From: Verrucomicrobiota bacterium
Lineage (GTDB): Bacteria > Verrucomicrobiota > Verrucomicrobiia > Methylacidiphilales > JBCCWR01
DNA length: 64,000 bases
Assembly: GCA_039192515.1 (NCBI GenBank)
Contig: JBCCXA010000009.1
Coordinates: forward strand, 925-64,924
Reading direction: 5' to 3'
Shown one piece after another: positions 1 to 64,000 of this stretch. A program made the translations under genes and the position numbers. Below the pieces are notes generated by a model, which saw only the letters and a list, made by a program, of their open reading frames with translations, ran no database searches and was not told where the DNA came from. Position 1 is the first letter of the stretch; each line of letters opens with the position of its first letter.

Positions 1-2
1 AT

Positions 3-611
3 CTCGATAGATGGGAAAAGTTTTATCATTCAGGCTATCCTGATCCTTTAGTTCAATTAGCAATTGTTCATGCTCAGTTTGAAATCATTCACCCTTTCTT
101 AGATGGCAATGGACGTTTAGGTAGAATCCTTGTCCCACTGTTTCTATATGAGAAAGAGATTCTCTCAAGCCCAATGTTTTATCTTTCAGCGTATCTAGAA
201 AAATATCGGAGACATTACATTGATTCACTTAGAGCATTGAATGAGCCAGATCACTGGAACCAATGGATAAAGTTCTTTCTCAAAGCTATTTATATTCAGG
301 CTCAGGATAATACAACAAAGGCCAGAGAAATTATGGTTCTATATGACAAGATGAAGACAACTATTTTAGAAATCACACGATCTCAATATGGTGTTCCTAT
401 GTTGGACTTTATGTTTGCGCACCCTATCTTCAAAAGCAGTCAGATAAGTTTTGCTAAAGCCACCCCAAGTAAACAGCTTATAGCGAAAATGGTTCGTGCT
501 TTGAAAGAAGCAAGGGTGTTGAAAATCATGAAGGAAGGAAGCGGAAGACAAGGGCAAGTATATGGATTTGCTGAGTTAGTAAACATTTCTGAAGGCAAGA
601 AAGTCCTGTGA
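3..611 (+). CDS. Fic-family protein with probable C-terminal HTH, 5'-truncated by the window edge
   Basis: The frame upstream of the ORF-track start (174) is open from base 3 and reads LDRWEKFYH...HAQFEIIHPFLDGNGRLGR, containing the canonical Fic motif HPFxDGNGRxxR. Confidence 0.9.
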   Translation, partial: LDRWEKFYHSGYPDPLVQLAIVHAQFEIIHPFLDGNGRLGRILVPLFLYEKEILSSPMFYLSAYLEKYRRHYIDSLRALNEPDHWNQWIKFFLKAIYIQAQDNTTKAREIMVLYDKMKTTILEITRSQYGVPMLDFMFAHPIFKSSQISFAKATPSKQLIAKMVRALKEARVLKIMKEGSGRQGQVYGFAELVNISEGKKVL

Positions 612-795
612 TTCTCTCTTTTAATTAAATCTTAATTATAGTTCTTTGAAATAACCTGATCTGGAGACAGGGGTCTTCATCACCAGAGATCCACTAGTAG
701 TGAGATGTTTGCTATATCTCAACATTTTTAAAGTTCTTCTATACAGATGGGAATTTCGCTTTCATTCCGTTTTGTCGGTGGCAGTCTATGGTATC

Positions 796-1875
796 ATGAG
801 ATTTCGGTTAGCTTTGGTGACAGGTGTGGCTTTATTGTTGGTGGCCGTGTATTTTGTTCGTTCATCTATCATCAACAAACATAATCCTTTGCCCAGTGAG
901 ACCTTCTTGACATATGAGGTTCCAAAAATAACGGATCGATCACCCGCCGCACAAGCAAAGGCAGCACATGATTTTCTGGGTCTTTTAAATGAAAAATTAA
1001 AGAAAAAAACACTTTTTAATTTAGACTCAGAAGAGCGAAGAAAATGGACGAACTATCCTCCTAAACGAAATGAAATGGGAGCTAGATTGGGTGAGCTAAA
1101 TGTAGAGCAGATTCAAGCAGCTATGCGACTTTTAGCGACGGTGCTAAGTGAAGCAGGTTATTATAAGGCTCGTAGTATTCCTCTGGGTGACGATCAAACC
1201 GTTCCCGAAGGGAAGCGATACCATGGATTTGGTACACAAGATTATCGGGTAGTAATATTTGGAAATCCATCTGAAAGTGAATCATGGGCGTTGCAGTTTG
1301 ATGGCCATCATCTTGCGATTAATGTGAGTATTCATGGTGAAAAAATGTCACTTTCGCCCTCTTTGTTTGGAACACAACCTCACTACTTTAAACTGGGAGA
1401 GCGTGAATTTCGTCCTATTGAGCCGTTTACCGATAAGGCGCATGCCGTAGTTAATACCCTTCAGCCAGAGCAACAGTCTCAAGCTATCTTGTCAGATGAA
1501 AGCAAGGACACAAGGTTGGCGTATCCTGAAAATGATGGCGAAATCCCCGAGCTTGTGGGTATTAAGGGTAGTGAGCTTAACCAAGAGCAAAAAGACTTGA
1601 TGATCAGTTTGATATCAGAATACGTAAATTGTTTGCCAGACCATGCTTCTCAGCCAAGGATCCAATCCTTAAGCAAAGAAGTGGATCAAATGTACTTTTC
1701 CTGGAACGGAGCGACTGCGAAAAAAAGTCCCATGTCCTATCGAATCCAAGGACCGTCTATTATCATAGAATATGCGTGCCAGTTATTTAGTCCGGACCCA
1801 CTGGATCAGATTGATCATATTCATACGGTGTATAGAGATCCAAGTAATGAGTATGGTCAGAAATTTATGAAGTGA
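796..1875 (+). CDS. DUF3500-family exported protein
   Basis: Motifs WALQFDGHHLAIN, YRIQGPSIIIEY and HIHTVYRDPSNEYG. ATG 796 (in frame with the ORF at 700) is followed by a signal/anchor-like MRFRLALVTGVALLLVAVYF. Confidence 0.75.
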   Translation: MRFRLALVTGVALLLVAVYFVRSSIINKHNPLPSETFLTYEVPKITDRSPAAQAKAAHDFLGLLNEKLKKKTLFNLDSEERRKWTNYPPKRNEMGARLGELNVEQIQAAMRLLATVLSEAGYYKARSIPLGDDQTVPEGKRYHGFGTQDYRVVIFGNPSESESWALQFDGHHLAINVSIHGEKMSLSPSLFGTQPHYFKLGEREFRPIEPFTDKAHAVVNTLQPEQQSQAILSDESKDTRLAYPENDGEIPELVGIKGSELNQEQKDLMISLISEYVNCLPDHASQPRIQSLSKEVDQMYFSWNGATAKKSPMSYRIQGPSIIIEYACQLFSPDPLDQIDHIHTVYRDPSNEYGQKFMK

Positions 1876-1947
1876 TACGGTGGTATCTTATCACTAAGAT
1901 GCGCCCATGCAAGAGGCACTGATAATGAGAAGTAATTAGAGAATGCT

Positions 1948-2718
1948 CTAATTCGCAGGCATTAATGTCTCCACATGGTGGAGCAATTGAGTAATAGTAT
2001 GAGCAAGTATTGGTGCGGGGAGGATATGAGGTTGGTTTTTGAGTATGGTTATGTCAAATGAACCATCAGCGTAGTCTTTCCATTTTTTGATATCTTCCAC
2101 TTCAAGAAGAGTATCTGAATCTGAAGCGGTTACGAAAATAGGGCAGGTTAATTTTTCAACTTTAGTACGTTGGTAGTTTTCACAGTTGCGAAAGTCACTT
2201 CGTAATAGAGGCTCGACGAGTGACATGGTTTCTTCATCCTCGATAATCGCTTGGGGGAGGCCTCCAAGTTTGGCGACAGCCTTGCGAAAGGCCGTAGTGT
2301 CAAGGTGAGCAAGCTTTTCGGAGAGGGGTTGATGAGGTGGCCGAGAGGCTAAAGGGAGAAAAGCAAGTGGCAAAGTCATTTGTAGGGATTGGAGACGGTT
2401 GATAATTTCATAACCAAGCAAAGCACCCATGCTGTAGCCTAATATCATAAAAGGCTGGTCCATATAAGGCATTAGTTCTTTCGTTAATTGGTTAGCGAGA
2501 CCTTCAAGAGATTGAGGAATGGGTTCTTTGGCACGACCCTCTCGCCCAGGATAACAAACTGGGCAGATGCTATATCCAGGAGAATCGAGGTTCATCAAGG
2601 GGTAAAAAATGCTGGCTCCACCACCTGCAGGTGGGAGGCAAAATAAACGCACACTTGTTTGTGGGAGAAGGCGTCCCATACGGTAGATAAGTACAACATT
2701 GCTATTTGGTGTGGTCAT
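1948..2718 (-). CDS. Stand-alone (type II-like) thioesterase
   Basis: LFCLPPAGGG, nucleophile motif GYSMG, LLRSDF, C-terminal His. Last gene of the NRPS operon. Confidence 0.85.
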   Translation of the reverse strand: MTTPNSNVVLIYRMGRLLPQTSVRLFCLPPAGGGASIFYPLMNLDSPGYSICPVCYPGREGRAKEPIPQSLEGLANQLTKELMPYMDQPFMILGYSMGALLGYEIINRLQSLQMTLPLAFLPLASRPPHQPLSEKLAHLDTTAFRKAVAKLGGLPQAIIEDEETMSLVEPLLRSDFRNCENYQRTKVEKLTCPIFVTASDSDTLLEVEDIKKWKDYADGSFDITILKNQPHILPAPILAHTITQLLHHVETLMPAN

Positions 2719-2745
2719 AAGCCATTGTCGGAATTTCTATGTCCC

Positions 2746-5700
2746 TTATATTTCAATTTCAATATGATCTTCGGATTTCTCGGACAGGTTACTCGAAATG
2801 AGTAGTGCATCAATGTGATTGGCTAAGTCTAAAAGGATAGGGCACTCGAAATGGACTCGAAGGGGCAATTCGACATCGAATTCTTTTCGTAGGCGGGTAT
2901 TGGCACGAGTAGCAGAGAGGGAATGGCCTCCTAGTTCGAAGAAATGAGCATTGGCTCCGATAGTTTCAATATTGAGCATTTCACTCCAAATTTTAGCGAT
3001 GGTTTCTTGAGTAGAATTTTCTAAGGGTTGGAATTCTTGTTTGCTTGAAATAGGATCTGGAAGGGCTTTGTGATCTATTTTACCGTTTGTGGTAAGAGGA
3101 AATTTAGATAGTACTACCCATCTATGAGGAATCATGGCTTCCGTTAAGTGAGCTTTGAGGTAGCCTTCAAAGTGTGCTCTTGGATTCTCGGCAATACTAA
3201 TAGATTTGTCTTCTAAGACAAGATAAGCAACTAGTTCTCTTGATGAAGGGAGTTGTGAGACATGTGATTGTTTTACAGATGGGTGCTCGTTGAGGGGGTA
3301 TTCAATTTCTGCGAGTTCAATACGTTGACCGCGAATTTTGATTTGATGGTCATTTCGGCCTAAAAACTCAATTGTTCCATCGGCAGCATAACGAGCGAGG
3401 TCTCCAGTGCGGTAAAGAACTTCAGAGGAGGAAGGTGTATTTTGCTTATAGTATGGATTGGGGATAAAGCGTTCTGCTGTTAGGTCAGCTCTTTGAGCAT
3501 AGCCACGCGCTAAGCCGATGCCACCAATATAGAGTTCGCCTTCGACTCCTGTAGGAAGCTCATTTAGGTCTTGATCGAGGATATGAATGCTTGTATTAGC
3601 AATAGGCTTGCCTATGGGCACCTGCGTCATAGCCTGCCCTTGGTCACAAGACCAATGGGTGACATCGATGGCCGCCTCGGTAGGGCCATAAAGGTTTTGC
3701 AAGGAGGTGTTGGGCAAGAGTTCTTTGCATTTGGCGACAGTAGAGGGATTCAACTTCTCACCACTGCAAATGATGAGACGCAGGCAGGTACACTTGACGA
3801 CTTCGGATATTTCTAAAAGCACTTCGAGCATTGGAGGTACAAAATGAAGTACGGTGATTTTTTCTTTTTGAATCAATTCGACTAAGGCTTGACCGTCTTT
3901 GTGTTGCTCTGGTTCCGCTAGTACTAAGGTTGCACCTGTCATGATAGGCCAGAAAAATTCCCAAACAGACACATCAAAGCCAACAGGGGTTTTCTGCAAA
4001 ACACGGTCAGAAGAGGTAAGTGAGTATTGTTCTTGCATCCATAGCAAACGGTTGGCAAGCGCTTGATGCGTATTAATCACCCCCTTTGGTTTGCCTGTAG
4101 AGCCGGAGGTATAAATGAGATAGAGTGCTTGGTCAGGATTTGGATTACTCGGAATGTGTGGGATGGAGAGTGTTTTCTCTAATTCCTTTTCGTTTGCCCA
4201 ATCGATCACTCTGCAGTTTGTTTTGAGCTCTTGTAGGTTTTGTCTTTGATCTGTAACTATGGCAACGGGCGTACTTTCCTCTAACAAGCTTTGTAGACGT
4301 GCTTTCGGGTAAGAAGGGTCTAATGGGAAGTAAACGGCATTGGCTTTGAGAATAGCCAAGAGAGTGATAGGTAGTTCTAGGGAGCGTTCTAGATAGACAG
4401 CAACGGGTTGTTCAGGTCCTGCTCCAGTTTTTTTGAGTAGTGCAGCAAGCTGTGATGCTTTTTCATGAATTTCTTTGTAGTTAAGGTTTATTCCTCTGAA
4501 GCGCAGTGCAGTCATTGCAGATTCAGCAAATTGTTCAATGGGTTCAGTAATTGAGAGGGCGTGCTCTTTCCAATTTTGTTCAGTTGCATTCCATGATTGA
4601 ACTATTTTTCGTTCTTCCTGTGTATAGAGGGTAATGGATGAGAGTGGTTGATCAGGGTTGCAGAGAATTTGTTGAAGGATTTCATTGAGATGTGAAAAGA
4701 GGTTATGAATCATTGACTGAGAAAAGCGAGGTTCCTGATACTTTGCTTTGATGGTAAGGGTATCATTTTCGATGGCTAATAAGGTCATTGGAAAGTGTGT
4801 CCATTCATCGAATTCAGTACCATCTAGTCTAAGATTATCTTGTTTTTCGTTACTGCCAGCGGGAAGGGGATAGCTTTCTAGCACAAATAGCCAATCGAAG
4901 AGTGGGTTACCTTGATTGGTCCAAGACTGGATATCACGCAGAGCAACATATTCATAGGAGGAAGCGTCAGCCTGGTGTTTCTGGAGGTCTTTTAGCCACG
5001 TGATGATGGGAGCTTGTGGTAGCAGTGAAAGAGAGACGGGAAGGGTATTAATGAAAAGGCCGACCATTTTCGTAGAATCAGGTAAATTACTAGGCCGTCC
5101 AGAAACAGTATGTCCTAATGTCACATTTCGGGAGTCTTGATATCGACCAAGAAGAATACCTATGATACCGAGTAAAAGGGTGTGTAGGGTAACCTGGTGT
5201 GTTTGTGTCCATTGACGAATAGCATTACTCTGTTCGGAAGAAAAGACAAACGACTCTTCGCCAAATTTTTTAGCATTTTCTTGGTGAGAACTAGAGGAAA
5301 ATGATTCTGCAACCAAGGATTCGGTCCAGAATTTTTCGGCCTGTTCAGCATTTTGTTTGAGTAGCCAGGCAATGTAGTCTTTGTAGCGGCTGCGAGAAGC
5401 TTGGATAGGTGATACTGTTAGACCTTTAGCAAGTGCGAAGTAGTCAGTGAGAACTTCTTGTAAGACTTGTCCAGCTGACCACCCATCTAAAATGAGGTGG
5501 TGATAACACCAGACTAATTTAAAGGAAGAGTCAGAGAGACGGATTAAATGAAATCTGGTTAATGGAGCAGATTGTAGATTGAAACCTTCACTTTGATTAG
5601 CTGCTTGCAAGGCCTTTAGTTTTTTATCTTGTTGCTTAGGACTATCTGACCAGTCTAGTTCGATCCACTGTAATGAAACTTCATGATAGACGACTTGGAA

Positions 5701-5919
5701 TGGTTCATCACGCTGCTCCCATTGAAAACCTGTGCGTAGGATTTCATGCCGATGTAAAGCTCTTTCCCAGGATTGCTTAAGGATTTGCGTGTCGAGATTT
5801 CCTGACAAAGAAAGAACAATTTGGGGAATGTAGATTCCTTTTTCAGGAGCCAGTAGTGAGTGGAATAAAAGCCCTTGCTGTGTTGAGGATAATGGGTAGA
5901 TGTCTGCGATATTTGGCAT
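2746..5919 (-). CDS. NRPS, C(DCL-type)-A(Ser)-PCP
   Basis: IYPLSSTQQGLLFH and HHLILDGWS (DCL-like). A-domain cores YTSGSTGKPKG and YGPTE. Specificity code read by eye is DVWHISLIDK (Ser-type). PCP GGHSL. No TE or R domain; ends EDHIEIEI. Confidence 0.92.
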   Translation of the reverse strand: MPNIADIYPLSSTQQGLLFHSLLAPEKGIYIPQIVLSLSGNLDTQILKQSWERALHRHEILRTGFQWEQRDEPFQVVYHEVSLQWIELDWSDSPKQQDKKLKALQAANQSEGFNLQSAPLTRFHLIRLSDSSFKLVWCYHHLILDGWSAGQVLQEVLTDYFALAKGLTVSPIQASRSRYKDYIAWLLKQNAEQAEKFWTESLVAESFSSSSHQENAKKFGEESFVFSSEQSNAIRQWTQTHQVTLHTLLLGIIGILLGRYQDSRNVTLGHTVSGRPSNLPDSTKMVGLFINTLPVSLSLLPQAPIITWLKDLQKHQADASSYEYVALRDIQSWTNQGNPLFDWLFVLESYPLPAGSNEKQDNLRLDGTEFDEWTHFPMTLLAIENDTLTIKAKYQEPRFSQSMIHNLFSHLNEILQQILCNPDQPLSSITLYTQEERKIVQSWNATEQNWKEHALSITEPIEQFAESAMTALRFRGINLNYKEIHEKASQLAALLKKTGAGPEQPVAVYLERSLELPITLLAILKANAVYFPLDPSYPKARLQSLLEESTPVAIVTDQRQNLQELKTNCRVIDWANEKELEKTLSIPHIPSNPNPDQALYLIYTSGSTGKPKGVINTHQALANRLLWMQEQYSLTSSDRVLQKTPVGFDVSVWEFFWPIMTGATLVLAEPEQHKDGQALVELIQKEKITVLHFVPPMLEVLLEISEVVKCTCLRLIICSGEKLNPSTVAKCKELLPNTSLQNLYGPTEAAIDVTHWSCDQGQAMTQVPIGKPIANTSIHILDQDLNELPTGVEGELYIGGIGLARGYAQRADLTAERFIPNPYYKQNTPSSSEVLYRTGDLARYAADGTIEFLGRNDHQIKIRGQRIELAEIEYPLNEHPSVKQSHVSQLPSSRELVAYLVLEDKSISIAENPRAHFEGYLKAHLTEAMIPHRWVVLSKFPLTTNGKIDHKALPDPISSKQEFQPLENSTQETIAKIWSEMLNIETIGANAHFFELGGHSLSATRANTRLRKEFDVELPLRVHFECPILLDLANHIDALLISSNLSEKSEDHIEIEI

Positions 5920-5934
5920 GATTATAAAGACTTG

Positions 5935-6642
5935 TTAGAATTCAAGGTTGGGATGGTTAATGTGAAGGGTATGTGTTTTGGCAGATGCTTCACAAAATTT
6001 TGTGAGTAGGCTCAAAATAAGCTCAGTACCTTTTTTCGCATTTGATGCAGCAGAGTCACCTAGGCAGTCGACGTTCATGATGATTTTAGAAGTGTCCGGA
6101 GAAATGAGAGTTTGACAGGAATTTCGCCAATTCCAACGTCGGCACATGACCTCGTTGCCTACTACATAAATGAGTTCTTCTGGCTCTGGAGATTCTTGTT
6201 TGGCATCTTTGCCCAACGGTAAAAAGGATTCCTGTCCAGTTGCTTTTCTTAGCTGCAAAGCATCGCCATATGATTGTGCACGTTCGACATCATCTCCTCC
6301 AACAGGAATTTGTAATCTAAGAGAGGCTATATTCATAATAGCAACAACTTTCGAGATAAAAGGGAGTTGAACCTCAAGTTTTTGAACCCTTTTGAGCAAA
6401 TTTTTGTGGGCAGGAGGAAATTTATTCGGGTTTGATCCGAATTGGCGATGAACTTTATCCCAAGATTGCACACTGGAAAGGTCATTGGGTGTGCTTAAGC
6501 TTTTGACTATAGCCTCTGCTTCTCTTAGCAGCTCAGTTAGCTCAGCACTTTCGCCTTGATTGTTGATTCCTTCTGCAATCACGATTCCTCGGTGAAAATG
6601 CGGTGCTAATTCGAATACTTCTGGTTTTAATTCTATTTTCAT
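5935..6642 (-). CDS. Stand-alone B3/B4 (PheRS editing-like) domain protein
   Basis: WDKVHRQFGSNPNKFPPAHKNLLKR, ISKVVAIMNIASL..QIPVGGDD, ELIY and VMCRRWNWR match the stand-alone B3/4 family pattern. Confidence 0.8.
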   Translation of the reverse strand: MKIELKPEVFELAPHFHRGIVIAEGINNQGESAELTELLREAEAIVKSLSTPNDLSSVQSWDKVHRQFGSNPNKFPPAHKNLLKRVQKLEVQLPFISKVVAIMNIASLRLQIPVGGDDVERAQSYGDALQLRKATGQESFLPLGKDAKQESPEPEELIYVVGNEVMCRRWNWRNSCQTLISPDTSKIIMNVDCLGDSAASNAKKGTELILSLLTKFCEASAKTHTLHINHPNLEF

Positions 6643-6660
6643 TAATTTTAAATTGCTTAT

Positions 6661-9600
6661 CTAGAGATCTTTCAGGAGCTGGTCAAGTTCACCGGGTTTG
6701 AAATCCATAAGAGAAAAATCAGATTCGCTGTAACCGGATCCTGATTGAGGATTGATGCAGAAATCTGTGAGTTCTTTAATCTCTTTTTCAAGTCTTTCCA
6801 CAAGGGTTTGGATGGTTTTGCTCTGATGAAGGCTTGGATTGTACATCCAATAAATTTTTAAAGTTTTCTCTGAAATAATTGCGTTAATGTCGAAGAAAAC
6901 ATCACGTTTATCCTCCGGATGGCGAGCCTTACCAGAAGATTCAGTTGCTCTTCCGAAAAAGGAAGAATTATTTAGGAGTTGATCGGTCTGGCCTAGATAA
7001 TTAAAGCGAATAGATGGCAAACTAGATTTAGCGTAACCTCTTAAAACGCCATAGCTTAGCCCTTCATCAGGAAGCTGGTGAAATGCTTCTTTCACACTTT
7101 TTAATGAATCATCTAAAGTCTGATTAGTATTTGTTGGAAAGGATACAGGGAAGAGGCTAGTCAGCCAACCTACGGTTCGTGAAAGGTTAAGGTTGGAGTC
7201 TCCTTGTTGGCGCCCATGGCCTTCTAATTGGATGCCTAAGGAGTGATGCTTAGTCCAGGAGGTAACTGTCCGGGCAAGTGCAGCCAAAAGAAGTTCGTCT
7301 ACTTTGATTTTATAGTTTTTAGGAACTTCATTGAGTAGTTTCGCCGTTGCATCCTCGTTTATAATAAGGGAAGCTGTTTCTGCTTCACCCATGAAGATCT
7401 TGCCTGATGGGTCATCGACGGGTAAAGGTGATTGCAATGAGTTTTCTTCAATTTGTTTCCAAGTTTTTTCTGTTCCTTTGAATGCACGTCGGTTTAAGTC
7501 TTCCACCCATTTTGAGACTGTTGAAGAAGGAGGCATGAGTTCCGCGCTGCCAATTTTACCGATTTGAGCATAGAAGTTCTGAAGATCAAAGAGTAGAATG
7601 CGCCAGGAAATACCATCGATAAGTAAGTGATGGCAGACAATGAGAAGGCGGCGGCAAGGTGACTTGGTATTTGCATTTAGTTCAAAATAAACAAGGTGCC
7701 ATAGAGGACCGTTTGTGAGGTTAAAACCCGATTGTATAGAAGCAGCAACCTCTTCTATTTTTTTTTGTGGTTCATCTGTTGTTTCAACAATTTTTGTGAA
7801 TGGTGCTTTTTTAGGAATTGGAGTGTAAGTTTGTTTCCAACTACCATTTGTTTTAGTGTATATTGATCGGAGGGCGGGATGTTGGCGGTAGAGGGTATGT
7901 GCTGCTTGTTCCAATTGGTCGATATTAAGAGGCTCAAGAATACTGAGCAGAATAGATTGATTCCAGTGATTAGGATGATTTAAGGGAAGTTTGAAGAACC
8001 ATTCCTGGATAGGTGTTAAGGGCACCACGATTTCTTGATCTTCTGGGAGATGTTCCTGAGTGTGATTCTGACCAACCTGTGCTACGGTTGCAAGACCTTC
8101 GATAGTTGGATGTTGGAAGAGGTCTCGCGGAGTAAAGCTAATACCTTCTTGTTGAGCTTTAGCAATGACTTGTAAGATAAGAATGGAATCTCCACCTCGT
8201 TGGAAAAAATTATCTTTTATACCAATCTTTTCTACTCCAAGAACAGTTTTCCAAATAGCTAGTAGCTGTGTTTCGCAGTGATTTCTTGGAGAGTAGATTC
8301 GCGCACTTGTCAAATTCTCTAGGTCAGGAAGAGCGCCACGATCGATCTTACCATTAGAAGTTAGAGGGAGTTTTTTAATGGCACGAATAGCTGAGGGGAT
8401 TATCTGTTGAGGCAGTTGCTCCGATAAAAATTGTATTAGCTTATCTTCTGATATATCACTTTCAACAAAAGCGACGAGCTGGTTTTTGCGAAGGACAACA
8501 CAAGCATCTTTGATACCCTTGTGACTGCGAAGGACGGACTCAATCTCTCCTGGTTCGATACGGAAACCTTTGAATTGAAATTGCTCATCATACCTTCCCA
8601 AGTATTCAAGTATTCCATCTTGGCGGAGTAATGCCTGGTCACCCGTCCGATACATAATAGCTCCGACTGATGGGTTTGAAGCGAATGGGTTGGGTAGAAA
8701 TTTCTCTTTGGTTAATTCCTGTTGATTCCAGTAACCCTGAGCAACACCGCTCCCAGAAATATATAATTCTCCAGCGATGCCAATAGGCTGTAGATTTAAG
8801 CTTTCATTGAGAACATAAAGTTGAGTGTTGGCGATTGGTAAGCCTATGGGAATATTCTCATAGGTGAGGTTTTTTTCTTGGACCTCATAAATACAACAAC
8901 CCACAACCGTTTCTGTAGGACCATACTCATTGAAAATTCGAACTTGGGGGTAGTTCTCGCGCCAGAATTTGACATGTCCTGCGGTCAATGCTTCGCCACC
9001 TACAACTATGGCTTTGGGCAGTTGATCAGTAGCTAAATCTTTTGGGAAGATAGGTTCTAAAGCAGATAGGTGAGCAGGCGTTAGTTTGACTACACTAGGG
9101 CCAGTTTGCATCACTTCTGATAGTGCTAAGATCACATTCTCTTCAGGAAGCAAATGAACGGCTTTGCCTGTGAGTAGGGGTGCTAGAAGGCTAGTAATGG
9201 TTGCATCGAATCCGATGGAGCTTTGGACCGGTGACCCCCAACCTTCTGTATATGGATAGCTTTCCAAAGCGTGGTGGAGGTAGTGCATGAGTCCTTCATG
9301 AGAAACAGTAACTCCTTTGGGTTTTCCAGTTGATCCAGATGTATAAAGAATATAACAAGAGAGGTTATTTCTCAAAGCCGGAAGAGGAAGCTCGTTCTTA
9401 GTAAGAGGTAGTGCAGCTAACGAATCTAAGACCAATGTGCATCCAGCATTCTCAGTCATGTAGTCTTGCCTAGCCTTTGGGAGCTGAGGATCTATAGGAA
9501 CGTAGATGCCACCAATTTTCATAACGGCAATTACGGCGATGACTAGATCGGGAGTTCGAGGTAATTTAAGCCCCACGGTATTTCCGGATTCTATTCCTTT

Positions 9601-12600
9601 GGCTTTTAGGCCTTGGGCGACAAGATTAGATTTTAGATCGAGTTCACGATAAGTAATTACATCTTGATTCCAGCGAACTGCGATAGCAGTAGGCTGAAGT
9701 GTTGCTTGTGTTTGAAATGCGTCGATAAAGGTCCCGGATTTGAAAGACTTTTGTTCCCCCTTTGAGTATCTAAGGATACAAGATCGTTCCTCTTCAGGAA
9801 TAAAAGCCAAGGATGTAACAGGTTTTTCTGAGTTTTGAGTAAGGGCTTCAAGAAGCTTTTTGAAATGCTTAGCCATGCGTTCAATACGTGCATGAGCAAA
9901 CAAATCACTTCGGTATTCAAACCGTCCTGTTAATGAACCATCGTTATTTTGTGACATCGAGAGCGTGAGATCAAATTTCGCAGTAGAGGCGGGAAGGGGG
10001 AAAGGTTCTATGGTAAGGTCGTGGTTGGTAAATTGAGGAATCTTAGTGTCAGTTTGCCAAAGGAAAAATGTCTGAAAGACAGGTGAGTGGTCCCAACTTC
10101 TCTCAGCTCCTAAAGAAGAGACTATTTGCTCAAAGGGTACACTTTGATTCTCAAAGCCATCCAAGACTGTTTGTCTAACGAGTCTTAAAATATCATGGAA
10201 ACTTTGATGTTTTTGAATGCGAGTGCGTAGCGCTAGTGTATTGACAAACATGCCAACGACTTCTTCCCATTCAGAATTGGGGCGGTGTCCTATGGGACTG
10301 CCTATGATCAAATCTGTTTGATTCGTGTAACGGAACAAGAGTACTTTGAAAGCAGCTAGCAAGGCCATATAGAGTGTAGCCTCATGATCTTTTGACAGAT
10401 TACTGATTTGCTTAGTTAGTTCCCTCGAGATAGTAAAACGCAATTCTGAAGCAACTGGTTTTGCATCAGTATGACGAGGGAAATCAAGCGGCAAATCAAG
10501 AGTGGGGGGTAGATTTTCTAGCTGTTTTTTCCAATATTGTAAGCTGTCGGCTTGGTCTCCTTTTTGCTCATTATAGGCGTAGTCACTATATTGAAGTTTT
10601 AATGTTTTTAGCTCCTCTTTTTGGGCGATAGTTAAGAGATCTCTTAATAAAATTCTTAAGGACCAAGCATCACCGATTAGGTGAGGGATAACTAATAAGA
10701 TAATATGTTGATTAGGTTGTGATTTAAAACAGGAAATTCTTAAAAGGGGTGTATCTGAAAGGTCGAAAGGTTTGTAAGCTATCTTTTGTAATGCGTTACG
10801 AATCTCTTGCTGTCTTTTTTCTTCAGGTAGATGGCTTAAGTCTAAATAATTTAATGAAGGTAGCTTGGCTTTATCTTGCAATACTGGCTTGGGTTTTCCT
10901 GCTTGGTCAGCTGGAAAAGATGTATGAAGTACTTCGTGACGTTGGCAAAGTGTCTGCAGTGCTTGCTCAAGTTGATTGGTATTGAGTGATCCTTGGACTT
11001 GGATTGCTACTGGAATATTATACGAAGGGTTGTCGGGATCAAGTTGTGTAAGAACCCATTGCCTTTGTTGTGCGTGTGATAGAGTAATCGGAATGTTTTT
11101 TGGGCGTTTCTGAATAGGCTTGCTTTGTATTCTATGTGAAGAATCAATAGCTTGGGCAAATTCATGAATAGTAGGATCATCAAATATTGTACGAAGCGGG
11201 AGTTCAACGGAAAAATTTGATCTAACTTGCGCGATCATACGAGCTGCAAGAAGGGAGTGTCCACCAGCTTCAAAAAAGTTAGTGTTACCGTTTGTTAAAG
11301 GGCGTTCTAAAAGTTCTCCCCAAATCTTAGCAAGCTTTTCTTCCGTTTCGGTGACTAAGGGTGAGATAATTTCTTCAAGCTCATGTTGGAATTGTTCTCC
11401 AGGCTGAGGGAGTTTTTTTCGGTCAACTTTGCCATTGGGGTTTAAAGGAAAGGTTTTCAGAACTTGGTATTCTGAGGGAATCATATAACTTGGAAGTTGT
11501 TTGACCAAAAATTGTTTGAGCTTAGGAATAGATAAGTCGGTACTGGGAGATTGGCACCAAGCAACAATGCGCTTTTGTGTTTCAGATCCATGAAGAGATA
11601 CCACAACTGCTTCAATATTTGGGAATTCTAATAGCCTGGATTCAATCTCACTGAGTTCGATGCGGAAGCCTCGTAATTTTATTTGGTGATCGATTCTCCC
11701 CAAAAACTCAAGTGTGCCGTTTGCTTTGAACCTGGCGCGGTCACCTGTGGCATAAAGTCGAGTGCCTCTAAAACTTGTGAACTTCTTCGCTGTTAGACTT
11801 TCTTGCTTGTGATAGCCAGGGCTTAGACCAAGACCTGATAAGTAGAGCTCTCCAGGGATACCAATAGGCATTTCATTATATTGCTCATCCAAGATATGGA
11901 ACCCTGTATTGGCTAATCTTCCACCAATGGGAATACTTTCCTGGTTTAGATGGCCTTTCGTAATTTCTAAAGCACCAGACCAAATGGTGGTTTCTGTTGG
12001 CCCATAAAGATTCCAAAGTGCAGAACCAGAGGCAAAAAGTTGTTTAGCTAAGCTGGAGTCTAAAGCTTCTCCACCACATAATATCTTGAGGTCAGGTGAG
12101 CCTCTCCAGCCGCACTCAAGGAGTAGCCTCCAGCTTGCAGGTGTTGCCTGCATGATGGTGGCTTGGGATTTCTCAAGCAGATGGGTTAAAGCAAATCCAT
12201 CCGAAGCTGTTTCTTCATCAGCAATCCAAAGATGTGCACCAACCATCAGAGGCAATAACAATTCCAATGTTGCGATGTCAAAGGCAATAGTTGTGACAGC
12301 TAAAAGAGTATCTGATGCATTTATGCCAGGTGCCTCAGCCATCGACTCAAGAAGGTTGACGAGGCTCCCATGCTGAATGGGAACGCCTTTGGGTTTTCCA
12401 GTGCTTCCACTGGTGAAAATAATATAGGCAAGAGCGTCTTGTTTTACTGTGATAGGTAGAGGTTCTTTTGAATTTTGGGCAATGAGGGCGGCATCACAGC
12501 TGAGATCAATTACTCGAATACTTTTGTCCGATGATGGAGGTGAGTTACCATTTACAATGATTGTTTTTGCTTCCGAGTCCTCCAGAATCATCTTGAGTCG

Positions 12601-14355
12601 TTCTTCGGGGTGTGATGGGTCCAGCGGCACATAGGGGGATCCACTTTTAAGTATGGCAAGAAGCGAGATCACAAGTTGTTCCGAGCGTGGCAAGCAAAGA
12701 GCGATAGGTGAATTTGAGTTTTGGCTTTGAGAGTGTAGGTAATGGGCAAGTTGATTAGACTTATTTTCTATTTCTTCATAAGTGTAGTGCTGTTTATCAA
12801 AACTAACTGCGGTATCTTTAGGCTTGAGTTGAACTATTTGAGAAATTAATTCATGGATACTTAAGGAAGAAATTTCTTTGGCTGTGCAGTTCCAATTATT
12901 AATCTGTTGCTGCTCTTTGGGGGTAATGAGATTGTGCTTGGAGATAGCTTGGTCAGGAGCATTTACGGCTGCATGTAAGAGAAGCTTAAGATGTTCTGCA
13001 AGCCGTGAAATGGTTTCTTGGTCAAACAAGTCGACGTTGTATTCCAAAAATCCTTGATAACCGTTTTTGGTTTCTCCTACTTCTAGGCTCAAGTCAAAGC
13101 GAGAGCTTATTTTGTCTGGCGCAATGGATTCAAAGTGTAAGGATTGCTTGGCTTTTCCATGGGAGTCTGACTCGGTCTCAGTTCTTAGCAAAAATTGAAC
13201 TTGGAATAGGGGGTTATGGCTCAATTGGCGGTCAATCTTTAAAACATCCACCACTTGTTCGAAAGGGATTTGTTGATGTTGGAAGGCTTCGAGAACTTCT
13301 TTGTGTGTGTTGTTTAGCCATTGACGGAAAGTCCATTGAGAAGTTGGCTGACATCGGAAGACTAGATTGTTGACGAAAAGCCCTATAAGGTTGCGTGTCT
13401 CCTCTCGTTCACGATTAGAAACAGTGGAACCAATACAAAAGTCTTCTTGGCCTGAATAACGAAATAAAAGAGCTTGTAAGATAGAGAGTAGTGCACTGAA
13501 GCATGTCGTACGTTCTGCTTTTGCTAACAAAGCTAAAGCTTCCGAATCCTTTTTTGAGAATTCAATAGGTAGGCGTGATCCATTGAAAGTTTGGCGTTTT
13601 AGCCTAGGACGGTCTGATGGAAGTTTGAGTAGAGGGGAGACACCGTCTAATTTTGTTTTCCAGTAATCGAGTTCAGATTGCAATTTGTCTTGTTGGCTTT
13701 CTTGCCAAACGGCATAGTCGACATATTGGATTTCTAAGGGTGGCAGTTTACTTTTTTCGTTTGAGAGATAGCAGCCGTAGATATATTGCAATTCTCCCAT
13801 AAGGACGCGAAGTGACCAAAAATCAGCAATGATGTGATGAATGACGAGGTGGAGAAGCGTACAACCGCAATCATCCTTACCTAGTTTGGCTCGAATCAGG
13901 GGCAGCTCAGATAGAGTGAAAGGGGATTGGTAAAGTTGTTCTATATCGTTGGCATGGCCCGATCGTAATGCAGGCAATACATACTGTGGTTCAATGATTT
14001 GCCAAGGTGTTCCTTCTTCGGAAATGAAGCGAGTACGCAAAATTTCATGGCGAGAAATGATATCATTAAAGGACTTATAAAGAATCGTTTCGTTAACCTC
14101 ATCTGCGATTTTAAGTGTCGCAGGGATATGATAAACTGTTAAGCCAGGTTGAAGCTGGTCAATAAACCAAAGCCTTTGCTGGGCTGGAGATAGTGGGAAT
14201 CGTTTTTTTTTGTGCGACGCTTTTGAAGTCTTAGTGTCAGTAGATTTTTCAGCAAGAAGTTTAGCTAGAAGCTGGCGCTTTTCTTCAGCACTCAGCTTGG
14301 ACAGATCTGCTTTCTCATGGGCAGATTTAGAAAGTAAATTGTTCTCGTCCTTCAT
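6661..14355 (-). CDS. NRPS, C-A(Gly)-PCP-C-A(Asn)-PCP-E
   Basis: Codes read by eye: DILQLGLIWK (Gly) and DATKVGEVGK (Asn-type). PCPs GGHSL and GGDSI. The terminal E domain has HHLLIDGISW, EGHGR and RTVGWLTS. Start placed at ATG 14355 (AGGA RBS upstream), overlapping the upstream gene's stop. Confidence 0.92.
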   Translation of the reverse strand: MKDENNLLSKSAHEKADLSKLSAEEKRQLLAKLLAEKSTDTKTSKASHKKKRFPLSPAQQRLWFIDQLQPGLTVYHIPATLKIADEVNETILYKSFNDIISRHEILRTRFISEEGTPWQIIEPQYVLPALRSGHANDIEQLYQSPFTLSELPLIRAKLGKDDCGCTLLHLVIHHIIADFWSLRVLMGELQYIYGCYLSNEKSKLPPLEIQYVDYAVWQESQQDKLQSELDYWKTKLDGVSPLLKLPSDRPRLKRQTFNGSRLPIEFSKKDSEALALLAKAERTTCFSALLSILQALLFRYSGQEDFCIGSTVSNREREETRNLIGLFVNNLVFRCQPTSQWTFRQWLNNTHKEVLEAFQHQQIPFEQVVDVLKIDRQLSHNPLFQVQFLLRTETESDSHGKAKQSLHFESIAPDKISSRFDLSLEVGETKNGYQGFLEYNVDLFDQETISRLAEHLKLLLHAAVNAPDQAISKHNLITPKEQQQINNWNCTAKEISSLSIHELISQIVQLKPKDTAVSFDKQHYTYEEIENKSNQLAHYLHSQSQNSNSPIALCLPRSEQLVISLLAILKSGSPYVPLDPSHPEERLKMILEDSEAKTIIVNGNSPPSSDKSIRVIDLSCDAALIAQNSKEPLPITVKQDALAYIIFTSGSTGKPKGVPIQHGSLVNLLESMAEAPGINASDTLLAVTTIAFDIATLELLLPLMVGAHLWIADEETASDGFALTHLLEKSQATIMQATPASWRLLLECGWRGSPDLKILCGGEALDSSLAKQLFASGSALWNLYGPTETTIWSGALEITKGHLNQESIPIGGRLANTGFHILDEQYNEMPIGIPGELYLSGLGLSPGYHKQESLTAKKFTSFRGTRLYATGDRARFKANGTLEFLGRIDHQIKLRGFRIELSEIESRLLEFPNIEAVVVSLHGSETQKRIVAWCQSPSTDLSIPKLKQFLVKQLPSYMIPSEYQVLKTFPLNPNGKVDRKKLPQPGEQFQHELEEIISPLVTETEEKLAKIWGELLERPLTNGNTNFFEAGGHSLLAARMIAQVRSNFSVELPLRTIFDDPTIHEFAQAIDSSHRIQSKPIQKRPKNIPITLSHAQQRQWVLTQLDPDNPSYNIPVAIQVQGSLNTNQLEQALQTLCQRHEVLHTSFPADQAGKPKPVLQDKAKLPSLNYLDLSHLPEEKRQQEIRNALQKIAYKPFDLSDTPLLRISCFKSQPNQHIILLVIPHLIGDAWSLRILLRDLLTIAQKEELKTLKLQYSDYAYNEQKGDQADSLQYWKKQLENLPPTLDLPLDFPRHTDAKPVASELRFTISRELTKQISNLSKDHEATLYMALLAAFKVLLFRYTNQTDLIIGSPIGHRPNSEWEEVVGMFVNTLALRTRIQKHQSFHDILRLVRQTVLDGFENQSVPFEQIVSSLGAERSWDHSPVFQTFFLWQTDTKIPQFTNHDLTIEPFPLPASTAKFDLTLSMSQNNDGSLTGRFEYRSDLFAHARIERMAKHFKKLLEALTQNSEKPVTSLAFIPEEERSCILRYSKGEQKSFKSGTFIDAFQTQATLQPTAIAVRWNQDVITYRELDLKSNLVAQGLKAKGIESGNTVGLKLPRTPDLVIAVIAVMKIGGIYVPIDPQLPKARQDYMTENAGCTLVLDSLAALPLTKNELPLPALRNNLSCYILYTSGSTGKPKGVTVSHEGLMHYLHHALESYPYTEGWGSPVQSSIGFDATITSLLAPLLTGKAVHLLPEENVILALSEVMQTGPSVVKLTPAHLSALEPIFPKDLATDQLPKAIVVGGEALTAGHVKFWRENYPQVRIFNEYGPTETVVGCCIYEVQEKNLTYENIPIGLPIANTQLYVLNESLNLQPIGIAGELYISGSGVAQGYWNQQELTKEKFLPNPFASNPSVGAIMYRTGDQALLRQDGILEYLGRYDEQFQFKGFRIEPGEIESVLRSHKGIKDACVVLRKNQLVAFVESDISEDKLIQFLSEQLPQQIIPSAIRAIKKLPLTSNGKIDRGALPDLENLTSARIYSPRNHCETQLLAIWKTVLGVEKIGIKDNFFQRGGDSILILQVIAKAQQEGISFTPRDLFQHPTIEGLATVAQVGQNHTQEHLPEDQEIVVPLTPIQEWFFKLPLNHPNHWNQSILLSILEPLNIDQLEQAAHTLYRQHPALRSIYTKTNGSWKQTYTPIPKKAPFTKIVETTDEPQKKIEEVAASIQSGFNLTNGPLWHLVYFELNANTKSPCRRLLIVCHHLLIDGISWRILLFDLQNFYAQIGKIGSAELMPPSSTVSKWVEDLNRRAFKGTEKTWKQIEENSLQSPLPVDDPSGKIFMGEAETASLIINEDATAKLLNEVPKNYKIKVDELLLAALARTVTSWTKHHSLGIQLEGHGRQQGDSNLNLSRTVGWLTSLFPVSFPTNTNQTLDDSLKSVKEAFHQLPDEGLSYGVLRGYAKSSLPSIRFNYLGQTDQLLNNSSFFGRATESSGKARHPEDKRDVFFDINAIISEKTLKIYWMYNPSLHQSKTIQTLVERLEKEIKELTDFCINPQSGSGYSESDFSLMDFKPGELDQLLKDL

Positions 14356-17300
14356 GATTATTTTCCTGATCTGCTGGAGTAAGAGATGCGATCTGTTGTT
14401 TCCGGTCGATTCGTTTGCTAAGCGTAGATACAGTAGGTGCATCAAAGAGGTCGATTACGGTAAGTTCGACTCCAAATGTTTCTACAACTTTGGCGATCAG
14501 TTGGGTTACTAAAAGCGAATGTCCACCGAGCTCGAAGAAATTTTCTTCGACTCCAATCTCATCTATTTCCAGCGTAGCGGTAAAAATATCGGCAAGTTTG
14601 ATTTCAGTAAGTGTTTGCGGAGGTGTTCTGACTGTTACTCGATTATCATTTGGTTCCGGTAGTGCTTTTTCGTCAAGCTTTCCATTCGGAGTAAGAGGTA
14701 GTTCATCTAGCCAAATGAAGGCAGAAGGAATCATGAATTTGGGCATTTTTTGTGAGAGATATAATTTAATTTCCTCATCACTTTCGTGTTGTTTCTTGTG
14801 GGGAATTGCATAAGCCACGAGTCGCTTATTACCCTTATCAGATGTTTTGACCCTAACGAGGCCAACCTTGATGTCTGGATGTGTTTCTAAAACAGTTTCT
14901 ATTTCTTGTAGCTCAATGCGGTAGCCACGGATTTTTGTTTGGTGATCAGTTCTTCCCAGAATTTTAATTCGTCCATCAGAAAGGTACGAAGCAAGATCTC
15001 CACTTTTATAAAGTAGTGGGATATTGTAGTTACGTCCTTTGACCGGAGGAAATGGATTCGGAATAAATCTCTCTGCTGTAAGTGATGGACGATGATGGTA
15101 TCCACGAGCGAGACCTATACCCCCAATATGAAGTTCACCAACAACTCCTGGTGGGCATATTTCCAAAGAGTCATTTAGTACGTATAATTGTTTATTTGCA
15201 CTAGGTGTGACTGTGGGTGTGAGTGGAGCACCATTTCCGCAGGTTACCATACTAGCATTGACACTTGTCTCTGTAGGACCGTAAGCGTTGATGAATTTTC
15301 GGCCTTGGCTCCAGTGCTCAATTAACTCCTGTGGGGGCGCTTCACCTCCCACTAGAACCATCTTCAGTGAAGGATATTTATGTGCAGGAAGAGCATTTAG
15401 GGCAGATGGTGTTATGGTGATATGACTTACCTGGTGCTTATTAATCAAATCGCGCAGTGAGGGGCCGGGAAGTAAGTTTTCGGCTGGTGCAAGGAGTAGC
15501 TTAGCTCCAGCGGCGAGTGTCATAACAAATTCAGGAACAGAGCCATCAAAACTGAATGAGAAAAATTGAAGAATACAATCATCTGAGGTTATCTCACAAA
15601 CCCGAATTTTATCCTCTGTTAAGTTAACAAGTCCGCGATGTTGAATAAGTGTGCCTTTAGGTTTTCCAACGGAACCTGAAGTATAGATAAGATAGGCTAG
15701 ATTATCAGGTTGGACATTTGTTTTTGGATTTTTTGAAGAATAAGATGAGAGTGAGATTGTGTCTAGATTGATACGAGTCAGAGTTTTTTCAACTGAATCC
15801 TCAATAGTGAAATCACCGGTGGTAATGAGTGCTGATGAACCTGAGTCGGATAAAAGGAAGCGGAGCCGTTCTTCGGGGTAAGTGCGATCAAGAGGTAAGT
15901 AGGCAGCTCCAGCTTTTAGAACAGCAAGTAATGAAATGACCATTTCAAATGAGCGCTCTACAGCTATGCCAACGACACTTTCGGGTTTAATTCCCTTTTC
16001 GATGAGGAAATGAGCTAGCTGATTGGCACGTTCATTTAGCTTTCGATAGTTGAGTTCGGTAGAGCTTCCGTTGTCAAAAACTAGAGCAATAGCTTCAGGT
16101 GTGCGTTCGACTTGAGCTTCAAAAAGCTGGTGATAGCAAAGTGAATCTTTGAATGGCTTATCATGCGAATTCCATGATTGAAGATAAGCTTGTTCTTCTG
16201 TTTTAGTAAAAATGGAAAGCCCGGAAATGGGTGAAGTTGAGTTTTGGATAATCGATTTTAAAAGACCAAGAAAATGGTTGGACATTCTATCAACAGTCTC
16301 TCTTTTGAAGAGATCGGAGTTGTATTCGAATCCTCCAACAAGTCCTTCATCTGTTTCATAGAGATCGAGTCCTAAATCATGTTTGGCAGAAATCTGTTCT
16401 TGTGCAAGGGGCTTAAGACTTAAGCCTGGGAGCTGTAGTTCTGAGGTGGAAGCTCTCTCTAACTGAAATTTTACTTCGAAGATAGGACTTCTACTCATAT
16501 CCCGTTCAGGCTGAATCGCTTCAACGAGTTTTTCAAAGGGAAGGTCTTGATTTTCGTAAGCAGATAGAGTTGTGGAACGAACTTGTTTTAGTGTGTCTAT
16601 AAAGCTTGCTGTCGGAGAAATTTGAGTTCGTATGACAATGGAGTTGACGAAAAAGCCTATCAAGCTTTGGACTTCGTATCGGTGCCTATTGGCAATGGGG
16701 CATCCGACTAGGAGGTCATTTTGTCCAGTGTAGCGGTTCAAAAGTAATTTGTATGCGGTTAGCAAAACCATGAATAGGCTCGCCGATTGGTGCTGGCCAA
16801 TTTCTCGAAGTTGTTGAGTTATTTTATCAGGAATATTGAAGTGAACCATATCACCATTCGAGGTTTGCATTCTCTGGCGCGGGTAGTCAGTGGGTAGGTC
16901 AAGAGTTGGAAGTTCTCCAGAGAGTTGTTTTTTCCAATAATCTAATTGGTTTTTGAGTCCTGCATCATCCAAGGACTTGTGTTGCCAGATAGCAAAGTCA
17001 GCATATTGGATGGGAAGAGGAGTAAACTCAGGTTTAGTTCCTAAGAGGTGCGAGCGATAAGCCTGAACCAGTTCCTTGATTAGAACTTCAAAAGACCAAC
17101 CGTCAGTAATTATATGATGAAAACAAAAAAGGATCACAAATTTTTCATCCTTTATTTGATAAGCTGATGCTCTGAAAAGAGGTGCTTGATCTAGGGAGAA
17201 GGGGGTTGTTGCCATGATCTCAATTTCCTCCTTAATATGAGACTCAGGGCTTGGCTGGTCGCGGTGGTCATCAAAGATAAAATCGATAATTGCTCGGCTG

Positions 17301-17740
17301 AGAATTTCTTGAACTGGTTCACCTTTAATTGAAATAAAACGGGTTCGTAGTATTTCATGTCGTTCTATGAGTGTGTTTAGACTCTCTTCTAGAATTTCTA
17401 GATCTAAAGTACCTTGCAGCTCTAGAGCAAAGGGGACATTATAGGTCCAGGATTCAGGTTGCATTTCTTGCAGAAACCAGAGTCTTTGCTGCGAAAATGA
17501 GAGTGGAATTTTCTGTGGGCGAGGGTCACAACGCTCAATTTGAGCTGTTTTCGGCGTGTCTCTGGGAGCCGATAAAAAGGAAATAATTTCGGCTTTTTGC
17601 TGAGAAATTTGCTCTTTAAACTCATTAATAATCTTGGCAGAACCGCTGATTTTCAATTTGCCTTTAACGACCTGTAGGTTAATACCCCGATTTTGTAAGT
17701 CTGCTAAAAATGAAGTAATATTGGAGCTTTTAGCTTTCAA
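14327..17740 (-). CDS. NRPS, N-terminal docking domain-C(LCL)-A-PCP, substrate unclear
   Basis: LSFSQQRLWFL, HHIITDGWS, YTSGSVGKPKG, YGPTE, GGHSL. Code read as DGPTLGAVNK. The N-terminus ITSFLADLQNRGINLQVVKGKLKISG resembles a beta-hairpin (TubC-N type) docking domain. TTG start. Confidence 0.92.
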   Translation of the reverse strand: MKAKSSNITSFLADLQNRGINLQVVKGKLKISGSAKIINEFKEQISQQKAEIISFLSAPRDTPKTAQIERCDPRPQKIPLSFSQQRLWFLQEMQPESWTYNVPFALELQGTLDLEILEESLNTLIERHEILRTRFISIKGEPVQEILSRAIIDFIFDDHRDQPSPESHIKEEIEIMATTPFSLDQAPLFRASAYQIKDEKFVILFCFHHIITDGWSFEVLIKELVQAYRSHLLGTKPEFTPLPIQYADFAIWQHKSLDDAGLKNQLDYWKKQLSGELPTLDLPTDYPRQRMQTSNGDMVHFNIPDKITQQLREIGQHQSASLFMVLLTAYKLLLNRYTGQNDLLVGCPIANRHRYEVQSLIGFFVNSIVIRTQISPTASFIDTLKQVRSTTLSAYENQDLPFEKLVEAIQPERDMSRSPIFEVKFQLERASTSELQLPGLSLKPLAQEQISAKHDLGLDLYETDEGLVGGFEYNSDLFKRETVDRMSNHFLGLLKSIIQNSTSPISGLSIFTKTEEQAYLQSWNSHDKPFKDSLCYHQLFEAQVERTPEAIALVFDNGSSTELNYRKLNERANQLAHFLIEKGIKPESVVGIAVERSFEMVISLLAVLKAGAAYLPLDRTYPEERLRFLLSDSGSSALITTGDFTIEDSVEKTLTRINLDTISLSSYSSKNPKTNVQPDNLAYLIYTSGSVGKPKGTLIQHRGLVNLTEDKIRVCEITSDDCILQFFSFSFDGSVPEFVMTLAAGAKLLLAPAENLLPGPSLRDLINKHQVSHITITPSALNALPAHKYPSLKMVLVGGEAPPQELIEHWSQGRKFINAYGPTETSVNASMVTCGNGAPLTPTVTPSANKQLYVLNDSLEICPPGVVGELHIGGIGLARGYHHRPSLTAERFIPNPFPPVKGRNYNIPLLYKSGDLASYLSDGRIKILGRTDHQTKIRGYRIELQEIETVLETHPDIKVGLVRVKTSDKGNKRLVAYAIPHKKQHESDEEIKLYLSQKMPKFMIPSAFIWLDELPLTPNGKLDEKALPEPNDNRVTVRTPPQTLTEIKLADIFTATLEIDEIGVEENFFELGGHSLLVTQLIAKVVETFGVELTVIDLFDAPTVSTLSKRIDRKQQIASLTPADQENNHEGREQFTF

Positions 17741-17859
17741 TGGTGTAGAAGGTTGGGGTTGACTGGTGGTTTTTAGGCGAGTATTTTTAGGGTATCAGCC
17801 TTGTCAATTGCAAGGCTTTGAGTAGTTGATTTAAATTCTCTCTTTGCGTCTATTTATTC

Positions 17860-19890
17860 ATGAAAAGTATAAATGAAACATTATATGATCACTTTCGCAA
17901 GCTTTTTGAGATTGAGTCTAAATCTAAACAAGAGGCTTTTTTAGTTTACAACTCTAATTATTCGGAAGGGGAATGGGAAAAACAATATGACGTTTTTACC
18001 TACTCGGACCTGTATGAGAGGGTTATGATTATTTCTCAGCACATGAGGGAAAAAAAATTGCATGGGCAGATTTTAATTGCACAGGATACGGGTATCGAAT
18101 TTGTAGCTTCTTTTTTGGCCTGTCTTTTTACTGGAAGGATTGCCGTGCCCATTCCCAAGCCAAAGATGGCAAAAGAGGGGCAGAGGTGGGTGCATGTAGC
18201 AAAGGATGCTGGGGCAGTTGCAGTATTATCCGATATGAAGGCCCAGCAATTTTTCCGACCTCTAAATGGCTTGGAATGTATTTGTACGGCGGAGCTAACC
18301 GAAAAAGCAGAAATGAATCTGGAAAGGCCTCGGCTAGAAGATGTGGCCTTTTTGCAATACACCTCAGGTTCTACAGGGTTGCCAAAGGGAGTCATGGTGA
18401 CGCATGCAAATATCATGCATAATCTATCTGCAATTCAGCAGCGTTTTGGCCATACCGAGGATAGTAAGGGGGTGATATGGCTTCCGCCGCATCACGATAT
18501 GGGCCTTATTGGGGGGATTTTGCAGCCGATTTTTGTTGGCTTTCCTGTGGTATTGATGTCTGCGAGCACCATTGTAAGAGCTCCTTATAAGTGGCTAGAA
18601 GCTATTCATCAATTCAAAGCGACAACCAGCGGGGGGCCTGCCTTCGCCTACCAACTTGCTGCTCAAAGGATAACTCCTGAAAACAAGCAATTACTGGACT
18701 TGTCATCCTGGGAACTAGCATTTGTCGGTGCAGAAACAGTTCGGGCAAATGTTTTGCAAGAATTTGCAACTGCATTTGTAGAGTGTGGTTTCAATCCGAA
18801 AGCTTTTCTACCTTGTTATGGCATGGCGGAGGCTACCTTAATGGTCAGTGCGCCAGAAAAAGGAACGGGTTGGCGCCTAGCTCAAGCGAAGCAGGCGGGA
18901 GAAGTGCCACGAGTTTCTTGTGGGCATGTCTCTGAGGGGATACAGGTATTGATTGTTGACTCAGACAATAAAATCGAGAAAGAGAACGGAGAAATAGGTG
19001 AGATTTGGGTTTCAGGTTCGAGTGTTGCCAGAGGGTATTGGAATAACGAACAAGCGACCCAAGATATCTTTAGAGCAAGTCTGTTTTCGTCGCTAAGCTC
19101 TGAGAACTATCTAAGGACCGGTGATCTTGGCTTTCTCGATCAAAATGAACTAGTGATCTGTGGCAGGCTCAAGGATTTGATCGTGATTCATGGTCAAAAT
19201 TACATACCTACGGACCTTGAGGAGTCTGCAGCAAAAGCGATAGGTCTGAATGCTAGTTCGATCGTAGCATTTGCTATTGAAAATGGGATAGAAGAACAGG
19301 TCGTCATGGTTTATGAAATGCGGCCGAGTCAAAGAAATGGGCGGTCATGGGAAGAAATATCTATGAACGTCTATGATTGTATTCTTAGCGAGTGGGCTTT
19401 AGCAATTGCTTATTGTATAGCTGTGAATCCGGTCAGTTTGCCTCGAACAACTAGTGGTAAATTGCAAAGAAGGCAGTGCTGCCAAAATTTCCAAGAAAAA
19501 AGATTGAGCACTTTGTTTGAGCAGAGTTTTCTTGGAGATGATACCGCGGGCGACTTACTTGATCTTCCTCAGGATCAGGAGTCATTCAACCACTTTGTTT
19601 GTGATCAGTTTGCCAGAGTATTGGGACTAAGTGGGAGTCAACTTGATCACCGTAAGGGCTTTTTTGAAATGGGACTTACTTCCGTGACCGGTATGGAATT
19701 AAAAGCTCGCTTAGAAAGGAGTCTCAAAATGGAGCTCCCTGCCACTCTTATAATTGATTATCCAAATCTTGAGACGCTTCTACTTTATCTAGGGAACCAG
19801 CTATTTGATAAAAGAGAAAAATCTGAAAACTATTTTGAAGTAGTGGACAAGCAACTGGACGAGTTAGAAGCCTTGCTAGATGATTCTTGA
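17860..19890 (+). CDS. Fatty acyl-AMP ligase (FAAL) fused to ACP
   Basis: FLQYTSGSTGLPKGV, WLPPHHDMGLIG, FLPCYGMAEATL, LRTGDLGF, LPRTTSGK. C-terminal ACP FFEMGLTS. Confidence 0.92.
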   Translation: MKSINETLYDHFRKLFEIESKSKQEAFLVYNSNYSEGEWEKQYDVFTYSDLYERVMIISQHMREKKLHGQILIAQDTGIEFVASFLACLFTGRIAVPIPKPKMAKEGQRWVHVAKDAGAVAVLSDMKAQQFFRPLNGLECICTAELTEKAEMNLERPRLEDVAFLQYTSGSTGLPKGVMVTHANIMHNLSAIQQRFGHTEDSKGVIWLPPHHDMGLIGGILQPIFVGFPVVLMSASTIVRAPYKWLEAIHQFKATTSGGPAFAYQLAAQRITPENKQLLDLSSWELAFVGAETVRANVLQEFATAFVECGFNPKAFLPCYGMAEATLMVSAPEKGTGWRLAQAKQAGEVPRVSCGHVSEGIQVLIVDSDNKIEKENGEIGEIWVSGSSVARGYWNNEQATQDIFRASLFSSLSSENYLRTGDLGFLDQNELVICGRLKDLIVIHGQNYIPTDLEESAAKAIGLNASSIVAFAIENGIEEQVVMVYEMRPSQRNGRSWEEISMNVYDCILSEWALAIAYCIAVNPVSLPRTTSGKLQRRQCCQNFQEKRLSTLFEQSFLGDDTAGDLLDLPQDQESFNHFVCDQFARVLGLSGSQLDHRKGFFEMGLTSVTGMELKARLERSLKMELPATLIIDYPNLETLLLYLGNQLFDKREKSENYFEVVDKQLDELEALLDDS

Positions 19891-19892
19891 TC

Positions 19893-22800
19893 ATGAATAA
19901 ACCACAGGAGGTATCTACCCAATATAAAGAACGCTTAGAGCGTGCGATGACACTTATTGAACGACTCAAAGGAAAGCTATCACAACAGAACCAGAGCTCT
20001 GCATCCACTGAGCCAATTGCCATTGTAAGTATGGCATGTCGGTTTCCTGGCAGTGTAGCAGATCCTGAGGGGCTGTGGGAATTGTTAGAAAATGGACGTG
20101 ATGCTATTACGCAAGTGCCTTCGGATCGGTGGGATGCTGAGGAACTATATGATGGAGCTCCGGCTGTTCCGGGAAAAGTCATTAACAAGCAAGGTGGCTT
20201 CATTGATAAAGTAAAGGAATTTGATCCCCTATTCTTTGGAATATCGCCCAAAGAGGCACATACTATGGATCCTCAACAGCGGATATTAATGGAGGTTTCT
20301 TATGAGGCACTTGTCCGCTTAGGTATGAATCCCAAACAAGCTTCAAGTATTGAGGCTGGAGTTTTTGTTGGAGTGAGTGGCACGGACTATGCCAGACATT
20401 TATCTCAGCTTTCAGGAGAGCAAATAGATCCTTATTTAGCTACAGGAAATTCTGCAAGTGTGTTAGCGGGACGCCTTTCTTACGTGCTTAGAATGACGGG
20501 TCCAAGTCTTAGTATAGATACCTCGTGCTCGTCTTCTTTGGTAGCTGTTCATTTGGCTTGCCAGAGTCTTCAGAATCAGGAATGCGAACTTGCTTTAGCC
20601 GGCGGTGTGAATTGCATTCTGACGCCGGAAGTAAGTATCGCCTTTTCTCAGGCTCGGATGCTTTCGCCGAGAGGGCGTTGTCATACCTTTTCAAGTAAGG
20701 CAGATGGTTTTGTGCGAGCAGAAGGTTGTGGGATGGTTGCTCTCAAAAAGCTATCTAAAGCACGAGTTGATGGAGATCAGGTTCTTGGGATTATTCGCGG
20801 TTCGGCTATCAACCAAGACGGAGGGAGTGGGGGTCTTACAGTTCCCAATGGGCACTCCCAACAAAAGCTTATTCAATCTGCTTTAAAGACATCAGGAGCA
20901 TCACCAGAAGATCTTTACTATCTAGAAGCTCATGGCACTGGAACCGAGTTGGGAGACCCCGTCGAGCTGAATGCGTTGAGTGAAGTCTTTAAAGAGAGCC
21001 ATTCTCCAGAACGTCCACTTTTGATTGGGTCAATAAAAACTAATCTTGGGCATATGGAAGCTGCAGCAGGCATAGGGGGGTTGATGAAAGTAGTTCTTTC
21101 TATGCAGCATGGAATGTTACCTAAGCATCTCCATTTTTCGGAACCGACTCCTCATGTAAAATGGGATAAGATTCCAATCAAAGTGACTGACCAAAAAGTG
21201 GAATGGCCTAGAGGGTCTTCTTCTCTAGCGGGAGTGAGTTCTTTCGGTTTTAGTGGCACCAATGCTCATGTTATTTTAGAACGATCAGAGGGCTCTCTAA
21301 AAAATTTAGAGCCAGTTCCTTCTACTTCAAATCATAAAAGAAGGTATTGGGTAGATATACCTAAAAACAAGAAAAGACGCCCATTACTTTCTCATCCCTG
21401 GCTGCAAGAAATGCTTTCTGTGGCACGCATTAACTCGAAGCATCTTGTTGTTTCTCAAAGTCTCTTTCGTGATGATGTTCTGAAACAACACCAAGTTCTT
21501 GGACAAGCTGTTTTTCCAGGGGTTGGTTTTCTCGAATTGCTATCCGCTGCATTCAAACATGTTTATGGATCTAAGAATATTTCCTTAAAGGATGTGAGCT
21601 TTGCTCGGGTACTATCATTGGATTCTGAGATGCCAGTTCAAATTGTTCTCAAGCAAGATACCGCGGAAGTTCTGCAACAAACTGAAACAGGTGAATGGCA
21701 AACATTGTGTGTTACGATGCTAGATCAAAGCTATCAAAAGGTTCACAATTTATCCATAAGTGATTTTCCTAGGTATGAGCTTTCTGAGGTGGCGCCAAGC
21801 CATGTTTATGAGCGGCTAGCAAGCCAAGGGGTTTCTTATGGGGAAGCATGGAAATTAATTGAATCTCTCCAAACAAAAGATGGCTATATTCGGGCTCATA
21901 TTAAGGCTCCTCAAGAGTCAGGAGGCTTTCATTATCACCCGTTTCTATTAGATGCTATTCTACAGACAATGGCTGCTGGCTTCTTGGAGAAGGAAGATGA
22001 TAAATATACCTATATTCCAGAGGGCGTAGGCCAAGTTATCTTTCATGTCGAAAAACTCTGTGGTGAGGTATTTACCGTGTTAGGAAAGATGAAATCTGGA
22101 GAGGGTTGGGTTAGTGCAGATTTTCTTTTGCAAGACGAAGAGGGAGCCGACTTAGTAACTTTCAAAGATATTCGTTTGCGTCCTCTCACTAAAAACTGGA
22201 TTACCAGAGTCAATCGGGCTTCGGTTAAGGATTGGTTTTATTCAGTGGACTGGAAGCTCGATAATATTCCCTCTAGGGAAAAAGGACACACTCCAGAACA
22301 ATTAGCTCGTCAGCTTATGGATGATGCAAAAGAGGCTCTCGAGGTTGAAGAAATCAAACGGTACCGAGAGGGATTACCTAACTTAGAGCGAGCTGCGGCT
22401 CAGCTGGCAGGAATTATTTTATCTAAGGTAGACTCGGAAAAAGTTATTCCGGAACAAAAAGTGCTGTGGAGGCATTTGCATAATAGAGCCCAAACAGAAA
22501 TTTTAGAAACCTCAACGTTTACCGACGAATTGCAGGCTGTCTTCCCGCAGGAAATCAAGCTGATCCAACGTTGCGCAAGTGAAGCTGTTGCCGTGGTGGA
22601 AGGAGACCAGGATCCTATGGAAGTTCTTTTTCCTAAAGGTGATAGCTCCGAATTAACCTGGCTCTACCAAAAATCAGACGCAGCACAACTGCTCAACAAA
22701 CAAATGTGTCTGAGCTTTGCTCAAATACGAAAGGGTCTAGGGCGTCCTCTTAAAATTCTGGAAGTTGGTGGGGGAACCGGCGGAACTACTGCGTTACTTA

Positions 22801-25800
22801 TCGAACTCTTGGGTAAGGATGATGAGTATGTTTTCACGGATGTTTCACCCTTTTTAGTAGACGAAGCCAAACAAAAATTTGGTCATTCAGAACAAATGCT
22901 TTTCAAAACACTCGACCTAAGTCAAAGCCTATTAGAGCAAGGATTTGATAGAAATACGTACGATTTGGTCATCGCGGCGAATGTCTTGCATGCAACTCCT
23001 GACATAGATAGCTCTGTTCGCAAGATTGGAGAACTTCTTTTGACTAACGGATATTTGCTTTTATTAGAGGGAGTTAAACCACTCCTTTGGCTAGATCTTA
23101 TATTCGGTTTGACCAAAGGCTGGTGGTCTTTTAACGACGAGTGGAGAGTCGATTATCCTCTTTTGTCCAGCACTACATGGCATAAGCTCTTTAATAGCAT
23201 GGGTTGGGAATCATCAACGATTACAGTTGGCGATTTGCCTCAAGCCGTCATGGTTGCTCAAAAAAGGGCGGAAAAAAATGAGAAGCTAGTCATATGGGCT
23301 GAGCATCGTCAAGGAGCTGGAACATTTGCCGAGCAAATACAAGCCGGAGTTCGGAACCTGTTGTCGCAGGTTAAAGCATGTCTAAGTGGGAAGCCACCCT
23401 GGCCGCAACTTGTGCTAGTGACTCAGGGTGCCACTGATTTACACGCTTTTCACCCTGAGCAAGCAACTCTATGGGGATTATCAAGAACCATTGAACTGGA
23501 ATTTCCTGGACTACAATGCCTGCGCATCGATCTCGACCCCACGAAAACGCTTGCTGAACAGAGAGATTTAGTCAATCAAGAACTAGAAAACTTGAGTCGA
23601 GGCTCGGTTCGGTTCCGAGATGGAAAACGATATGTAGCAAGGTTGCAACACGCAGAAAAAATAGAGTCTCTAAAAATTCCAGAAACGGATGCTTACGAAC
23701 TGAAATTGGAGAATACGCCAACTCGTTCATTGACCCTTGCTGAAGTTGAGCGAGAAAAACCAATATGTGGTGATATCGAAATTCGTGTGCAGGCCGCTGG
23801 GATCAATTTTATCGATGGGTTAGATATTGCAGGTATGCTTCCTTTCGAAAGAGGTTGGTTGGGAGTTGAATGCGCGGGCGAAGTGGTGTCAGTTGGTGAT
23901 AGTGTCACTGATTTTAAGATAGGTGATAAAGTTATGGCATTGGCTCCACGGGCATTTCGCACTTATGTCAATGTACCATCTGTTCTAGTAGCAAAGTGGC
24001 CAAATAATATTAAGACCGCACAGGCTGCCGCTACATTGCCGGTTAATTTCCTGACAGCCCAGCGCGCTCTTTGCGATATAGCACATTTGAAAAAAGGAGA
24101 GTCTGTTCTTATTCATTCGGGTGCGGGAGGTACAGGGATGGCAGCCATTCAAGTCGCACAACATCTGGGAGCTACGGTTTATGCCACATCGAGCCGTGCT
24201 AAGTGGCCAGTTCTGAAGCGATTAGGCGTTAAGAATATTTTTGATAGCCGCAGTTTAGGCTTTGCTGTGGAAGTAATCAAAGCCACGCAGGGGCAAGGGG
24301 TTCAGGTTGTTCTTAACTCATTAACAGGTGACTATATTGAAAAAGGTCTTTCTATTTTAGCCAAGGATGGACGGTTTATTGAATTAGGAAAGCGAGGCAT
24401 TTGGACCAAGGAACAAATCGGTGAATTTCGATCCGATATTCAGTATCACATTGTGGATTTATTTTCTGAAAGTGAACAACGCATCAAGCTTTGGCGATCT
24501 GAGGGTAAAGGGGATTCTATTTTCAAGGGTTTGCTTCCAGTTCAGGCATTACCAGAAACTTCATTTCCTATTCAAGAGGCTCCTCGAGCTGTAAAGTTTT
24601 TCCAGCGTTCCCGCCATGTGGGAAAGGTAGTGCTAGATTTTGATCGGACCCAAAGTCCGGTTCGTCAAGATGCTTCTTATGTGATTACTGGAGGAGCTGG
24701 AGGGCTGGGGCTTGAAACAGCTCGTTGGTTGGTGGAGCAAGGCGCCAGGCACGTTTTGTTACTAGGCCGAAATATTCCAAAGTCGGATGATCCTAGATTA
24801 CTCATCATAAAAGAAGCCATTGAGAAGAATTGGGTGTGGTTTGAGAGTGCAGATGTTTCTGAGCGTGCTGCAGTTGAGGGAGTCTTGAAGCATGCTCAAG
24901 AACGTGCACCATTGCGCGGTATTTTTCATAGTGCGGGTGTCTTGTCTAATGCCACGATTCAGGAGTTATCTTGGGATGAGGTGAATTATGTTTTTGGTCC
25001 CAAGGTTTGGGGAGGTTGGCATTTGCATGAATTGACAGCTCATCTGGAGCTTGATTTATTTGTTTTGTATTCATCTGCAGCTTCTTTGCTCGGTTCTCCA
25101 GGCCAGGGAAATCATGTCGCAGCAAATGCTTTCCTGGATGCACTGGCGCATCATCGAAGATCACTCGGTTTACCTGCCCAAAGTTTCAATTGGGGAGCTT
25201 GGTCTCAGGTTGGATCGGCAGCCTCTCAGTCAACCCAAATGGAATTGGCAAAACGAGGGATTTCTATGATAGATCCTCAAAGTGGAATTAAATGCCTATC
25301 ACTTGCCCTCCAAAGGCCAGATTGTTGCCAGTTAGGGTTGGTTCGGGTTGACTGGAAAACTTTATTAAAAGCAGGTTTGTCTCTTGATCCATTTTTTGAA
25401 TATTTTGCTCGGTCCATATCAAAAGAAAGGCATGAAAATAAAGCATTAAAAACCGGGAAGGAAGGAGAATGGATTAAAGAATTAAAGAATCTTCCCAGAG
25501 GGCAATGGAGTCATTACCTAAACAAGAAAATTCGAGAAGAATTGGCTCAAGTCATCGGATTACAGGCTGGGGACTTGCCACCGGCTGACGCAGGATTTTT
25601 CGATCTTGGGGTGGATTCATTGATGAGTGTCGATTTAAAAAATCGGTTAGCGTTGTATCTGGCCACTGATATTTCTCCTACGCTTATCTTTCAGCATCCA
25701 ACCATCAGCGCTCTCGCACAAAAACTTACTGAGTTGTTAGAGAATCAAATGAATGTCTTAGGAAAAAACAAAATTCAAAGCAAACAATCGATTGATGTCT

Positions 25801-25916
25801 CTACTCTAAAACTAGATGACGATTCGGAGACAAAACTTTTAGTGTCCGAAGTTTCTGGCAAGGACATTGCCTCTGAGCTCTTAGCTCTTGAAGAGTTATT
25901 AGAGGAGTCCTCATAA
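19893..25916 (+). CDS. Type I PKS module KS-DH-cMT-ER-KR-ACP lacking an AT domain
   Basis: KS: DTSCSSS, HGTGT, KTNLGH. DH: HQVLGQAVFP and LLDAILQ. MT: LEVGGGTGG and ANVLHAT. ER: LIHSGAGGTG. KR: TGGAGGLG. ACP: FDLGVDSL. Only about 40 aa separate the KS end from the DH start, with no GHSxG. Confidence 0.9.
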   Translation: MNKPQEVSTQYKERLERAMTLIERLKGKLSQQNQSSASTEPIAIVSMACRFPGSVADPEGLWELLENGRDAITQVPSDRWDAEELYDGAPAVPGKVINKQGGFIDKVKEFDPLFFGISPKEAHTMDPQQRILMEVSYEALVRLGMNPKQASSIEAGVFVGVSGTDYARHLSQLSGEQIDPYLATGNSASVLAGRLSYVLRMTGPSLSIDTSCSSSLVAVHLACQSLQNQECELALAGGVNCILTPEVSIAFSQARMLSPRGRCHTFSSKADGFVRAEGCGMVALKKLSKARVDGDQVLGIIRGSAINQDGGSGGLTVPNGHSQQKLIQSALKTSGASPEDLYYLEAHGTGTELGDPVELNALSEVFKESHSPERPLLIGSIKTNLGHMEAAAGIGGLMKVVLSMQHGMLPKHLHFSEPTPHVKWDKIPIKVTDQKVEWPRGSSSLAGVSSFGFSGTNAHVILERSEGSLKNLEPVPSTSNHKRRYWVDIPKNKKRRPLLSHPWLQEMLSVARINSKHLVVSQSLFRDDVLKQHQVLGQAVFPGVGFLELLSAAFKHVYGSKNISLKDVSFARVLSLDSEMPVQIVLKQDTAEVLQQTETGEWQTLCVTMLDQSYQKVHNLSISDFPRYELSEVAPSHVYERLASQGVSYGEAWKLIESLQTKDGYIRAHIKAPQESGGFHYHPFLLDAILQTMAAGFLEKEDDKYTYIPEGVGQVIFHVEKLCGEVFTVLGKMKSGEGWVSADFLLQDEEGADLVTFKDIRLRPLTKNWITRVNRASVKDWFYSVDWKLDNIPSREKGHTPEQLARQLMDDAKEALEVEEIKRYREGLPNLERAAAQLAGIILSKVDSEKVIPEQKVLWRHLHNRAQTEILETSTFTDELQAVFPQEIKLIQRCASEAVAVVEGDQDPMEVLFPKGDSSELTWLYQKSDAAQLLNKQMCLSFAQIRKGLGRPLKILEVGGGTGGTTALLIELLGKDDEYVFTDVSPFLVDEAKQKFGHSEQMLFKTLDLSQSLLEQGFDRNTYDLVIAANVLHATPDIDSSVRKIGELLLTNGYLLLLEGVKPLLWLDLIFGLTKGWWSFNDEWRVDYPLLSSTTWHKLFNSMGWESSTITVGDLPQAVMVAQKRAEKNEKLVIWAEHRQGAGTFAEQIQAGVRNLLSQVKACLSGKPPWPQLVLVTQGATDLHAFHPEQATLWGLSRTIELEFPGLQCLRIDLDPTKTLAEQRDLVNQELENLSRGSVRFRDGKRYVARLQHAEKIESLKIPETDAYELKLENTPTRSLTLAEVEREKPICGDIEIRVQAAGINFIDGLDIAGMLPFERGWLGVECAGEVVSVGDSVTDFKIGDKVMALAPRAFRTYVNVPSVLVAKWPNNIKTAQAAATLPVNFLTAQRALCDIAHLKKGESVLIHSGAGGTGMAAIQVAQHLGATVYATSSRAKWPVLKRLGVKNIFDSRSLGFAVEVIKATQGQGVQVVLNSLTGDYIEKGLSILAKDGRFIELGKRGIWTKEQIGEFRSDIQYHIVDLFSESEQRIKLWRSEGKGDSIFKGLLPVQALPETSFPIQEAPRAVKFFQRSRHVGKVVLDFDRTQSPVRQDASYVITGGAGGLGLETARWLVEQGARHVLLLGRNIPKSDDPRLLIIKEAIEKNWVWFESADVSERAAVEGVLKHAQERAPLRGIFHSAGVLSNATIQELSWDEVNYVFGPKVWGGWHLHELTAHLELDLFVLYSSAASLLGSPGQGNHVAANAFLDALAHHRRSLGLPAQSFNWGAWSQVGSAASQSTQMELAKRGISMIDPQSGIKCLSLALQRPDCCQLGLVRVDWKTLLKAGLSLDPFFEYFARSISKERHENKALKTGKEGEWIKELKNLPRGQWSHYLNKKIREELAQVIGLQAGDLPPADAGFFDLGVDSLMSVDLKNRLALYLATDISPTLIFQHPTISALAQKLTELLENQMNVLGKNKIQSKQSIDVSTLKLDDDSETKLLVSEVSGKDIASELLALEELLEESS

Positions 25917-25948
25917 TTTCAGAACGCTTCTCTAAAATATCATGCAAC

Positions 25949-25986
25949 AAAAAACCTATCTCTCACTAGGGCGAGATAGGTTTTTT
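25949..25986. terminator. Bidirectional intrinsic terminator
   Basis: AAAAAACCTATCTC-tcactagggc-GAGATAGGTTTTTT, lying between the convergent PKS and PEP-CTERM genes. Confidence 0.85.
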
Positions 25987-26006
25987 GAGTGACGGTATTT
26001 ATTAAG

Positions 26007-26693
26007 TCATTTCCTAGCGCTACGACGAAGAAGCGCTAGGGCAGCTGCGCCTACAGCAAGCAGAGCATATGTAGAAGGTTCTGGAACCACTTCAATGCTG
26101 GCTGTACCATCAGCATCCCATTGATGACGAACAAAAACGAAAGCGCCTACTTGATCATCGACATCTAAATCGAAGGAACTTTCTGTTAGTATAAGGCCAC
26201 TAGTTTCGCTAAATACACCTGGACCAAAACCACTTTGAAATGTGAATGAAACATCTGCATCTAGGCTTAAGCTAGTCAGTAACCCATCAGTGAAAGACGC
26301 CGATCCTGAATTAATGGCAAGAGTCGTCGTATAATTGGTATCGTTAAGGACTGAGAATGTCCCGCTAATATATTGTGCAAAATCAAAAGTAGCATCAGTG
26401 ATATTGAAACTTTCAGATCCAGAACCAATGAGATCACCGTCTAGGCTTAAGCTTCCCACACTATTCCAGTTTCCTTCGCTAGGAAAAACGTCGAGGTCTC
26501 CCCCTAGTTGATTATTAGTATCAATGTCATACATGCCATCTGGTTCCAGGTCTACCTGAGCATATCCGTTAGAGAAATAGTCATAGACACGACTGCTCCC
26601 ATTAGCCGTCAGATCAACATTTAATACAGTTACTGCTTGAGCACTAACAGACATAACACTGATCATACACGTTAGTAATAATGATTTTTTCAT
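26007..26693 (-). CDS. PEP-CTERM surface protein
   Basis: Signal peptide. C-terminal VVPEPSTYALLAVGAAALALLRRSARK. Confidence 0.9.
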   Translation of the reverse strand: MKKSLLLTCMISVMSVSAQAVTVLNVDLTANGSSRVYDYFSNGYAQVDLEPDGMYDIDTNNQLGGDLDVFPSEGNWNSVGSLSLDGDLIGSGSESFNITDATFDFAQYISGTFSVLNDTNYTTTLAINSGSASFTDGLLTSLSLDADVSFTFQSGFGPGVFSETSGLILTESSFDLDVDDQVGAFVFVRHQWDADGTASIEVVPEPSTYALLAVGAAALALLRRSARK

Positions 26694-26706
26694 CTTTCTT
26701 CTCCTA

Positions 26707-27576
26707 TTATTTATTAAAATTTGATGTACGAGTTACATCTATCTTTTTCTTGATTGAAATTAGTAATGTTGCCAGGCCAATGACGAGCATGGCCCATGTC
26801 GAAGGTTCCGGAATAACATAATTACCCTGTGCATCAAATACCAAGTGTGTGTTCTCTAAAGGCCCCAAGGCAGTTGTGTTATCTTGTATAACATCAACAT
26901 CAAATGCAAAGGAGTTTCCAGAAAAGGTGAGTAAACCATCGTATGAGCTGCCAAAGGGCAGAGATCCTAGCAACTGAGGGGTGATGGCAATGTCAGCGAC
27001 GAAATCGATGCTCGTTAATTCACCATTTACAAAAGTTAGACCAGCACCTGTCAAATCTCCGATACTGGCAGCATAGTCCCAGGCGAATTCGTTGTTGATA
27101 TTTCTGGGACTAAACAAAGGCGAAAAATCGGCTAGGTCTAAAGAGAGTGTAAAGTCTGATAACCCTAATACTTCTGTCCCGCTGCCTGTAAGTAAAGTGT
27201 CATCGTAGCTGATATCACCCACATCAAATATGCCAAAGTCACTATCCGTAATCGTCTTTTGTAAGACATTGAAATTGGCTTCCTCAAAGCTATAAGTAGT
27301 AGAAGCCGACAATTGTTCAGATACAATCATAACCCATACCCCTGCTCCGCCGTTCTTACTTGGATCCCAATAGTAAGGATATTCGAAGGGTTTTGAACCG
27401 GGTAAACCAGAGTTTGGTTCAACTAACTCTGATTGGATATTTGTAATATACAAAGAGCCTGTTCCATTATTTGTGCTGAGATCAACAAATTGAGTCGTGG
27501 AATGCGCTGCTGTGTTCAAAAGTAATACCGTGCTTGTTAAATAAAGTAAGTTTTTAAGCAGACCTTTTTTAATCAT
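26707..27576 (-). CDS. PEP-CTERM surface protein
   Basis: Signal peptide. C-terminal VIPEPSTWAMLVIGLATLLISIKKK. Confidence 0.88.
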   Translation of the reverse strand: MIKKGLLKNLLYLTSTVLLLNTAAHSTTQFVDLSTNNGTGSLYITNIQSELVEPNSGLPGSKPFEYPYYWDPSKNGGAGVWVMIVSEQLSASTTYSFEEANFNVLQKTITDSDFGIFDVGDISYDDTLLTGSGTEVLGLSDFTLSLDLADFSPLFSPRNINNEFAWDYAASIGDLTGAGLTFVNGELTSIDFVADIAITPQLLGSLPFGSSYDGLLTFSGNSFAFDVDVIQDNTTALGPLENTHLVFDAQGNYVIPEPSTWAMLVIGLATLLISIKKKIDVTRTSNFNK

Positions 27577-27593
27577 GCCGAGAAAATACTTAA

Positions 27594-27612
27594 ACTGAGA
27601 CTCATGTGCAAT
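27594..27612. promoter_or_regulatory. Fur-like 19-bp operator
   Basis: ACTGAGACTCATGTGCAAT, 18 bp upstream of the 27576 start. 16/19 identical to the box at 32137. Confidence 0.55.
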
Positions 27613-27718
27613 AAGAAATTTAATTAATTAATGAAATACTTATTTAAACCACTGGATAGGACGTCTCGAGCTCGATAGACACCTGTAATGAAAAAGTCTA
27701 AGCTTATACTGAAAAGAT

Positions 27719-28498
27719 TTAGAGATTTAATGAGAATGCAATGGGGACAACTAGAGGCATCTCAACCGGAAAATCGTTGATTGTTCCAGGGTAAAACTTC
27801 CATCGGAGTGCAGTCTGATAAGCCTTTTGATCTAGGACTTCATGACCGGAACCCTCGATAATATCAATGTCTAAAACCGATCCTTCACTTGAAATCATTA
27901 ATTTAAGAAGTACGCGACCTTCATATTTATTTCTCCTAGCAAGGACAGGGTAGCTAGGAGCTGGGCAATCCTTATAAGTAGGTCGCTTGCGAACTTTAAT
28001 CGCTTTTTGGCCGTGACTATTCAGAGGCCGAGAATAAGTAATCATGGATCTACTGCTATTAGAATTCGCCGCGCCTTGATTGGCTGGGGAAGCCATGACC
28101 TCAAATAACTCAGAACTAACAGTGGGTCCGTCATAGGAAACGATTACATCCAGCATATGACTCTCCAAAGCATCATCATTCAGGTTTTCAAAGGCCTTCT
28201 CAGTCAATATCTCTTCCATCTCTCTCTCAAATTCTAGGTCTTCACGATTATCTAAAACCAGAGCATTTGTTTCTTCTACTTGTATTTGAGGCGAACTCAG
28301 TTCCTCTTCAGGTATTTCCTGTGGTTCATCTACGATCAGAGGCTCAACCTGAATGGCCTGGAATTGCAGTCTTGGTTGGAAATGAAGGCCCTGGGTTCTA
28401 AATAAGATGATCCCACCGACAGCAGCAAAGAGAACAGAGTGAAATGCAATGGAAAGTAGCAGGCCCAATACTCCGGATGATCTTAGGGTTAACTTCAT
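27719..28498 (-). CDS. tonB: Energy transducer TonB
   Basis: N-terminal TM with SIAFH, acidic/Pro linker, and a C-terminal TonB domain PSYPVLARRNKYEGRVLLKLMISSEG...SGHEVLDQKA...WKFYPG. Confidence 0.88.
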   Translation of the reverse strand: MKLTLRSSGVLGLLLSIAFHSVLFAAVGGIILFRTQGLHFQPRLQFQAIQVEPLIVDEPQEIPEEELSSPQIQVEETNALVLDNREDLEFEREMEEILTEKAFENLNDDALESHMLDVIVSYDGPTVSSELFEVMASPANQGAANSNSSRSMITYSRPLNSHGQKAIKVRKRPTYKDCPAPSYPVLARRNKYEGRVLLKLMISSEGSVLDIDIIEGSGHEVLDQKAYQTALRWKFYPGTINDFPVEMPLVVPIAFSLNL

Positions 28499-28533
28499 GA
28501 GTAGGATTTATGTATCGATCGGAATGTAAAGTT

Positions 28534-28552
28534 ATTGAGATTGATTTTCAAG
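28534..28552. promoter_or_regulatory. Fur-like 19-bp operator between divergent tonB and receptor
   Basis: ATTGAGATTGATTTTCAAG, an imperfect 9-1-9 palindrome. Confidence 0.5.
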
Positions 28553-28579
28553 TATTAAGGCCTTAATAATCCTTTCTTC

Positions 28580-30991
28580 ATGATGCGACTTCTTAAGCTT
28601 AACTGCGTAATAAGTCTATTTATTTCCACTGTTTTTTGCCAATCTGAGGAAAGCGCTAACTTGTATACTGATCCCAACACAGGTGAGAAAATTTTTGTAT
28701 TAAAGGAAATTCTTGTGCAAGCAGATGCAATTATTGCTGTAGAGGATACAAAATTCCGAGCCAAGAAGAATACTTCAGGAATAGGTCTTGAGGTAGATCG
28801 CATGAATTCGCCAGTTACTGTTAACACCTTAACCTCAGAACTTCTTGAAACGCAGCAAACGGTGGATATTCGGGAAGCTTTTGATAATATTGCTGGGGTC
28901 ACTCAGTCAGGGAGTGGTAGTAAGGAGTTACCTATTATTCGAGGGTTTGATGCGAGGCGTTCTATTTTTAAAAATAACTCACGCGTAGGTGGTGCAGCGC
29001 CTCTTGGAGAGCTATTAGCTCCCACGACGGAGGTTAGTAATATCGAAAGAGTTGAAGTTCTAAAAGGTCCTTCAGCTATTCTATATGGTAACATGGAACC
29101 TGGTGGAATTATTAACTATATAACGGAATCCCCGGAGCAGTTTTTTGGTGCTGAGGCCAAGGCATTTTACGGATCAGAAGATTTTCTCAAAGGCTTGCTG
29201 GACATTACTGGCCCAATTGGAGAAAGTGATTTCTCTTACCGGGTTAATGCCTCTTGGACAGAACAAGATACCTATCGAGGATCTCTTAGAGATCAGGATA
29301 GGCTTTTCCTAGCTCCTGCTTTAAGCTGGCAGCCCTCAGAGGACACCCTTATGCTTTTTAGAGGTGAATTTACTCAAGATAATGTTCCTACGGATGCGGG
29401 TTTATTCTATGACCGTGGCAATGCAGTGCCCAATACAAATCAATCAACGGTTTATGGGGTGCCTAACATCAATATAGAGGAGACCGAGATCGTAAGAGGT
29501 GATCTTGACTTTGAACACCGTTTCTCGGATTTTTTTAAAATTGACTATCACGGTAGCTTTAATCAGATGAGAAAAAGAATTAATCAATCAGCATTAGTTC
29601 CTATCCAAGAGGTTTTAGATTCTGCAGCAATTCTTGCTACATTATTTGGTGGCACACCGAGAGTCTCAAACTTCGATTCCAGTGCTATGCTCATTGATGA
29701 TACTGTTATACAAGAGGGCAACTATACAGGCTTCACTGTCTTCGCAGTGGCTGAATTACTTGAGTTAGGATTCCTAGGAGATCCTCCACTTACCTATGGC
29801 ACGGCCCAAGAAGGTAGTGTTCTAGTGCTTCATCAGAATAACAAAGTTTATACAAATGAATATGGGGCTCAGGCTAATCATATCTTTGAGTTTGAAACGG
29901 GTGAAGCTTTTGATCAGGCAATATCCCACCAAATGTTAGTCCGTTTCGATATGGAGTTTTTACCTTACGAGTTCTACTCTAGCGACTCTGGGTTAATATT
30001 CGGTCTTCAGGATGCAATCGATCCTGTTTATCCTGAGACTCTTGATTTTCTACCACTTCAGCTTACCACAGATGAGGAGACTTTTTCTTATGGTATCTCT
30101 GCTCAACATTTGATTTCTTTTGGTGAATATTTACATATTTTATTAGGTGGGCGTTTTAGTCATTTTGATCGAGATTATAAGGATCAAGATATTATCTTAG
30201 AAAATGGTGATGTAGACACTGGTCTTGGGTTTACAGACACATCAGATTCCATTGACCCACGCTTCGGTGTGGTGTTGAGGCCTATCGAGGAAATGTCTGT
30301 CTATGGTGCTTTTTCAACTGCGTTTAATACAGAGAATAGAATAACTAGAGTTGGAGCACCTGTAAAACCTACCACTTCAGAGCAAATCGAGGTAGGAATG
30401 AAGTTCGATCTCCTAAAAAGTAGGCTAGGTATCGAGTTCTCATTATTCCAAGTGATCAAACAAGACTTAGTCGTTGTCGATCCCACGAATGATCGTTTTG
30501 CTGAGCCTGCCGAAAATTTTTATCTCAACATTGGGGAAGAAACAACCCGAGGCTTAGAATTAGAAATCACAGGAGAACTTTTTAGTGGCTTCGATCTTCA
30601 GCTCAGTTACGCCTATCTCGACGCAAGGCTTAGTAATGATGAAACGCGTGGCTATACAGGGAATCGCAAAAAAGGCGTCCCTTACCACAGTGGAAGTATT
30701 TCAGCCGTTTATGAGGTGCAGGAGGGTGCTTTGAAAGGGTTTGGTATGGGCACGAGCTGTTTTTTACGTGATACGGTGCAAAATGATGACGCCAATACCT
30801 TTACGCTATATGGCTGGGTGCGTAACGATGCATTGATCTACTACCGGCAAGAGCACTGGAAAGCCCAAATTAATTTTAAAAACATCTTTGATGTAGAATA
30901 CTTACTTCCCGCTGGAACGGAATCGACTCCTAATACCGTTTTTCCTGCTCCTCCTTTTACAATTATTGGCTCTTTAGGAGTTAATTTTTGA
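28580..30991 (+). CDS. TonB-dependent receptor (siderophore-receptor-like)
   Basis: Plug motifs IIRGF and NIERVEVLKGPSAILYGNMEPGGIINYIT. Barrel strands, NFKNIFDVEY, C-terminal Phe. Confidence 0.92.
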   Translation: MMRLLKLNCVISLFISTVFCQSEESANLYTDPNTGEKIFVLKEILVQADAIIAVEDTKFRAKKNTSGIGLEVDRMNSPVTVNTLTSELLETQQTVDIREAFDNIAGVTQSGSGSKELPIIRGFDARRSIFKNNSRVGGAAPLGELLAPTTEVSNIERVEVLKGPSAILYGNMEPGGIINYITESPEQFFGAEAKAFYGSEDFLKGLLDITGPIGESDFSYRVNASWTEQDTYRGSLRDQDRLFLAPALSWQPSEDTLMLFRGEFTQDNVPTDAGLFYDRGNAVPNTNQSTVYGVPNINIEETEIVRGDLDFEHRFSDFFKIDYHGSFNQMRKRINQSALVPIQEVLDSAAILATLFGGTPRVSNFDSSAMLIDDTVIQEGNYTGFTVFAVAELLELGFLGDPPLTYGTAQEGSVLVLHQNNKVYTNEYGAQANHIFEFETGEAFDQAISHQMLVRFDMEFLPYEFYSSDSGLIFGLQDAIDPVYPETLDFLPLQLTTDEETFSYGISAQHLISFGEYLHILLGGRFSHFDRDYKDQDIILENGDVDTGLGFTDTSDSIDPRFGVVLRPIEEMSVYGAFSTAFNTENRITRVGAPVKPTTSEQIEVGMKFDLLKSRLGIEFSLFQVIKQDLVVVDPTNDRFAEPAENFYLNIGEETTRGLELEITGELFSGFDLQLSYAYLDARLSNDETRGYTGNRKKGVPYHSGSISAVYEVQEGALKGFGMGTSCFLRDTVQNDDANTFTLYGWVRNDALIYYRQEHWKAQINFKNIFDVEYLLPAGTESTPNTVFPAPPFTIIGSLGVNF

Positions 30992-31055
30992 TTTTTTGAT
31001 CAAAAATTTGGACTGATTGCAGGAGGTTAGACGGCGATTGAGCAATTTTATTGCT

Positions 31056-31074
31056 ATTGAGACTTAATCTCTTT
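31056..31074. promoter_or_regulatory. Fur-like 19-bp operator
   Basis: ATTGAGACTTAATCTCTTT, 14 bp upstream of ATG 31089. Confidence 0.5.
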
Positions 31075-31088
31075 ATACACGTTAGCGC

Positions 31089-32069
31089 ATGAAGAAACCG
31101 AAGTTTAGACTCTCTTTAGTTTTAGCAACAATACTAGGAATAGCAACGCCATCCTATTCTGCGACTTTTGATCTAGATTTGACCGCAGATGGTGATAGCC
31201 GTTGGTTTGAATATTTTGCGGACGCCTTCGCTCAAATCGATCAAGGCTTCTTTAATGGTACGACAATACCCAATCCAGATCCAGTTCTTGATGGATTCTT
31301 CTTCATCAGTGAACTTCCCAATTTAGTTCCTATCCAGGGCGGGAGTACGGGGACAGGCGGTGCTGCTACTGGTGCAGATATTTTTCCTTTTGAGGAAAAT
31401 TTTTCGAACATTGGTTCTATTACCTATGATGATTCTGGTCTGACAAACATTGGCGTGGAGATTGCCCCAATCACGGGCATTATCATGGATTGGGTAACTT
31501 ATGTTTCGGATCTCGGTACTATCATCGAGAATGCCAACTCGCAAGATGATGGTGAAAACTCATATGAAACCTTTTTCTCTAATTTAGTTGGTGAGGTGAA
31601 GTTATTAGATGGTGCGGTAATAGACATTAGTCTGACAGCGGATATCACATTTACTTATGTCGACTTTAAAATAAGTCCTTCTGCACCTACAGAAGATATT
31701 GATTTCCAAGGTGTGTTTACCATAAGTGACGGTGAATTTGATCTCTTTGTTGATGAAACAGAAAACTACATACTTTTCTCTGATAACGTTCGAGTAGCCT
31801 GGGACGTTGAGGGTATTGTCAATAATTTGGCAACCCCTCGTATAGCTCCTGACATTGAATTTGTCTCTGCACCATCGCTTGGTGTAAGATTAAGTTGGCC
31901 TTCAGTGACAGGCTGCAGCTATCAAGTCAAAAGATCGACAACGGGAGTTGATGGTGCAGACTTCCAAGACTTTGGCAGTTCCATTGCTGGAGACGGCACG
32001 ACCAAGGAAATAACAGACAGCGCGTTAGGCGCAAATGCCTTTTACACCGTCGAGGTGTTTTTTCCATAA
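31089..32069 (+). CDS. Exported protein paralogous to the PEP-CTERM proteins but with a different C-terminal beta-domain
   Basis: Signal peptide. DLTADGDSRWFEYFADAFAQID aligns with DLTANGSSRVYDYFSNGYAQVD of 26007..26693. Ends LSWPSVTGCSYQVKRS...FYTVEV instead of PEP-CTERM. Confidence 0.85.
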   Translation: MKKPKFRLSLVLATILGIATPSYSATFDLDLTADGDSRWFEYFADAFAQIDQGFFNGTTIPNPDPVLDGFFFISELPNLVPIQGGSTGTGGAATGADIFPFEENFSNIGSITYDDSGLTNIGVEIAPITGIIMDWVTYVSDLGTIIENANSQDDGENSYETFFSNLVGEVKLLDGAVIDISLTADITFTYVDFKISPSAPTEDIDFQGVFTISDGEFDLFVDETENYILFSDNVRVAWDVEGIVNNLATPRIAPDIEFVSAPSLGVRLSWPSVTGCSYQVKRSTTGVDGADFQDFGSSIAGDGTTKEITDSALGANAFYTVEVFFP

Positions 32070-32136
32070 TCACTTCGTTTTAATTCTATTAAATGATGGA
32101 TACCACATTTAGCTTACAACCCAATAAATTTTTGTA

Positions 32137-32155
32137 AATGAGACTCATTTGCATT
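32137..32155. promoter_or_regulatory. Fur-like 19-bp operator
   Basis: AATGAGACTCATTTGCATT, 14/18 match to AATGATAAT-n-ATTATCATT. Directly abuts a TTGACT -35-like hexamer. Confidence 0.6.
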
Positions 32156-32227
32156 TGACTCCTCCACGAATTCTGTTATTTAAATGTCATAGTCTAGTTA
32201 GACATAACAACTAAAATAATAAAAAAT

Positions 32228-33154
32228 ATGAATAGATACCTAATAATTGCAATGGCCGCTATGGTCTCGTTGGCGACTGCGCCAAACACATCAAAAGCTG
32301 ATGAATTCTTGTTAACCTTCAACGCTACTCTTAATAGCTATTCTGGACCCGCAGGAGCTGATCCATTTAACCCCACAAGCCTATTAGGGTCGCAAATTGC
32401 TGCCAATCCGGATTTAGGGATTCTTGAGGGCCAATTTATTGTAAAAGACTTTGATGCCAACTTCACAGGCACAATTACGACTGCTACATCAGGTGCCGAG
32501 CTCTTTATTCATTCGCCTGTTCTTGAGCGTGTTGAGGCTTACACAACACGAGTAAGTAGTTCATCTCCTCTCGGAACACCAGTAAATACAAAGTATCTAC
32601 TACCAAGAACCGCAACAACTACCACCACTGATGAAAATGGCCTTACCTCAACAGGATTCTTCGGAACTGCAACAGCGACCTTTGTAAACGGTGAAGTTAC
32701 ATCATTTAGTTACAGCCAGGGTCCCGATACTTTAGCATCGTTTGACTTCCGCTTCGACCCCTTTAGTATCGAAGGTTTAGACATCACCACAGGTGATGAG
32801 ACTGGCTTTGAATTAGTTGGAACTTTTGATCTAGATACGCCTGGCGATGCTGATGCTGTGCCTTACGGTTTCTTCAACACTCTGACACCTGCACCAAGTA
32901 GCACCGTTTTGCAAACAACACGTGGTGATCTAGCAATTGAGTTGGCAGCTGGTGCAATATTAGATGGAAGAGAGAGCAGCGGAGGTCAGCCTCTTGATTT
33001 TGATCCATTAGATGGAACAGGCACACTTTACTATTACGACACGACATCACTTGACGCTAGTCTTGAAGTCGTTCCTGAGCCTAGCACCTATGCTTTACTA
33101 GGTTTTGGAGGTGCAGCTTTATTTGCTCTTAGGCGGTTTCGTCGTCGCAAGTAA
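32228..33154 (+). CDS. PEP-CTERM surface protein
   Basis: Signal peptide. C-terminal VVPEPSTYALLGFGGAALFALRRFRRRK. Confidence 0.9.
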   Translation: MNRYLIIAMAAMVSLATAPNTSKADEFLLTFNATLNSYSGPAGADPFNPTSLLGSQIAANPDLGILEGQFIVKDFDANFTGTITTATSGAELFIHSPVLERVEAYTTRVSSSSPLGTPVNTKYLLPRTATTTTTDENGLTSTGFFGTATATFVNGEVTSFSYSQGPDTLASFDFRFDPFSIEGLDITTGDETGFELVGTFDLDTPGDADAVPYGFFNTLTPAPSSTVLQTTRGDLAIELAAGAILDGRESSGGQPLDFDPLDGTGTLYYYDTTSLDASLEVVPEPSTYALLGFGGAALFALRRFRRRK

Positions 33155-33185
33155 AATATTTAACCATTAACTTTATCTAAGTTTT

Positions 33186-33218
33186 GAAAGAGCCCTTAGT
33201 TACTACGAGGGCTTTTTC
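33186..33218 (+). terminator. Intrinsic terminator
   Basis: gaaagAGCCCT-tagttactacg-AGGGCTttttc, downstream of the 33154 stop. Confidence 0.7.
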
Positions 33219-33405
33219 AATGTATCGCGACTTACCGAGATTTGATTACGGCCTAGCAGGAAGCAGGCTTATGCGTGATATCAAAATAGGATTTTCCTGA
33301 AACCTTTCGTTGATAAAACTTTTAAAGAGAGAAGAGAATTTGGAGAGGTTCTGAAGAGTTAACCATTAAGTGAGTTAGAGGCGTTAAGGAATCAAAAGAA
33401 AGCTT

Positions 33406-33684
33406 TCATTTCTGCGAGTCGCCATAGGAGCGCCAAGGTTGAAAAGCTATGACGATGGTCATCATTTCACTAAGTCGCATCTTACTCCTTCTGTTGCGTT
33501 GCCTCTTGGATCCTCGTGGCAACCCTTTTTGTTTCCACTTATGCTGGTGCTCCAGACAATAATCGTCTATCTCTACACAGAGTTCTGTGAAAGGAACTCT
33601 GGACTCTTGGTGTTGTTTTCTTTTCATACATTAAACTTCTTCCAAGAGTCTTTTTTTGTACAGATTCTTATCCCGAACTCAGGT
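33406..33684 (-). mobile_element. IS982-family remnant (left end plus truncated transposase N-terminus)
   Basis: ELCVEIDDYC...KRQRNRRSKMRLSEMMTIVIAF resembles an IS982 transposase start. ACCTGAGTTCGGGATAAG at 33684-33667 resembles an IS982-type terminal repeat. The ORF stops after 73 aa. Confidence 0.7.
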
Positions 33685-33775
33685 TTATAAATAATCAGAT
33701 AGTTGCCATGACTTAAAACCCTCAAGTTATTATAAATTTTGTGGCGATAAGGTTTCCCAATAAAAGGAGATTTGC

Positions 33776-33901
33776 TTAATGATTGAGCTCTATCAAAGAT
33801 TCATCACGAATAGGATCATCTTGAAAAGTATATTCTGCGATTCCTCTAAGATGTATTTTGGCTTCAGGAGTAATAGCTACTTGAAAGAATTTTTGATCCA
33901 T
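33776..33901 (-). pseudogene. Truncated ParE/RelE-like toxin
   Basis: MDQKFFQVAITPEAKIHLRGIAEYTFQDDP... resembles a ParE N-terminus. It stops after 41 aa and overlaps the upstream antitoxin-like gene. Confidence 0.55.
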
Positions 33902-34070
33902 TCAGAAAATTCTTTCCTAGCATCTTCTAGAGTGATTGTTTGAACAGCCTCACTTTGTGACGACTGCGTTCTAAAGAGTCGTGAAGACGGGTGTCCTGTA
34001 TAATATCTTCCACAGTTACATCATCAGGAGCATTCTCCATAACGTTGTATACTATTTCCTTCACCCTCAT
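33877..34070 (-). pseudogene. Frameshifted addiction-module antitoxin
   Basis: MRVKEIVYNVMENAPDDVTVEDIIQ... continues in another frame as EAVQTITLEDARKEFSEW, typical of the small antitoxins found upstream of parE. Confidence 0.55.
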
Positions 34071-34260
34071 ATTATTGTCCAAGCTAAGAATTCGGAGTTT
34101 TCCAAAGAAAATCACCTTTACATTATCGACGGTTAGTAGATTTCTAAGACGAAAAATACCCGTAGCACTTTCAGGTTGTATTTGTAAATCATTGATTTAT
34201 GACAAGTTAGATTATTATTAAGTGTATTCAATAATTTCTGTTTTAAAGAACAATCTTAGG

Positions 34261-34635
34261 TCCAGAATGCGCCAGAGCTATTAACAAAGGCACCATTACG
34301 GTTCTCTCAGATCCTACCAATCCAGATAATGCAGAAATCGAAATCTCACCTCTTATTCTAAGTGAAGCGGCGGCGCTGTCGTGCTATGGGAGAAAGAATC
34401 TCCGGTAGCAACACCTGATGCACCCTCTGCACAATGGACCTGGCAACAAAAAGATCTGACTGATCTCTTACCCGATTCCGAAGCCAACGGCTTACAAAGA
34501 CTCACCTATGCCACCGATATCTCCAACACCGGCTGGATTACCGCTAAGGGCGTGGATCATGAAGGCAAGGAGCTTGAGGTGGCATTGTATATGGCAGTTT
34601 TTGGTTTTATACCGGTCCAGCAAGGTCGGAGATGA
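34261..34635 (+). pseudogene. Fragment of an extracellular beta-propeller/HAF-repeat-like protein
   Basis: KDLTDLLPDS..LQRLTYATDISNTGWITAKG resembles the last blade of HAF/DUF3466-like proteins. No convincing start or signal peptide. Confidence 0.3.
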
Positions 34636-34754
34636 GTGTAGGTATTGGTGAATTGCGTTTTTGTAAAGTGCCGGTAATCACCGACGTTTAAACTATTTGC
34701 CATTATTCAGCTGCAAAGTAGCAACAACTTATCCATTGACACTTACTTTCTTTA

Positions 34755-35420
34755 TCAAAGAATGCTTATTTCATGAATCCATTTCAGAGATCGATTATTT
34801 CGATGGGCCCCAGGCTTCCTTTCGTAATGATTATATTTTATTTGTTTCATCTCTGCGTACTCCACAAAAATGGCAGCTAATAAGCTTTCATTTTGAGGTA
34901 TCTTTAAATATTCAAAGATCTCAGGGCTTCTCAATTTACCTCCACTTGACCAATACGTCCCCATCCCATATGCAGTCAACATCAGTAAGAGATTTTGCAC
35001 CATTGCAGAAGACGCAGCCAAATGTTCTTCATTTCGCATCTTAATTTGTACTTCTTGATCGGGGTTGAAAGAAGAAGAAGGTTCCTCAGGAAGCCAGGTT
35101 ATAAGGATCAAGGCACTACAAGCGGTGGCAAGTTTAGGTTCCTTAGTTTTAATACCTAATTTCTCCACTAGATATTTAGCGGCTTGGTAAGCTTCTTCTT
35201 TCCACAAAATGTAGGCTCTCCAAGGCTCAGAAACATCATTGATATCTCTTGGATAGTGAAATGGAGCCCAACCGGCTATTTCTAAGGAGTAGTGTACAGA
35301 TTTACGGTTTTTTTCATCAATATGGGATGGAATAGCTTCATAATGCTCGAGAGAGCACATGACTTTTTCTGTGACTCGTTCTCGGATTATCCTTTGCATA
35401 GTTTGCACATCATTTGACAT
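34755..35420 (-). CDS. Nitroreductase-family protein
   Basis: IIRERVTEK, LEIAGWAPFH, EPWRAY and SSAMVQNLLLMLTAYGMGTYWSSG. Start placed at MSNDV. Confidence 0.8.
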   Translation of the reverse strand: MSNDVQTMQRIIRERVTEKVMCSLEHYEAIPSHIDEKNRKSVHYSLEIAGWAPFHYPRDINDVSEPWRAYILWKEEAYQAAKYLVEKLGIKTKEPKLATACSALILITWLPEEPSSSFNPDQEVQIKMRNEEHLAASSAMVQNLLLMLTAYGMGTYWSSGGKLRSPEIFEYLKIPQNESLLAAIFVEYAEMKQIKYNHYERKPGAHRNNRSLKWIHEISIL

Positions 35421-35712
35421 AGCTATAAACATACCTGGGGAATTTGAAGATGATAGCCTGGAATAGGCCACATTATTTTATCTGTGACATTGGATGTAAT
35501 TTTTAGGTGATATCTAAGGCTAGAAAATTGCTTGGTATCTGTATGGCGAGTTGTCATCTCAGAATAAAGAAGCTACTGAAAAATGAACTAAGTCTAAGCT
35601 AATTTTTTTGAAGCAGTTCTTTCATATTTCTCTTTCAACCCGATTATTTCTCAAGGGTGAGACTTTCTAAGCGAGAATTGATAAAAAACGATCTATAGTC
35701 TAGAGTTGTAAT

Positions 35713-36174
35713 GTGAAGTGCATATTTCTTCTATTTTTTCTTCAACTGTCTGTTTCTAATCTTTTTGCCTTACGAGGCAAAGTGGTAAGTGTTATCGAGG
35801 GAGATGTGATTCATTTTAAGGCAGATTCAAATCACGAATATAAGATAAGGCTCTATGGTATTGATGCTCCTGAGATGAAGCAGCAGCATGGGAAAGAGGC
35901 TAAGAAGGTGTTGGCTGATAAGATATTAAAGAAGAGCGTGAGGATTGAGGTAAATGGTATGGATCGCTATGGCCGCACGACTGGCATTGTTGTCCTAGAC
36001 AAAATAAGTATCAACCGCTGGCTTGTTGAAAATGGATGGGCATGGCAATACAGACAATATGACCAATCAGATGTTCTCCGCGATGCACAGAAATCAGCTC
36101 ATAGGAAAAGGCTGGGTTTATGGCAGGGAACAAATCCTATCCCACCTTGGGAATTTAGGAAGAATGTTAAATAA
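35713..36174 (+). CDS. Thermonuclease (SNase-like) family exported protein
   Basis: GKVVSVIEGD, IRLYGIDAPE, DRYGRTTG, LVENGWAW, LGLWQGTNPIPPWEFR. Confidence 0.88.
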   Translation: MKCIFLLFFLQLSVSNLFALRGKVVSVIEGDVIHFKADSNHEYKIRLYGIDAPEMKQQHGKEAKKVLADKILKKSVRIEVNGMDRYGRTTGIVVLDKISINRWLVENGWAWQYRQYDQSDVLRDAQKSAHRKRLGLWQGTNPIPPWEFRKNVK

Positions 36175-36632
36175 ATGGGCGGTCTATATTTCAAGGTTAC
36201 AACTGCCTTAAACTCACATAATGCTATAGACACTTAAAGATCTGCGCAAGATCTTGGCCTCAAGGAGCACTGATACTACTCAAAATATCACCTTTGAATA
36301 TGTCTTTGCAGACCCTGTTTAAGAAAATATCCAAAATCCTTAGGCGTATCTGGGTTATAGGTAAGAAGATGATAACCAACATGAAAATAAATAGAGCCAA
36401 GAGAAGTGCAATTGGAGTTGTTACTCGTGGTATTGACTTTCATTAGGAATGCTCAAGATAGTCATTGAGTTCGATAAGAAAAAGAAGTGACTTGGGCAAT
36501 TGAGAAGGAAATACCGTAGAGATTAAACATTTTATTAAAATGGTAACCACAGTGTGACATAATTAGTTTGAAAATGTCTTTATAAATTTTGAAAGGAAGC
36601 TAATTCATTTAAATAAGAGAACGAGAATAGCT

Positions 36633-37490
36633 ATGGAAAATGATATTGTATACATCTCTACCGACTGTGGGACCTCCTATACAACTAAATCCAAACAACA
36701 GATACATAAGGAATGGAAAGAAGGGTCCATCAATGACGACCGATTGGTTTGGCATGATGAGAAATGGATTCAAATCAAGGATCTATTTGCCGGTTTTAAG
36801 GAAACGGCAAAGCTGGCAAAGCAGAGGATTAAGAGGCTTACCCAGAAGATTACGGCGGTGAATCTTGAGCAAGCCCAGCAGCCCCATTCTTCAAAATACG
36901 AAGTGAAGCAGGTGTCTGCTGCAGCAGTGCCCCAAGCTGGATATAGATCTTCATACCAGAGTCCTTTGATTAAGAAGAAAGGAAATTATCTTAGTAAGCT
37001 AACCTTTATTTTATTCATTCCATTTAGTTTTATAGTAGCTTATGGATGCTACTCCACGATTGTTTTTTTTCCGCAAACACTAGATCAAATTCCTTTATCG
37101 CAGGAAGTTGGGGTGACATTAAAATTACAAAACTATATCAAGGCAAATGTCTTGGAGGTTAATTTATCAGGTCGTTATGCAAGTCCTTCTGCTCTTATCC
37201 AGGATCTTAACTCTATAGCCCAAGGAGCGCAACAAGCTCCACTATTTGGTATTCAATACGATTATGTTAGAATAGTTGCGGGAGATAAAGTTTTCCTTAT
37301 TCAAGATGAGGGATGGAATGCTGTTTCAAACTTAAATGGTGAAGTGAAACAAGCCAAAGAGCAAATTGGCGCAGTAATTTATGACAACAACGGCCATCTC
37401 CTTTCAAATGAACATACTTTAGAAGACAAGGACGTGGCTCATTTAAAAGCCTTTAATGATTTTTATGCTCATGTCTCAATTAGTATGTAG
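36633..37490 (+). CDS. Hypothetical membrane protein, possible N-terminal GYF_2-like domain
   Basis: N-terminal EGSINDDRLVWHDEKWIQIKDL and one central hydrophobic segment. Confidence 0.6.
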   Translation: MENDIVYISTDCGTSYTTKSKQQIHKEWKEGSINDDRLVWHDEKWIQIKDLFAGFKETAKLAKQRIKRLTQKITAVNLEQAQQPHSSKYEVKQVSAAAVPQAGYRSSYQSPLIKKKGNYLSKLTFILFIPFSFIVAYGCYSTIVFFPQTLDQIPLSQEVGVTLKLQNYIKANVLEVNLSGRYASPSALIQDLNSIAQGAQQAPLFGIQYDYVRIVAGDKVFLIQDEGWNAVSNLNGEVKQAKEQIGAVIYDNNGHLLSNEHTLEDKDVAHLKAFNDFYAHVSISM

Positions 37491-37647
37491 CGGATCATTT
37501 TGAATTTTTGATTTCTAGATATGCATTGAGGAAGTTATGGATGTCTGCTGTCTGGCAATCCGAAGACCAAATCTAGCATTCCAGGTAAAAATCTATCAGA
37601 ATATTACGCTAGCAAGGTGGCGTCTTTCGGCATAGTATGATTGTTAC

Positions 37648-38238
37648 GTGGACATGATACAAAAAGTAAGAATGCATGCTGCATTAGTGCTAGCACTCTT
37701 TAGCTTCTCTGAGTTACCTTGTTGTGCTGTAGGGCCTCCCATCGATCTATCAAACGGCTATACTGCTGAAACAACGACTACGACACAGGGTATGGAGGTA
37801 AAAAGCAAAATTTATTTTGCCTCTAATAAAATGCGTACAGAATCAAATATTATGGGGCAGTCTATCATTACCATCGTTCGTCAAGATAAGAAAGTGATTT
37901 GGAATTTGATGGAGCAGATGAAAACTTATATGGAAATGCCTCTTACTGAGATGACTAGCCAACCACTAGCTTATCAACCCGCCTCAGATGCTAAGTGGGA
38001 AAACTTAGGAGAAGAGAGCATTGATAACCAAGCTGCTGTTAAATGGTCAGTGACATTTGATGTAGATGGTAAAAAGCAACTGGCTTATTATTGGTTGCGT
38101 CAAGAGGATGATGTTCTTATTCGCTCTGAAGTCCAAGGTGTGGTGACAACATGGAAAAATGTAAAATTAGGACAGCCCGATGCGAAGCTTTTCGAGTTAC
38201 CAACAGGTTACACAAAAATCTCAGTACCAGGTATGTAG
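37648..38238 (+). CDS. Exported DUF4412/LolA-fold-like protein
   Basis: Signal peptide. KIYFASNKMRTE, IIVRQDKKVIW, LGEESIDNQAAVKW and PDAKLFELPTGY. Confidence 0.65.
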   Translation: MDMIQKVRMHAALVLALFSFSELPCCAVGPPIDLSNGYTAETTTTTQGMEVKSKIYFASNKMRTESNIMGQSIITIVRQDKKVIWNLMEQMKTYMEMPLTEMTSQPLAYQPASDAKWENLGEESIDNQAAVKWSVTFDVDGKKQLAYYWLRQEDDVLIRSEVQGVVTTWKNVKLGQPDAKLFELPTGYTKISVPGM

Positions 38239-38261
38239 TGCGAGAGAAGTTAGGACTATGA

Positions 38262-38744
38262 GTGAGAAAGAAAAGTGATATAGAGAAAGCTTATCCAAGC
38301 AAAGAAGCACTAGAGATTCCTAGCGAATGGTCTCTCATGATAGTCGAAGACGAAGAAGGGCCCATGGTTCTTAGAATGAACCACGGCTATAAAGACTTAA
38401 TAGGTCATCCAGAATATAACTTTCAGGTTGGGGTAGCAGTGCCTCTCAACAATCCGACAGAGGCCGGATTTCATGAAGAAGAAGAAGGACTAGAGGTAGC
38501 AGTCATTGAAGAACAATTGGTGGAGCTTTTACAAAACGACAAGTTGGCACTTTTTGTTTTTTCCCAGTGCAGTGGGGGAGGTAAAGAATGGGTTTTCTAT
38601 ACAGGTAATCCTGATGAAGTGGAAAAACGTATAGAAGCTGTTCGCAACAGCGTCACCACTCATACCTTACAAAATTTCTCTCAAGAAGATCCTGACTGGG
38701 AAATTTATCAAGAGTTTGGTGGTGGATCTGATCAAGATTTGTGA
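38262..38744 (+). CDS. DUF695-like protein
   Basis: Acidic protein with EWVFYT and FSQEDPDWEIYQEF motifs. GTG start. Confidence 0.6.
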   Translation: MRKKSDIEKAYPSKEALEIPSEWSLMIVEDEEGPMVLRMNHGYKDLIGHPEYNFQVGVAVPLNNPTEAGFHEEEEGLEVAVIEEQLVELLQNDKLALFVFSQCSGGGKEWVFYTGNPDEVEKRIEAVRNSVTTHTLQNFSQEDPDWEIYQEFGGGSDQDL

Positions 38745-38780
38745 GCGCAATGCTTTCCTTTTTAAGTTCTAACCCAGTTA

Positions 38781-38808
38781 TTGACTCATGCTATTAGTTC
38801 GCTATACT
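38781..38808 (+). promoter_or_regulatory. Sigma70-like promoter, probably producing a leaderless mRNA
   Basis: TTGACT-16 nt-TATACT. The ATG at 38815 begins 7 nt after the -10 hexamer, with no Shine-Dalgarno. Confidence 0.55.
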
Positions 38809-38814
38809 TTATTC

Positions 38815-39168
38815 ATGAGTAATCAATCTATTTCCAAAGAGGATCACCAGCACGTGCATGGTAAAGACTGCGGTCACACAGCCATTCAACATGAAGATCA
38901 CGTCGATTATCTTCATGACGGACATTTGCATCATCAGAATGAGGATGGCTCCGTGGAGAGTCACGTGCTACCAGTTACTGAAGTAAATCCTGATTCTTGC
39001 TCTTGTGAGCAGCATGTGAGGCATGATGACGGGCATGTTCATGGTCCGGGTTGTGGTCATGAAGCTGTTCCTCACGGTGATCACATTGACTATATTGTCA
39101 ATGGGCGTCTTCATCATCCTCATGGTGATCATTGTGATGATCATGGGCCTGTTACGGTAGTAAGGTGA
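38815..39168 (+). CDS. Small His/Cys-rich putative metal-binding protein with two internal repeats
   Basis: HVHGKDCGHTAIQHEDHVDYLHDGHLHH and HVHGPGCGHEAVPHGDHIDYIVNGRLHH. Confidence 0.8.
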   Translation: MSNQSISKEDHQHVHGKDCGHTAIQHEDHVDYLHDGHLHHQNEDGSVESHVLPVTEVNPDSCSCEQHVRHDDGHVHGPGCGHEAVPHGDHIDYIVNGRLHHPHGDHCDDHGPVTVVR

Positions 39169-39351
39169 TCTATTTTCTGACTCAATGAGCAATAGCATAG
39201 AAAGCCTTTCAAGCTATTGCTCATTTGTAAGAAACGATATATGGACGCTCTGAGATACTTATGTTTCTCCCAATTCCTGAGCATGAGTTACGGAACATTT
39301 GGATTGCTCTCGTCTTAGCAGCATTCAAATCTTTCTTTCTAAGAATACAAA

Positions 39352-40491
39352 ATGCGTCGCTCAAAGTTAGTTATTAACTGTGCCCCTACTATCACCCCAA
39401 TACTCAAAAAAGAGGTAGAGTCTTTAGGTTACGAAAACATAAGGATCGAAAGAAGTGGCGTAACTTTAGAAGGTGGCTGGAAGGAGGTTATTCACCTCAA
39501 TATTCATTTAAGGACAGCGTCTCGCGTGCTTTGGCAGATTAAGTCTTTCGAGGCAAAGACTCCTGATAGGTTATATCAAGAAGCAAAAAAAATACCTTGG
39601 CACAAATTGATTCCCAAGAATGGGTATCTTTCTATCCAGTCATTTGTAAAGAACGATTCTATACGAGATACCCGTTTCGCCAATTTAAAACTAAAAGATG
39701 CCGTTGTGGATCAAATGTTGGAGCAAAATGGGATCAGACCTAATTCTGGAAAAGAGTGTGATCAAACGGTACTGTTTCTCTTTTGGCATGGGAGCCTTGT
39801 GCATATTTACTTTGATACGTCAGGGCAAACAATAGCCAAACATAATTATCGAAAAATACCCTTCAAAGCACCGATAGCTGAGTCTTTGGCTTCAGCTTGT
39901 CTTTATTCCGCTGGTTGGAGCGATGCCAAGGGATCTTTTGTTAATCCTATGTGTGGCAGTGGCACGTTAGCCATAGAAGCGGCTTTAATAGCTGCTGGTC
40001 GTCCACCAGGTCTGCTACGTGATAATTATGGTTTTATGCACATTCAGGGGTATGAGGAAGCGAATTGGAAAAATGCTTTGTCAAAAATTGAAGCAAAGGA
40101 TGAGATCGATTCACCGATTATCGCTACAGATATTGACGGAAAGGCTATAGAGTCGGCGCAAGAGAATGCCAAGATGGCAGGAGTGGAAAAGATGATTGAA
40201 TTTGACCAGGTTCCCTATGAAAAAACGTCTGTACCCAATGGCCCCGGTATTGTGATGTTGAATCCTGAATACGGAGAGAGATTGGGTAATGAAAAAGAAT
40301 TAGGAGAAGTTTATGCGGGAATTGGTAATTTTTTTAAAAAGTTCTGCCAAGCTAAAACAGGGTATGTTTTCACTGGGAATTCTAAGCTGGCAAAGAAAAT
40401 TGGTCTGAAAGCAAAAAGCCGCACGACTTTTAACCATGCAAAAATTGATTGTAAACTTTTAGCTTATGATCTCTATGCGGGTTCTAGGTAA
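39352..40491 (+). CDS. THUMP-domain class I SAM RNA methyltransferase (RlmL N-terminal type)
   Basis: LRTASRVL, DTSGQTIAKHNYR, APIAESLA, VNPMCGSGTLAIEAA, IIATDID, NPEYGERLG. Confidence 0.85.
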   Translation: MRRSKLVINCAPTITPILKKEVESLGYENIRIERSGVTLEGGWKEVIHLNIHLRTASRVLWQIKSFEAKTPDRLYQEAKKIPWHKLIPKNGYLSIQSFVKNDSIRDTRFANLKLKDAVVDQMLEQNGIRPNSGKECDQTVLFLFWHGSLVHIYFDTSGQTIAKHNYRKIPFKAPIAESLASACLYSAGWSDAKGSFVNPMCGSGTLAIEAALIAAGRPPGLLRDNYGFMHIQGYEEANWKNALSKIEAKDEIDSPIIATDIDGKAIESAQENAKMAGVEKMIEFDQVPYEKTSVPNGPGIVMLNPEYGERLGNEKELGEVYAGIGNFFKKFCQAKTGYVFTGNSKLAKKIGLKAKSRTTFNHAKIDCKLLAYDLYAGSR

Positions 40492-40493
40492 GA

Positions 40494-41153
40494 TTAAATC
40501 CGCTTGGTGTCATAGCTTGTGAATGTTAGTTGATGTTCCTTCGCCCAAAGGATTAAATTTTCTACGGCATCTGGTAGCCAAGATTTGTCAATAGAGACAC
40601 TGTGACAGTTTTCATGCAACACTATGGCGCCGCCTTTGTTTTTTAGAAGTCTCTTTTTGATTTGATCCATTTTCTGTTTGCCAGATGCCGGGTCGGACCA
40701 AGCTTCGCTGATAAAGAAAGTTAGGTAGGCAGTGTCTAAAGATAACTCTTTTAATAAGTGTTTCACTGCCGGAGTGACTATTCCCCATGGAGGGCGGAAA
40801 AGTTTTGGAGACTTGTTATGAGCTTTCGTTATTGTTTTAAATAATTTCTGTGTTTTATCTGTTTCGTGTAAGAGGCGTTTTTTAGACAGAAGGGGCCAGG
40901 GAGTATGCGAATAGGTGTGATAAGCAACGGAATGGTTTTCATCGATAGCTCTTTTAACAATCGCAGGATGTTTTTTTATATTTCTTCCAATGTAGCAGAA
41001 AGTTGCAGGTATCTGGTGGCTTTTAAGCACATCGAGCAGTTGATTCGATATGCTTATATTTGGATTTGGACCATCATCAAAAGTCAAAATGATTTTGCCT
41101 TCTCCAGCTGGCCAATGCTTTGGTTCTAAAATGGTTGAAAGCATGCAGCTCAA
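40494..41153 (-). CDS. Polysaccharide deacetylase (NodB/CE4)
   Basis: LTFDDGP, HTYSH, LFRPPWG, IVLHE. Confidence 0.88.
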   Translation of the reverse strand: MSCMLSTILEPKHWPAGEGKIILTFDDGPNPNISISNQLLDVLKSHQIPATFCYIGRNIKKHPAIVKRAIDENHSVAYHTYSHTPWPLLSKKRLLHETDKTQKLFKTITKAHNKSPKLFRPPWGIVTPAVKHLLKELSLDTAYLTFFISEAWSDPASGKQKMDQIKKRLLKNKGGAIVLHENCHSVSIDKSWLPDAVENLILWAKEHQLTFTSYDTKRI

Positions 41154-41194
41154 TTAAAAGGCGTGGAATTCATTTTGTAAACAGCTGCGTTTTT

Positions 41195-42592
41195 CTAAAC
41201 CCTGTAAGTAAGATCCTTGTAAGTAGTGAGTGGCCACTGCTCTGGTGATTGGCAAATATCTTGTAGTAAAATGAGTAGCCAAGAGCAATCTTGGTATTGA
41301 TGCATGCCAGTTTTAATGAGCTTTAGAAGTTTATTTGTCTCTTTGTTTATAATTGTACTTTTACAAGAGCAGAGCCAAGCCAGTAGGCCTTTAGCATCTA
41401 GGCTAAATTCGTTAAGCTCTGCCTTGTCTTTAGCAATCTTGGAGTTAGATAAAAGCCATTCAATTTGGTGGCTATTGTCAAGGGGTAGGATAGAAAGCTG
41501 CTCACCTTTTCTTTCTTTTGCAAATAAAAGAACAGAGAGAGATATTGGATCCCAGTCATTGAGATCTGTTTGTTTTGAGGTGTTTTGTTCCAGGAAAAAA
41601 TGAGCGAGCCATAACCATGACGTAGCGAATGCTTGGTATAACTCAGGCTGGCAATAAACGCCAACCTCAATGGTATTTTCAAGATCCTTTAGCACCTGCT
41701 TGGAAAATCTTTTGAGCTCGATCCAGTTTTCTTGTTTCATGTAATACTGGCAAAGGTAAAAGGATGCTGAGATGTAGTGAGGGTAAGCCTTAAGGATTTC
41801 TTGTGCGCTACGAAGTCCCATCTCGTATTTATTCTGTTGTGAAAAATAAACTAAAAAATTTCCAAAATCTTGTCTCCAGTAATTATTTAACAGGCGCTCT
41901 TCAGTGGAGTAAGTTTGGTTAATGAGCTGGAAACGTTGTTCAAACTCTTTGTTTTCACCAGTGATAAGGAGATAAGACATAAGCTGGCAAAGGCGAGACA
42001 AATCAGGCTTATCTCCTTTGACAAGAGGTCGTAGACGCTTGAGCATTCGTTCCCCTTTTTCTTGGCGCAATTTGGCGTCCCACATGTATCCATAGTGAAT
42101 CATCTTTCCATTTAAATGGACCATGCCTTGTCTTTGGTTTAGCTGTGGGTGAACCTCTCCTTCAAATCGTAAATCATCAAAACGCCGGAAAACTCGTGTC
42201 GTTCGCACAGTGTTAGATGTGCCTTGTGGCATCTTGTTCTCTTCTAGAAATGTTATGGCATTAATACTGTTGTCTTGGTTTATATTACGAAGTTTGTTAA
42301 TCAACTCTACTTGTAGCCCGGAGGAAAGTTCCTGGTCAGCATCCAAAACCAAAACCCAGCTCCCGGTGGCGATTTTGAGAGACTCATTACGTGCGGCAGC
42401 CTCATCTCCATTCCAGGCAAAGAAACCCGTTTTAGCCTGATAACTCTCAGCAATTTCTAGTGTTTTATCAGTGGAGCCTGTGTCGATAATCACGATCTCC
42501 TGCGCAATTTCTTTGACGCTATCCAAGCAGCGAGGAAGATTCTTTTCCTCATCTTTAACGATCATAACAACACTAAGCAATAGATTTGACAT
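41195..42592 (-). CDS. GT2 glycosyltransferase with helical (TPR-like) C-terminus
   Basis: LSVVMIVKDEEKNLPRCLDSV, DTGSTD, AARNESL, LVLDADQ, FEGEVHPQL, HYGY. Start placed at ATG 42592. Confidence 0.88.
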   Translation of the reverse strand: MSNLLLSVVMIVKDEEKNLPRCLDSVKEIAQEIVIIDTGSTDKTLEIAESYQAKTGFFAWNGDEAAARNESLKIATGSWVLVLDADQELSSGLQVELINKLRNINQDNSINAITFLEENKMPQGTSNTVRTTRVFRRFDDLRFEGEVHPQLNQRQGMVHLNGKMIHYGYMWDAKLRQEKGERMLKRLRPLVKGDKPDLSRLCQLMSYLLITGENKEFEQRFQLINQTYSTEERLLNNYWRQDFGNFLVYFSQQNKYEMGLRSAQEILKAYPHYISASFYLCQYYMKQENWIELKRFSKQVLKDLENTIEVGVYCQPELYQAFATSWLWLAHFFLEQNTSKQTDLNDWDPISLSVLLFAKERKGEQLSILPLDNSHQIEWLLSNSKIAKDKAELNEFSLDAKGLLAWLCSCKSTIINKETNKLLKLIKTGMHQYQDCSWLLILLQDICQSPEQWPLTTYKDLTYRV

Positions 42593-42630
42593 AGTATTTT
42601 GAGCGCTGTGTCGCTCTACCAAGATGGTGC

Positions 42631-44544
42631 TTAACTAGAAGAAATAAAGATGTTATATCTTTCCAGTAAAGTGCCAGCAGTCTCAAAGAGTCTGATATAG
42701 GCCTTGTTGAGATCAACAGTTGCTGCTAGCTCCCGAACTTTAGCTTTATGAAGATCACGTCTAAACTTAAAAAGAGTATTTTCAGTGGTGAGACCTTTTT
42801 CAAGGCGTATTTCTTCCTCTTCATAGGAACGTTGAGCATTGGCATGAAAGAGTTGCATGGCCTCAAGGCGTTCTCGGTTAGATTCTATGATGGCAATAAG
42901 TTGTTGAAAGGCCAATGAGGTTTGTAGTTCGAGATTTTTTAGTTCTAGTATACTTTGTCTCTTTCGGTGTTGTGCTTCGTGCTTGCGACCAATGGCTTCG
43001 TCATTGCCGAGGGGAATGGAGAAGACCGCTCCGACGGACCATTCGGAGCCTTGACCTCCGAAAGATCGCGTGTAGCTACCCCCAATGCTAGGAGACAAGC
43101 CATTTATTCCGTAGGTGCCTTTAAGATCGAGTTGAGGCCAGACCTGGTTCTCGGCAAAAACGAGTCTGATATCTTCTCGCTCAACTTTTCGTTTAGCGAT
43201 TTTATATGCGGGGCTCGAGCTGAAGGCCTCGGCAACCAGATTGTTATAATCTAGATCAATATGGGGGATGATAAGCTTAGTTGTTGGAATAAAGACTGAA
43301 GTTCTATTAGGTGTGGGGTGGTTAGTCGTGAGAATTTGAAGTTCGGTCTGTTTGGCAAAGACTTCATTACGAGCTAGGACTAGTTCTTCAATGACTTCGG
43401 CAAGAGTTGCTTCTGCTTTATTGAGGTCGCCGGGGGAAACAAGCCCTTTTTCGAGTAGTTCCCTTTTTTCTTTGGCTAACTCAGAGGCTAGATCTTGCTC
43501 AAGCTCCTTGAGCTTTAAATTTCTCACGTGATACATGAGATCAAAGTAGGCTTTTAAGGTTTCGCTAACTGTTTCGAGCATAGCTGCTTCTAGCTCGAGC
43601 CTAGAGATCAATTTGTTTTTTCTAGCAACACGGATTTCTGCGAGGTTTACATCTGTTCCAAAATTACGGAGTAGCGGCTGGGTAAGTGTCATCCCGGTAA
43701 AGGTGCTATATTCTGGGCTAAATAAAGAAAGAGCGCTTTGCTGGGGACCTGACTCAATCAAGGTATTTCTTAGAATGTCTTGTTTAGTAAAGAGATCATA
43801 TTCAGTGCCCGTAGGGAGTTTGCCCTCTAACGATAGTTCATAGCTCCAGTTTTCTTCAGTGAAAATACGAGGATCGCTACTTAGAATAACTGCATTACCA
43901 CCACTACTAATAAATTCCTCGGTATTTTGAGGAGTACGTATCTTTTCATACTGTCCTTCAAAGGAGAGCTCGGGGTTAAATCCCCCAATCTGTTGTCGAA
44001 GAACATCTTGGGCGATGGAGATATCCAGTTTCTTCACTTCAACATCTAAGTTTTTTGTTAGAGATGAAGAAATAGCAGATGGCAAGTCCAGTGTAATTTC
44101 TGGCAGAGCTTCTAAAGTTGGGATTTTGTATTCATCTTCCGAGGAACTAGATGAGCCGTAGTATGTCGGCAAAGAATTCGGAGGCACGGAATCTGACTCT
44201 GGGATATCAGGTGGTGAGCCTGTAGGGGATTCGTTCAGTTCGGTTGTTTCTGTGGTTAGAGTTGGCTCTGTATTAGAACTGACAGCATCCAGGCCATCCG
44301 GCTCAAAAGGGTCGTCGTCCGAGCTAGTAGTGGTCGTTGTTGTTGAACTACTGGTGCTAGCAATCAAGCTTCCTGCAAGAAGCGCATGTTTCTTGGCTAG
44401 TGGAGACTCGAGTTTAGCAACCTGAGTAGAAGAGGATTTAGAGCAACCGACAACAACAACAGCAAAAATGAAGCTAGAGAGCAAAACATATATGCTCGTT
44501 ATCTTTAGTTTATTTTTATTTCCAAGCATGACATTTTTTAACAA
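42631..44544 (-). CDS. TolC-family outer membrane channel with long Ser/Thr/Pro-rich N-terminal extension
   Basis: TLTQPLLRNFG, AENQVWPQLDL, WSVGAVFSIPLG and heptad helices. Lipobox-like VVVVGC followed by a low-complexity linker. Confidence 0.88.
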   Translation of the reverse strand: MLKNVMLGNKNKLKITSIYVLLSSFIFAVVVVGCSKSSSTQVAKLESPLAKKHALLAGSLIASTSSSTTTTTTSSDDDPFEPDGLDAVSSNTEPTLTTETTELNESPTGSPPDIPESDSVPPNSLPTYYGSSSSSEDEYKIPTLEALPEITLDLPSAISSSLTKNLDVEVKKLDISIAQDVLRQQIGGFNPELSFEGQYEKIRTPQNTEEFISSGGNAVILSSDPRIFTEENWSYELSLEGKLPTGTEYDLFTKQDILRNTLIESGPQQSALSLFSPEYSTFTGMTLTQPLLRNFGTDVNLAEIRVARKNKLISRLELEAAMLETVSETLKAYFDLMYHVRNLKLKELEQDLASELAKEKRELLEKGLVSPGDLNKAEATLAEVIEELVLARNEVFAKQTELQILTTNHPTPNRTSVFIPTTKLIIPHIDLDYNNLVAEAFSSSPAYKIAKRKVEREDIRLVFAENQVWPQLDLKGTYGINGLSPSIGGSYTRSFGGQGSEWSVGAVFSIPLGNDEAIGRKHEAQHRKRQSILELKNLELQTSLAFQQLIAIIESNRERLEAMQLFHANAQRSYEEEEIRLEKGLTTENTLFKFRRDLHKAKVRELAATVDLNKAYIRLFETAGTLLERYNIFISSS

Positions 44545-44596
44545 CCCGCGAAAGTCTTTCAGATTCGCAAAGGCTTGTCAACTTTTGCTGGTTAAC

Positions 44597-46573
44597 CTAG
44601 ACCGCAGAAGATTTCCCGGAAAAGGATAGGTTTTCGTCTAACCAGGTGTCATGTTTCAGAACACGCTTTCTTGTCTTAAAAGCCATGCTTGAGGCCATCC
44701 ACTGAGCCCATGCGAATAAATGAATAATCCAACTGGGCAAAGGTTTAGGTAAGGTTCCACCCACAGCTTTTAAGAGAGAAAGTGGTAAAAACCGTAGGGT
44801 TAATTCGTCGTTAATAGATACAATAAACCGGGCGCTCCCAGGATCTCCTTGTCGGCCTGATCTACCAATGAGTTGTCTATCAATGCGAGATGACTCATGG
44901 ATCTCAGTAGCAATGACGTGAAGTCCTCCTAATTCTCTCACTCCGTGTCCGAGCTTTATATCTGTGCCACGTCCAGCCATGTTTGTGGCAATGGTTATCC
45001 GGCCAAGTTGTCCGGCTTTAGAGATAATTTGAGCTTCGTCTTCCTGCCGGAGGGCATTGAGGATTTCGAATTGTAACCCCATCTTACTGAGATGTTTGGC
45101 CACCAACTCGCTGCTTTGAACAGACCGTGTGCCGATTAGGAGGGGGCGATCCTTTTGATGCAATTTTTTTGCCTCGCAAGCAACAGCTTTCCATTTGTCG
45201 TTCTGAGAGGCAAAAATTTGGTCAGGGTATCTTTTGCGTAATGCAGGGCGGTGTGTAGGAATTTTTAGGACTGCTAGATGGTAGATTTGCCAGAGTTCTT
45301 CCTTGGATTCATATGCGGTTCCAGATAGACCCGAGAGGTTTGGATAACAACGAAAAAATCTTTGAAAGCTCATAGAAGCTATAGATTCATTAGGAGGTGT
45401 GATTTCTACGTTTTCTTTAGCTTCCACCGCTTGGTGCAATCCTTGTTGCCACGTGCGATGCTCCATAATCCGACCAGTGAATTCATCTATGAGTTCTATT
45501 TTTCCCTCGTTTATGGCATAATGAACATCTTTTAGATAAAATTCTCTTGCAATTAAAGCGGTACGAATGAGGTCGTGGAAGCGCTCCCTGTTTCGCCAAG
45601 CAGCAGGGAGAATCGAAGCTTTGCTAAAGAGTCGATCATTAATTTGAGATACGATACTGATTTCTCGGAACTTGAAATCAACCTGATAGTCTTGACCACG
45701 TTTTAGGGGTGCAATCAGCTTTTTAGCGTGAATACTGGCTGATTCGAGATCTTTATTCCTGACGCGTTGTGAAATAATAAGTGGTGTCACGGCTTCGTCA
45801 ATGAGGACGCTATCTGCTTCATCCACAATGGCAAAATGTAAACCACGCATGACTACACTTTGATGGCGGTTTTGTCTTTTTGCCAGATTACGAATCAGGC
45901 GGCGAGTGGGGTCATAGGGAGTACTTAAGGCTATACGATCTCTTAAAAAATCAGCTAAAGCTTCTTTTGGTGTAGTGTAGGTGATATGTGCTGCATAGGA
46001 TTTCTCGCGCTCATTAGCAGGCATGTGACCAGTGACGGATCCAACCGATAAGCCGAAAAAACGGAATAAAGCCTCCATCTCTTGACTGTCGCGTGAGGCT
46101 AAGTAATCGTTGGCTGTAATGACATGGCAAGGTCTACCTGTGCTTCCCATGAGAGTAGCAGCTAGTGCGACAGTAAGTGTTTTCCCCTCTCCGGTGGCCA
46201 TTTCAGCTAAATATCCATGGAATAGGCTGGCCGCACTAGCAAGTTGAACCGGGTAAGGACTTAGTTGTAGTGCTCGCTTTGCTCCGAGAACTAGCATAGC
46301 AAGACCTTCTGCTACGGCTTTATCTGTGGCAGGGAATTTGAGGAAATGAAGGCGCAGGTTTTTTAAACGGGATACAACCTCTTTGTCTGTAATGGACTCA
46401 TTTCGCTCAGCTATATGCTGAGCTTTCTTAGCTAATTCTAAAAAGTATTTTAGTGAACTTTTGCGGCGCTTGTATTTACCATGGAGTGAAAAAATAAAGG
46501 CATCAAGGCCTTGATAGCTTTTGCATTTTTCACTTGCTTTGAGCCGCCAATAATCTAACTGGAAATTTGACAT
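44597..46573 (-). CDS. Truncated SecA-like DEAD ATPase (NBD1-PPXD-NBD2 only)
   Basis: EMATGEGKT, TANDYLASRD, IVDEADSVLIDEA, GLHQAVEAKE, ATNMAGRGTDI and RIDRQLIGRSGRQGDPG. The protein ends about 70 aa after NBD2, so it lacks the wing domain and two-helix finger. Confidence 0.88.
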   Translation of the reverse strand: MSNFQLDYWRLKASEKCKSYQGLDAFIFSLHGKYKRRKSSLKYFLELAKKAQHIAERNESITDKEVVSRLKNLRLHFLKFPATDKAVAEGLAMLVLGAKRALQLSPYPVQLASAASLFHGYLAEMATGEGKTLTVALAATLMGSTGRPCHVITANDYLASRDSQEMEALFRFFGLSVGSVTGHMPANEREKSYAAHITYTTPKEALADFLRDRIALSTPYDPTRRLIRNLAKRQNRHQSVVMRGLHFAIVDEADSVLIDEAVTPLIISQRVRNKDLESASIHAKKLIAPLKRGQDYQVDFKFREISIVSQINDRLFSKASILPAAWRNRERFHDLIRTALIAREFYLKDVHYAINEGKIELIDEFTGRIMEHRTWQQGLHQAVEAKENVEITPPNESIASMSFQRFFRCYPNLSGLSGTAYESKEELWQIYHLAVLKIPTHRPALRKRYPDQIFASQNDKWKAVACEAKKLHQKDRPLLIGTRSVQSSELVAKHLSKMGLQFEILNALRQEDEAQIISKAGQLGRITIATNMAGRGTDIKLGHGVRELGGLHVIATEIHESSRIDRQLIGRSGRQGDPGSARFIVSINDELTLRFLPLSLLKAVGGTLPKPLPSWIIHLFAWAQWMASSMAFKTRKRVLKHDTWLDENLSFSGKSSAV

Positions 46574-46584
46574 CGGAAGGGTAG

Positions 46585-48738
46585 TTACAACTTGAGTCTG
46601 TCTTGAAGAACTTGCCTGATCAATCTCCAGCCTTGTTTGAGTAATGGTTCGTAACCAATATGAAAGCGAATTTGTCCTCTACGGTGTTGGACAAAATAAA
46701 CATTTTCTTGATTCTCAAGCTCTGCATAAATCATAAAGAAAGGCTCTTTGCTTGTAACCCCCTGAGGATCTTCTTGTGAAACTTCGATTTCACCACCACC
46801 ACCCCAACCTAGAGCGGGTGAAGGCAATGCTTTCTGCTCTCCGGGAATTCGAATCATATTGAGCACTTCAATTTCTTTACCAGCTTGACCTATCAGTCGG
46901 ACTGAAGCACCGCGTATCGATTGAAAGAAAACATCCGCAGCTTGTGGTTGCTCTACGATAGCAACAAAGCGATAGCTAGTAGGTTTGAGGAAGACTCCGA
47001 TTGGGGTGCCCTTGTGAAACCAGGCGCCGATTTGCTGGTCTAATTCAGGGGCGGCCCAAACTCCGTCATAGGGAGCTGTTATATTGAGGCGTTCTTTTTC
47101 CTCCAGATAGAATTTTAGATTTTTCCGTGCGCTTTCCAGTTTAAGCTGGACGGGTTTGATGCGAACATTTTCTTTAAAGGCTAGATTTTGCAAGGTAGCC
47201 CTAGATGCGCGTATCTCGGCCTGAGCTTGTTCAATTTTCCAGTCTAGTGCTAAGTCGCTAAACACCATGAGCTTATCACCTGCCTCTACTTTGGTGCCTG
47301 GACGCGTATAAACTTGCTCTAAGCGACCAGAGGTAGGCGCAAATAGCCGAAGGAATTTATCAGCTTCTACCACCCCGTGTGCTCTGGCATGCAGTGGAAA
47401 GGGTATAATGGCCAATAGGGTGATCGTGCCTACGAGAATTGAAAAAACGATGGTCAGGGCTCGGTTTCTAGTAGCGTCTAAGCCCGGGTCTGTAAACAGA
47501 TAGTAAAAAAATTTGTACAAAGGCATAGCTAACCAAATAAATGAAGTGATAGCTGCTAAGACAATACCTAGCCCAAAGAATTGGTCAGCCACGATGAGAG
47601 CAATACTCGTTAATAGAAAAATACGATAAAGGCCTGCACTTATTCCATAGATAGCCAACCAAATGCTTTCCGAGTTAGATTGTGCAGCAGGGAGCATGTG
47701 ACGGCATTTAAAGATAAATTTTTCCAAAAGGTATTTCAATTGCTGGTTGGAGCGTTGAGACATATTAGGGATTTCGATAAGGTCTGAGAGAATGTAATAG
47801 CCATCAAAACGCAAAAGAGGATTTATGTTAAATAAAAAGGTAGTGATGGATGCGATGACCATCAAATTATAGGCCATGGCATTCATAGTGGTATCCGAGG
47901 TATTGGCCCAAATGATGACAGCAATAGCTGCGAGGAAGAATTCAAAGATCATTCCGGCGGCTGCGACGTAAATGCGATTCCATTTACTGCGAAAGCCCCA
48001 ACTTGTTGTAGCGTCGACATAGGGAATGGGTGTGAAGATTAGTAACATGACACCTAACGTGCGCACTTCTCCTCCTAAGACCCGGCATATCAAACCATGA
48101 CCGAGTTCATGCCAAAACTTTGCAATCACACCACAGAGATAGAGCAGGAAAAGGTTTCCAGGAGATAGAAGGCCCTCTGTTTGATCAAGCGCAGCGTCCC
48201 AGTTTTCAAAGAGTTCTTTAGCTCCTAGAAAAATAACAATGGACCAAAGGATCATTCCCCAACGATTTAAGAGAGGCCTGAAAAAGGGAAGCAGTGCATT
48301 AATAAATGGAGTAGGGTCACAAAGAGAAATTTTAATAAAGAGGAAATTAAGAAATTTGCTTCGTAACTCCTTATGTTCTGCTTTACGGCGTCTTTCTGAC
48401 ATAGCTGAGACATCAGGAGGAAAGTCGGAGTGAATGAGGTTACCCTGTGTCAATTGGGCAAGAAGTCGGACGACTTCTTGCTGTCCGGGCGTTTCATCAG
48501 GATAAATTTCTAAACATTCATTCCAGACTTCTTCGATTGTTCGTTCGATTCGTAGTCTAGCTACAAAATGGTAGCCAGCAGGAGAAAGACGGAAGAATTT
48601 ATTGCTAAATGGTTCGCTTAAAACATACCAAGGCACTCCTCTATAGCTTTGACGTTCAACTCGAACACTGGGATGTAGCTGCGCACTACGACTAGCAATA
48701 CGGTGCCAAGACTCACTGAATAATGAACTCCGATTCAT
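46585..48738 (-). CDS. M50 (site-2 protease) membrane protein fused to an HlyD-like adaptor; PqqD/RRE-like N-terminus
   Basis: HELGH and NINPLLRFDGYY motifs, several TMs, and a C-terminal barrel-sandwich (APTSGRLEQV...ITAPYDGVW). Confidence 0.85.
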   Translation of the reverse strand: MNRSSLFSESWHRIASRSAQLHPSVRVERQSYRGVPWYVLSEPFSNKFFRLSPAGYHFVARLRIERTIEEVWNECLEIYPDETPGQQEVVRLLAQLTQGNLIHSDFPPDVSAMSERRRKAEHKELRSKFLNFLFIKISLCDPTPFINALLPFFRPLLNRWGMILWSIVIFLGAKELFENWDAALDQTEGLLSPGNLFLLYLCGVIAKFWHELGHGLICRVLGGEVRTLGVMLLIFTPIPYVDATTSWGFRSKWNRIYVAAAGMIFEFFLAAIAVIIWANTSDTTMNAMAYNLMVIASITTFLFNINPLLRFDGYYILSDLIEIPNMSQRSNQQLKYLLEKFIFKCRHMLPAAQSNSESIWLAIYGISAGLYRIFLLTSIALIVADQFFGLGIVLAAITSFIWLAMPLYKFFYYLFTDPGLDATRNRALTIVFSILVGTITLLAIIPFPLHARAHGVVEADKFLRLFAPTSGRLEQVYTRPGTKVEAGDKLMVFSDLALDWKIEQAQAEIRASRATLQNLAFKENVRIKPVQLKLESARKNLKFYLEEKERLNITAPYDGVWAAPELDQQIGAWFHKGTPIGVFLKPTSYRFVAIVEQPQAADVFFQSIRGASVRLIGQAGKEIEVLNMIRIPGEQKALPSPALGWGGGGEIEVSQEDPQGVTSKEPFFMIYAELENQENVYFVQHRRGQIRFHIGYEPLLKQGWRLIRQVLQDRLKL

Positions 48739-48754
48739 ATTTTCTGATTGTATC

Positions 48755-50176
48755 CTAAAGCCACAATTTTAATCTTAAGAAATCAATAAGGCGATGGGTC
48801 ATCATGTAAAGGGGAGGCTTGGTGCCAGCATTGATTTTGACAATACCTGTCATGCCTGGGCGCCACCATTCATCCGGTGGACATTCGATGCTGCAGCGAA
48901 CATAAAAGACATTTTTTTTGTCGCGAGCAACTGCACTGGGCTCGATGAGTCTCACGGTGATGGGGTACTTGATTTCCGGGCGGCTCTTAAAAGCAATAGC
49001 TCCATCAGCTTTGACTAGGACTTCTTGAATATCCTCCTCTGGGATCATTGCTTGAGTATAAAGGTCTTCTAAACGGGCGATTTTCATAAGGACATCACCC
49101 TTTTCAACTGGAGCACCAATTTGTTCAGTAAGAGCTCCTTCGACGATGACACCGTCAAATGGGCTCACGATTTTTGAACGGCTTAATTTATAGCGGGTTT
49201 GTTTGAGTTCTGATTCAGACTGAGCTGCTTTAGCTGTGGCTATATGCATGTCACCAAGACTACTTTGACCAAGTGCGACTTGGGCTTCGCTTCGGTAGCG
49301 TTGCATAGTAGCCATGACTTCACTTTCTTGGAGTTTAAGTTCGCGAGTATCTAGGGCAATGAGTGGTTCCTCCTTTTTTACTTCCTTACCGGGAATGACA
49401 TGGACTTCTTTGATGTAGCCTTGGAAAGGAGCGGGTAGGTTGATGAGGGCATCCGTTTTTAAAATAAACTCTCCACTGACTTTGTAAGGCCATGGGTATA
49501 GGCATAAAAAAAGAAGCACGATTGTAACGAGTAGGCCCCCAAATTTCCACCATGTGTGTTCTGGTCCAAGAACGGTAGCCAACCAGCTGCGTGTTTTGTT
49601 CTCTCCGAGAAACCACCAACCTCTAGCGTATTTATGAAGTTCTTCGAGCCTTGGTGTAACTAGGTCACAAATTAACCGAAGTGCTTCTACTTCTGTTTCT
49701 TTAAACTGCGCGTTTTCTCTTTGCAAAGTGAGTGTACCAATGACTTGGGAATTTATTCTCAACGGCATTGACAGCATATTTGTTGCACCAAATTTTTGAT
49801 GAAAGTTTTGATGTTCTCGAGTGATGGTGAGTTCGTTGTCTTTAGTGGGCCAAACAACATTTTCATCTTGATCGGATGCTTCCAGCATTACCCGTTCGAG
49901 TTCTTGTGCGATCTCAGTTCTTTTTTCGATTTTATTTGAGTGACTTGTTGCTTTAAGTCTCATTTCATCGTCTTGCAAGCGGCCAATAGAAACACGTGTA
50001 CAACGAAAGTGAAAAACCAATTCATTGCAAAGAGAGAGTGCTGCGTGATCGTACCGACTACTTTGGTTGAGTAACGAGATCAGGTCCAGGGTGATCCATA
50101 GAGGTCCTTCTGGCATTTGATTATGCGTCTTAGAGGGCAATGAGGATGTTGTTTCAGACTCTATACTTTCTGACAT
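48755..50176 (-). CDS. GAF-domain / HlyD-family periplasmic adaptor fusion
   Basis: N-terminal GAF-like region (LSMPLRINSQVIGTLTLQR), one TM, then LPAPFQGYIKEVHV..G..V and IVSPFDGVIVEG. Confidence 0.85.
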   Translation of the reverse strand: MSESIESETTSSLPSKTHNQMPEGPLWITLDLISLLNQSSRYDHAALSLCNELVFHFRCTRVSIGRLQDDEMRLKATSHSNKIEKRTEIAQELERVMLEASDQDENVVWPTKDNELTITREHQNFHQKFGATNMLSMPLRINSQVIGTLTLQRENAQFKETEVEALRLICDLVTPRLEELHKYARGWWFLGENKTRSWLATVLGPEHTWWKFGGLLVTIVLLFLCLYPWPYKVSGEFILKTDALINLPAPFQGYIKEVHVIPGKEVKKEEPLIALDTRELKLQESEVMATMQRYRSEAQVALGQSSLGDMHIATAKAAQSESELKQTRYKLSRSKIVSPFDGVIVEGALTEQIGAPVEKGDVLMKIARLEDLYTQAMIPEEDIQEVLVKADGAIAFKSRPEIKYPITVRLIEPSAVARDKKNVFYVRCSIECPPDEWWRPGMTGIVKINAGTKPPLYMMTHRLIDFLRLKLWL

Positions 50177-50283
50177 CTAAGTAGAGACTATCTCAAGGTG
50201 TGGGTGTAGTCCTAGTAAATTTTGTTTTGGGAAAACAAGAAAAGAGAGTTAAGGTTTTAAGATAAGTCTTAGATAAGAAAAAG

Positions 50284-51039
50284 ATGTTCATGCGATGGAA
50301 TTTGATATGGTTGATCAGCTTCTTTGGGGTAGTGGAGACACAAGCGCAGAAGTCAGATTTTAAAAATAGCTTAGGTATGTTGTTTGTGACAGTTCCGAAC
50401 ACAGAAGTTTATTTCTCTGTCTATGAAACAAGCGTAAAAGATTATCAGGTTTTTGTAAAAGAAACGAAGCGCACAGTTAAAAAGCCTTCTTTTAAGCAGA
50501 ATGGGAATCATGCAGCAGTCAATGTCAGCTGGGAGGATGCGAAAGCTTTCTGTTACTGGCTAACGGCAAAGGAGAGAAAAGAGAAAATTATCTCAGCTAA
50601 ACAGTATTATCGATTACCCAACGATAAGGAATGGAGCTTAGCTTCTGGGATTAAGGGTGCAGCAGATGAATTCTCTTTCGAAGATAATTTAGATTTTGAA
50701 TATCCTTGGGGAAAAGAATGGCCACCGCCCCCAGATGCTGGAAATTACAGCCCTGATTTGTTTGTAGATAACTACTCCCATACCTCTCCGGTAGGCAGTT
50801 TTAAGCCTAACAAACTTGGTATTTATGATCTTGGAGGCAATGTTTGGGAGTGGTGTGAAGATATTTTTAATCAATCTCCAGATTATCGAATTCTTCGAGG
50901 GGCCTCCTGGCGTATGCGTTTGCCAAATGACCTTCTCTTGACCAATAAAATCGGTAACCGTCCGGACCTTAGGCTTTCCGTGTATGGCTTCCGAATTGTT
51001 TTGACGAAAGATAAAAAAGAAGAAGACGCACTTCAGTAG
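50284..51039 (+). CDS. Exported FGE-sulfatase (SUMF1/EgtB/PvdO) domain protein
   Basis: VNVSWEDAKAFCYWL, YRLPNDKEW, YPWG, PVGSFKPNKLGIYDLGGNVWEW, GFRIVL. Confidence 0.88.
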   Translation: MFMRWNLIWLISFFGVVETQAQKSDFKNSLGMLFVTVPNTEVYFSVYETSVKDYQVFVKETKRTVKKPSFKQNGNHAAVNVSWEDAKAFCYWLTAKERKEKIISAKQYYRLPNDKEWSLASGIKGAADEFSFEDNLDFEYPWGKEWPPPPDAGNYSPDLFVDNYSHTSPVGSFKPNKLGIYDLGGNVWEWCEDIFNQSPDYRILRGASWRMRLPNDLLLTNKIGNRPDLRLSVYGFRIVLTKDKKEEDALQ

Positions 51040-51043
51040 GTTG

Positions 51044-51838
51044 CTAACTGGCAGCACCCACTTTTTTAGCATATCCTTGAACACTTGCTAGCAGCGTAGC
51101 AAGAAAGCCTGCAATGGTAACTAAGGAGCCAATCATTTCGCCTTTGTTCAATTCTAATTGATCACCTTCTTTAAATTGGCGAGTGTGGTCGGACATTTTG
51201 CGAGTTAGGCCGAGGATGGGCTCTCCGGAATCTGATTTAGCAGGCGTTTGCGACAAAGTAATCGTTCTAATTTTAAAGATATATTTGCCATCTTGGCAGA
51301 TCTCTTTTGTTGCTTTTCCTTCAAACATAATCATGCCTCTAGAAAAATCCATTAGGCTAAGAATTTGTTCTTGGAGCTCAGAAGATGCTGAGTATTTATC
51401 TTTCAAAAACTTGAATTTATCTGGGACTGGAAGATTCATAAACTCTTGACGGTCTTTGCCAGTGATTTTTTGGATTTCAGTGGCGTCGTTTTTGCCAGCA
51501 GATTTGTAATCACATAGGGCTAGCACAGTTCTGCAATCCTCTAATAGTGGCACAATGGTCGACAAAGCCTCTGTGATAAGATTTCGAGTAAGCCAATCTT
51601 GAGAAGCATTTTTTGCTGCCTCAAAGGAGCGTCTTTCTTTTTGTTGGGGTTGAACAGGAAATTGATTGGTAACACTATCGTAATCCTCTTCACTAACTTT
51701 GCGATATCCCGCGAGGTTCACCATCGCGATATCGAAAAGACGTTGATAAACATTTAGGTAACGATCTGCGATCTCGTTTAAACTAATCTTTTGTCCTGTA
51801 GGAGCTTCTTTTGTTTGGTTAGGCATGTTTGACATCAT
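51044..51838 (-). CDS. Hypothetical protein
   Basis: 264-aa ORF with normal composition and no recognised motif. Confidence 0.7.
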   Translation of the reverse strand: MMSNMPNQTKEAPTGQKISLNEIADRYLNVYQRLFDIAMVNLAGYRKVSEEDYDSVTNQFPVQPQQKERRSFEAAKNASQDWLTRNLITEALSTIVPLLEDCRTVLALCDYKSAGKNDATEIQKITGKDRQEFMNLPVPDKFKFLKDKYSASSELQEQILSLMDFSRGMIMFEGKATKEICQDGKYIFKIRTITLSQTPAKSDSGEPILGLTRKMSDHTRQFKEGDQLELNKGEMIGSLVTIAGFLATLLASVQGYAKKVGAAS

Positions 51839-52139
51839 TATCTAAAACCGCAGAAGGTCAATAGTTTGTTCAGTAAGCATGCGATTATTGTATTTTTCAT
51901 AAATTAATATAATTACAATAATGAAATAGAATTTATACATAAACTTTAGCATAGTTCGATGATGATTGGAGAGTTGAAATTAATCCAGTTTTATCTGATT
52001 AATACTTGATTATAACAGTGCTGTCTTCAGAATCAAACAAGTCTTTGGTTGCGAAAGACTGTTAATGTTGGGAGGGTTTAGATGGCAGGAATATTACCTG
52101 TCATCGTATCCCTATTTATACCAAAAAGAGGTAATAAAT

Positions 52140-55100
52140 ATGGCTAAGACAAAAACTAAAAATCGGAATCGCTGGAAACAACCCCGAAAGCACAAGAAAA
52201 TCCCAAGGCATCTGCAATATGATTTGCAAACATTAGAGCCGAGGCTTTTATTTTCTGCCGCCTTGTATGATCCTGGAGATGGCGGCGGTTCTGGGGATAG
52301 TGATGTCGCAACGAATATAGAAACGCAGTTAACGGATACTTTTACTTTTCTCGGCAAGTATGCAGACGAGATAGGAACCGAAGAGGCAGCAGATTCCTCA
52401 GCAGTTCCTTTTTTCCAATCAAGCGTTGAGGATTTATTAGGTTTTGAGATTGAAGACTTTTTAAAGGGTGGGTCAGGTAGTGATGCATATAGCCAAGTAG
52501 TTGATGACTACTTTGACAATGCGAGTCCGGATTCCACAGGCCTTGCTGCTGACCTACAGAGCGCAGTGCAGAACACCTTTGGAGTTGGATCTGTTACGGA
52601 TACAGGCTCGGACAATGATAATCTGATATTAAATTTCTCTATCGATCTGAATGAAGTTACAAAGGACCTAAAATTTGGCACCGAAGCTCAGGAGTTTTTC
52701 TTAGAATATGGAGCAGGTGCCCAAGTAAAGTTTAATGCGGATGCCATAACGTTCTCTATTAAAGCTGATTTAAGTGGAGTGGATAATGTGGCAACAGATG
52801 AAACAGATAACTCCTCTAACGATAGCCTTTATTCAGTCGAGTTTGGTGGCAGTGATAAAGACACGTTATCTATAATGGGTTCTTCGAGTCATACCAATAG
52901 TCTAGATCCCTTAACCGGATTTGGAGTTGGTTTTGGACTCATTGATGCTCGGGATGATGTAATGGACTCGGGTGGTTATGTTGCTAACACAGGCGGGACT
53001 TTCTCTTTTAATCTTCAACTTGATTTTATCTTGGAGAGTTCTTTGTCTGCTGATAGTAAGCTCAGTCTGGATGAGCTCAGAGCAATTGATACTGCTTCAT
53101 CATATGAAAGCATCTACAGAGTGGATACTCCAACCGGTGCGGGTGTTAATGAAGGTGAACTCTTTTTACCAATCCAAGTAGCTAACCCAGCAGGGGATGA
53201 GTTTATTAGCGGTATTGATGGTATCACCGGAGACTTTACCTTTACCGATAACGATCTTTTTGATAGCCGTTCACCCTTGGTTCAAGCAAGTGATCAGACA
53301 TTAGCTTCTTTTTCGAGGATGACTGCTGATGATCTTTTACAGTTTGTTAAAAACGCTACCTATCTCTTTGGTCAGAGTTCAGATCTAACAGAGATGCAAA
53401 ATTTTCTTCCATTACTTGATCTTAACCTGGGCCAAGCGTATGATTTCCTGGAGGCTTCAGAAAAAGCATTAGTTGATCCTTTAGTCATCATTGAGAATGT
53501 ATTACGCATCAAAGATGCGCCATCAACAAGTGGTGATCCACTTGATTACACGGGTAATAGTAGCTTTCAAATTTATGTCTTTTACCAAGGTGTCTTAGAA
53601 GGTGGTGCCTTGCAAATCATTACTCTCAATGCGAATAGCTCCCGTGCTTCACTGCAAGATGTTGCCGATGACTTAAATATTGCGCTCGCTGCCGCTGCCG
53701 CAGGGACCCAAAGAGTCTTCGCACGGGTAACCGAAACCGCTTCTCCTCGGCTAGAGTTGTATGGTGTAGATGCGGATACGACCTTCTTCATTAGTAGTGT
53801 GAATCCAAGTGGAGAAACATTAGATCTTGGTATTGATCCTTATGGACTGGTCTTTGCTCGAAACAATGGAACGATCTCGAGCAATCAAAATGAGAAATAT
53901 CAGCTACAAGAAGTTAAGGTAGAGTCTTCCACCGCCATAGAGGTAAGTCATTTTACAACACTAAAGACTTTTACTGTAGCAATTGGCTCTGACAGCGCGA
54001 CCACCATTACTTTGCCTCCAAGTGTTTATGGCTCTATGGCAGATTTTGTATTTGCCTTACAATCGGCTTTAGCGGAGGCTGGCGTCTACGATGCGAGCAC
54101 GGGCGAGGGAATTGAGGTGGATGAAGCTACTTCCGGGGATAGTCAGGGCTTCGGGGTAACTTTTTCTATTAGTGGTTCTCGTTCAGGGGAAACACTAACG
54201 CTTGGGGGTAGTGATGTGGGGATTTTCCAGTTAAGTGCGACAAGTGGAGCGAGCTCCTATACCTCGGCAACTCCTGTAGAACTCTCTCCTTTTGAGTCGG
54301 GGTTATCTCTGACTATTTCATTCAGCTCTCAGCAGGCTGGGCTATTGGCGACAACTACAGAGACTATTTCGATTCCCGCAGGAAAATATGCGTCCGTCGA
54401 TGATGTGATTTTTGCTATTCGCGAAGCTCTTCAAAGCAATGGTCTTTATGATGCTTTTACGAATACGGGGATATTGATTGAGAAGATTCCTGTGGGTGGT
54501 GGCGAAGGTATACGTTTTTATACCTCGGCAGAGGTTTATGAGCTAACCATTTCTACCTCTAGTAATAGCCTCATAGGATTATCCAGTACGAGTGAAAGCG
54601 CTACGGCGGCTTACATTGATATTGATGTGAAGCAAGATGGCAATGCATCCGCAACGACTACTCGAGTTTACATCAATGGCAACACAACGACAGATCTTTT
54701 AGGAAATTCCACCAACACCTCTGTTTCAGACTTTGTTAGTGATGTGCAAAGTGCTTTGACTCGAGCAGGTTTAAGGGACTCTCTTTCTGGAACTGGAGTG
54801 GATATTCGCTCCTTTGACCAGAATGGGAGTTCAACTGATTATTTAGAATTCTTTGCATTAAATCCAGGTGCCGGTTCTGGCTTTATCCAAGAAATTTCGA
54901 CTGGAGCTTCTGCTTCATTTGGTATGGATGACTATAACTTAGATGGATTGGCTGCCCAAGTAATGGCTTTATCTGCCGAGGATCAAAAACCTCGGTTTAG
55001 TAATGTGCAAGAATTTGTCGCGCTCCTTAATCAATCTACGGGATTACCACAGGTCAGTGTGGACCTTAATGGCTCCGCTGATGGTGTGGAGATCAGCCGT

Positions 55101-58100
55101 TGGTCTGCAAATACGACCAGTGTTGAGGTTACAGGTGGAACCGGGAAAGGTTTTCTCAATTTAGATGCGGATTTAGTAGATAATGCTAACACAGAAATCA
55201 CTTCATCCAGTGCTGTAGATCTAAGTAACTTTACGGTCGATACGACCTTATTCGTTTCTGTAAATGGGGCTGCTGCAGTGACAGCTACCATTAAAGGAGA
55301 TACATATAATTCTATGGCTGATTTAGTGGACGCTATATCCATAGCGCTACGTGAAGCAGGGTTGGCAGATGGTCTTCTTTCCTCCCCTGCAGTCTATAAT
55401 GGCGGGGACATTGTCAATGGGGTCTCTCCTTATTTCACCTTTCCCATCCACCTCTACGTAGACGAATACTTTGGGGATGAAGGGTTGGCAGATCTCACTG
55501 ATGTCGATATGCGATTTGAGTCCAGCTATGGAGAAACAGCGACGGGGCAGATAAGTAATCTATCAGCCGAAAAACAAGTCACGGTATCCCGCTCCTCAGA
55601 AATTAGTTTTGATTTGGGCCTCAATTTAATTCAGCCGAAAACAAGCAGTGAGGAGCTTGTCGTAGAACTACCCGTTATCATTCAAGACTGGGATGGGCAG
55701 CTTGATTCGTACGATGCTCTCTTTAAGGTGATACTTGACGATGGTGTGGTACACGACGTTCTCGTTTTAGCGAGTGATACGGCTCTTAACACAAGCACAG
55801 AAGACTTTGTTGCGAATATTAATGCCGCACTGAGTGCAGTTGATATCGGTGGTGGAGTTATGCTTAGCTCGCTGGTAGTAGCTTCTTTGGACATGGTCAA
55901 CGACTTTGAACGAGATGTGATTCGCTTCACAACCGTGGCGGGGTCAAGTCGTAGCTTAGCAGTCGAAGTTCCTGAATACATTTCAGAAGATACGACCTAT
56001 AATAATGATGCTGCCGTTAAGTTAGGTTTTACGACGAATGTTTCAACAGGTAATCTCGATGATTTTGATGTATTAGCGGGTGCTACGCAGATCGATGCTT
56101 CAGGAGTTCTTCCCAACAATCCGGATTATGATGTCTACTACCGCGTTAAGCTAGAGGACTCAGTTACGGGGGCAACAGATGCTTTTGTCTTTTCAACTAA
56201 GGCTACTGACACTTCGGGTAATACGAACCTAGCCCAGTTGATTGTTGACATAAACAATGCCCACAGCTCTGTAGATTTTGAGGCATTTGATAATGGAGGA
56301 AACTTAGGGTTCCAAATTCTTGGAGTAAATTACGATATTATTAGAGTTGATGTGGCTAAAAATCAATACTTGGCTACGGAAACAGACCCCATCATTGCCG
56401 ACAACCCCGTTGATGTAAGCGATTTTGTTCTAGCTACGGATGCATTTTTTGAGTTTATCCTACCTGATGGAACCAGTCAGATACTGACCATTGAAGTCGA
56501 GGACACAACAGATAACGCCAGTTTAGATGACTTGGTCAATGACCTCAATCAGGCGATCCAAGCAACTTCCGCCCTCATGGACAATGGGGTTTATCAAAAG
56601 ATTATCGCCTTCATTGAAGGCGTTGGGGGTAATAATCATTTAGCTTTCCGTTTAGATACGACAAATGTCTATCCCTCTGGTGGTGATTGGCGTATGACGG
56701 TCATTGCTCAATACAACGAGTCTGTTACGAATGCTGCAAGCTTTGAGCTGGCAATGGCGGAAGAGACTTATCGTGACACAAGGTATGCATTGATCGGACC
56801 TATTATTGGAAGCTTAGCTGATGCAGACAGTATTTTGGTTAATGATTTTCTATTGGATATTTCAATTAATGGCTCAGATTATGAAACAGTTACGGTTTTG
56901 GCCTCTGACACCTCGGCAAATACCAGCATTGGAGATCTCATTGCAGACATCAATACTTCCCTGGCTAATACTTCAATTACCGTGGCGGGCAATAGCTACA
57001 CGGTTAGCCAATTCATTGATGCTATTGCTTTGAGTGGAGGAGATGTAGTCCAGCTTGCAGTTAGGGATGATGCACCTGTGCCTTTGCTTAATGTTCGTTT
57101 TGATCCAACTACTGATTCTAACAATGGCTATATAGATTTAGGCTTTTCTTCAGAAGAGTCACAGATAGGTATCCGCGGTTCTGATGCCACTCTCGATAAT
57201 ATTTTCTTAACTGGCCGAGCGGAAGTTAGAGATGCAGACGTAAGTGGAAAAGGTTCCCTAGGTTTTGCAGATTTCAGCTTTGATCATACCGATTTTGATG
57301 CCATTACCGAAACAACTCTAGGACTCACTGGCAATATGACAAGTATGCTGGATTTAATGAGATACCTAGGGTCTTATGAAGCTGAGTATAGCGCAGTAGA
57401 GATAGATCATAGCCTAACCATTGAAGACGATACTTTTGCAAGAGTAGAGTTTCAGGATCTGGCTTTCTTGGAAGATAGTGTTACGGAAAATACTCTAACT
57501 GGCCTAACCTTTGATCCAACAAGCACGATAGTGCTTGCCTATCAACCTAATGGGAATGGGGCCTCTTCGAGCATAGGAGTAGGTGGCTCGGATTTATTCA
57601 AACTTCCTGAAGCTGACCTTTCTTTTAATAACACAAATGACATCGAGTTAATCAGTCGGCTGACTTTTGATGACATTGCGCTTTCTCTCTGGCATGTAGG
57701 GGATTTCATCAGTGACTGGATGAATAATGATCCTAATGGGCCATTTGCAGCTAATCTCTTTTTTGCCAAGACGGGAATCGTTGATGTTCAAGATTTTGGG
57801 GAAGAATTCAGCGCCATCATGGCGCAACTATGGGCTAATCCTCCTGAAAATTTACAGGAGGTACAGCGCGCTCTAGAGTCTGGACTAAACTTAGATGCGG
57901 GGGATGTGACGGTTGAACTGGTGACATCTGGAAGCGGTTCCACTTTCAATGCGAGTTTACGTGTGGCATTCGACTTCATCACGACCTTTGCCTCAACGCT
58001 TCCCCTTTACATTGATCTGGCAATGTTATCGGATCGCAGCTCTAACTCTGGCTTAGTCAAGCAGAGTTTACTAGGTCTCTCTTCATTATCGAGTAGTTTG

Positions 58101-61100
58101 TCTGATCCCATGGAAGTGGAGTTGGAGGGACTCTCTAAGCTCCAACTAGATATGGATCTTGTGCTAGTAGAGAACGGAGAAGTTATAGAACCAAAGGCTA
58201 TCCTGAATCAACCAAATTCAGGTGAGTTTTTTGAAACGAAATTTTTTGTAACTGGAGATTCGTACACAGGAGACCTTCCTGCCGGAGCTAACCGACTTAG
58301 ACTTGGTTACAGCTGGTTTGATGAGACAGGACGTGAAGTTCTAGCCCCTGACACAGGAACAGCCCCTGTTGGTGCAACTGTTGCGACGACAGGCGAGCTC
58401 GCAGCTACTTATGATGATGCAACAGATAGACTTACTTCTACGAGTGTCGGAGCCCTTGTCGTAGATGGAATCACGCTTACAGAACAAGGAAGCGACGGAG
58501 CACCTGGTGATTATGTCCTTGTAAAGGACCAAAGTGATCCTACGCAAAATGGTCTTTATGAAGTGATCGAATCTGGTGATGGCGCAACCGCTTGGATACT
58601 AGAACGCACTGATAGTGATTTGTCCTGGCTCAAGGTCAGTGTGAATTCAGGGTCTATCTTTGGGGACCGCATCTTCATGGTGAAAGATATTTCTAATGTT
58701 GATGTTGTTGCTGCTGCCACGACCTCTGTAGGAAATTCTTACAATCTTCAGTCATATCCTTTCCTCAATTATATTGATGCAGGTTCTAGCTTAACCATTG
58801 ATGGAGTGACCCCTGAGCATGGGGACTTTGTTTTACTTACAGGACAGCAATTGGGATCAACGGGTGCTCCTAATGGAGTTTATCAGGTTCAGATCAATTC
58901 AGGTACTTATGAGCTGTATCTTATGGACATTGGCCAAGGGACTATTGGGCAAGCGGATGTCACGGGTGGCTCTCTTGCCGGGAATTCTTATTTTGTCGAT
59001 TTCAATAATATTACAAACAACATTCAGCAGCGCGGTGTTGCAGAATTGACACCTTACAACGTTGTAGAGCTTCGCTCAGCTGCTGTAGCCGTGAGCGAAG
59101 GTGGAGAGGTGGCTTTACCAGATGTGAATGGCACACCGCAAATTTATGATACTGACGAAACGACTCTGGATGAAAATGATATTCCTGCAGCAGACTTTAC
59201 AGTTGAAGTTTCTACAACTGAGGAAGTCGCTGGTACATTTAGCGGCGGCACCATCACTTTGAATGTATTGTCCGCCCCAGTAATAGATGGTGTGACTTTA
59301 GCTGCAGGTGATTTGGTCATGGTGAATCATCAAGGGGATGGCTCTCAGAACGGTATTTACCAATTAACTGAATCCAGCGGAATTTGGACTTTAACTCGTG
59401 TGAGTACTTATGATGATTTATCAGATACCCTTAATGTAAAGGTCACGGTTGCTAGTGGGACGACATATGGCGGTTTCGAATTTAAAATGGCGGAGACAAT
59501 CTCTGAATTTAATGCCTCAATTGTTCGTTTTTCTAAGTTGATAAAGCCTGCTTCCTTTATCATCAACTTATCTGATTTTAATGGGACGAAAGATAAACAG
59601 CTCCCTTATCATGCGGTAGCCGCTTCTACATCAGATCTTTTGGTGAGTGCCGATGGCAGTTCGACTGCTTCTTTTGATTTATCAACGGGAACCATAACAG
59701 CAGACCAAAATGGCTCACTCAATCGCTACGTCACTCAAGTTTGGGACGAACAGACGGGGCAAGTGATTAATATTATCGGTATTGATGGGGTGACTAATTT
59801 ACGAGTGGGAGATCGAGTTTTGTTGAAGGATATTGGTCGAACCGAGCTCAATCCCTCAGGAGCTAGTTATGGTTCCTACACCGGTGATTATCGAAATGGT
59901 ATTTACGAGGTGGTATCTTTGGGAGGCAGCACCTCCCAATGGGAGTTAAAGCGCGTTGATTTTGCCGACGAGGCCTCTGAATTTGACCAGTTGAAGATTG
60001 GGGTTCAGCGTGGTAGCTACAATTTAGATACGCGTTATATTCAAACACTTTTTAATCCTCTCAGCTTAGGTGCAGGAACGAATATTGGATTCACGGATGA
60101 TATTGCTTTTGTTTATGGGAACTACGATAGTAACGGCAACTTAGTTGGTAGTTGGGTTGATTTTTCTGCTGACGGAAATGCGGCCGCCGCACTTCCCTTG
60201 AGTGTTGTCATGGTTCCATCTGGTGGCGGAGAGACGGTGATTACCAAAAACCTGGCTAGCCTAACTGATGATGAAAAAGAGGCACTAGGTCAACTTGGTG
60301 AAGCTATTCTGGAAGATGATCTTTATCTTGCGGCACCAGATCTAGATGCGTTGAAAATCTTTGTTGCAGATGATACCGATGCGTCTGACGATGGATTTGC
60401 TGGTTCTGGCCTGGAGAAATTTTTCGATACTTCAGATATAGCGGTGACTTTTGATCCACTACCGGATTTATTTCGCACGGTACCTCCCTCGGACGTACTT
60501 TCATTAGTTCGAGATTGGGTTTTTATGGGGGATGCATTAGATCTCGCCTTGTTTAATCTTCAATTTGCCATGGATCAGGCGCTAGGTATTGAGGTGCCTT
60601 TGCTCGGAACCAGTCTGCCTAGTTATACCGGCTTTATCGAGGAGTTTCGAGACGATTTAACAACCCGAGTACGTGAGAATTTGCGCCTAGACACTTTAAA
60701 GCCTGCCAATGCTATCCGCGATGCTCTCTACGCCGCACTTGGACCTAATGGTCTGGGGTATCTCACAGATATCACCGATATTGTGGTAATGGCAGGCGAT
60801 ACGGTTTGGGATATTGATAATACTTCGGATACGACTTTTTATGGGACAACGGCTGAAGGGCTCTTGTTTGAGAAGGTGAGTCAGAGTTCACTAGAGTTTT
60901 CCTTTAGCATTAGTAAGTCTTTGGATACTGATGCAACAGCAGTGGCGATTGACTCCATAGAAAGTGGAGATCAAAGTATCGGGCTGTCTATATCCAATAG
61001 CACGGTTTCTCAAAACAGTGACGGGGTGGTGACATCGACTACGGGCGGTGTTCAGCTCAAACGTTCGTTTGAGCTTAATTTTGGTTTCGGTATGGATATC

Positions 61101-64000
61101 TTAGACGGATTCTATATTTTTAATCCAACTCAGACTGACTCTTTAAGTCCTCCAACTAGCGATCTAATAGAAATTGGAATAGAAGCTCAACTAGATGGAG
61201 ATATCAACACCCCTGGGATTCAAGCTTTTGTTCAAAGCGATAGCATTAGTCAGTTGAATCAGTTATCTATGTCTGTGGCAGATGGACGAATTGATTACAG
61301 CACGGATGGTCGTGCTTCAGGATTTTTTGGAACCTACGAGTTTAATTTAAATGTAGATGATACTCAACTTGCCACTGGATCCCATAGCAGAGTTGGGCGC
61401 AATAGTGTCGGAGTGACGACCGATCAACTCCGCAATAACGAAGTGCTCGGGCCTGAATCTGAAGCAGATACCTTGTTGAATTTTGAAATTAATGCGGATG
61501 CCGACATTCATTTATTAGCAGAGACAGCACGTGACTCTTTGATTCCTTCCTATCAAATGGATATCATCATGGCCAAGCGCTATGGAACGGGTTACGCGCC
61601 TTTGGTGTTTGATAATAAGTTAGCAGGCTTGGGAACCAGCGCTGAGGCTCAAGCTTTGGGAGATAAGATTATCGATGCTGCTAATGGAGTCACCGTGGAA
61701 GGAGATGCTGACTACCCTACAGATGCAGATTTCCAATCCTCTTCACCAGATTGGAGAGTCAATAGAGATACTCTTACGGATAATGCTCAGGAGGGGCAAA
61801 CATTCCTTGCTTTCCAGAACATTACTATTGATATCAGAGATTATCTCAGTGGACCTATCTATACGTTGCTTCAGTACTATGATGAGGGGACCGAAGAAAT
61901 TCGCCCTTATATTGAGTTTCTAACAAGTCCTGTTCCCGGAACAGAGTGGATGGCCGAGCCTTTCACAGTTGGAGATTTCTTGGGTCCTGAATTCCAAATA
62001 TTTCTATCAGTTATTAGTACGCTAGACAGCTTGCTAGGACCAGTCGTCCAATATGCTCAGGTTAATGAAAGTGGCTCGAGTCGATCTCGAGTAGGCATAG
62101 GAGGAACCTCTGATGGAATTTCCTTGGGTGTTGAAAAGGCATTTGAAAATAATGCTTCTTCATCCGGGAACAAAGAACGCTTTGATCGATATGATGAAGC
62201 ATCAGATCAACGTGCTTACGACGAGCAAACACGAGGGTTGTTAGATGAACTTCCTGCAGGTGAAAGTGAAAGCTCATCTGACAATCGCAGTGCTCTCAGT
62301 AAGTTTGGAGATACATTAAATGAGAAGCTGACAACACCCAATAAGTTTAGCGAGAAATTTGAGCAAGTCAGAGATGGAGATGTTGGTTGGTTAAAAAATA
62401 ATGACAATCCGACGGGCGTAAAAGACAAACTTTTAAATGATGTTAAATCACAAACTCGTGATTCCCTGGAGTCTGATGACCAAGGCACCTCGAAACAGAT
62501 TGAGGCGGGTATTTCCGGTGGAGGCTTCCAGCTCGAAGCGCTTTCCGTTAATACCGCACTGACTTTATTTAATGGGGGAACAGCTGATTTATTGCGCATA
62601 GAAGTTCCTCAGGTCTCCGTATCCTTTACCATATCCAGATATTTTCCGCTGCCTGCGTTTCCACCTCTGGGAGTCACTCTTGGCTTTACCATAGAAATTT
62701 TTGTTCAATTGAGTTTTGGATTTGATGATAGAGGATTCTACTGGACAGATCGTGATACTTCAGGATTAACGCTTGAGGAGAGCGAGCGCATTCCAACTTT
62801 TGGTTTTGCAGGAACATTTTCAGTGGGTGTTGCCCTGAATTTAGGATTGATTGAAGCGGGCATAGAAGCCTTCTTTGAAGTTGGAGTAGAGTTTTATTGG
62901 AATACACCAGAGAACAGCAGTAAGTTGAGGCAAGAGGAGATTAACTGGTTGTTTGACAACGGGAGGTCTCTCTTTGATATCCGAGTCTATGGTAAAGTAG
63001 GGGTGGAAATCTATGTCGACCTAACGATTCCCATTCCATTTGTCGGCCCGATTACAAAGCGTATTTTCTCACAAACCTTCGAAGTTTTTCTTTTCGATGA
63101 GTTCATTGACTTTGATAGTGGCGTGATTCAGCTTGCTCAGCAATCAGGTGATACGTTGCGCCTCAATATGGGGACTTATGCGAGTGATCGTATCTTTATT
63201 GATGTAGATGATATCAGTGAAGTTTACAGAATCTACAGTATTGATACAGATGGCTCTGCCAATGGTGAAGATATTATTGTGGCCTACTATGGAGCGGATC
63301 GAACCTATTACAGTAAGTATACAGGTATTAAACACATCTATGGCTATGCCGGAGACGGACAAACGATTATAGATGCTGGAGGTTCTCTGTCCGGTGTGGA
63401 TATTGACTTTGAAGAGGGTGGAAGTTTTTCTGGTGACCTTTCGGCTCTGAAATATGCCAGTGTGAATTTCTTTGGCGGTGACGGTTCTACCTTTTTACGC
63501 ACAGCAGGAACTTCTCAATGGGGACGTTCTCGTTTAGACGCAAAAGAAAGCTCAGGAACTCTGGATGCTACCCAAGCTACACGAGGCACTGTCCTAATAG
63601 CTGGTCAAGGCAATACCGTTATTCAAGGTAGCCAGTATGATGATGACATTGTTTCTAATATAGGTTCGGATATTCTGAGAGGTAATGGAGGCGGAGATAC
63701 TTTTCATTTCTTAACAGAATTCGGTCGCGACAGAATTTATGTGAGTGGAGACAATAATACGGTTTCCTTTGATGATGGTTCTTTAAGCGGTTTTGCAGTA
63801 GGCGGTGACTATGTCTTACCGACTCATACAGTTGGAGCTAAATTTCAGTTTGGGCCATTAGTCCAGAGTGTTAAATTGGACACACACACCGCATTTTTTG
63901 CGGTTGATCCGAGTGGTGTTGATCGCATTGATACTTGGGTAGGAACTGCGGGTGATGATATTTGGAATGTTTTTTACTTTGCTCCAGGTACTAAGAATGA
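52140..64000 (+). CDS. Giant (>3950 aa) extracellular repeat protein with LEPRxLL leader, 3'-truncated by the window edge
   Basis: ATG 52140 has RBS AAGAGG. N-terminus MAKTKTKNRNRWKQPRKHKKIPRHLQYDLQTLEPRLLFSA. The ORF track has no ORF in this frame, consistent with no stop before the window end. Frame checked at 52233, 58380 and 63663 (GSDILRGNGGGDTF, RTX-like). Confidence 0.88.
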   Translation, partial: MAKTKTKNRNRWKQPRKHKKIPRHLQYDLQTLEPRLLFSAALYDPGDGGGSGDSDVATNIETQLTDTFTFLGKYADEIGTEEAADSSAVPFFQSSVEDLLGFEIEDFLKGGSGSDAYSQVVDDYFDNASPDSTGLAADLQSAVQNTFGVGSVTDTGSDNDNLILNFSIDLNEVTKDLKFGTEAQEFFLEYGAGAQVKFNADAITFSIKADLSGVDNVATDETDNSSNDSLYSVEFGGSDKDTLSIMGSSSHTNSLDPLTGFGVGFGLIDARDDVMDSGGYVANTGGTFSFNLQLDFILESSLSADSKLSLDELRAIDTASSYESIYRVDTPTGAGVNEGELFLPIQVANPAGDEFISGIDGITGDFTFTDNDLFDSRSPLVQASDQTLASFSRMTADDLLQFVKNATYLFGQSSDLTEMQNFLPLLDLNLGQAYDFLEASEKALVDPLVIIENVLRIKDAPSTSGDPLDYTGNSSFQIYVFYQGVLEGGALQIITLNANSSRASLQDVADDLNIALAAAAAGTQRVFARVTETASPRLELYGVDADTTFFISSVNPSGETLDLGIDPYGLVFARNNGTISSNQNEKYQLQEVKVESSTAIEVSHFTTLKTFTVAIGSDSATTITLPPSVYGSMADFVFALQSALAEAGVYDASTGEGIEVDEATSGDSQGFGVTFSISGSRSGETLTLGGSDVGIFQLSATSGASSYTSATPVELSPFESGLSLTISFSSQQAGLLATTTETISIPAGKYASVDDVIFAIREALQSNGLYDAFTNTGILIEKIPVGGGEGIRFYTSAEVYELTISTSSNSLIGLSSTSESATAAYIDIDVKQDGNASATTTRVYINGNTTTDLLGNSTNTSVSDFVSDVQSALTRAGLRDSLSGTGVDIRSFDQNGSSTDYLEFFALNPGAGSGFIQEISTGASASFGMDDYNLDGLAAQVMALSAEDQKPRFSNVQEFVALLNQSTGLPQVSVDLNGSADGVEISRWSANTTSVEVTGGTGKGFLNLDADLVDNANTEITSSSAVDLSNFTVDTTLFVSVNGAAAVTATIKGDTYNSMADLVDAISIALREAGLADGLLSSPAVYNGGDIVNGVSPYFTFPIHLYVDEYFGDEGLADLTDVDMRFESSYGETATGQISNLSAEKQVTVSRSSEISFDLGLNLIQPKTSSEELVVELPVIIQDWDGQLDSYDALFKVILDDGVVHDVLVLASDTALNTSTEDFVANINAALSAVDIGGGVMLSSLVVASLDMVNDFERDVIRFTTVAGSSRSLAVEVPEYISEDTTYNNDAAVKLGFTTNVSTGNLDDFDVLAGATQIDASGVLPNNPDYDVYYRVKLEDSVTGATDAFVFSTKATDTSGNTNLAQLIVDINNAHSSVDFEAFDNGGNLGFQILGVNYDIIRVDVAKNQYLATETDPIIADNPVDVSDFVLATDAFFEFILPDGTSQILTIEVEDTTDNASLDDLVNDLNQAIQATSALMDNGVYQKIIAFIEGVGGNNHLAFRLDTTNVYPSGGDWRMTVIAQYNESVTNAASFELAMAEETYRDTRYALIGPIIGSLADADSILVNDFLLDISINGSDYETVTVLASDTSANTSIGDLIADINTSLANTSITVAGNSYTVSQFIDAIALSGGDVVQLAVRDDAPVPLLNVRFDPTTDSNNGYIDLGFSSEESQIGIRGSDATLDNIFLTGRAEVRDADVSGKGSLGFADFSFDHTDFDAITETTLGLTGNMTSMLDLMRYLGSYEAEYSAVEIDHSLTIEDDTFARVEFQDLAFLEDSVTENTLTGLTFDPTSTIVLAYQPNGNGASSSIGVGGSDLFKLPEADLSFNNTNDIELISRLTFDDIALSLWHVGDFISDWMNNDPNGPFAANLFFAKTGIVDVQDFGEEFSAIMAQLWANPPENLQEVQRALESGLNLDAGDVTVELVTSGSGSTFNASLRVAFDFITTFASTLPLYIDLAMLSDRSSNSGLVKQSLLGLSSLSSSLSDPMEVELEGLSKLQLDMDLVLVENGEVIEPKAILNQPNSGEFFETKFFVTGDSYTGDLPAGANRLRLGYSWFDETGREVLAPDTGTAPVGATVATTGELAATYDDATDRLTSTSVGALVVDGITLTEQGSDGAPGDYVLVKDQSDPTQNGLYEVIESGDGATAWILERTDSDLSWLKVSVNSGSIFGDRIFMVKDISNVDVVAAATTSVGNSYNLQSYPFLNYIDAGSSLTIDGVTPEHGDFVLLTGQQLGSTGAPNGVYQVQINSGTYELYLMDIGQGTIGQADVTGGSLAGNSYFVDFNNITNNIQQRGVAELTPYNVVELRSAAVAVSEGGEVALPDVNGTPQIYDTDETTLDENDIPAADFTVEVSTTEEVAGTFSGGTITLNVLSAPVIDGVTLAAGDLVMVNHQGDGSQNGIYQLTESSGIWTLTRVSTYDDLSDTLNVKVTVASGTTYGGFEFKMAETISEFNASIVRFSKLIKPASFIINLSDFNGTKDKQLPYHAVAASTSDLLVSADGSSTASFDLSTGTITADQNGSLNRYVTQVWDEQTGQVINIIGIDGVTNLRVGDRVLLKDIGRTELNPSGASYGSYTGDYRNGIYEVVSLGGSTSQWELKRVDFADEASEFDQLKIGVQRGSYNLDTRYIQTLFNPLSLGAGTNIGFTDDIAFVYGNYDSNGNLVGSWVDFSADGNAAAALPLSVVMVPSGGGETVITKNLASLTDDEKEALGQLGEAILEDDLYLAAPDLDALKIFVADDTDASDDGFAGSGLEKFFDTSDIAVTFDPLPDLFRTVPPSDVLSLVRDWVFMGDALDLALFNLQFAMDQALGIEVPLLGTSLPSYTGFIEEFRDDLTTRVRENLRLDTLKPANAIRDALYAALGPNGLGYLTDITDIVVMAGDTVWDIDNTSDTTFYGTTAEGLLFEKVSQSSLEFSFSISKSLDTDATAVAIDSIESGDQSIGLSISNSTVSQNSDGVVTSTTGGVQLKRSFELNFGFGMDILDGFYIFNPTQTDSLSPPTSDLIEIGIEAQLDGDINTPGIQAFVQSDSISQLNQLSMSVADGRIDYSTDGRASGFFGTYEFNLNVDDTQLATGSHSRVGRNSVGVTTDQLRNNEVLGPESEADTLLNFEINADADIHLLAETARDSLIPSYQMDIIMAKRYGTGYAPLVFDNKLAGLGTSAEAQALGDKIIDAANGVTVEGDADYPTDADFQSSSPDWRVNRDTLTDNAQEGQTFLAFQNITIDIRDYLSGPIYTLLQYYDEGTEEIRPYIEFLTSPVPGTEWMAEPFTVGDFLGPEFQIFLSVISTLDSLLGPVVQYAQVNESGSSRSRVGIGGTSDGISLGVEKAFENNASSSGNKERFDRYDEASDQRAYDEQTRGLLDELPAGESESSSDNRSALSKFGDTLNEKLTTPNKFSEKFEQVRDGDVGWLKNNDNPTGVKDKLLNDVKSQTRDSLESDDQGTSKQIEAGISGGGFQLEALSVNTALTLFNGGTADLLRIEVPQVSVSFTISRYFPLPAFPPLGVTLGFTIEIFVQLSFGFDDRGFYWTDRDTSGLTLEESERIPTFGFAGTFSVGVALNLGLIEAGIEAFFEVGVEFYWNTPENSSKLRQEEINWLFDNGRSLFDIRVYGKVGVEIYVDLTIPIPFVGPITKRIFSQTFEVFLFDEFIDFDSGVIQLAQQSGDTLRLNMGTYASDRIFIDVDDISEVYRIYSIDTDGSANGEDIIVAYYGADRTYYSKYTGIKHIYGYAGDGQTIIDAGGSLSGVDIDFEEGGSFSGDLSALKYASVNFFGGDGSTFLRTAGTSQWGRSRLDAKESSGTLDATQATRGTVLIAGQGNTVIQGSQYDDDIVSNIGSDILRGNGGGDTFHFLTEFGRDRIYVSGDNNTVSFDDGSLSGFAVGGDYVLPTHTVGAKFQFGPLVQSVKLDTHTAFFAVDPSGVDRIDTWVGTAGDDIWNVFYFAPGTKN
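53640..56970 (+). repeat. About 10 divergent protein-level repeats with a helical 'S..DLV.DIN.AL' motif in the giant protein
   Basis: Examples: SRASLQDVADDLNIAL, YGSMADFVFALQSAL, NTSVSDFVSDVQSAL, YNSMADLVDAISIAL, NTNLAQLIVDINNA, NASLDDLVNDLNQAI and NTSIGDLIADINTSL, spaced about 100-160 aa apart. Confidence 0.7.
58370..59970 (+). repeat. Four protein-level repeats 'A.T...IDGVT..GD.VL....Q....NG.Y.V....W.L.R' in the giant protein
   Basis: Copies near 58370, 58700, 59200 and 59610, for example VDGITL..GDYVLVKDQSDPTQNGLYEV..WILER and IDGVTLAAGDLVMVNHQGDGSQNGIYQL..WTLTR. Confidence 0.8.

Follow-up and report, generated by a model that had tools for sequence, protein, structure and literature searches.

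A giant chromosomal protein of a Verrucomicrobiota bacterium contains four divergent copies of a module found on the surface of phage virions; sequence profiles and the predicted fold alike show the four copies to be homologous to one another and to the viral module. They occupy residues ~2100-2670 of the protein, at positions 58362-60074 of the window (the whole stretch of 64,000 nucleotides analyzed here), in a single open frame and with a module size of ~85-105 amino acids. We consider it rather probable that a phage-derived module was captured, was multiplied within the gene, and now forms structural beads in an exported stalk.

Four divergent copies in one open frame

On the forward strand, the giant ORF extends from 52065 to 63998 as one open frame and continues past the window end. 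The full gene (C9:52989-70502 in the genome) codes for 5,837 amino acids and ends 6.5 kb past the window; the start chosen by the gene caller is 25 codons later (P0002, 5,812 amino acids). The reading frame is uninterrupted, the GC content is uniform, and the base composition over the module block is unremarkable.

The four copies (R1 to R4, all on the forward strand) lie in tandem. R1 covers residues 2100-2215 (58362-58709; HMM envelope 2105-2212). R2, at residues 2212-2325 (58698-59039), is the most degenerate copy, with the K, W, and R of the motif replaced. The linker between R2 and R3 (59040-59195) holds the best-conserved stretch of the block, ELRSAAVAVSEGGEVALPDVNGTPQIYD (residues 2338-2365), with a mean identity among five orthologues of 0.87 in the 15-residue bin 2341-2355. 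R3, at residues 2378-2485 (59196-59519), is the most canonical copy and the one used for the structure model. R4, at residues 2515-2670 (59607-60074; HMM envelope 2563-2667), has an N-terminal extension and an insertion of ~20 residues between the K-D and NGIY elements; its two insertions are both also present in its orthologues. The earlier note on this DNA had placed the repeats at 58370-59970, which locates the block, but the actual end is ~100 nt beyond 59970.

Invariant in all four copies are D30 and G31 (of IDG), G37, D38, and V40 (of GD.V), N51, G52, and Y54 (of NG.Y), L65, V84, and G87, in agreement with the pattern IDGVT/GD.VL/NG.Y first read from the letters. The K, Q, W, R, and D of the motif are retained in R1 and R4, partly in R3, and are mostly gone from R2. 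In pairwise BLASTP, the six possible pairs all match, with E-values from 4e-16 (R1-R3) to 3e-4 (R2-R4) and identities of 26%-41% over the aligned stretches. Against 100 shuffles, five of the six pairs exceed every shuffle, and R2-R4 merely ties the shuffle maximum.

A profile made exclusively of sequences from outside the window (81 proteins) matches the giant protein with a whole-protein E-value of 2.7e-30, where E-values refer to a search space of the genome's 19,651 six-frame ORFs. By copy, the matches are at residues 2126-2207 for R1 (1.8e-7), 2239-2281 for R2 (6e-3, N-terminal half only), 2400-2481 for R3 (1.6e-13), and 2572-2661 for R4 (5e-3). The claim of four divergent copies in the giant protein is thus confirmed by BLASTP and by the outside-only profile. 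With the version of the profile that includes the four window copies, a six-frame search of the 3.7-Mb genome gave no other module-bearing ORF at E<10.

A chance or compositional likeness, a prophage remnant, or an assembly chimera within the ORF would fit the weak values of R2 and R4 and the R2-R4 pair, which does not beat the best shuffle. However, the values for R1 and R3, a fold match with a TM-score of up to 0.87, the identical architecture of four independently assembled orthologues, the unbroken frame, the uniform GC, and the absence of flanking phage genes rule out such artefacts, to which we grant only a negligible probability.

Relatives of the module on virus particles

Homologues of the module occur as tail fibres, capsid decoration proteins, and virion structural proteins of phages. 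From the 81 outside homologues, the consensus is QTIDGV...AGDRVLVKNQTTAS.NGIYVVAAGAWTRATDAD, nearly identical to the string quoted in the earlier note. The PHROG families matched (2647, 24595, 30390, 17264, 11518, and 8745) belong to the head-decoration, virion-structural, and tail-fibre categories. The best families per copy are phrog_2647 for R3 (9.8e-10; also phrog_24595 at 3.6e-9), phrog_30390 for R1 (2.4e-9), phrog_2647 for R2 (2e-4), and the tail-fibre family phrog_8745 for R4 (1.3e-5). The canonical module is present in at least 158 phage records annotated as tail fibre, capsid decoration, or virion structural protein. Marine myovirus homologues include those of Synechococcus phages and of Methylophilales phage Melnitz; by tblastn, R3 is 47% identical to the tail fibre of Synechococcus phage BUCT-ZZ01 (3e-6).

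Two PDB entries match by sequence. The first is the capsid decoration protein 9nx3 (3e-7), identical over the 76 compared residues to the C-terminal region of the 1,151-residue gp235 of Bxz1-type mycobacteriophages; a literature search found no publication on 9NX3 or on a Bxz1-type capsid decoration structure. The second is orf22 of 9efk (7e-9), which in Legionella phage LME-1 forms the tail fibre, a trimer (PMC12407071).

In length and in predicted fold, the window copies are like the module of the matched PHROG families, of PHROG 2824, of 9nx3, and of 9efk orf22, and they have the motif IDG..L..GD[R]vLvK.Q....NGiY.V...W.[L]tR..D....V.V..G. in common with them. This motif is nearly unchanged among phages of Actinobacteria, Proteobacteria, and Cyanobacteria. 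Its conserved residues D, D, R/K, Q, N, Y, W, R, and D might equally line a ligand site, an observation that goes against reading the modules as beads. The module also occurs in capsid decoration proteins, for which a role in a stalk is harder to see, and this counts against beads as well. The window copies are of a "long" subtype, with an extra N-terminal hairpin and W-x-L-T-R, which is found also among the outside homologues. Unlike the phage carriers, which are virion proteins, the carrier here is a chromosomal protein of 5,837 residues with a putative LEPR-XLL leader, and it has four copies in a single chain.

The likeness to structural modules of marine myoviruses and giant viruses, stated in the earlier note without any search, is borne out by the PHROGs, the 158 phage records, the PDB sequences, and the fold matches described below; the homology searches proposed with it return viral relatives and not generic bacterial Ig or beta domains only. 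The module lacks a model in Pfam and in NCBIfam, and neither collection gives a usable match on the repeats, on the whole protein, or on the canonical phage carriers. Among curated adhesin repeats, the Ca2+-stabilised tandem repeat NF033510 was rejected, since its scores of 16 and 12 bits stay far under the cutoff of 50. Ig-like and other curated adhesin repeats were likewise discarded, since Pfam matches neither a repeat copy nor the whole protein.

COG5301, "phage-related tail fibre protein," probably has this module as its core, to judge from JGI product names and from a remark on orf66 of Gordonia phage GMA4 (PMC4524720).

Predicted fold

The AlphaFold2 model of R3 (pLDDT 90.1, pTM 0.83) predicts a compact beta-rich domain, with relatives common on the exteriors of virus particles. 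In BFVD, Foldseek finds 83 viral models at E<=1e-3 with TMq of 0.6-0.87, in a comparison of predicted with predicted structures. The giant-virus matches are to Indivirus, Marseillevirus LCMAC201, Mimivirus LCMiAC01, and Fadolivirus, and Synechococcus phage fibres are found as well. Against the PDB, nothing is matched at E<0.1, the best being baseplate chains of Pa193 and E217 (TMq 0.36). Neither of the two sequence-matched entries, 9nx3 and 9efk, is among the PDB fold matches; for 9efk, the distal tail fibre of LME-1 is not part of the model (PMC12407071). The hints of an SH3-like or PUA-like barrel are faint (SH3-B_UBE2O at E 0.2; RsmE chains 1z85, 4j3c, and 2egv with TMq 0.31-0.40 and E>1). 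A single-sequence AlphaFold2 model of the whole 571-residue block has a pLDDT of 35 and is unusable. The module is abundant on phages and present also on giant viruses, yet it has no Pfam or NCBIfam model and no matching solved coordinates.

The carrier protein and a neighboring putative export locus

Apart from the module, the carrier is a "dark" protein. A Pfam scan finds no family in residues 1-3978 and none in the last 1,937 residues; in the PHROG scan of residues 1-3978, the module block is the only matching part, so that it forms the sole handle of recognizable homology on the 5,837 residues. Around the block, neither Pfam nor PHROGs (residues 1-3978) shows collagen, Stf-repeat, Mtd_N, S74, or coiled-coil fibre elements, and a Pfam scan of the giant protein as a whole is likewise negative for Peptidase_S74, for a coiled-coil stalk, and for fibre repeats. 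The description of the host protein as an adhesin, made from the letters, is without support in a protein of 5,837 residues that lacks any Pfam match.

At the N terminus, after a very basic leader, the sequence reads LEPRLLFSA, a motif of the LEPR-XLL type (residues 55-67; 52227-52265, forward strand). The model NF012209 (LEPR-XLL) scores 13.5 bits there against a cutoff of 17, and LEPR[YMC]LL stands at the equivalent position in the orthologues P0003-P0006. A putative export locus, on the reverse strand (42631-50176), is placed divergently to the giant gene. It comprises, by Pfam, a TolC-like OEP (42631-44544), a short SecA-like ATPase (44597-46573), an M50 protease-HlyD fusion (46585-48738), and a GAF-HlyD adaptor (48755-50176). 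From these neighbors and from its sequence features, we infer that the giant protein is exported by the adjoining SecA-like/HlyD/M50/TolC machinery and is anchored at the surface. It would leave the cell through this machinery, and a C-terminal hydrophobic anchor would retain it.

The other genes around the giant ORF code for sulfatases, an FGE-type enzyme, a dehydrogenase, and an RND pump. The sulfatases and the FGE-type enzyme point to a polysaccharide-degrading lifestyle. There are no phage genes flanking the giant ORF and no prophage context.

Orthologues, spread, and direction of transfer

The orthologues P0003-P0006 are 42%-57% identical over the block and have four to five copies at the same place. 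Among 40 further genomes of the order, seven have the module, always in open frames, which range from 706 to 7,185 amino acids and nearly always exceed 1,500; in a sample of 300 genomes from the phylum, five have it. Within this Verrucomicrobiota order, a chromosomal family of giant-protein genes carries the block as a fixed component. A second and unrelated cellular family with the module, P0007-P0013 (2,500 amino acids), is chromosomal and not of prophage; P0011 lies among housekeeping genes. A search of genome contigs with the R3-R4 protein alone gave no related locus, and the orthologue alignment as query gave two loci only.

In the module tree (244 rows, 105 columns; 140 of the 241 inner branches unsupported), a single starred clade unites R4 from all five orthologues, and R1, R3, and the R2 of some orthologues group in a clade composed solely of giant-family proteins. 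R1 and R3 would thus have arisen by an internal duplication that predates the split of the orthologues. The seven labelled phage sequences are scattered. Positional orthology within the giant family is resolved by this tree, and the relation to the phage sequences is not; a phylogeny of the repeats, one of the checks suggested in the earlier note, does not settle the direction of transfer. Against IMG/VR, R3 gives two distant matches, the closest being 38%-53% identical over 30-50 residues. The distance of these matches and the unremarkable base composition argue against a recent transfer.

The transfer would probably have run from virus to cell. An ancestor of the giant-protein family would have acquired a single module, and a gene for a phage fibre is its most likely donor. 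The captured module would then have multiplied within the gene, with copies 1 and 3 and copy 2 of some orthologues in one clade. With the opposite flow, the module would have originated in giant surface proteins of cells, and phages and giant viruses would have picked it up several times. It is in keeping with at least two unrelated chromosomal families in cells, the present one and P0007-P0013, and with an exhaustive search of a library of 1.84 billion proteins. There, 3,538 clusters (at 50% identity) have the module, and the top matches are long multi-copy proteins with up to 16 copies, which may be viral or cellular. But that search sums scores and places multi-copy proteins first regardless of origin. 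The viral range is also very wide, with nucleocytoplasmic large DNA viruses and phages that infect at least three bacterial phyla, whereas the cellular range in this phylum is patchy, as in the seven of 40 and five of 300 genomes above. We regard this cell-to-virus flow as quite improbable.

Structural or binding role

As for function, the favored capture of a phage module would leave four independently folded rigid beads in an extracellular stalk, which equals the job inferred for the module in phage fibres, proximal or in mid-fibre. In phage proteins, the module spans residues 781-865 of 1,168, 169-259 of 554, 47-136 of 312, 227-346 of 711, 370-479 of 648, and 263-370 of 658. The receptor-binding tips of phage fibres evolve fast. 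Because the module is mostly N-proximal or mid-chain in these proteins and its motif is strongly conserved, a structural role is suggested rather than one at the tip.

The earlier note had proposed a binding module, possibly for attachment to host or prey surfaces. As a lectin-like array, the four modules would be the part of the giant protein that does the binding, and they would attach the cell to polysaccharide, particles, or other cells. We consider this doubtful. The module sits on virion exteriors, in capsid decoration proteins as well as in fibres, and contains conserved D, N, Y, W, and R, residues that are typical for sugar-binding sites; tandem copies would give avidity, and the nearby sulfatases and FGE-type enzyme suggest degradation of polysaccharides. 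The MAT fibres of Bdellovibrio offer a precedent for cellular target recognition by phage-like fibre proteins (PMC10769870). However, phage fibres mostly carry the module elsewhere than at their distal tip, and its conservation across phages of unrelated hosts is contrary to host-specific recognition. In addition, several motif residues are missing in R2 and changed in R3 and R4, and neither the family scans nor the PDB fold search matches the module to a lectin or carbohydrate-binding family. With phage copies mostly away from the C-terminal tip and a motif conserved across host phyla, the claim of a binding module is not borne out.

In a broader form, the block would be a phage-like recognition device. 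It would either bind glycans as a multivalent array or imitate, within one chain, the three-fold ring of modules in a trimeric phage fibre; this we consider unlikely. If true, a device taken from viruses would attach the bacterium to algal, particle, or other bacterial surfaces, and a very common uncatalogued viral domain would represent a new class of lectins. For the bead role that we prefer, a weak generic contact with ligands such as glycans, as proposed for Ig-like domains of phages, is possible as a secondary reading.

Other surface modules common to phages and bacteria

The sharing of surface parts between cells and viruses is real here, and it is not unprecedented. Ig-like domains (Big_2, I-set, FN3) reportedly occur on phage virions and are common to bacterial cell-surface proteins. 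They have solved structures, with some evidence for glycan binding, and are regarded as accessory and mobile between phages and bacteria. Like the present module, they are small beta domains on capsids and tails of unrelated phages and in tandem in large bacterial surface proteins. Unlike it, they have another fold and belong to another family, and the module here is without a curated model.

In Bdellovibrio bacteriovorus, the MAT fibres are chromosomal surface proteins made of phage-fibre-like parts and not of prophage (Caulton et al. 2024, PMC10769870). Such proteins set a precedent for the cellular re-use of phage fibre modules. Each MAT protein is a complete trimeric fibre, the tips vary, and S74 chaperones are present in some (PMC10769870), whereas here the phage-like part is a block of ~570 residues in a far larger and otherwise unrelated protein. 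The sharing of modules between phage fibres and cell surfaces is an established theme, and no new mechanism is indicated. The few surface modules known to be common to phages and bacterial envelopes gain a third fold with the present case, and the module can leave virion proteins and become fixed in multiple copies in a cellular protein of otherwise dark make-up.

To our knowledge, phage-fibre modules have not been reported in LEPR-XLL giant proteins. The giant proteins of that system come with a locus of secondary SecA, HlyD, M50, and TolC; the window protein has the LEPRxLL motif at its N terminus, although with an NF012209 score below the cutoff, and adjoins exactly such a locus, a likeness that concerns the carrier protein and not the module.

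Four copies of one module

The module block lies in a single long open frame on the + strand, which starts at position 52065 of the window and continues beyond its end. In whole-assembly numbering the frame spans C9:52989–70502 and encodes 5,837 residues (5,812 in the gene caller's version, P0002, which starts 25 codons downstream). By translation and local alignment, four divergent copies of one module were identified, all on the + strand: R1 (residues 2100–2215, window nt 58362–58709), R2 (residues 2212–2325, nt 58698–59039), R3 (residues 2378–2485, nt 59196–59519), and R4 (residues 2515–2670, nt 59607–60074). R1 and R2 abut, R2 and R3 are joined by a linker of 52 residues, and R3 and R4 by one of 29. 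The start set for the four modules in an earlier note is correct, but the last copy finishes ~100 nt further on than the end set there.

BLASTP aligns all six pairs of copies, with E-values between 4e-16 for R1–R3 (100 aligned residues, 38% identity) and 3e-4 for R2–R4, and five of the six outscore each of 100 shuffles. The resemblance among the copies exceeds chance. Eleven columns are invariant, spelling IDG / GD.V / NG.Y / L / V..G. A profile of 81 outside proteins, which excludes the window copies, matches all four sites (1.8e-7 for R1, 6e-3 for R2, 1.6e-13 for R3, and 5e-3 for R4, with E referred to the genome's 19,651 six-frame ORFs). With the four copies included in the profile, a six-frame search of the 3.7-Mb genome gave no further ORF at E < 10. 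Erosion is greatest in R2; R4 is extended at its N-terminus and has ~20 residues inserted in a loop.

In an alignment of modules (A5), two subtypes can be distinguished: a short one (TLSG.QTIDG ... AGAW--TRATD) and a long one, with an additional N-terminal hairpin and W-[VE]-L-T-R, to which R1–R4 all belong. Across five orthologues, conservation within the block peaks in the R2–R3 linker (ELRSAAVAVSEGGEVALPDVNGTPQIYD, window 59076–59159, aa 2338–2365): the 15 residues at aa 2341–2355 have a mean identity of 0.87, versus 0.4–0.84 for bins within modules. Judged from this conservation, the stretch may be a separate functional site.

Viral relatives

Neither the repeats nor the whole giant protein match Pfam or NCBIfam, and in the canonical phage carriers the module is likewise without Pfam coverage. 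In PHROGs, matches occur with phrog_2647 "head decoration" (9.8e-10), phrog_24595 "virion structural protein" (3.6e-9), phrog_30390 (2.4e-9), phrog_17264, and the tail-fibre families phrog_11518 and phrog_8745. Against phage records, tblastn with R3 finds tail-fibre genes in Synechococcus phage BUCT-ZZ01 (47% identity) and in Melnitz, a marine Methylophilales phage. The BUCT-ZZ01 fibre has a single textbook copy (SVRAATTANITLSAPQTIDGIALVAGDRVLVKNQTTASQNGIYVVQAGAWTRS..., residues 781–865 of 1,168) that, used as query, retrieves 158 phage records annotated as tail fibre, tail protein, capsid decoration protein, or virion structural protein, from hosts including Ralstonia, Gordonia, Vibrio, Rhodococcus, Mycobacterium, Synechococcus, Prochlorococcus, Xanthomonas, and others. 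Over 1,300 short metagenome proteins were retrieved by a word-indexed search; many bear the product name "phage-related tail fiber protein" or "head decoration protein", and their consensus is QTIDGV...AGDRVLVKNQTTAS.NGIYVVAAGAWTRATDAD. The motif string quoted in the earlier note is essentially this consensus. Among 1.84 billion representatives, a profile search returned 3,538 proteins at E ≤ 1e-3, many with 2–16 tandem copies.

In a prophage of a Burkholderiaceae MAG (L020/L021), a 240-aa module protein adjoins phage lysozyme and integrase genes. These 240-aa carriers are named "head decoration protein". They lie directly upstream of lysis genes with an integrase close by, which is the usual tail-fibre position, and begin with a coiled coil like those of YadA stalks and T7 fibres; because of this position and this start, the annotation may be wrong.

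Two PDB entries match the module by sequence. One is the "capsid decoration protein" of PDB 9nx3 (chain A), with an E-value of 3e-7 for a profile from which it was absent; over the matched stretch, its residues are the same as those in the C-terminal region of gp235 (1,151 aa) of Bxz1/Catera-type mycobacteriophages. The 9nx3 chain corresponds to just the last 242 residues of the 1,151-aa Bxz1-type protein. The other is "orf22" of PDB 9efk (residues 263–370, E 7e-9), the portal–tail complex of Legionella phage LME-1, in which the tail fibre forms six trimers with the distal parts absent from the model (PMC12407071).

AlphaFold2 gave a pLDDT of 35 for the whole block as a single sequence, and a confident model for R3 with an 85-sequence alignment (pLDDT 90.1, pTM 0.83), in which N-terminal β-hairpins are followed by five more strands and one short helix. 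On this model the module would be a self-contained globular domain. Foldseek found nothing significant for the model in the PDB, and 83 matches at E ≤ 1e-3 among the BFVD viral models (TM-scores 0.6–0.87, predicted against predicted). These include uncultured Caudovirales proteins also bearing Stf repeats, Mtd N-terminal domains, collagen repeats, or S74 chaperone domains; tail fibres of Synechococcus phages S-SCSM1 and S-CAM9; and giant-virus proteins (Indivirus, Marseillevirus LCMAC201, Mimivirus LCMiAC01, Fadolivirus). Since Synechococcus phage fibres and giant viruses are among the fold matches, and phages among the sequence matches, the resemblance to marine myoviruses and giant viruses proposed in the earlier note is borne out, and the possibility that the module has no viral representatives does not hold.

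Sequence and predicted fold place the module in a large phage virion protein family that has no Pfam or NCBIfam model; the domain is abundant yet uncatalogued. One family feature fails: there the module is in virion proteins, whereas here it is not. This family probably forms the core of COG5301, to judge from JGI product names and from a remark on orf66 of Gordonia phage GMA4, a structural protein by mass spectrometry (PMC4524720).

Likely function

The best reading is that the modules would be rigid beads along an extended stalk outside the cell, their probable role in phage fibres being re-used in the giant protein. The place of the module in phage proteins is 169–259 of 554 in RSA1 ORF23 (Ralstonia phage), 47–136 of 312 in Vibrio phage PVA1, 227–346 of 711 in S-SCSM1, 370–479 of 648 in Melnitz, 263–370 of 658 in LME-1, and 781–865 of 1,168 in BUCT-ZZ01. 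The usual receptor binder is the C-terminal tip of the fibre, and tip motifs are not conserved across hosts; the module, by contrast, is mostly away from the tip, and its motif is nearly constant among phages of unrelated hosts. Both points disfavor the primary role as a "binding module" proposed earlier, and a lectin array, in which the modules together would bind ligands, is rather unlikely. Glycan affinity has been proposed for phage Ig-like domains, and by analogy the modules may have some weak, general affinity, perhaps for glycans. The carrier is at most a candidate adhesin.

Distribution and direction of transfer

In four orthologues from independent assemblies (P0003–P0006), the block is 42%–57% identical and occupies the same position, with a copy number of four or five. 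The module is present in 7 of 40 other genomes of the order (six genera), always in long open frames (706–7,185 aa, nearly all above 1,500), and in 5 of 300 genomes in a sample of the phylum. One genome of the order (G005; C7 and C36) has two giant module frames, of 6,020 aa with ~4 copies and 4,909 aa with ~11; copy number thus varies greatly within the order.

A separate family outside the window (P0007–P0013, 2,470–2,560 aa) has the module halves arrayed separately: ~11 tandem N-halves (ATT.ALPAN..IDGV.LA.GDRVLVKNE..ANNGIYTVT), the 11th being a full module, and then ~9 tandem C-halves (W.LTRA.DA...L.PGD.V.V..G..N.G.T.Y.S). P0011 is surrounded by housekeeping genes on a 191-kb contig, and the family is therefore a second, cellular carrier.

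In a tree of 244 modules and 105 columns, most deep branches lack support. One starred clade unites the R4 copies from all five orthologues, and a clade of giant-family proteins only takes in R1, R3, and, for three orthologues, R2; the copies therefore predate the divergence of these orthologues, and R1 and R3, at least, are products of duplication within the gene. The phylogeny suggested in the earlier note thus resolves the orthology and duplication of the copies, but not the direction of transfer, which cannot be read from 105 columns with unsupported deep branches and seven labelled phage sequences that scatter. In IMG/VR, the nearest matches to R3 cover short stretches at just 38%–53% identity; nothing in the sequences suggests a recent transfer. 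Capture from phage is the more economical reading, and more probable than the reverse, because the viral spread is very wide and the cellular spread patchy.

Sharing of parts between phages and cell surfaces is already known, and the present case resembles two instances. Fraser et al. (2006) reportedly described Ig-like domains that phage virions share with surface proteins of bacteria, the same phenomenon of a surface domain in both. The MAT fibres of Bdellovibrio are likewise phage-like parts encoded chromosomally (PMC10769870).

Carrier protein and gene neighborhood

The carrier organism is a Verrucomicrobiota bacterium; a 72%-identical fragment occurs in a Verrucomicrobiota MAG, and the orthologue P0005 is labelled Methylacidiphilales. 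The N-terminus of the giant protein has a very basic leader and LEPRLLFSA, resembling the LEPR-XLL type (NF012209, 13.5 bits, under the cutoff of 17). At the C-terminus, an acidic, Q-rich tail precedes a hydrophobic segment, as in the full-length orthologues P0004 and P0006. Pfam gave no match in either half of the 5,837-aa protein, and PHROGs none outside the module block in aa 1–3978. By eye, the first 2,000 residues contain many ~100-aa repeats with the motif S..DLV..IN.AL, and the last 1,900 have the look of parallel β-helix repeats before the acidic tail and the putative hydrophobic C-terminal anchor.

Upstream, on the − strand (window 42631–50176), a putative export locus, which would serve the giant protein, encodes a GAF–HlyD adaptor, a Peptidase_M50–HlyD fusion, a short SecA-like ATPase (658 aa, with SecA_DEAD, PP_bind, and P-loop domains), and an OEP/TolC-like channel. 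An FGE-sulfatase-type enzyme (window 50284–51039, +) is encoded just upstream of the giant gene; downstream (C9:70400–82400) are a dehydrogenase, two sulfatases, an OEP, and an AcrB-type RND pump. The neighborhood fits a marine, polysaccharide-degrading Verrucomicrobiota lifestyle. No phage genes occur on either flank of the giant gene, and base composition over the block is unremarkable. Elsewhere in the window, the translation of a 308-aa protein (32228–33154, +) ends, by eye, with a PEP-CTERM-like sorting signal (VVPEPSTYALLGFGGAALFALRRFRRRK).
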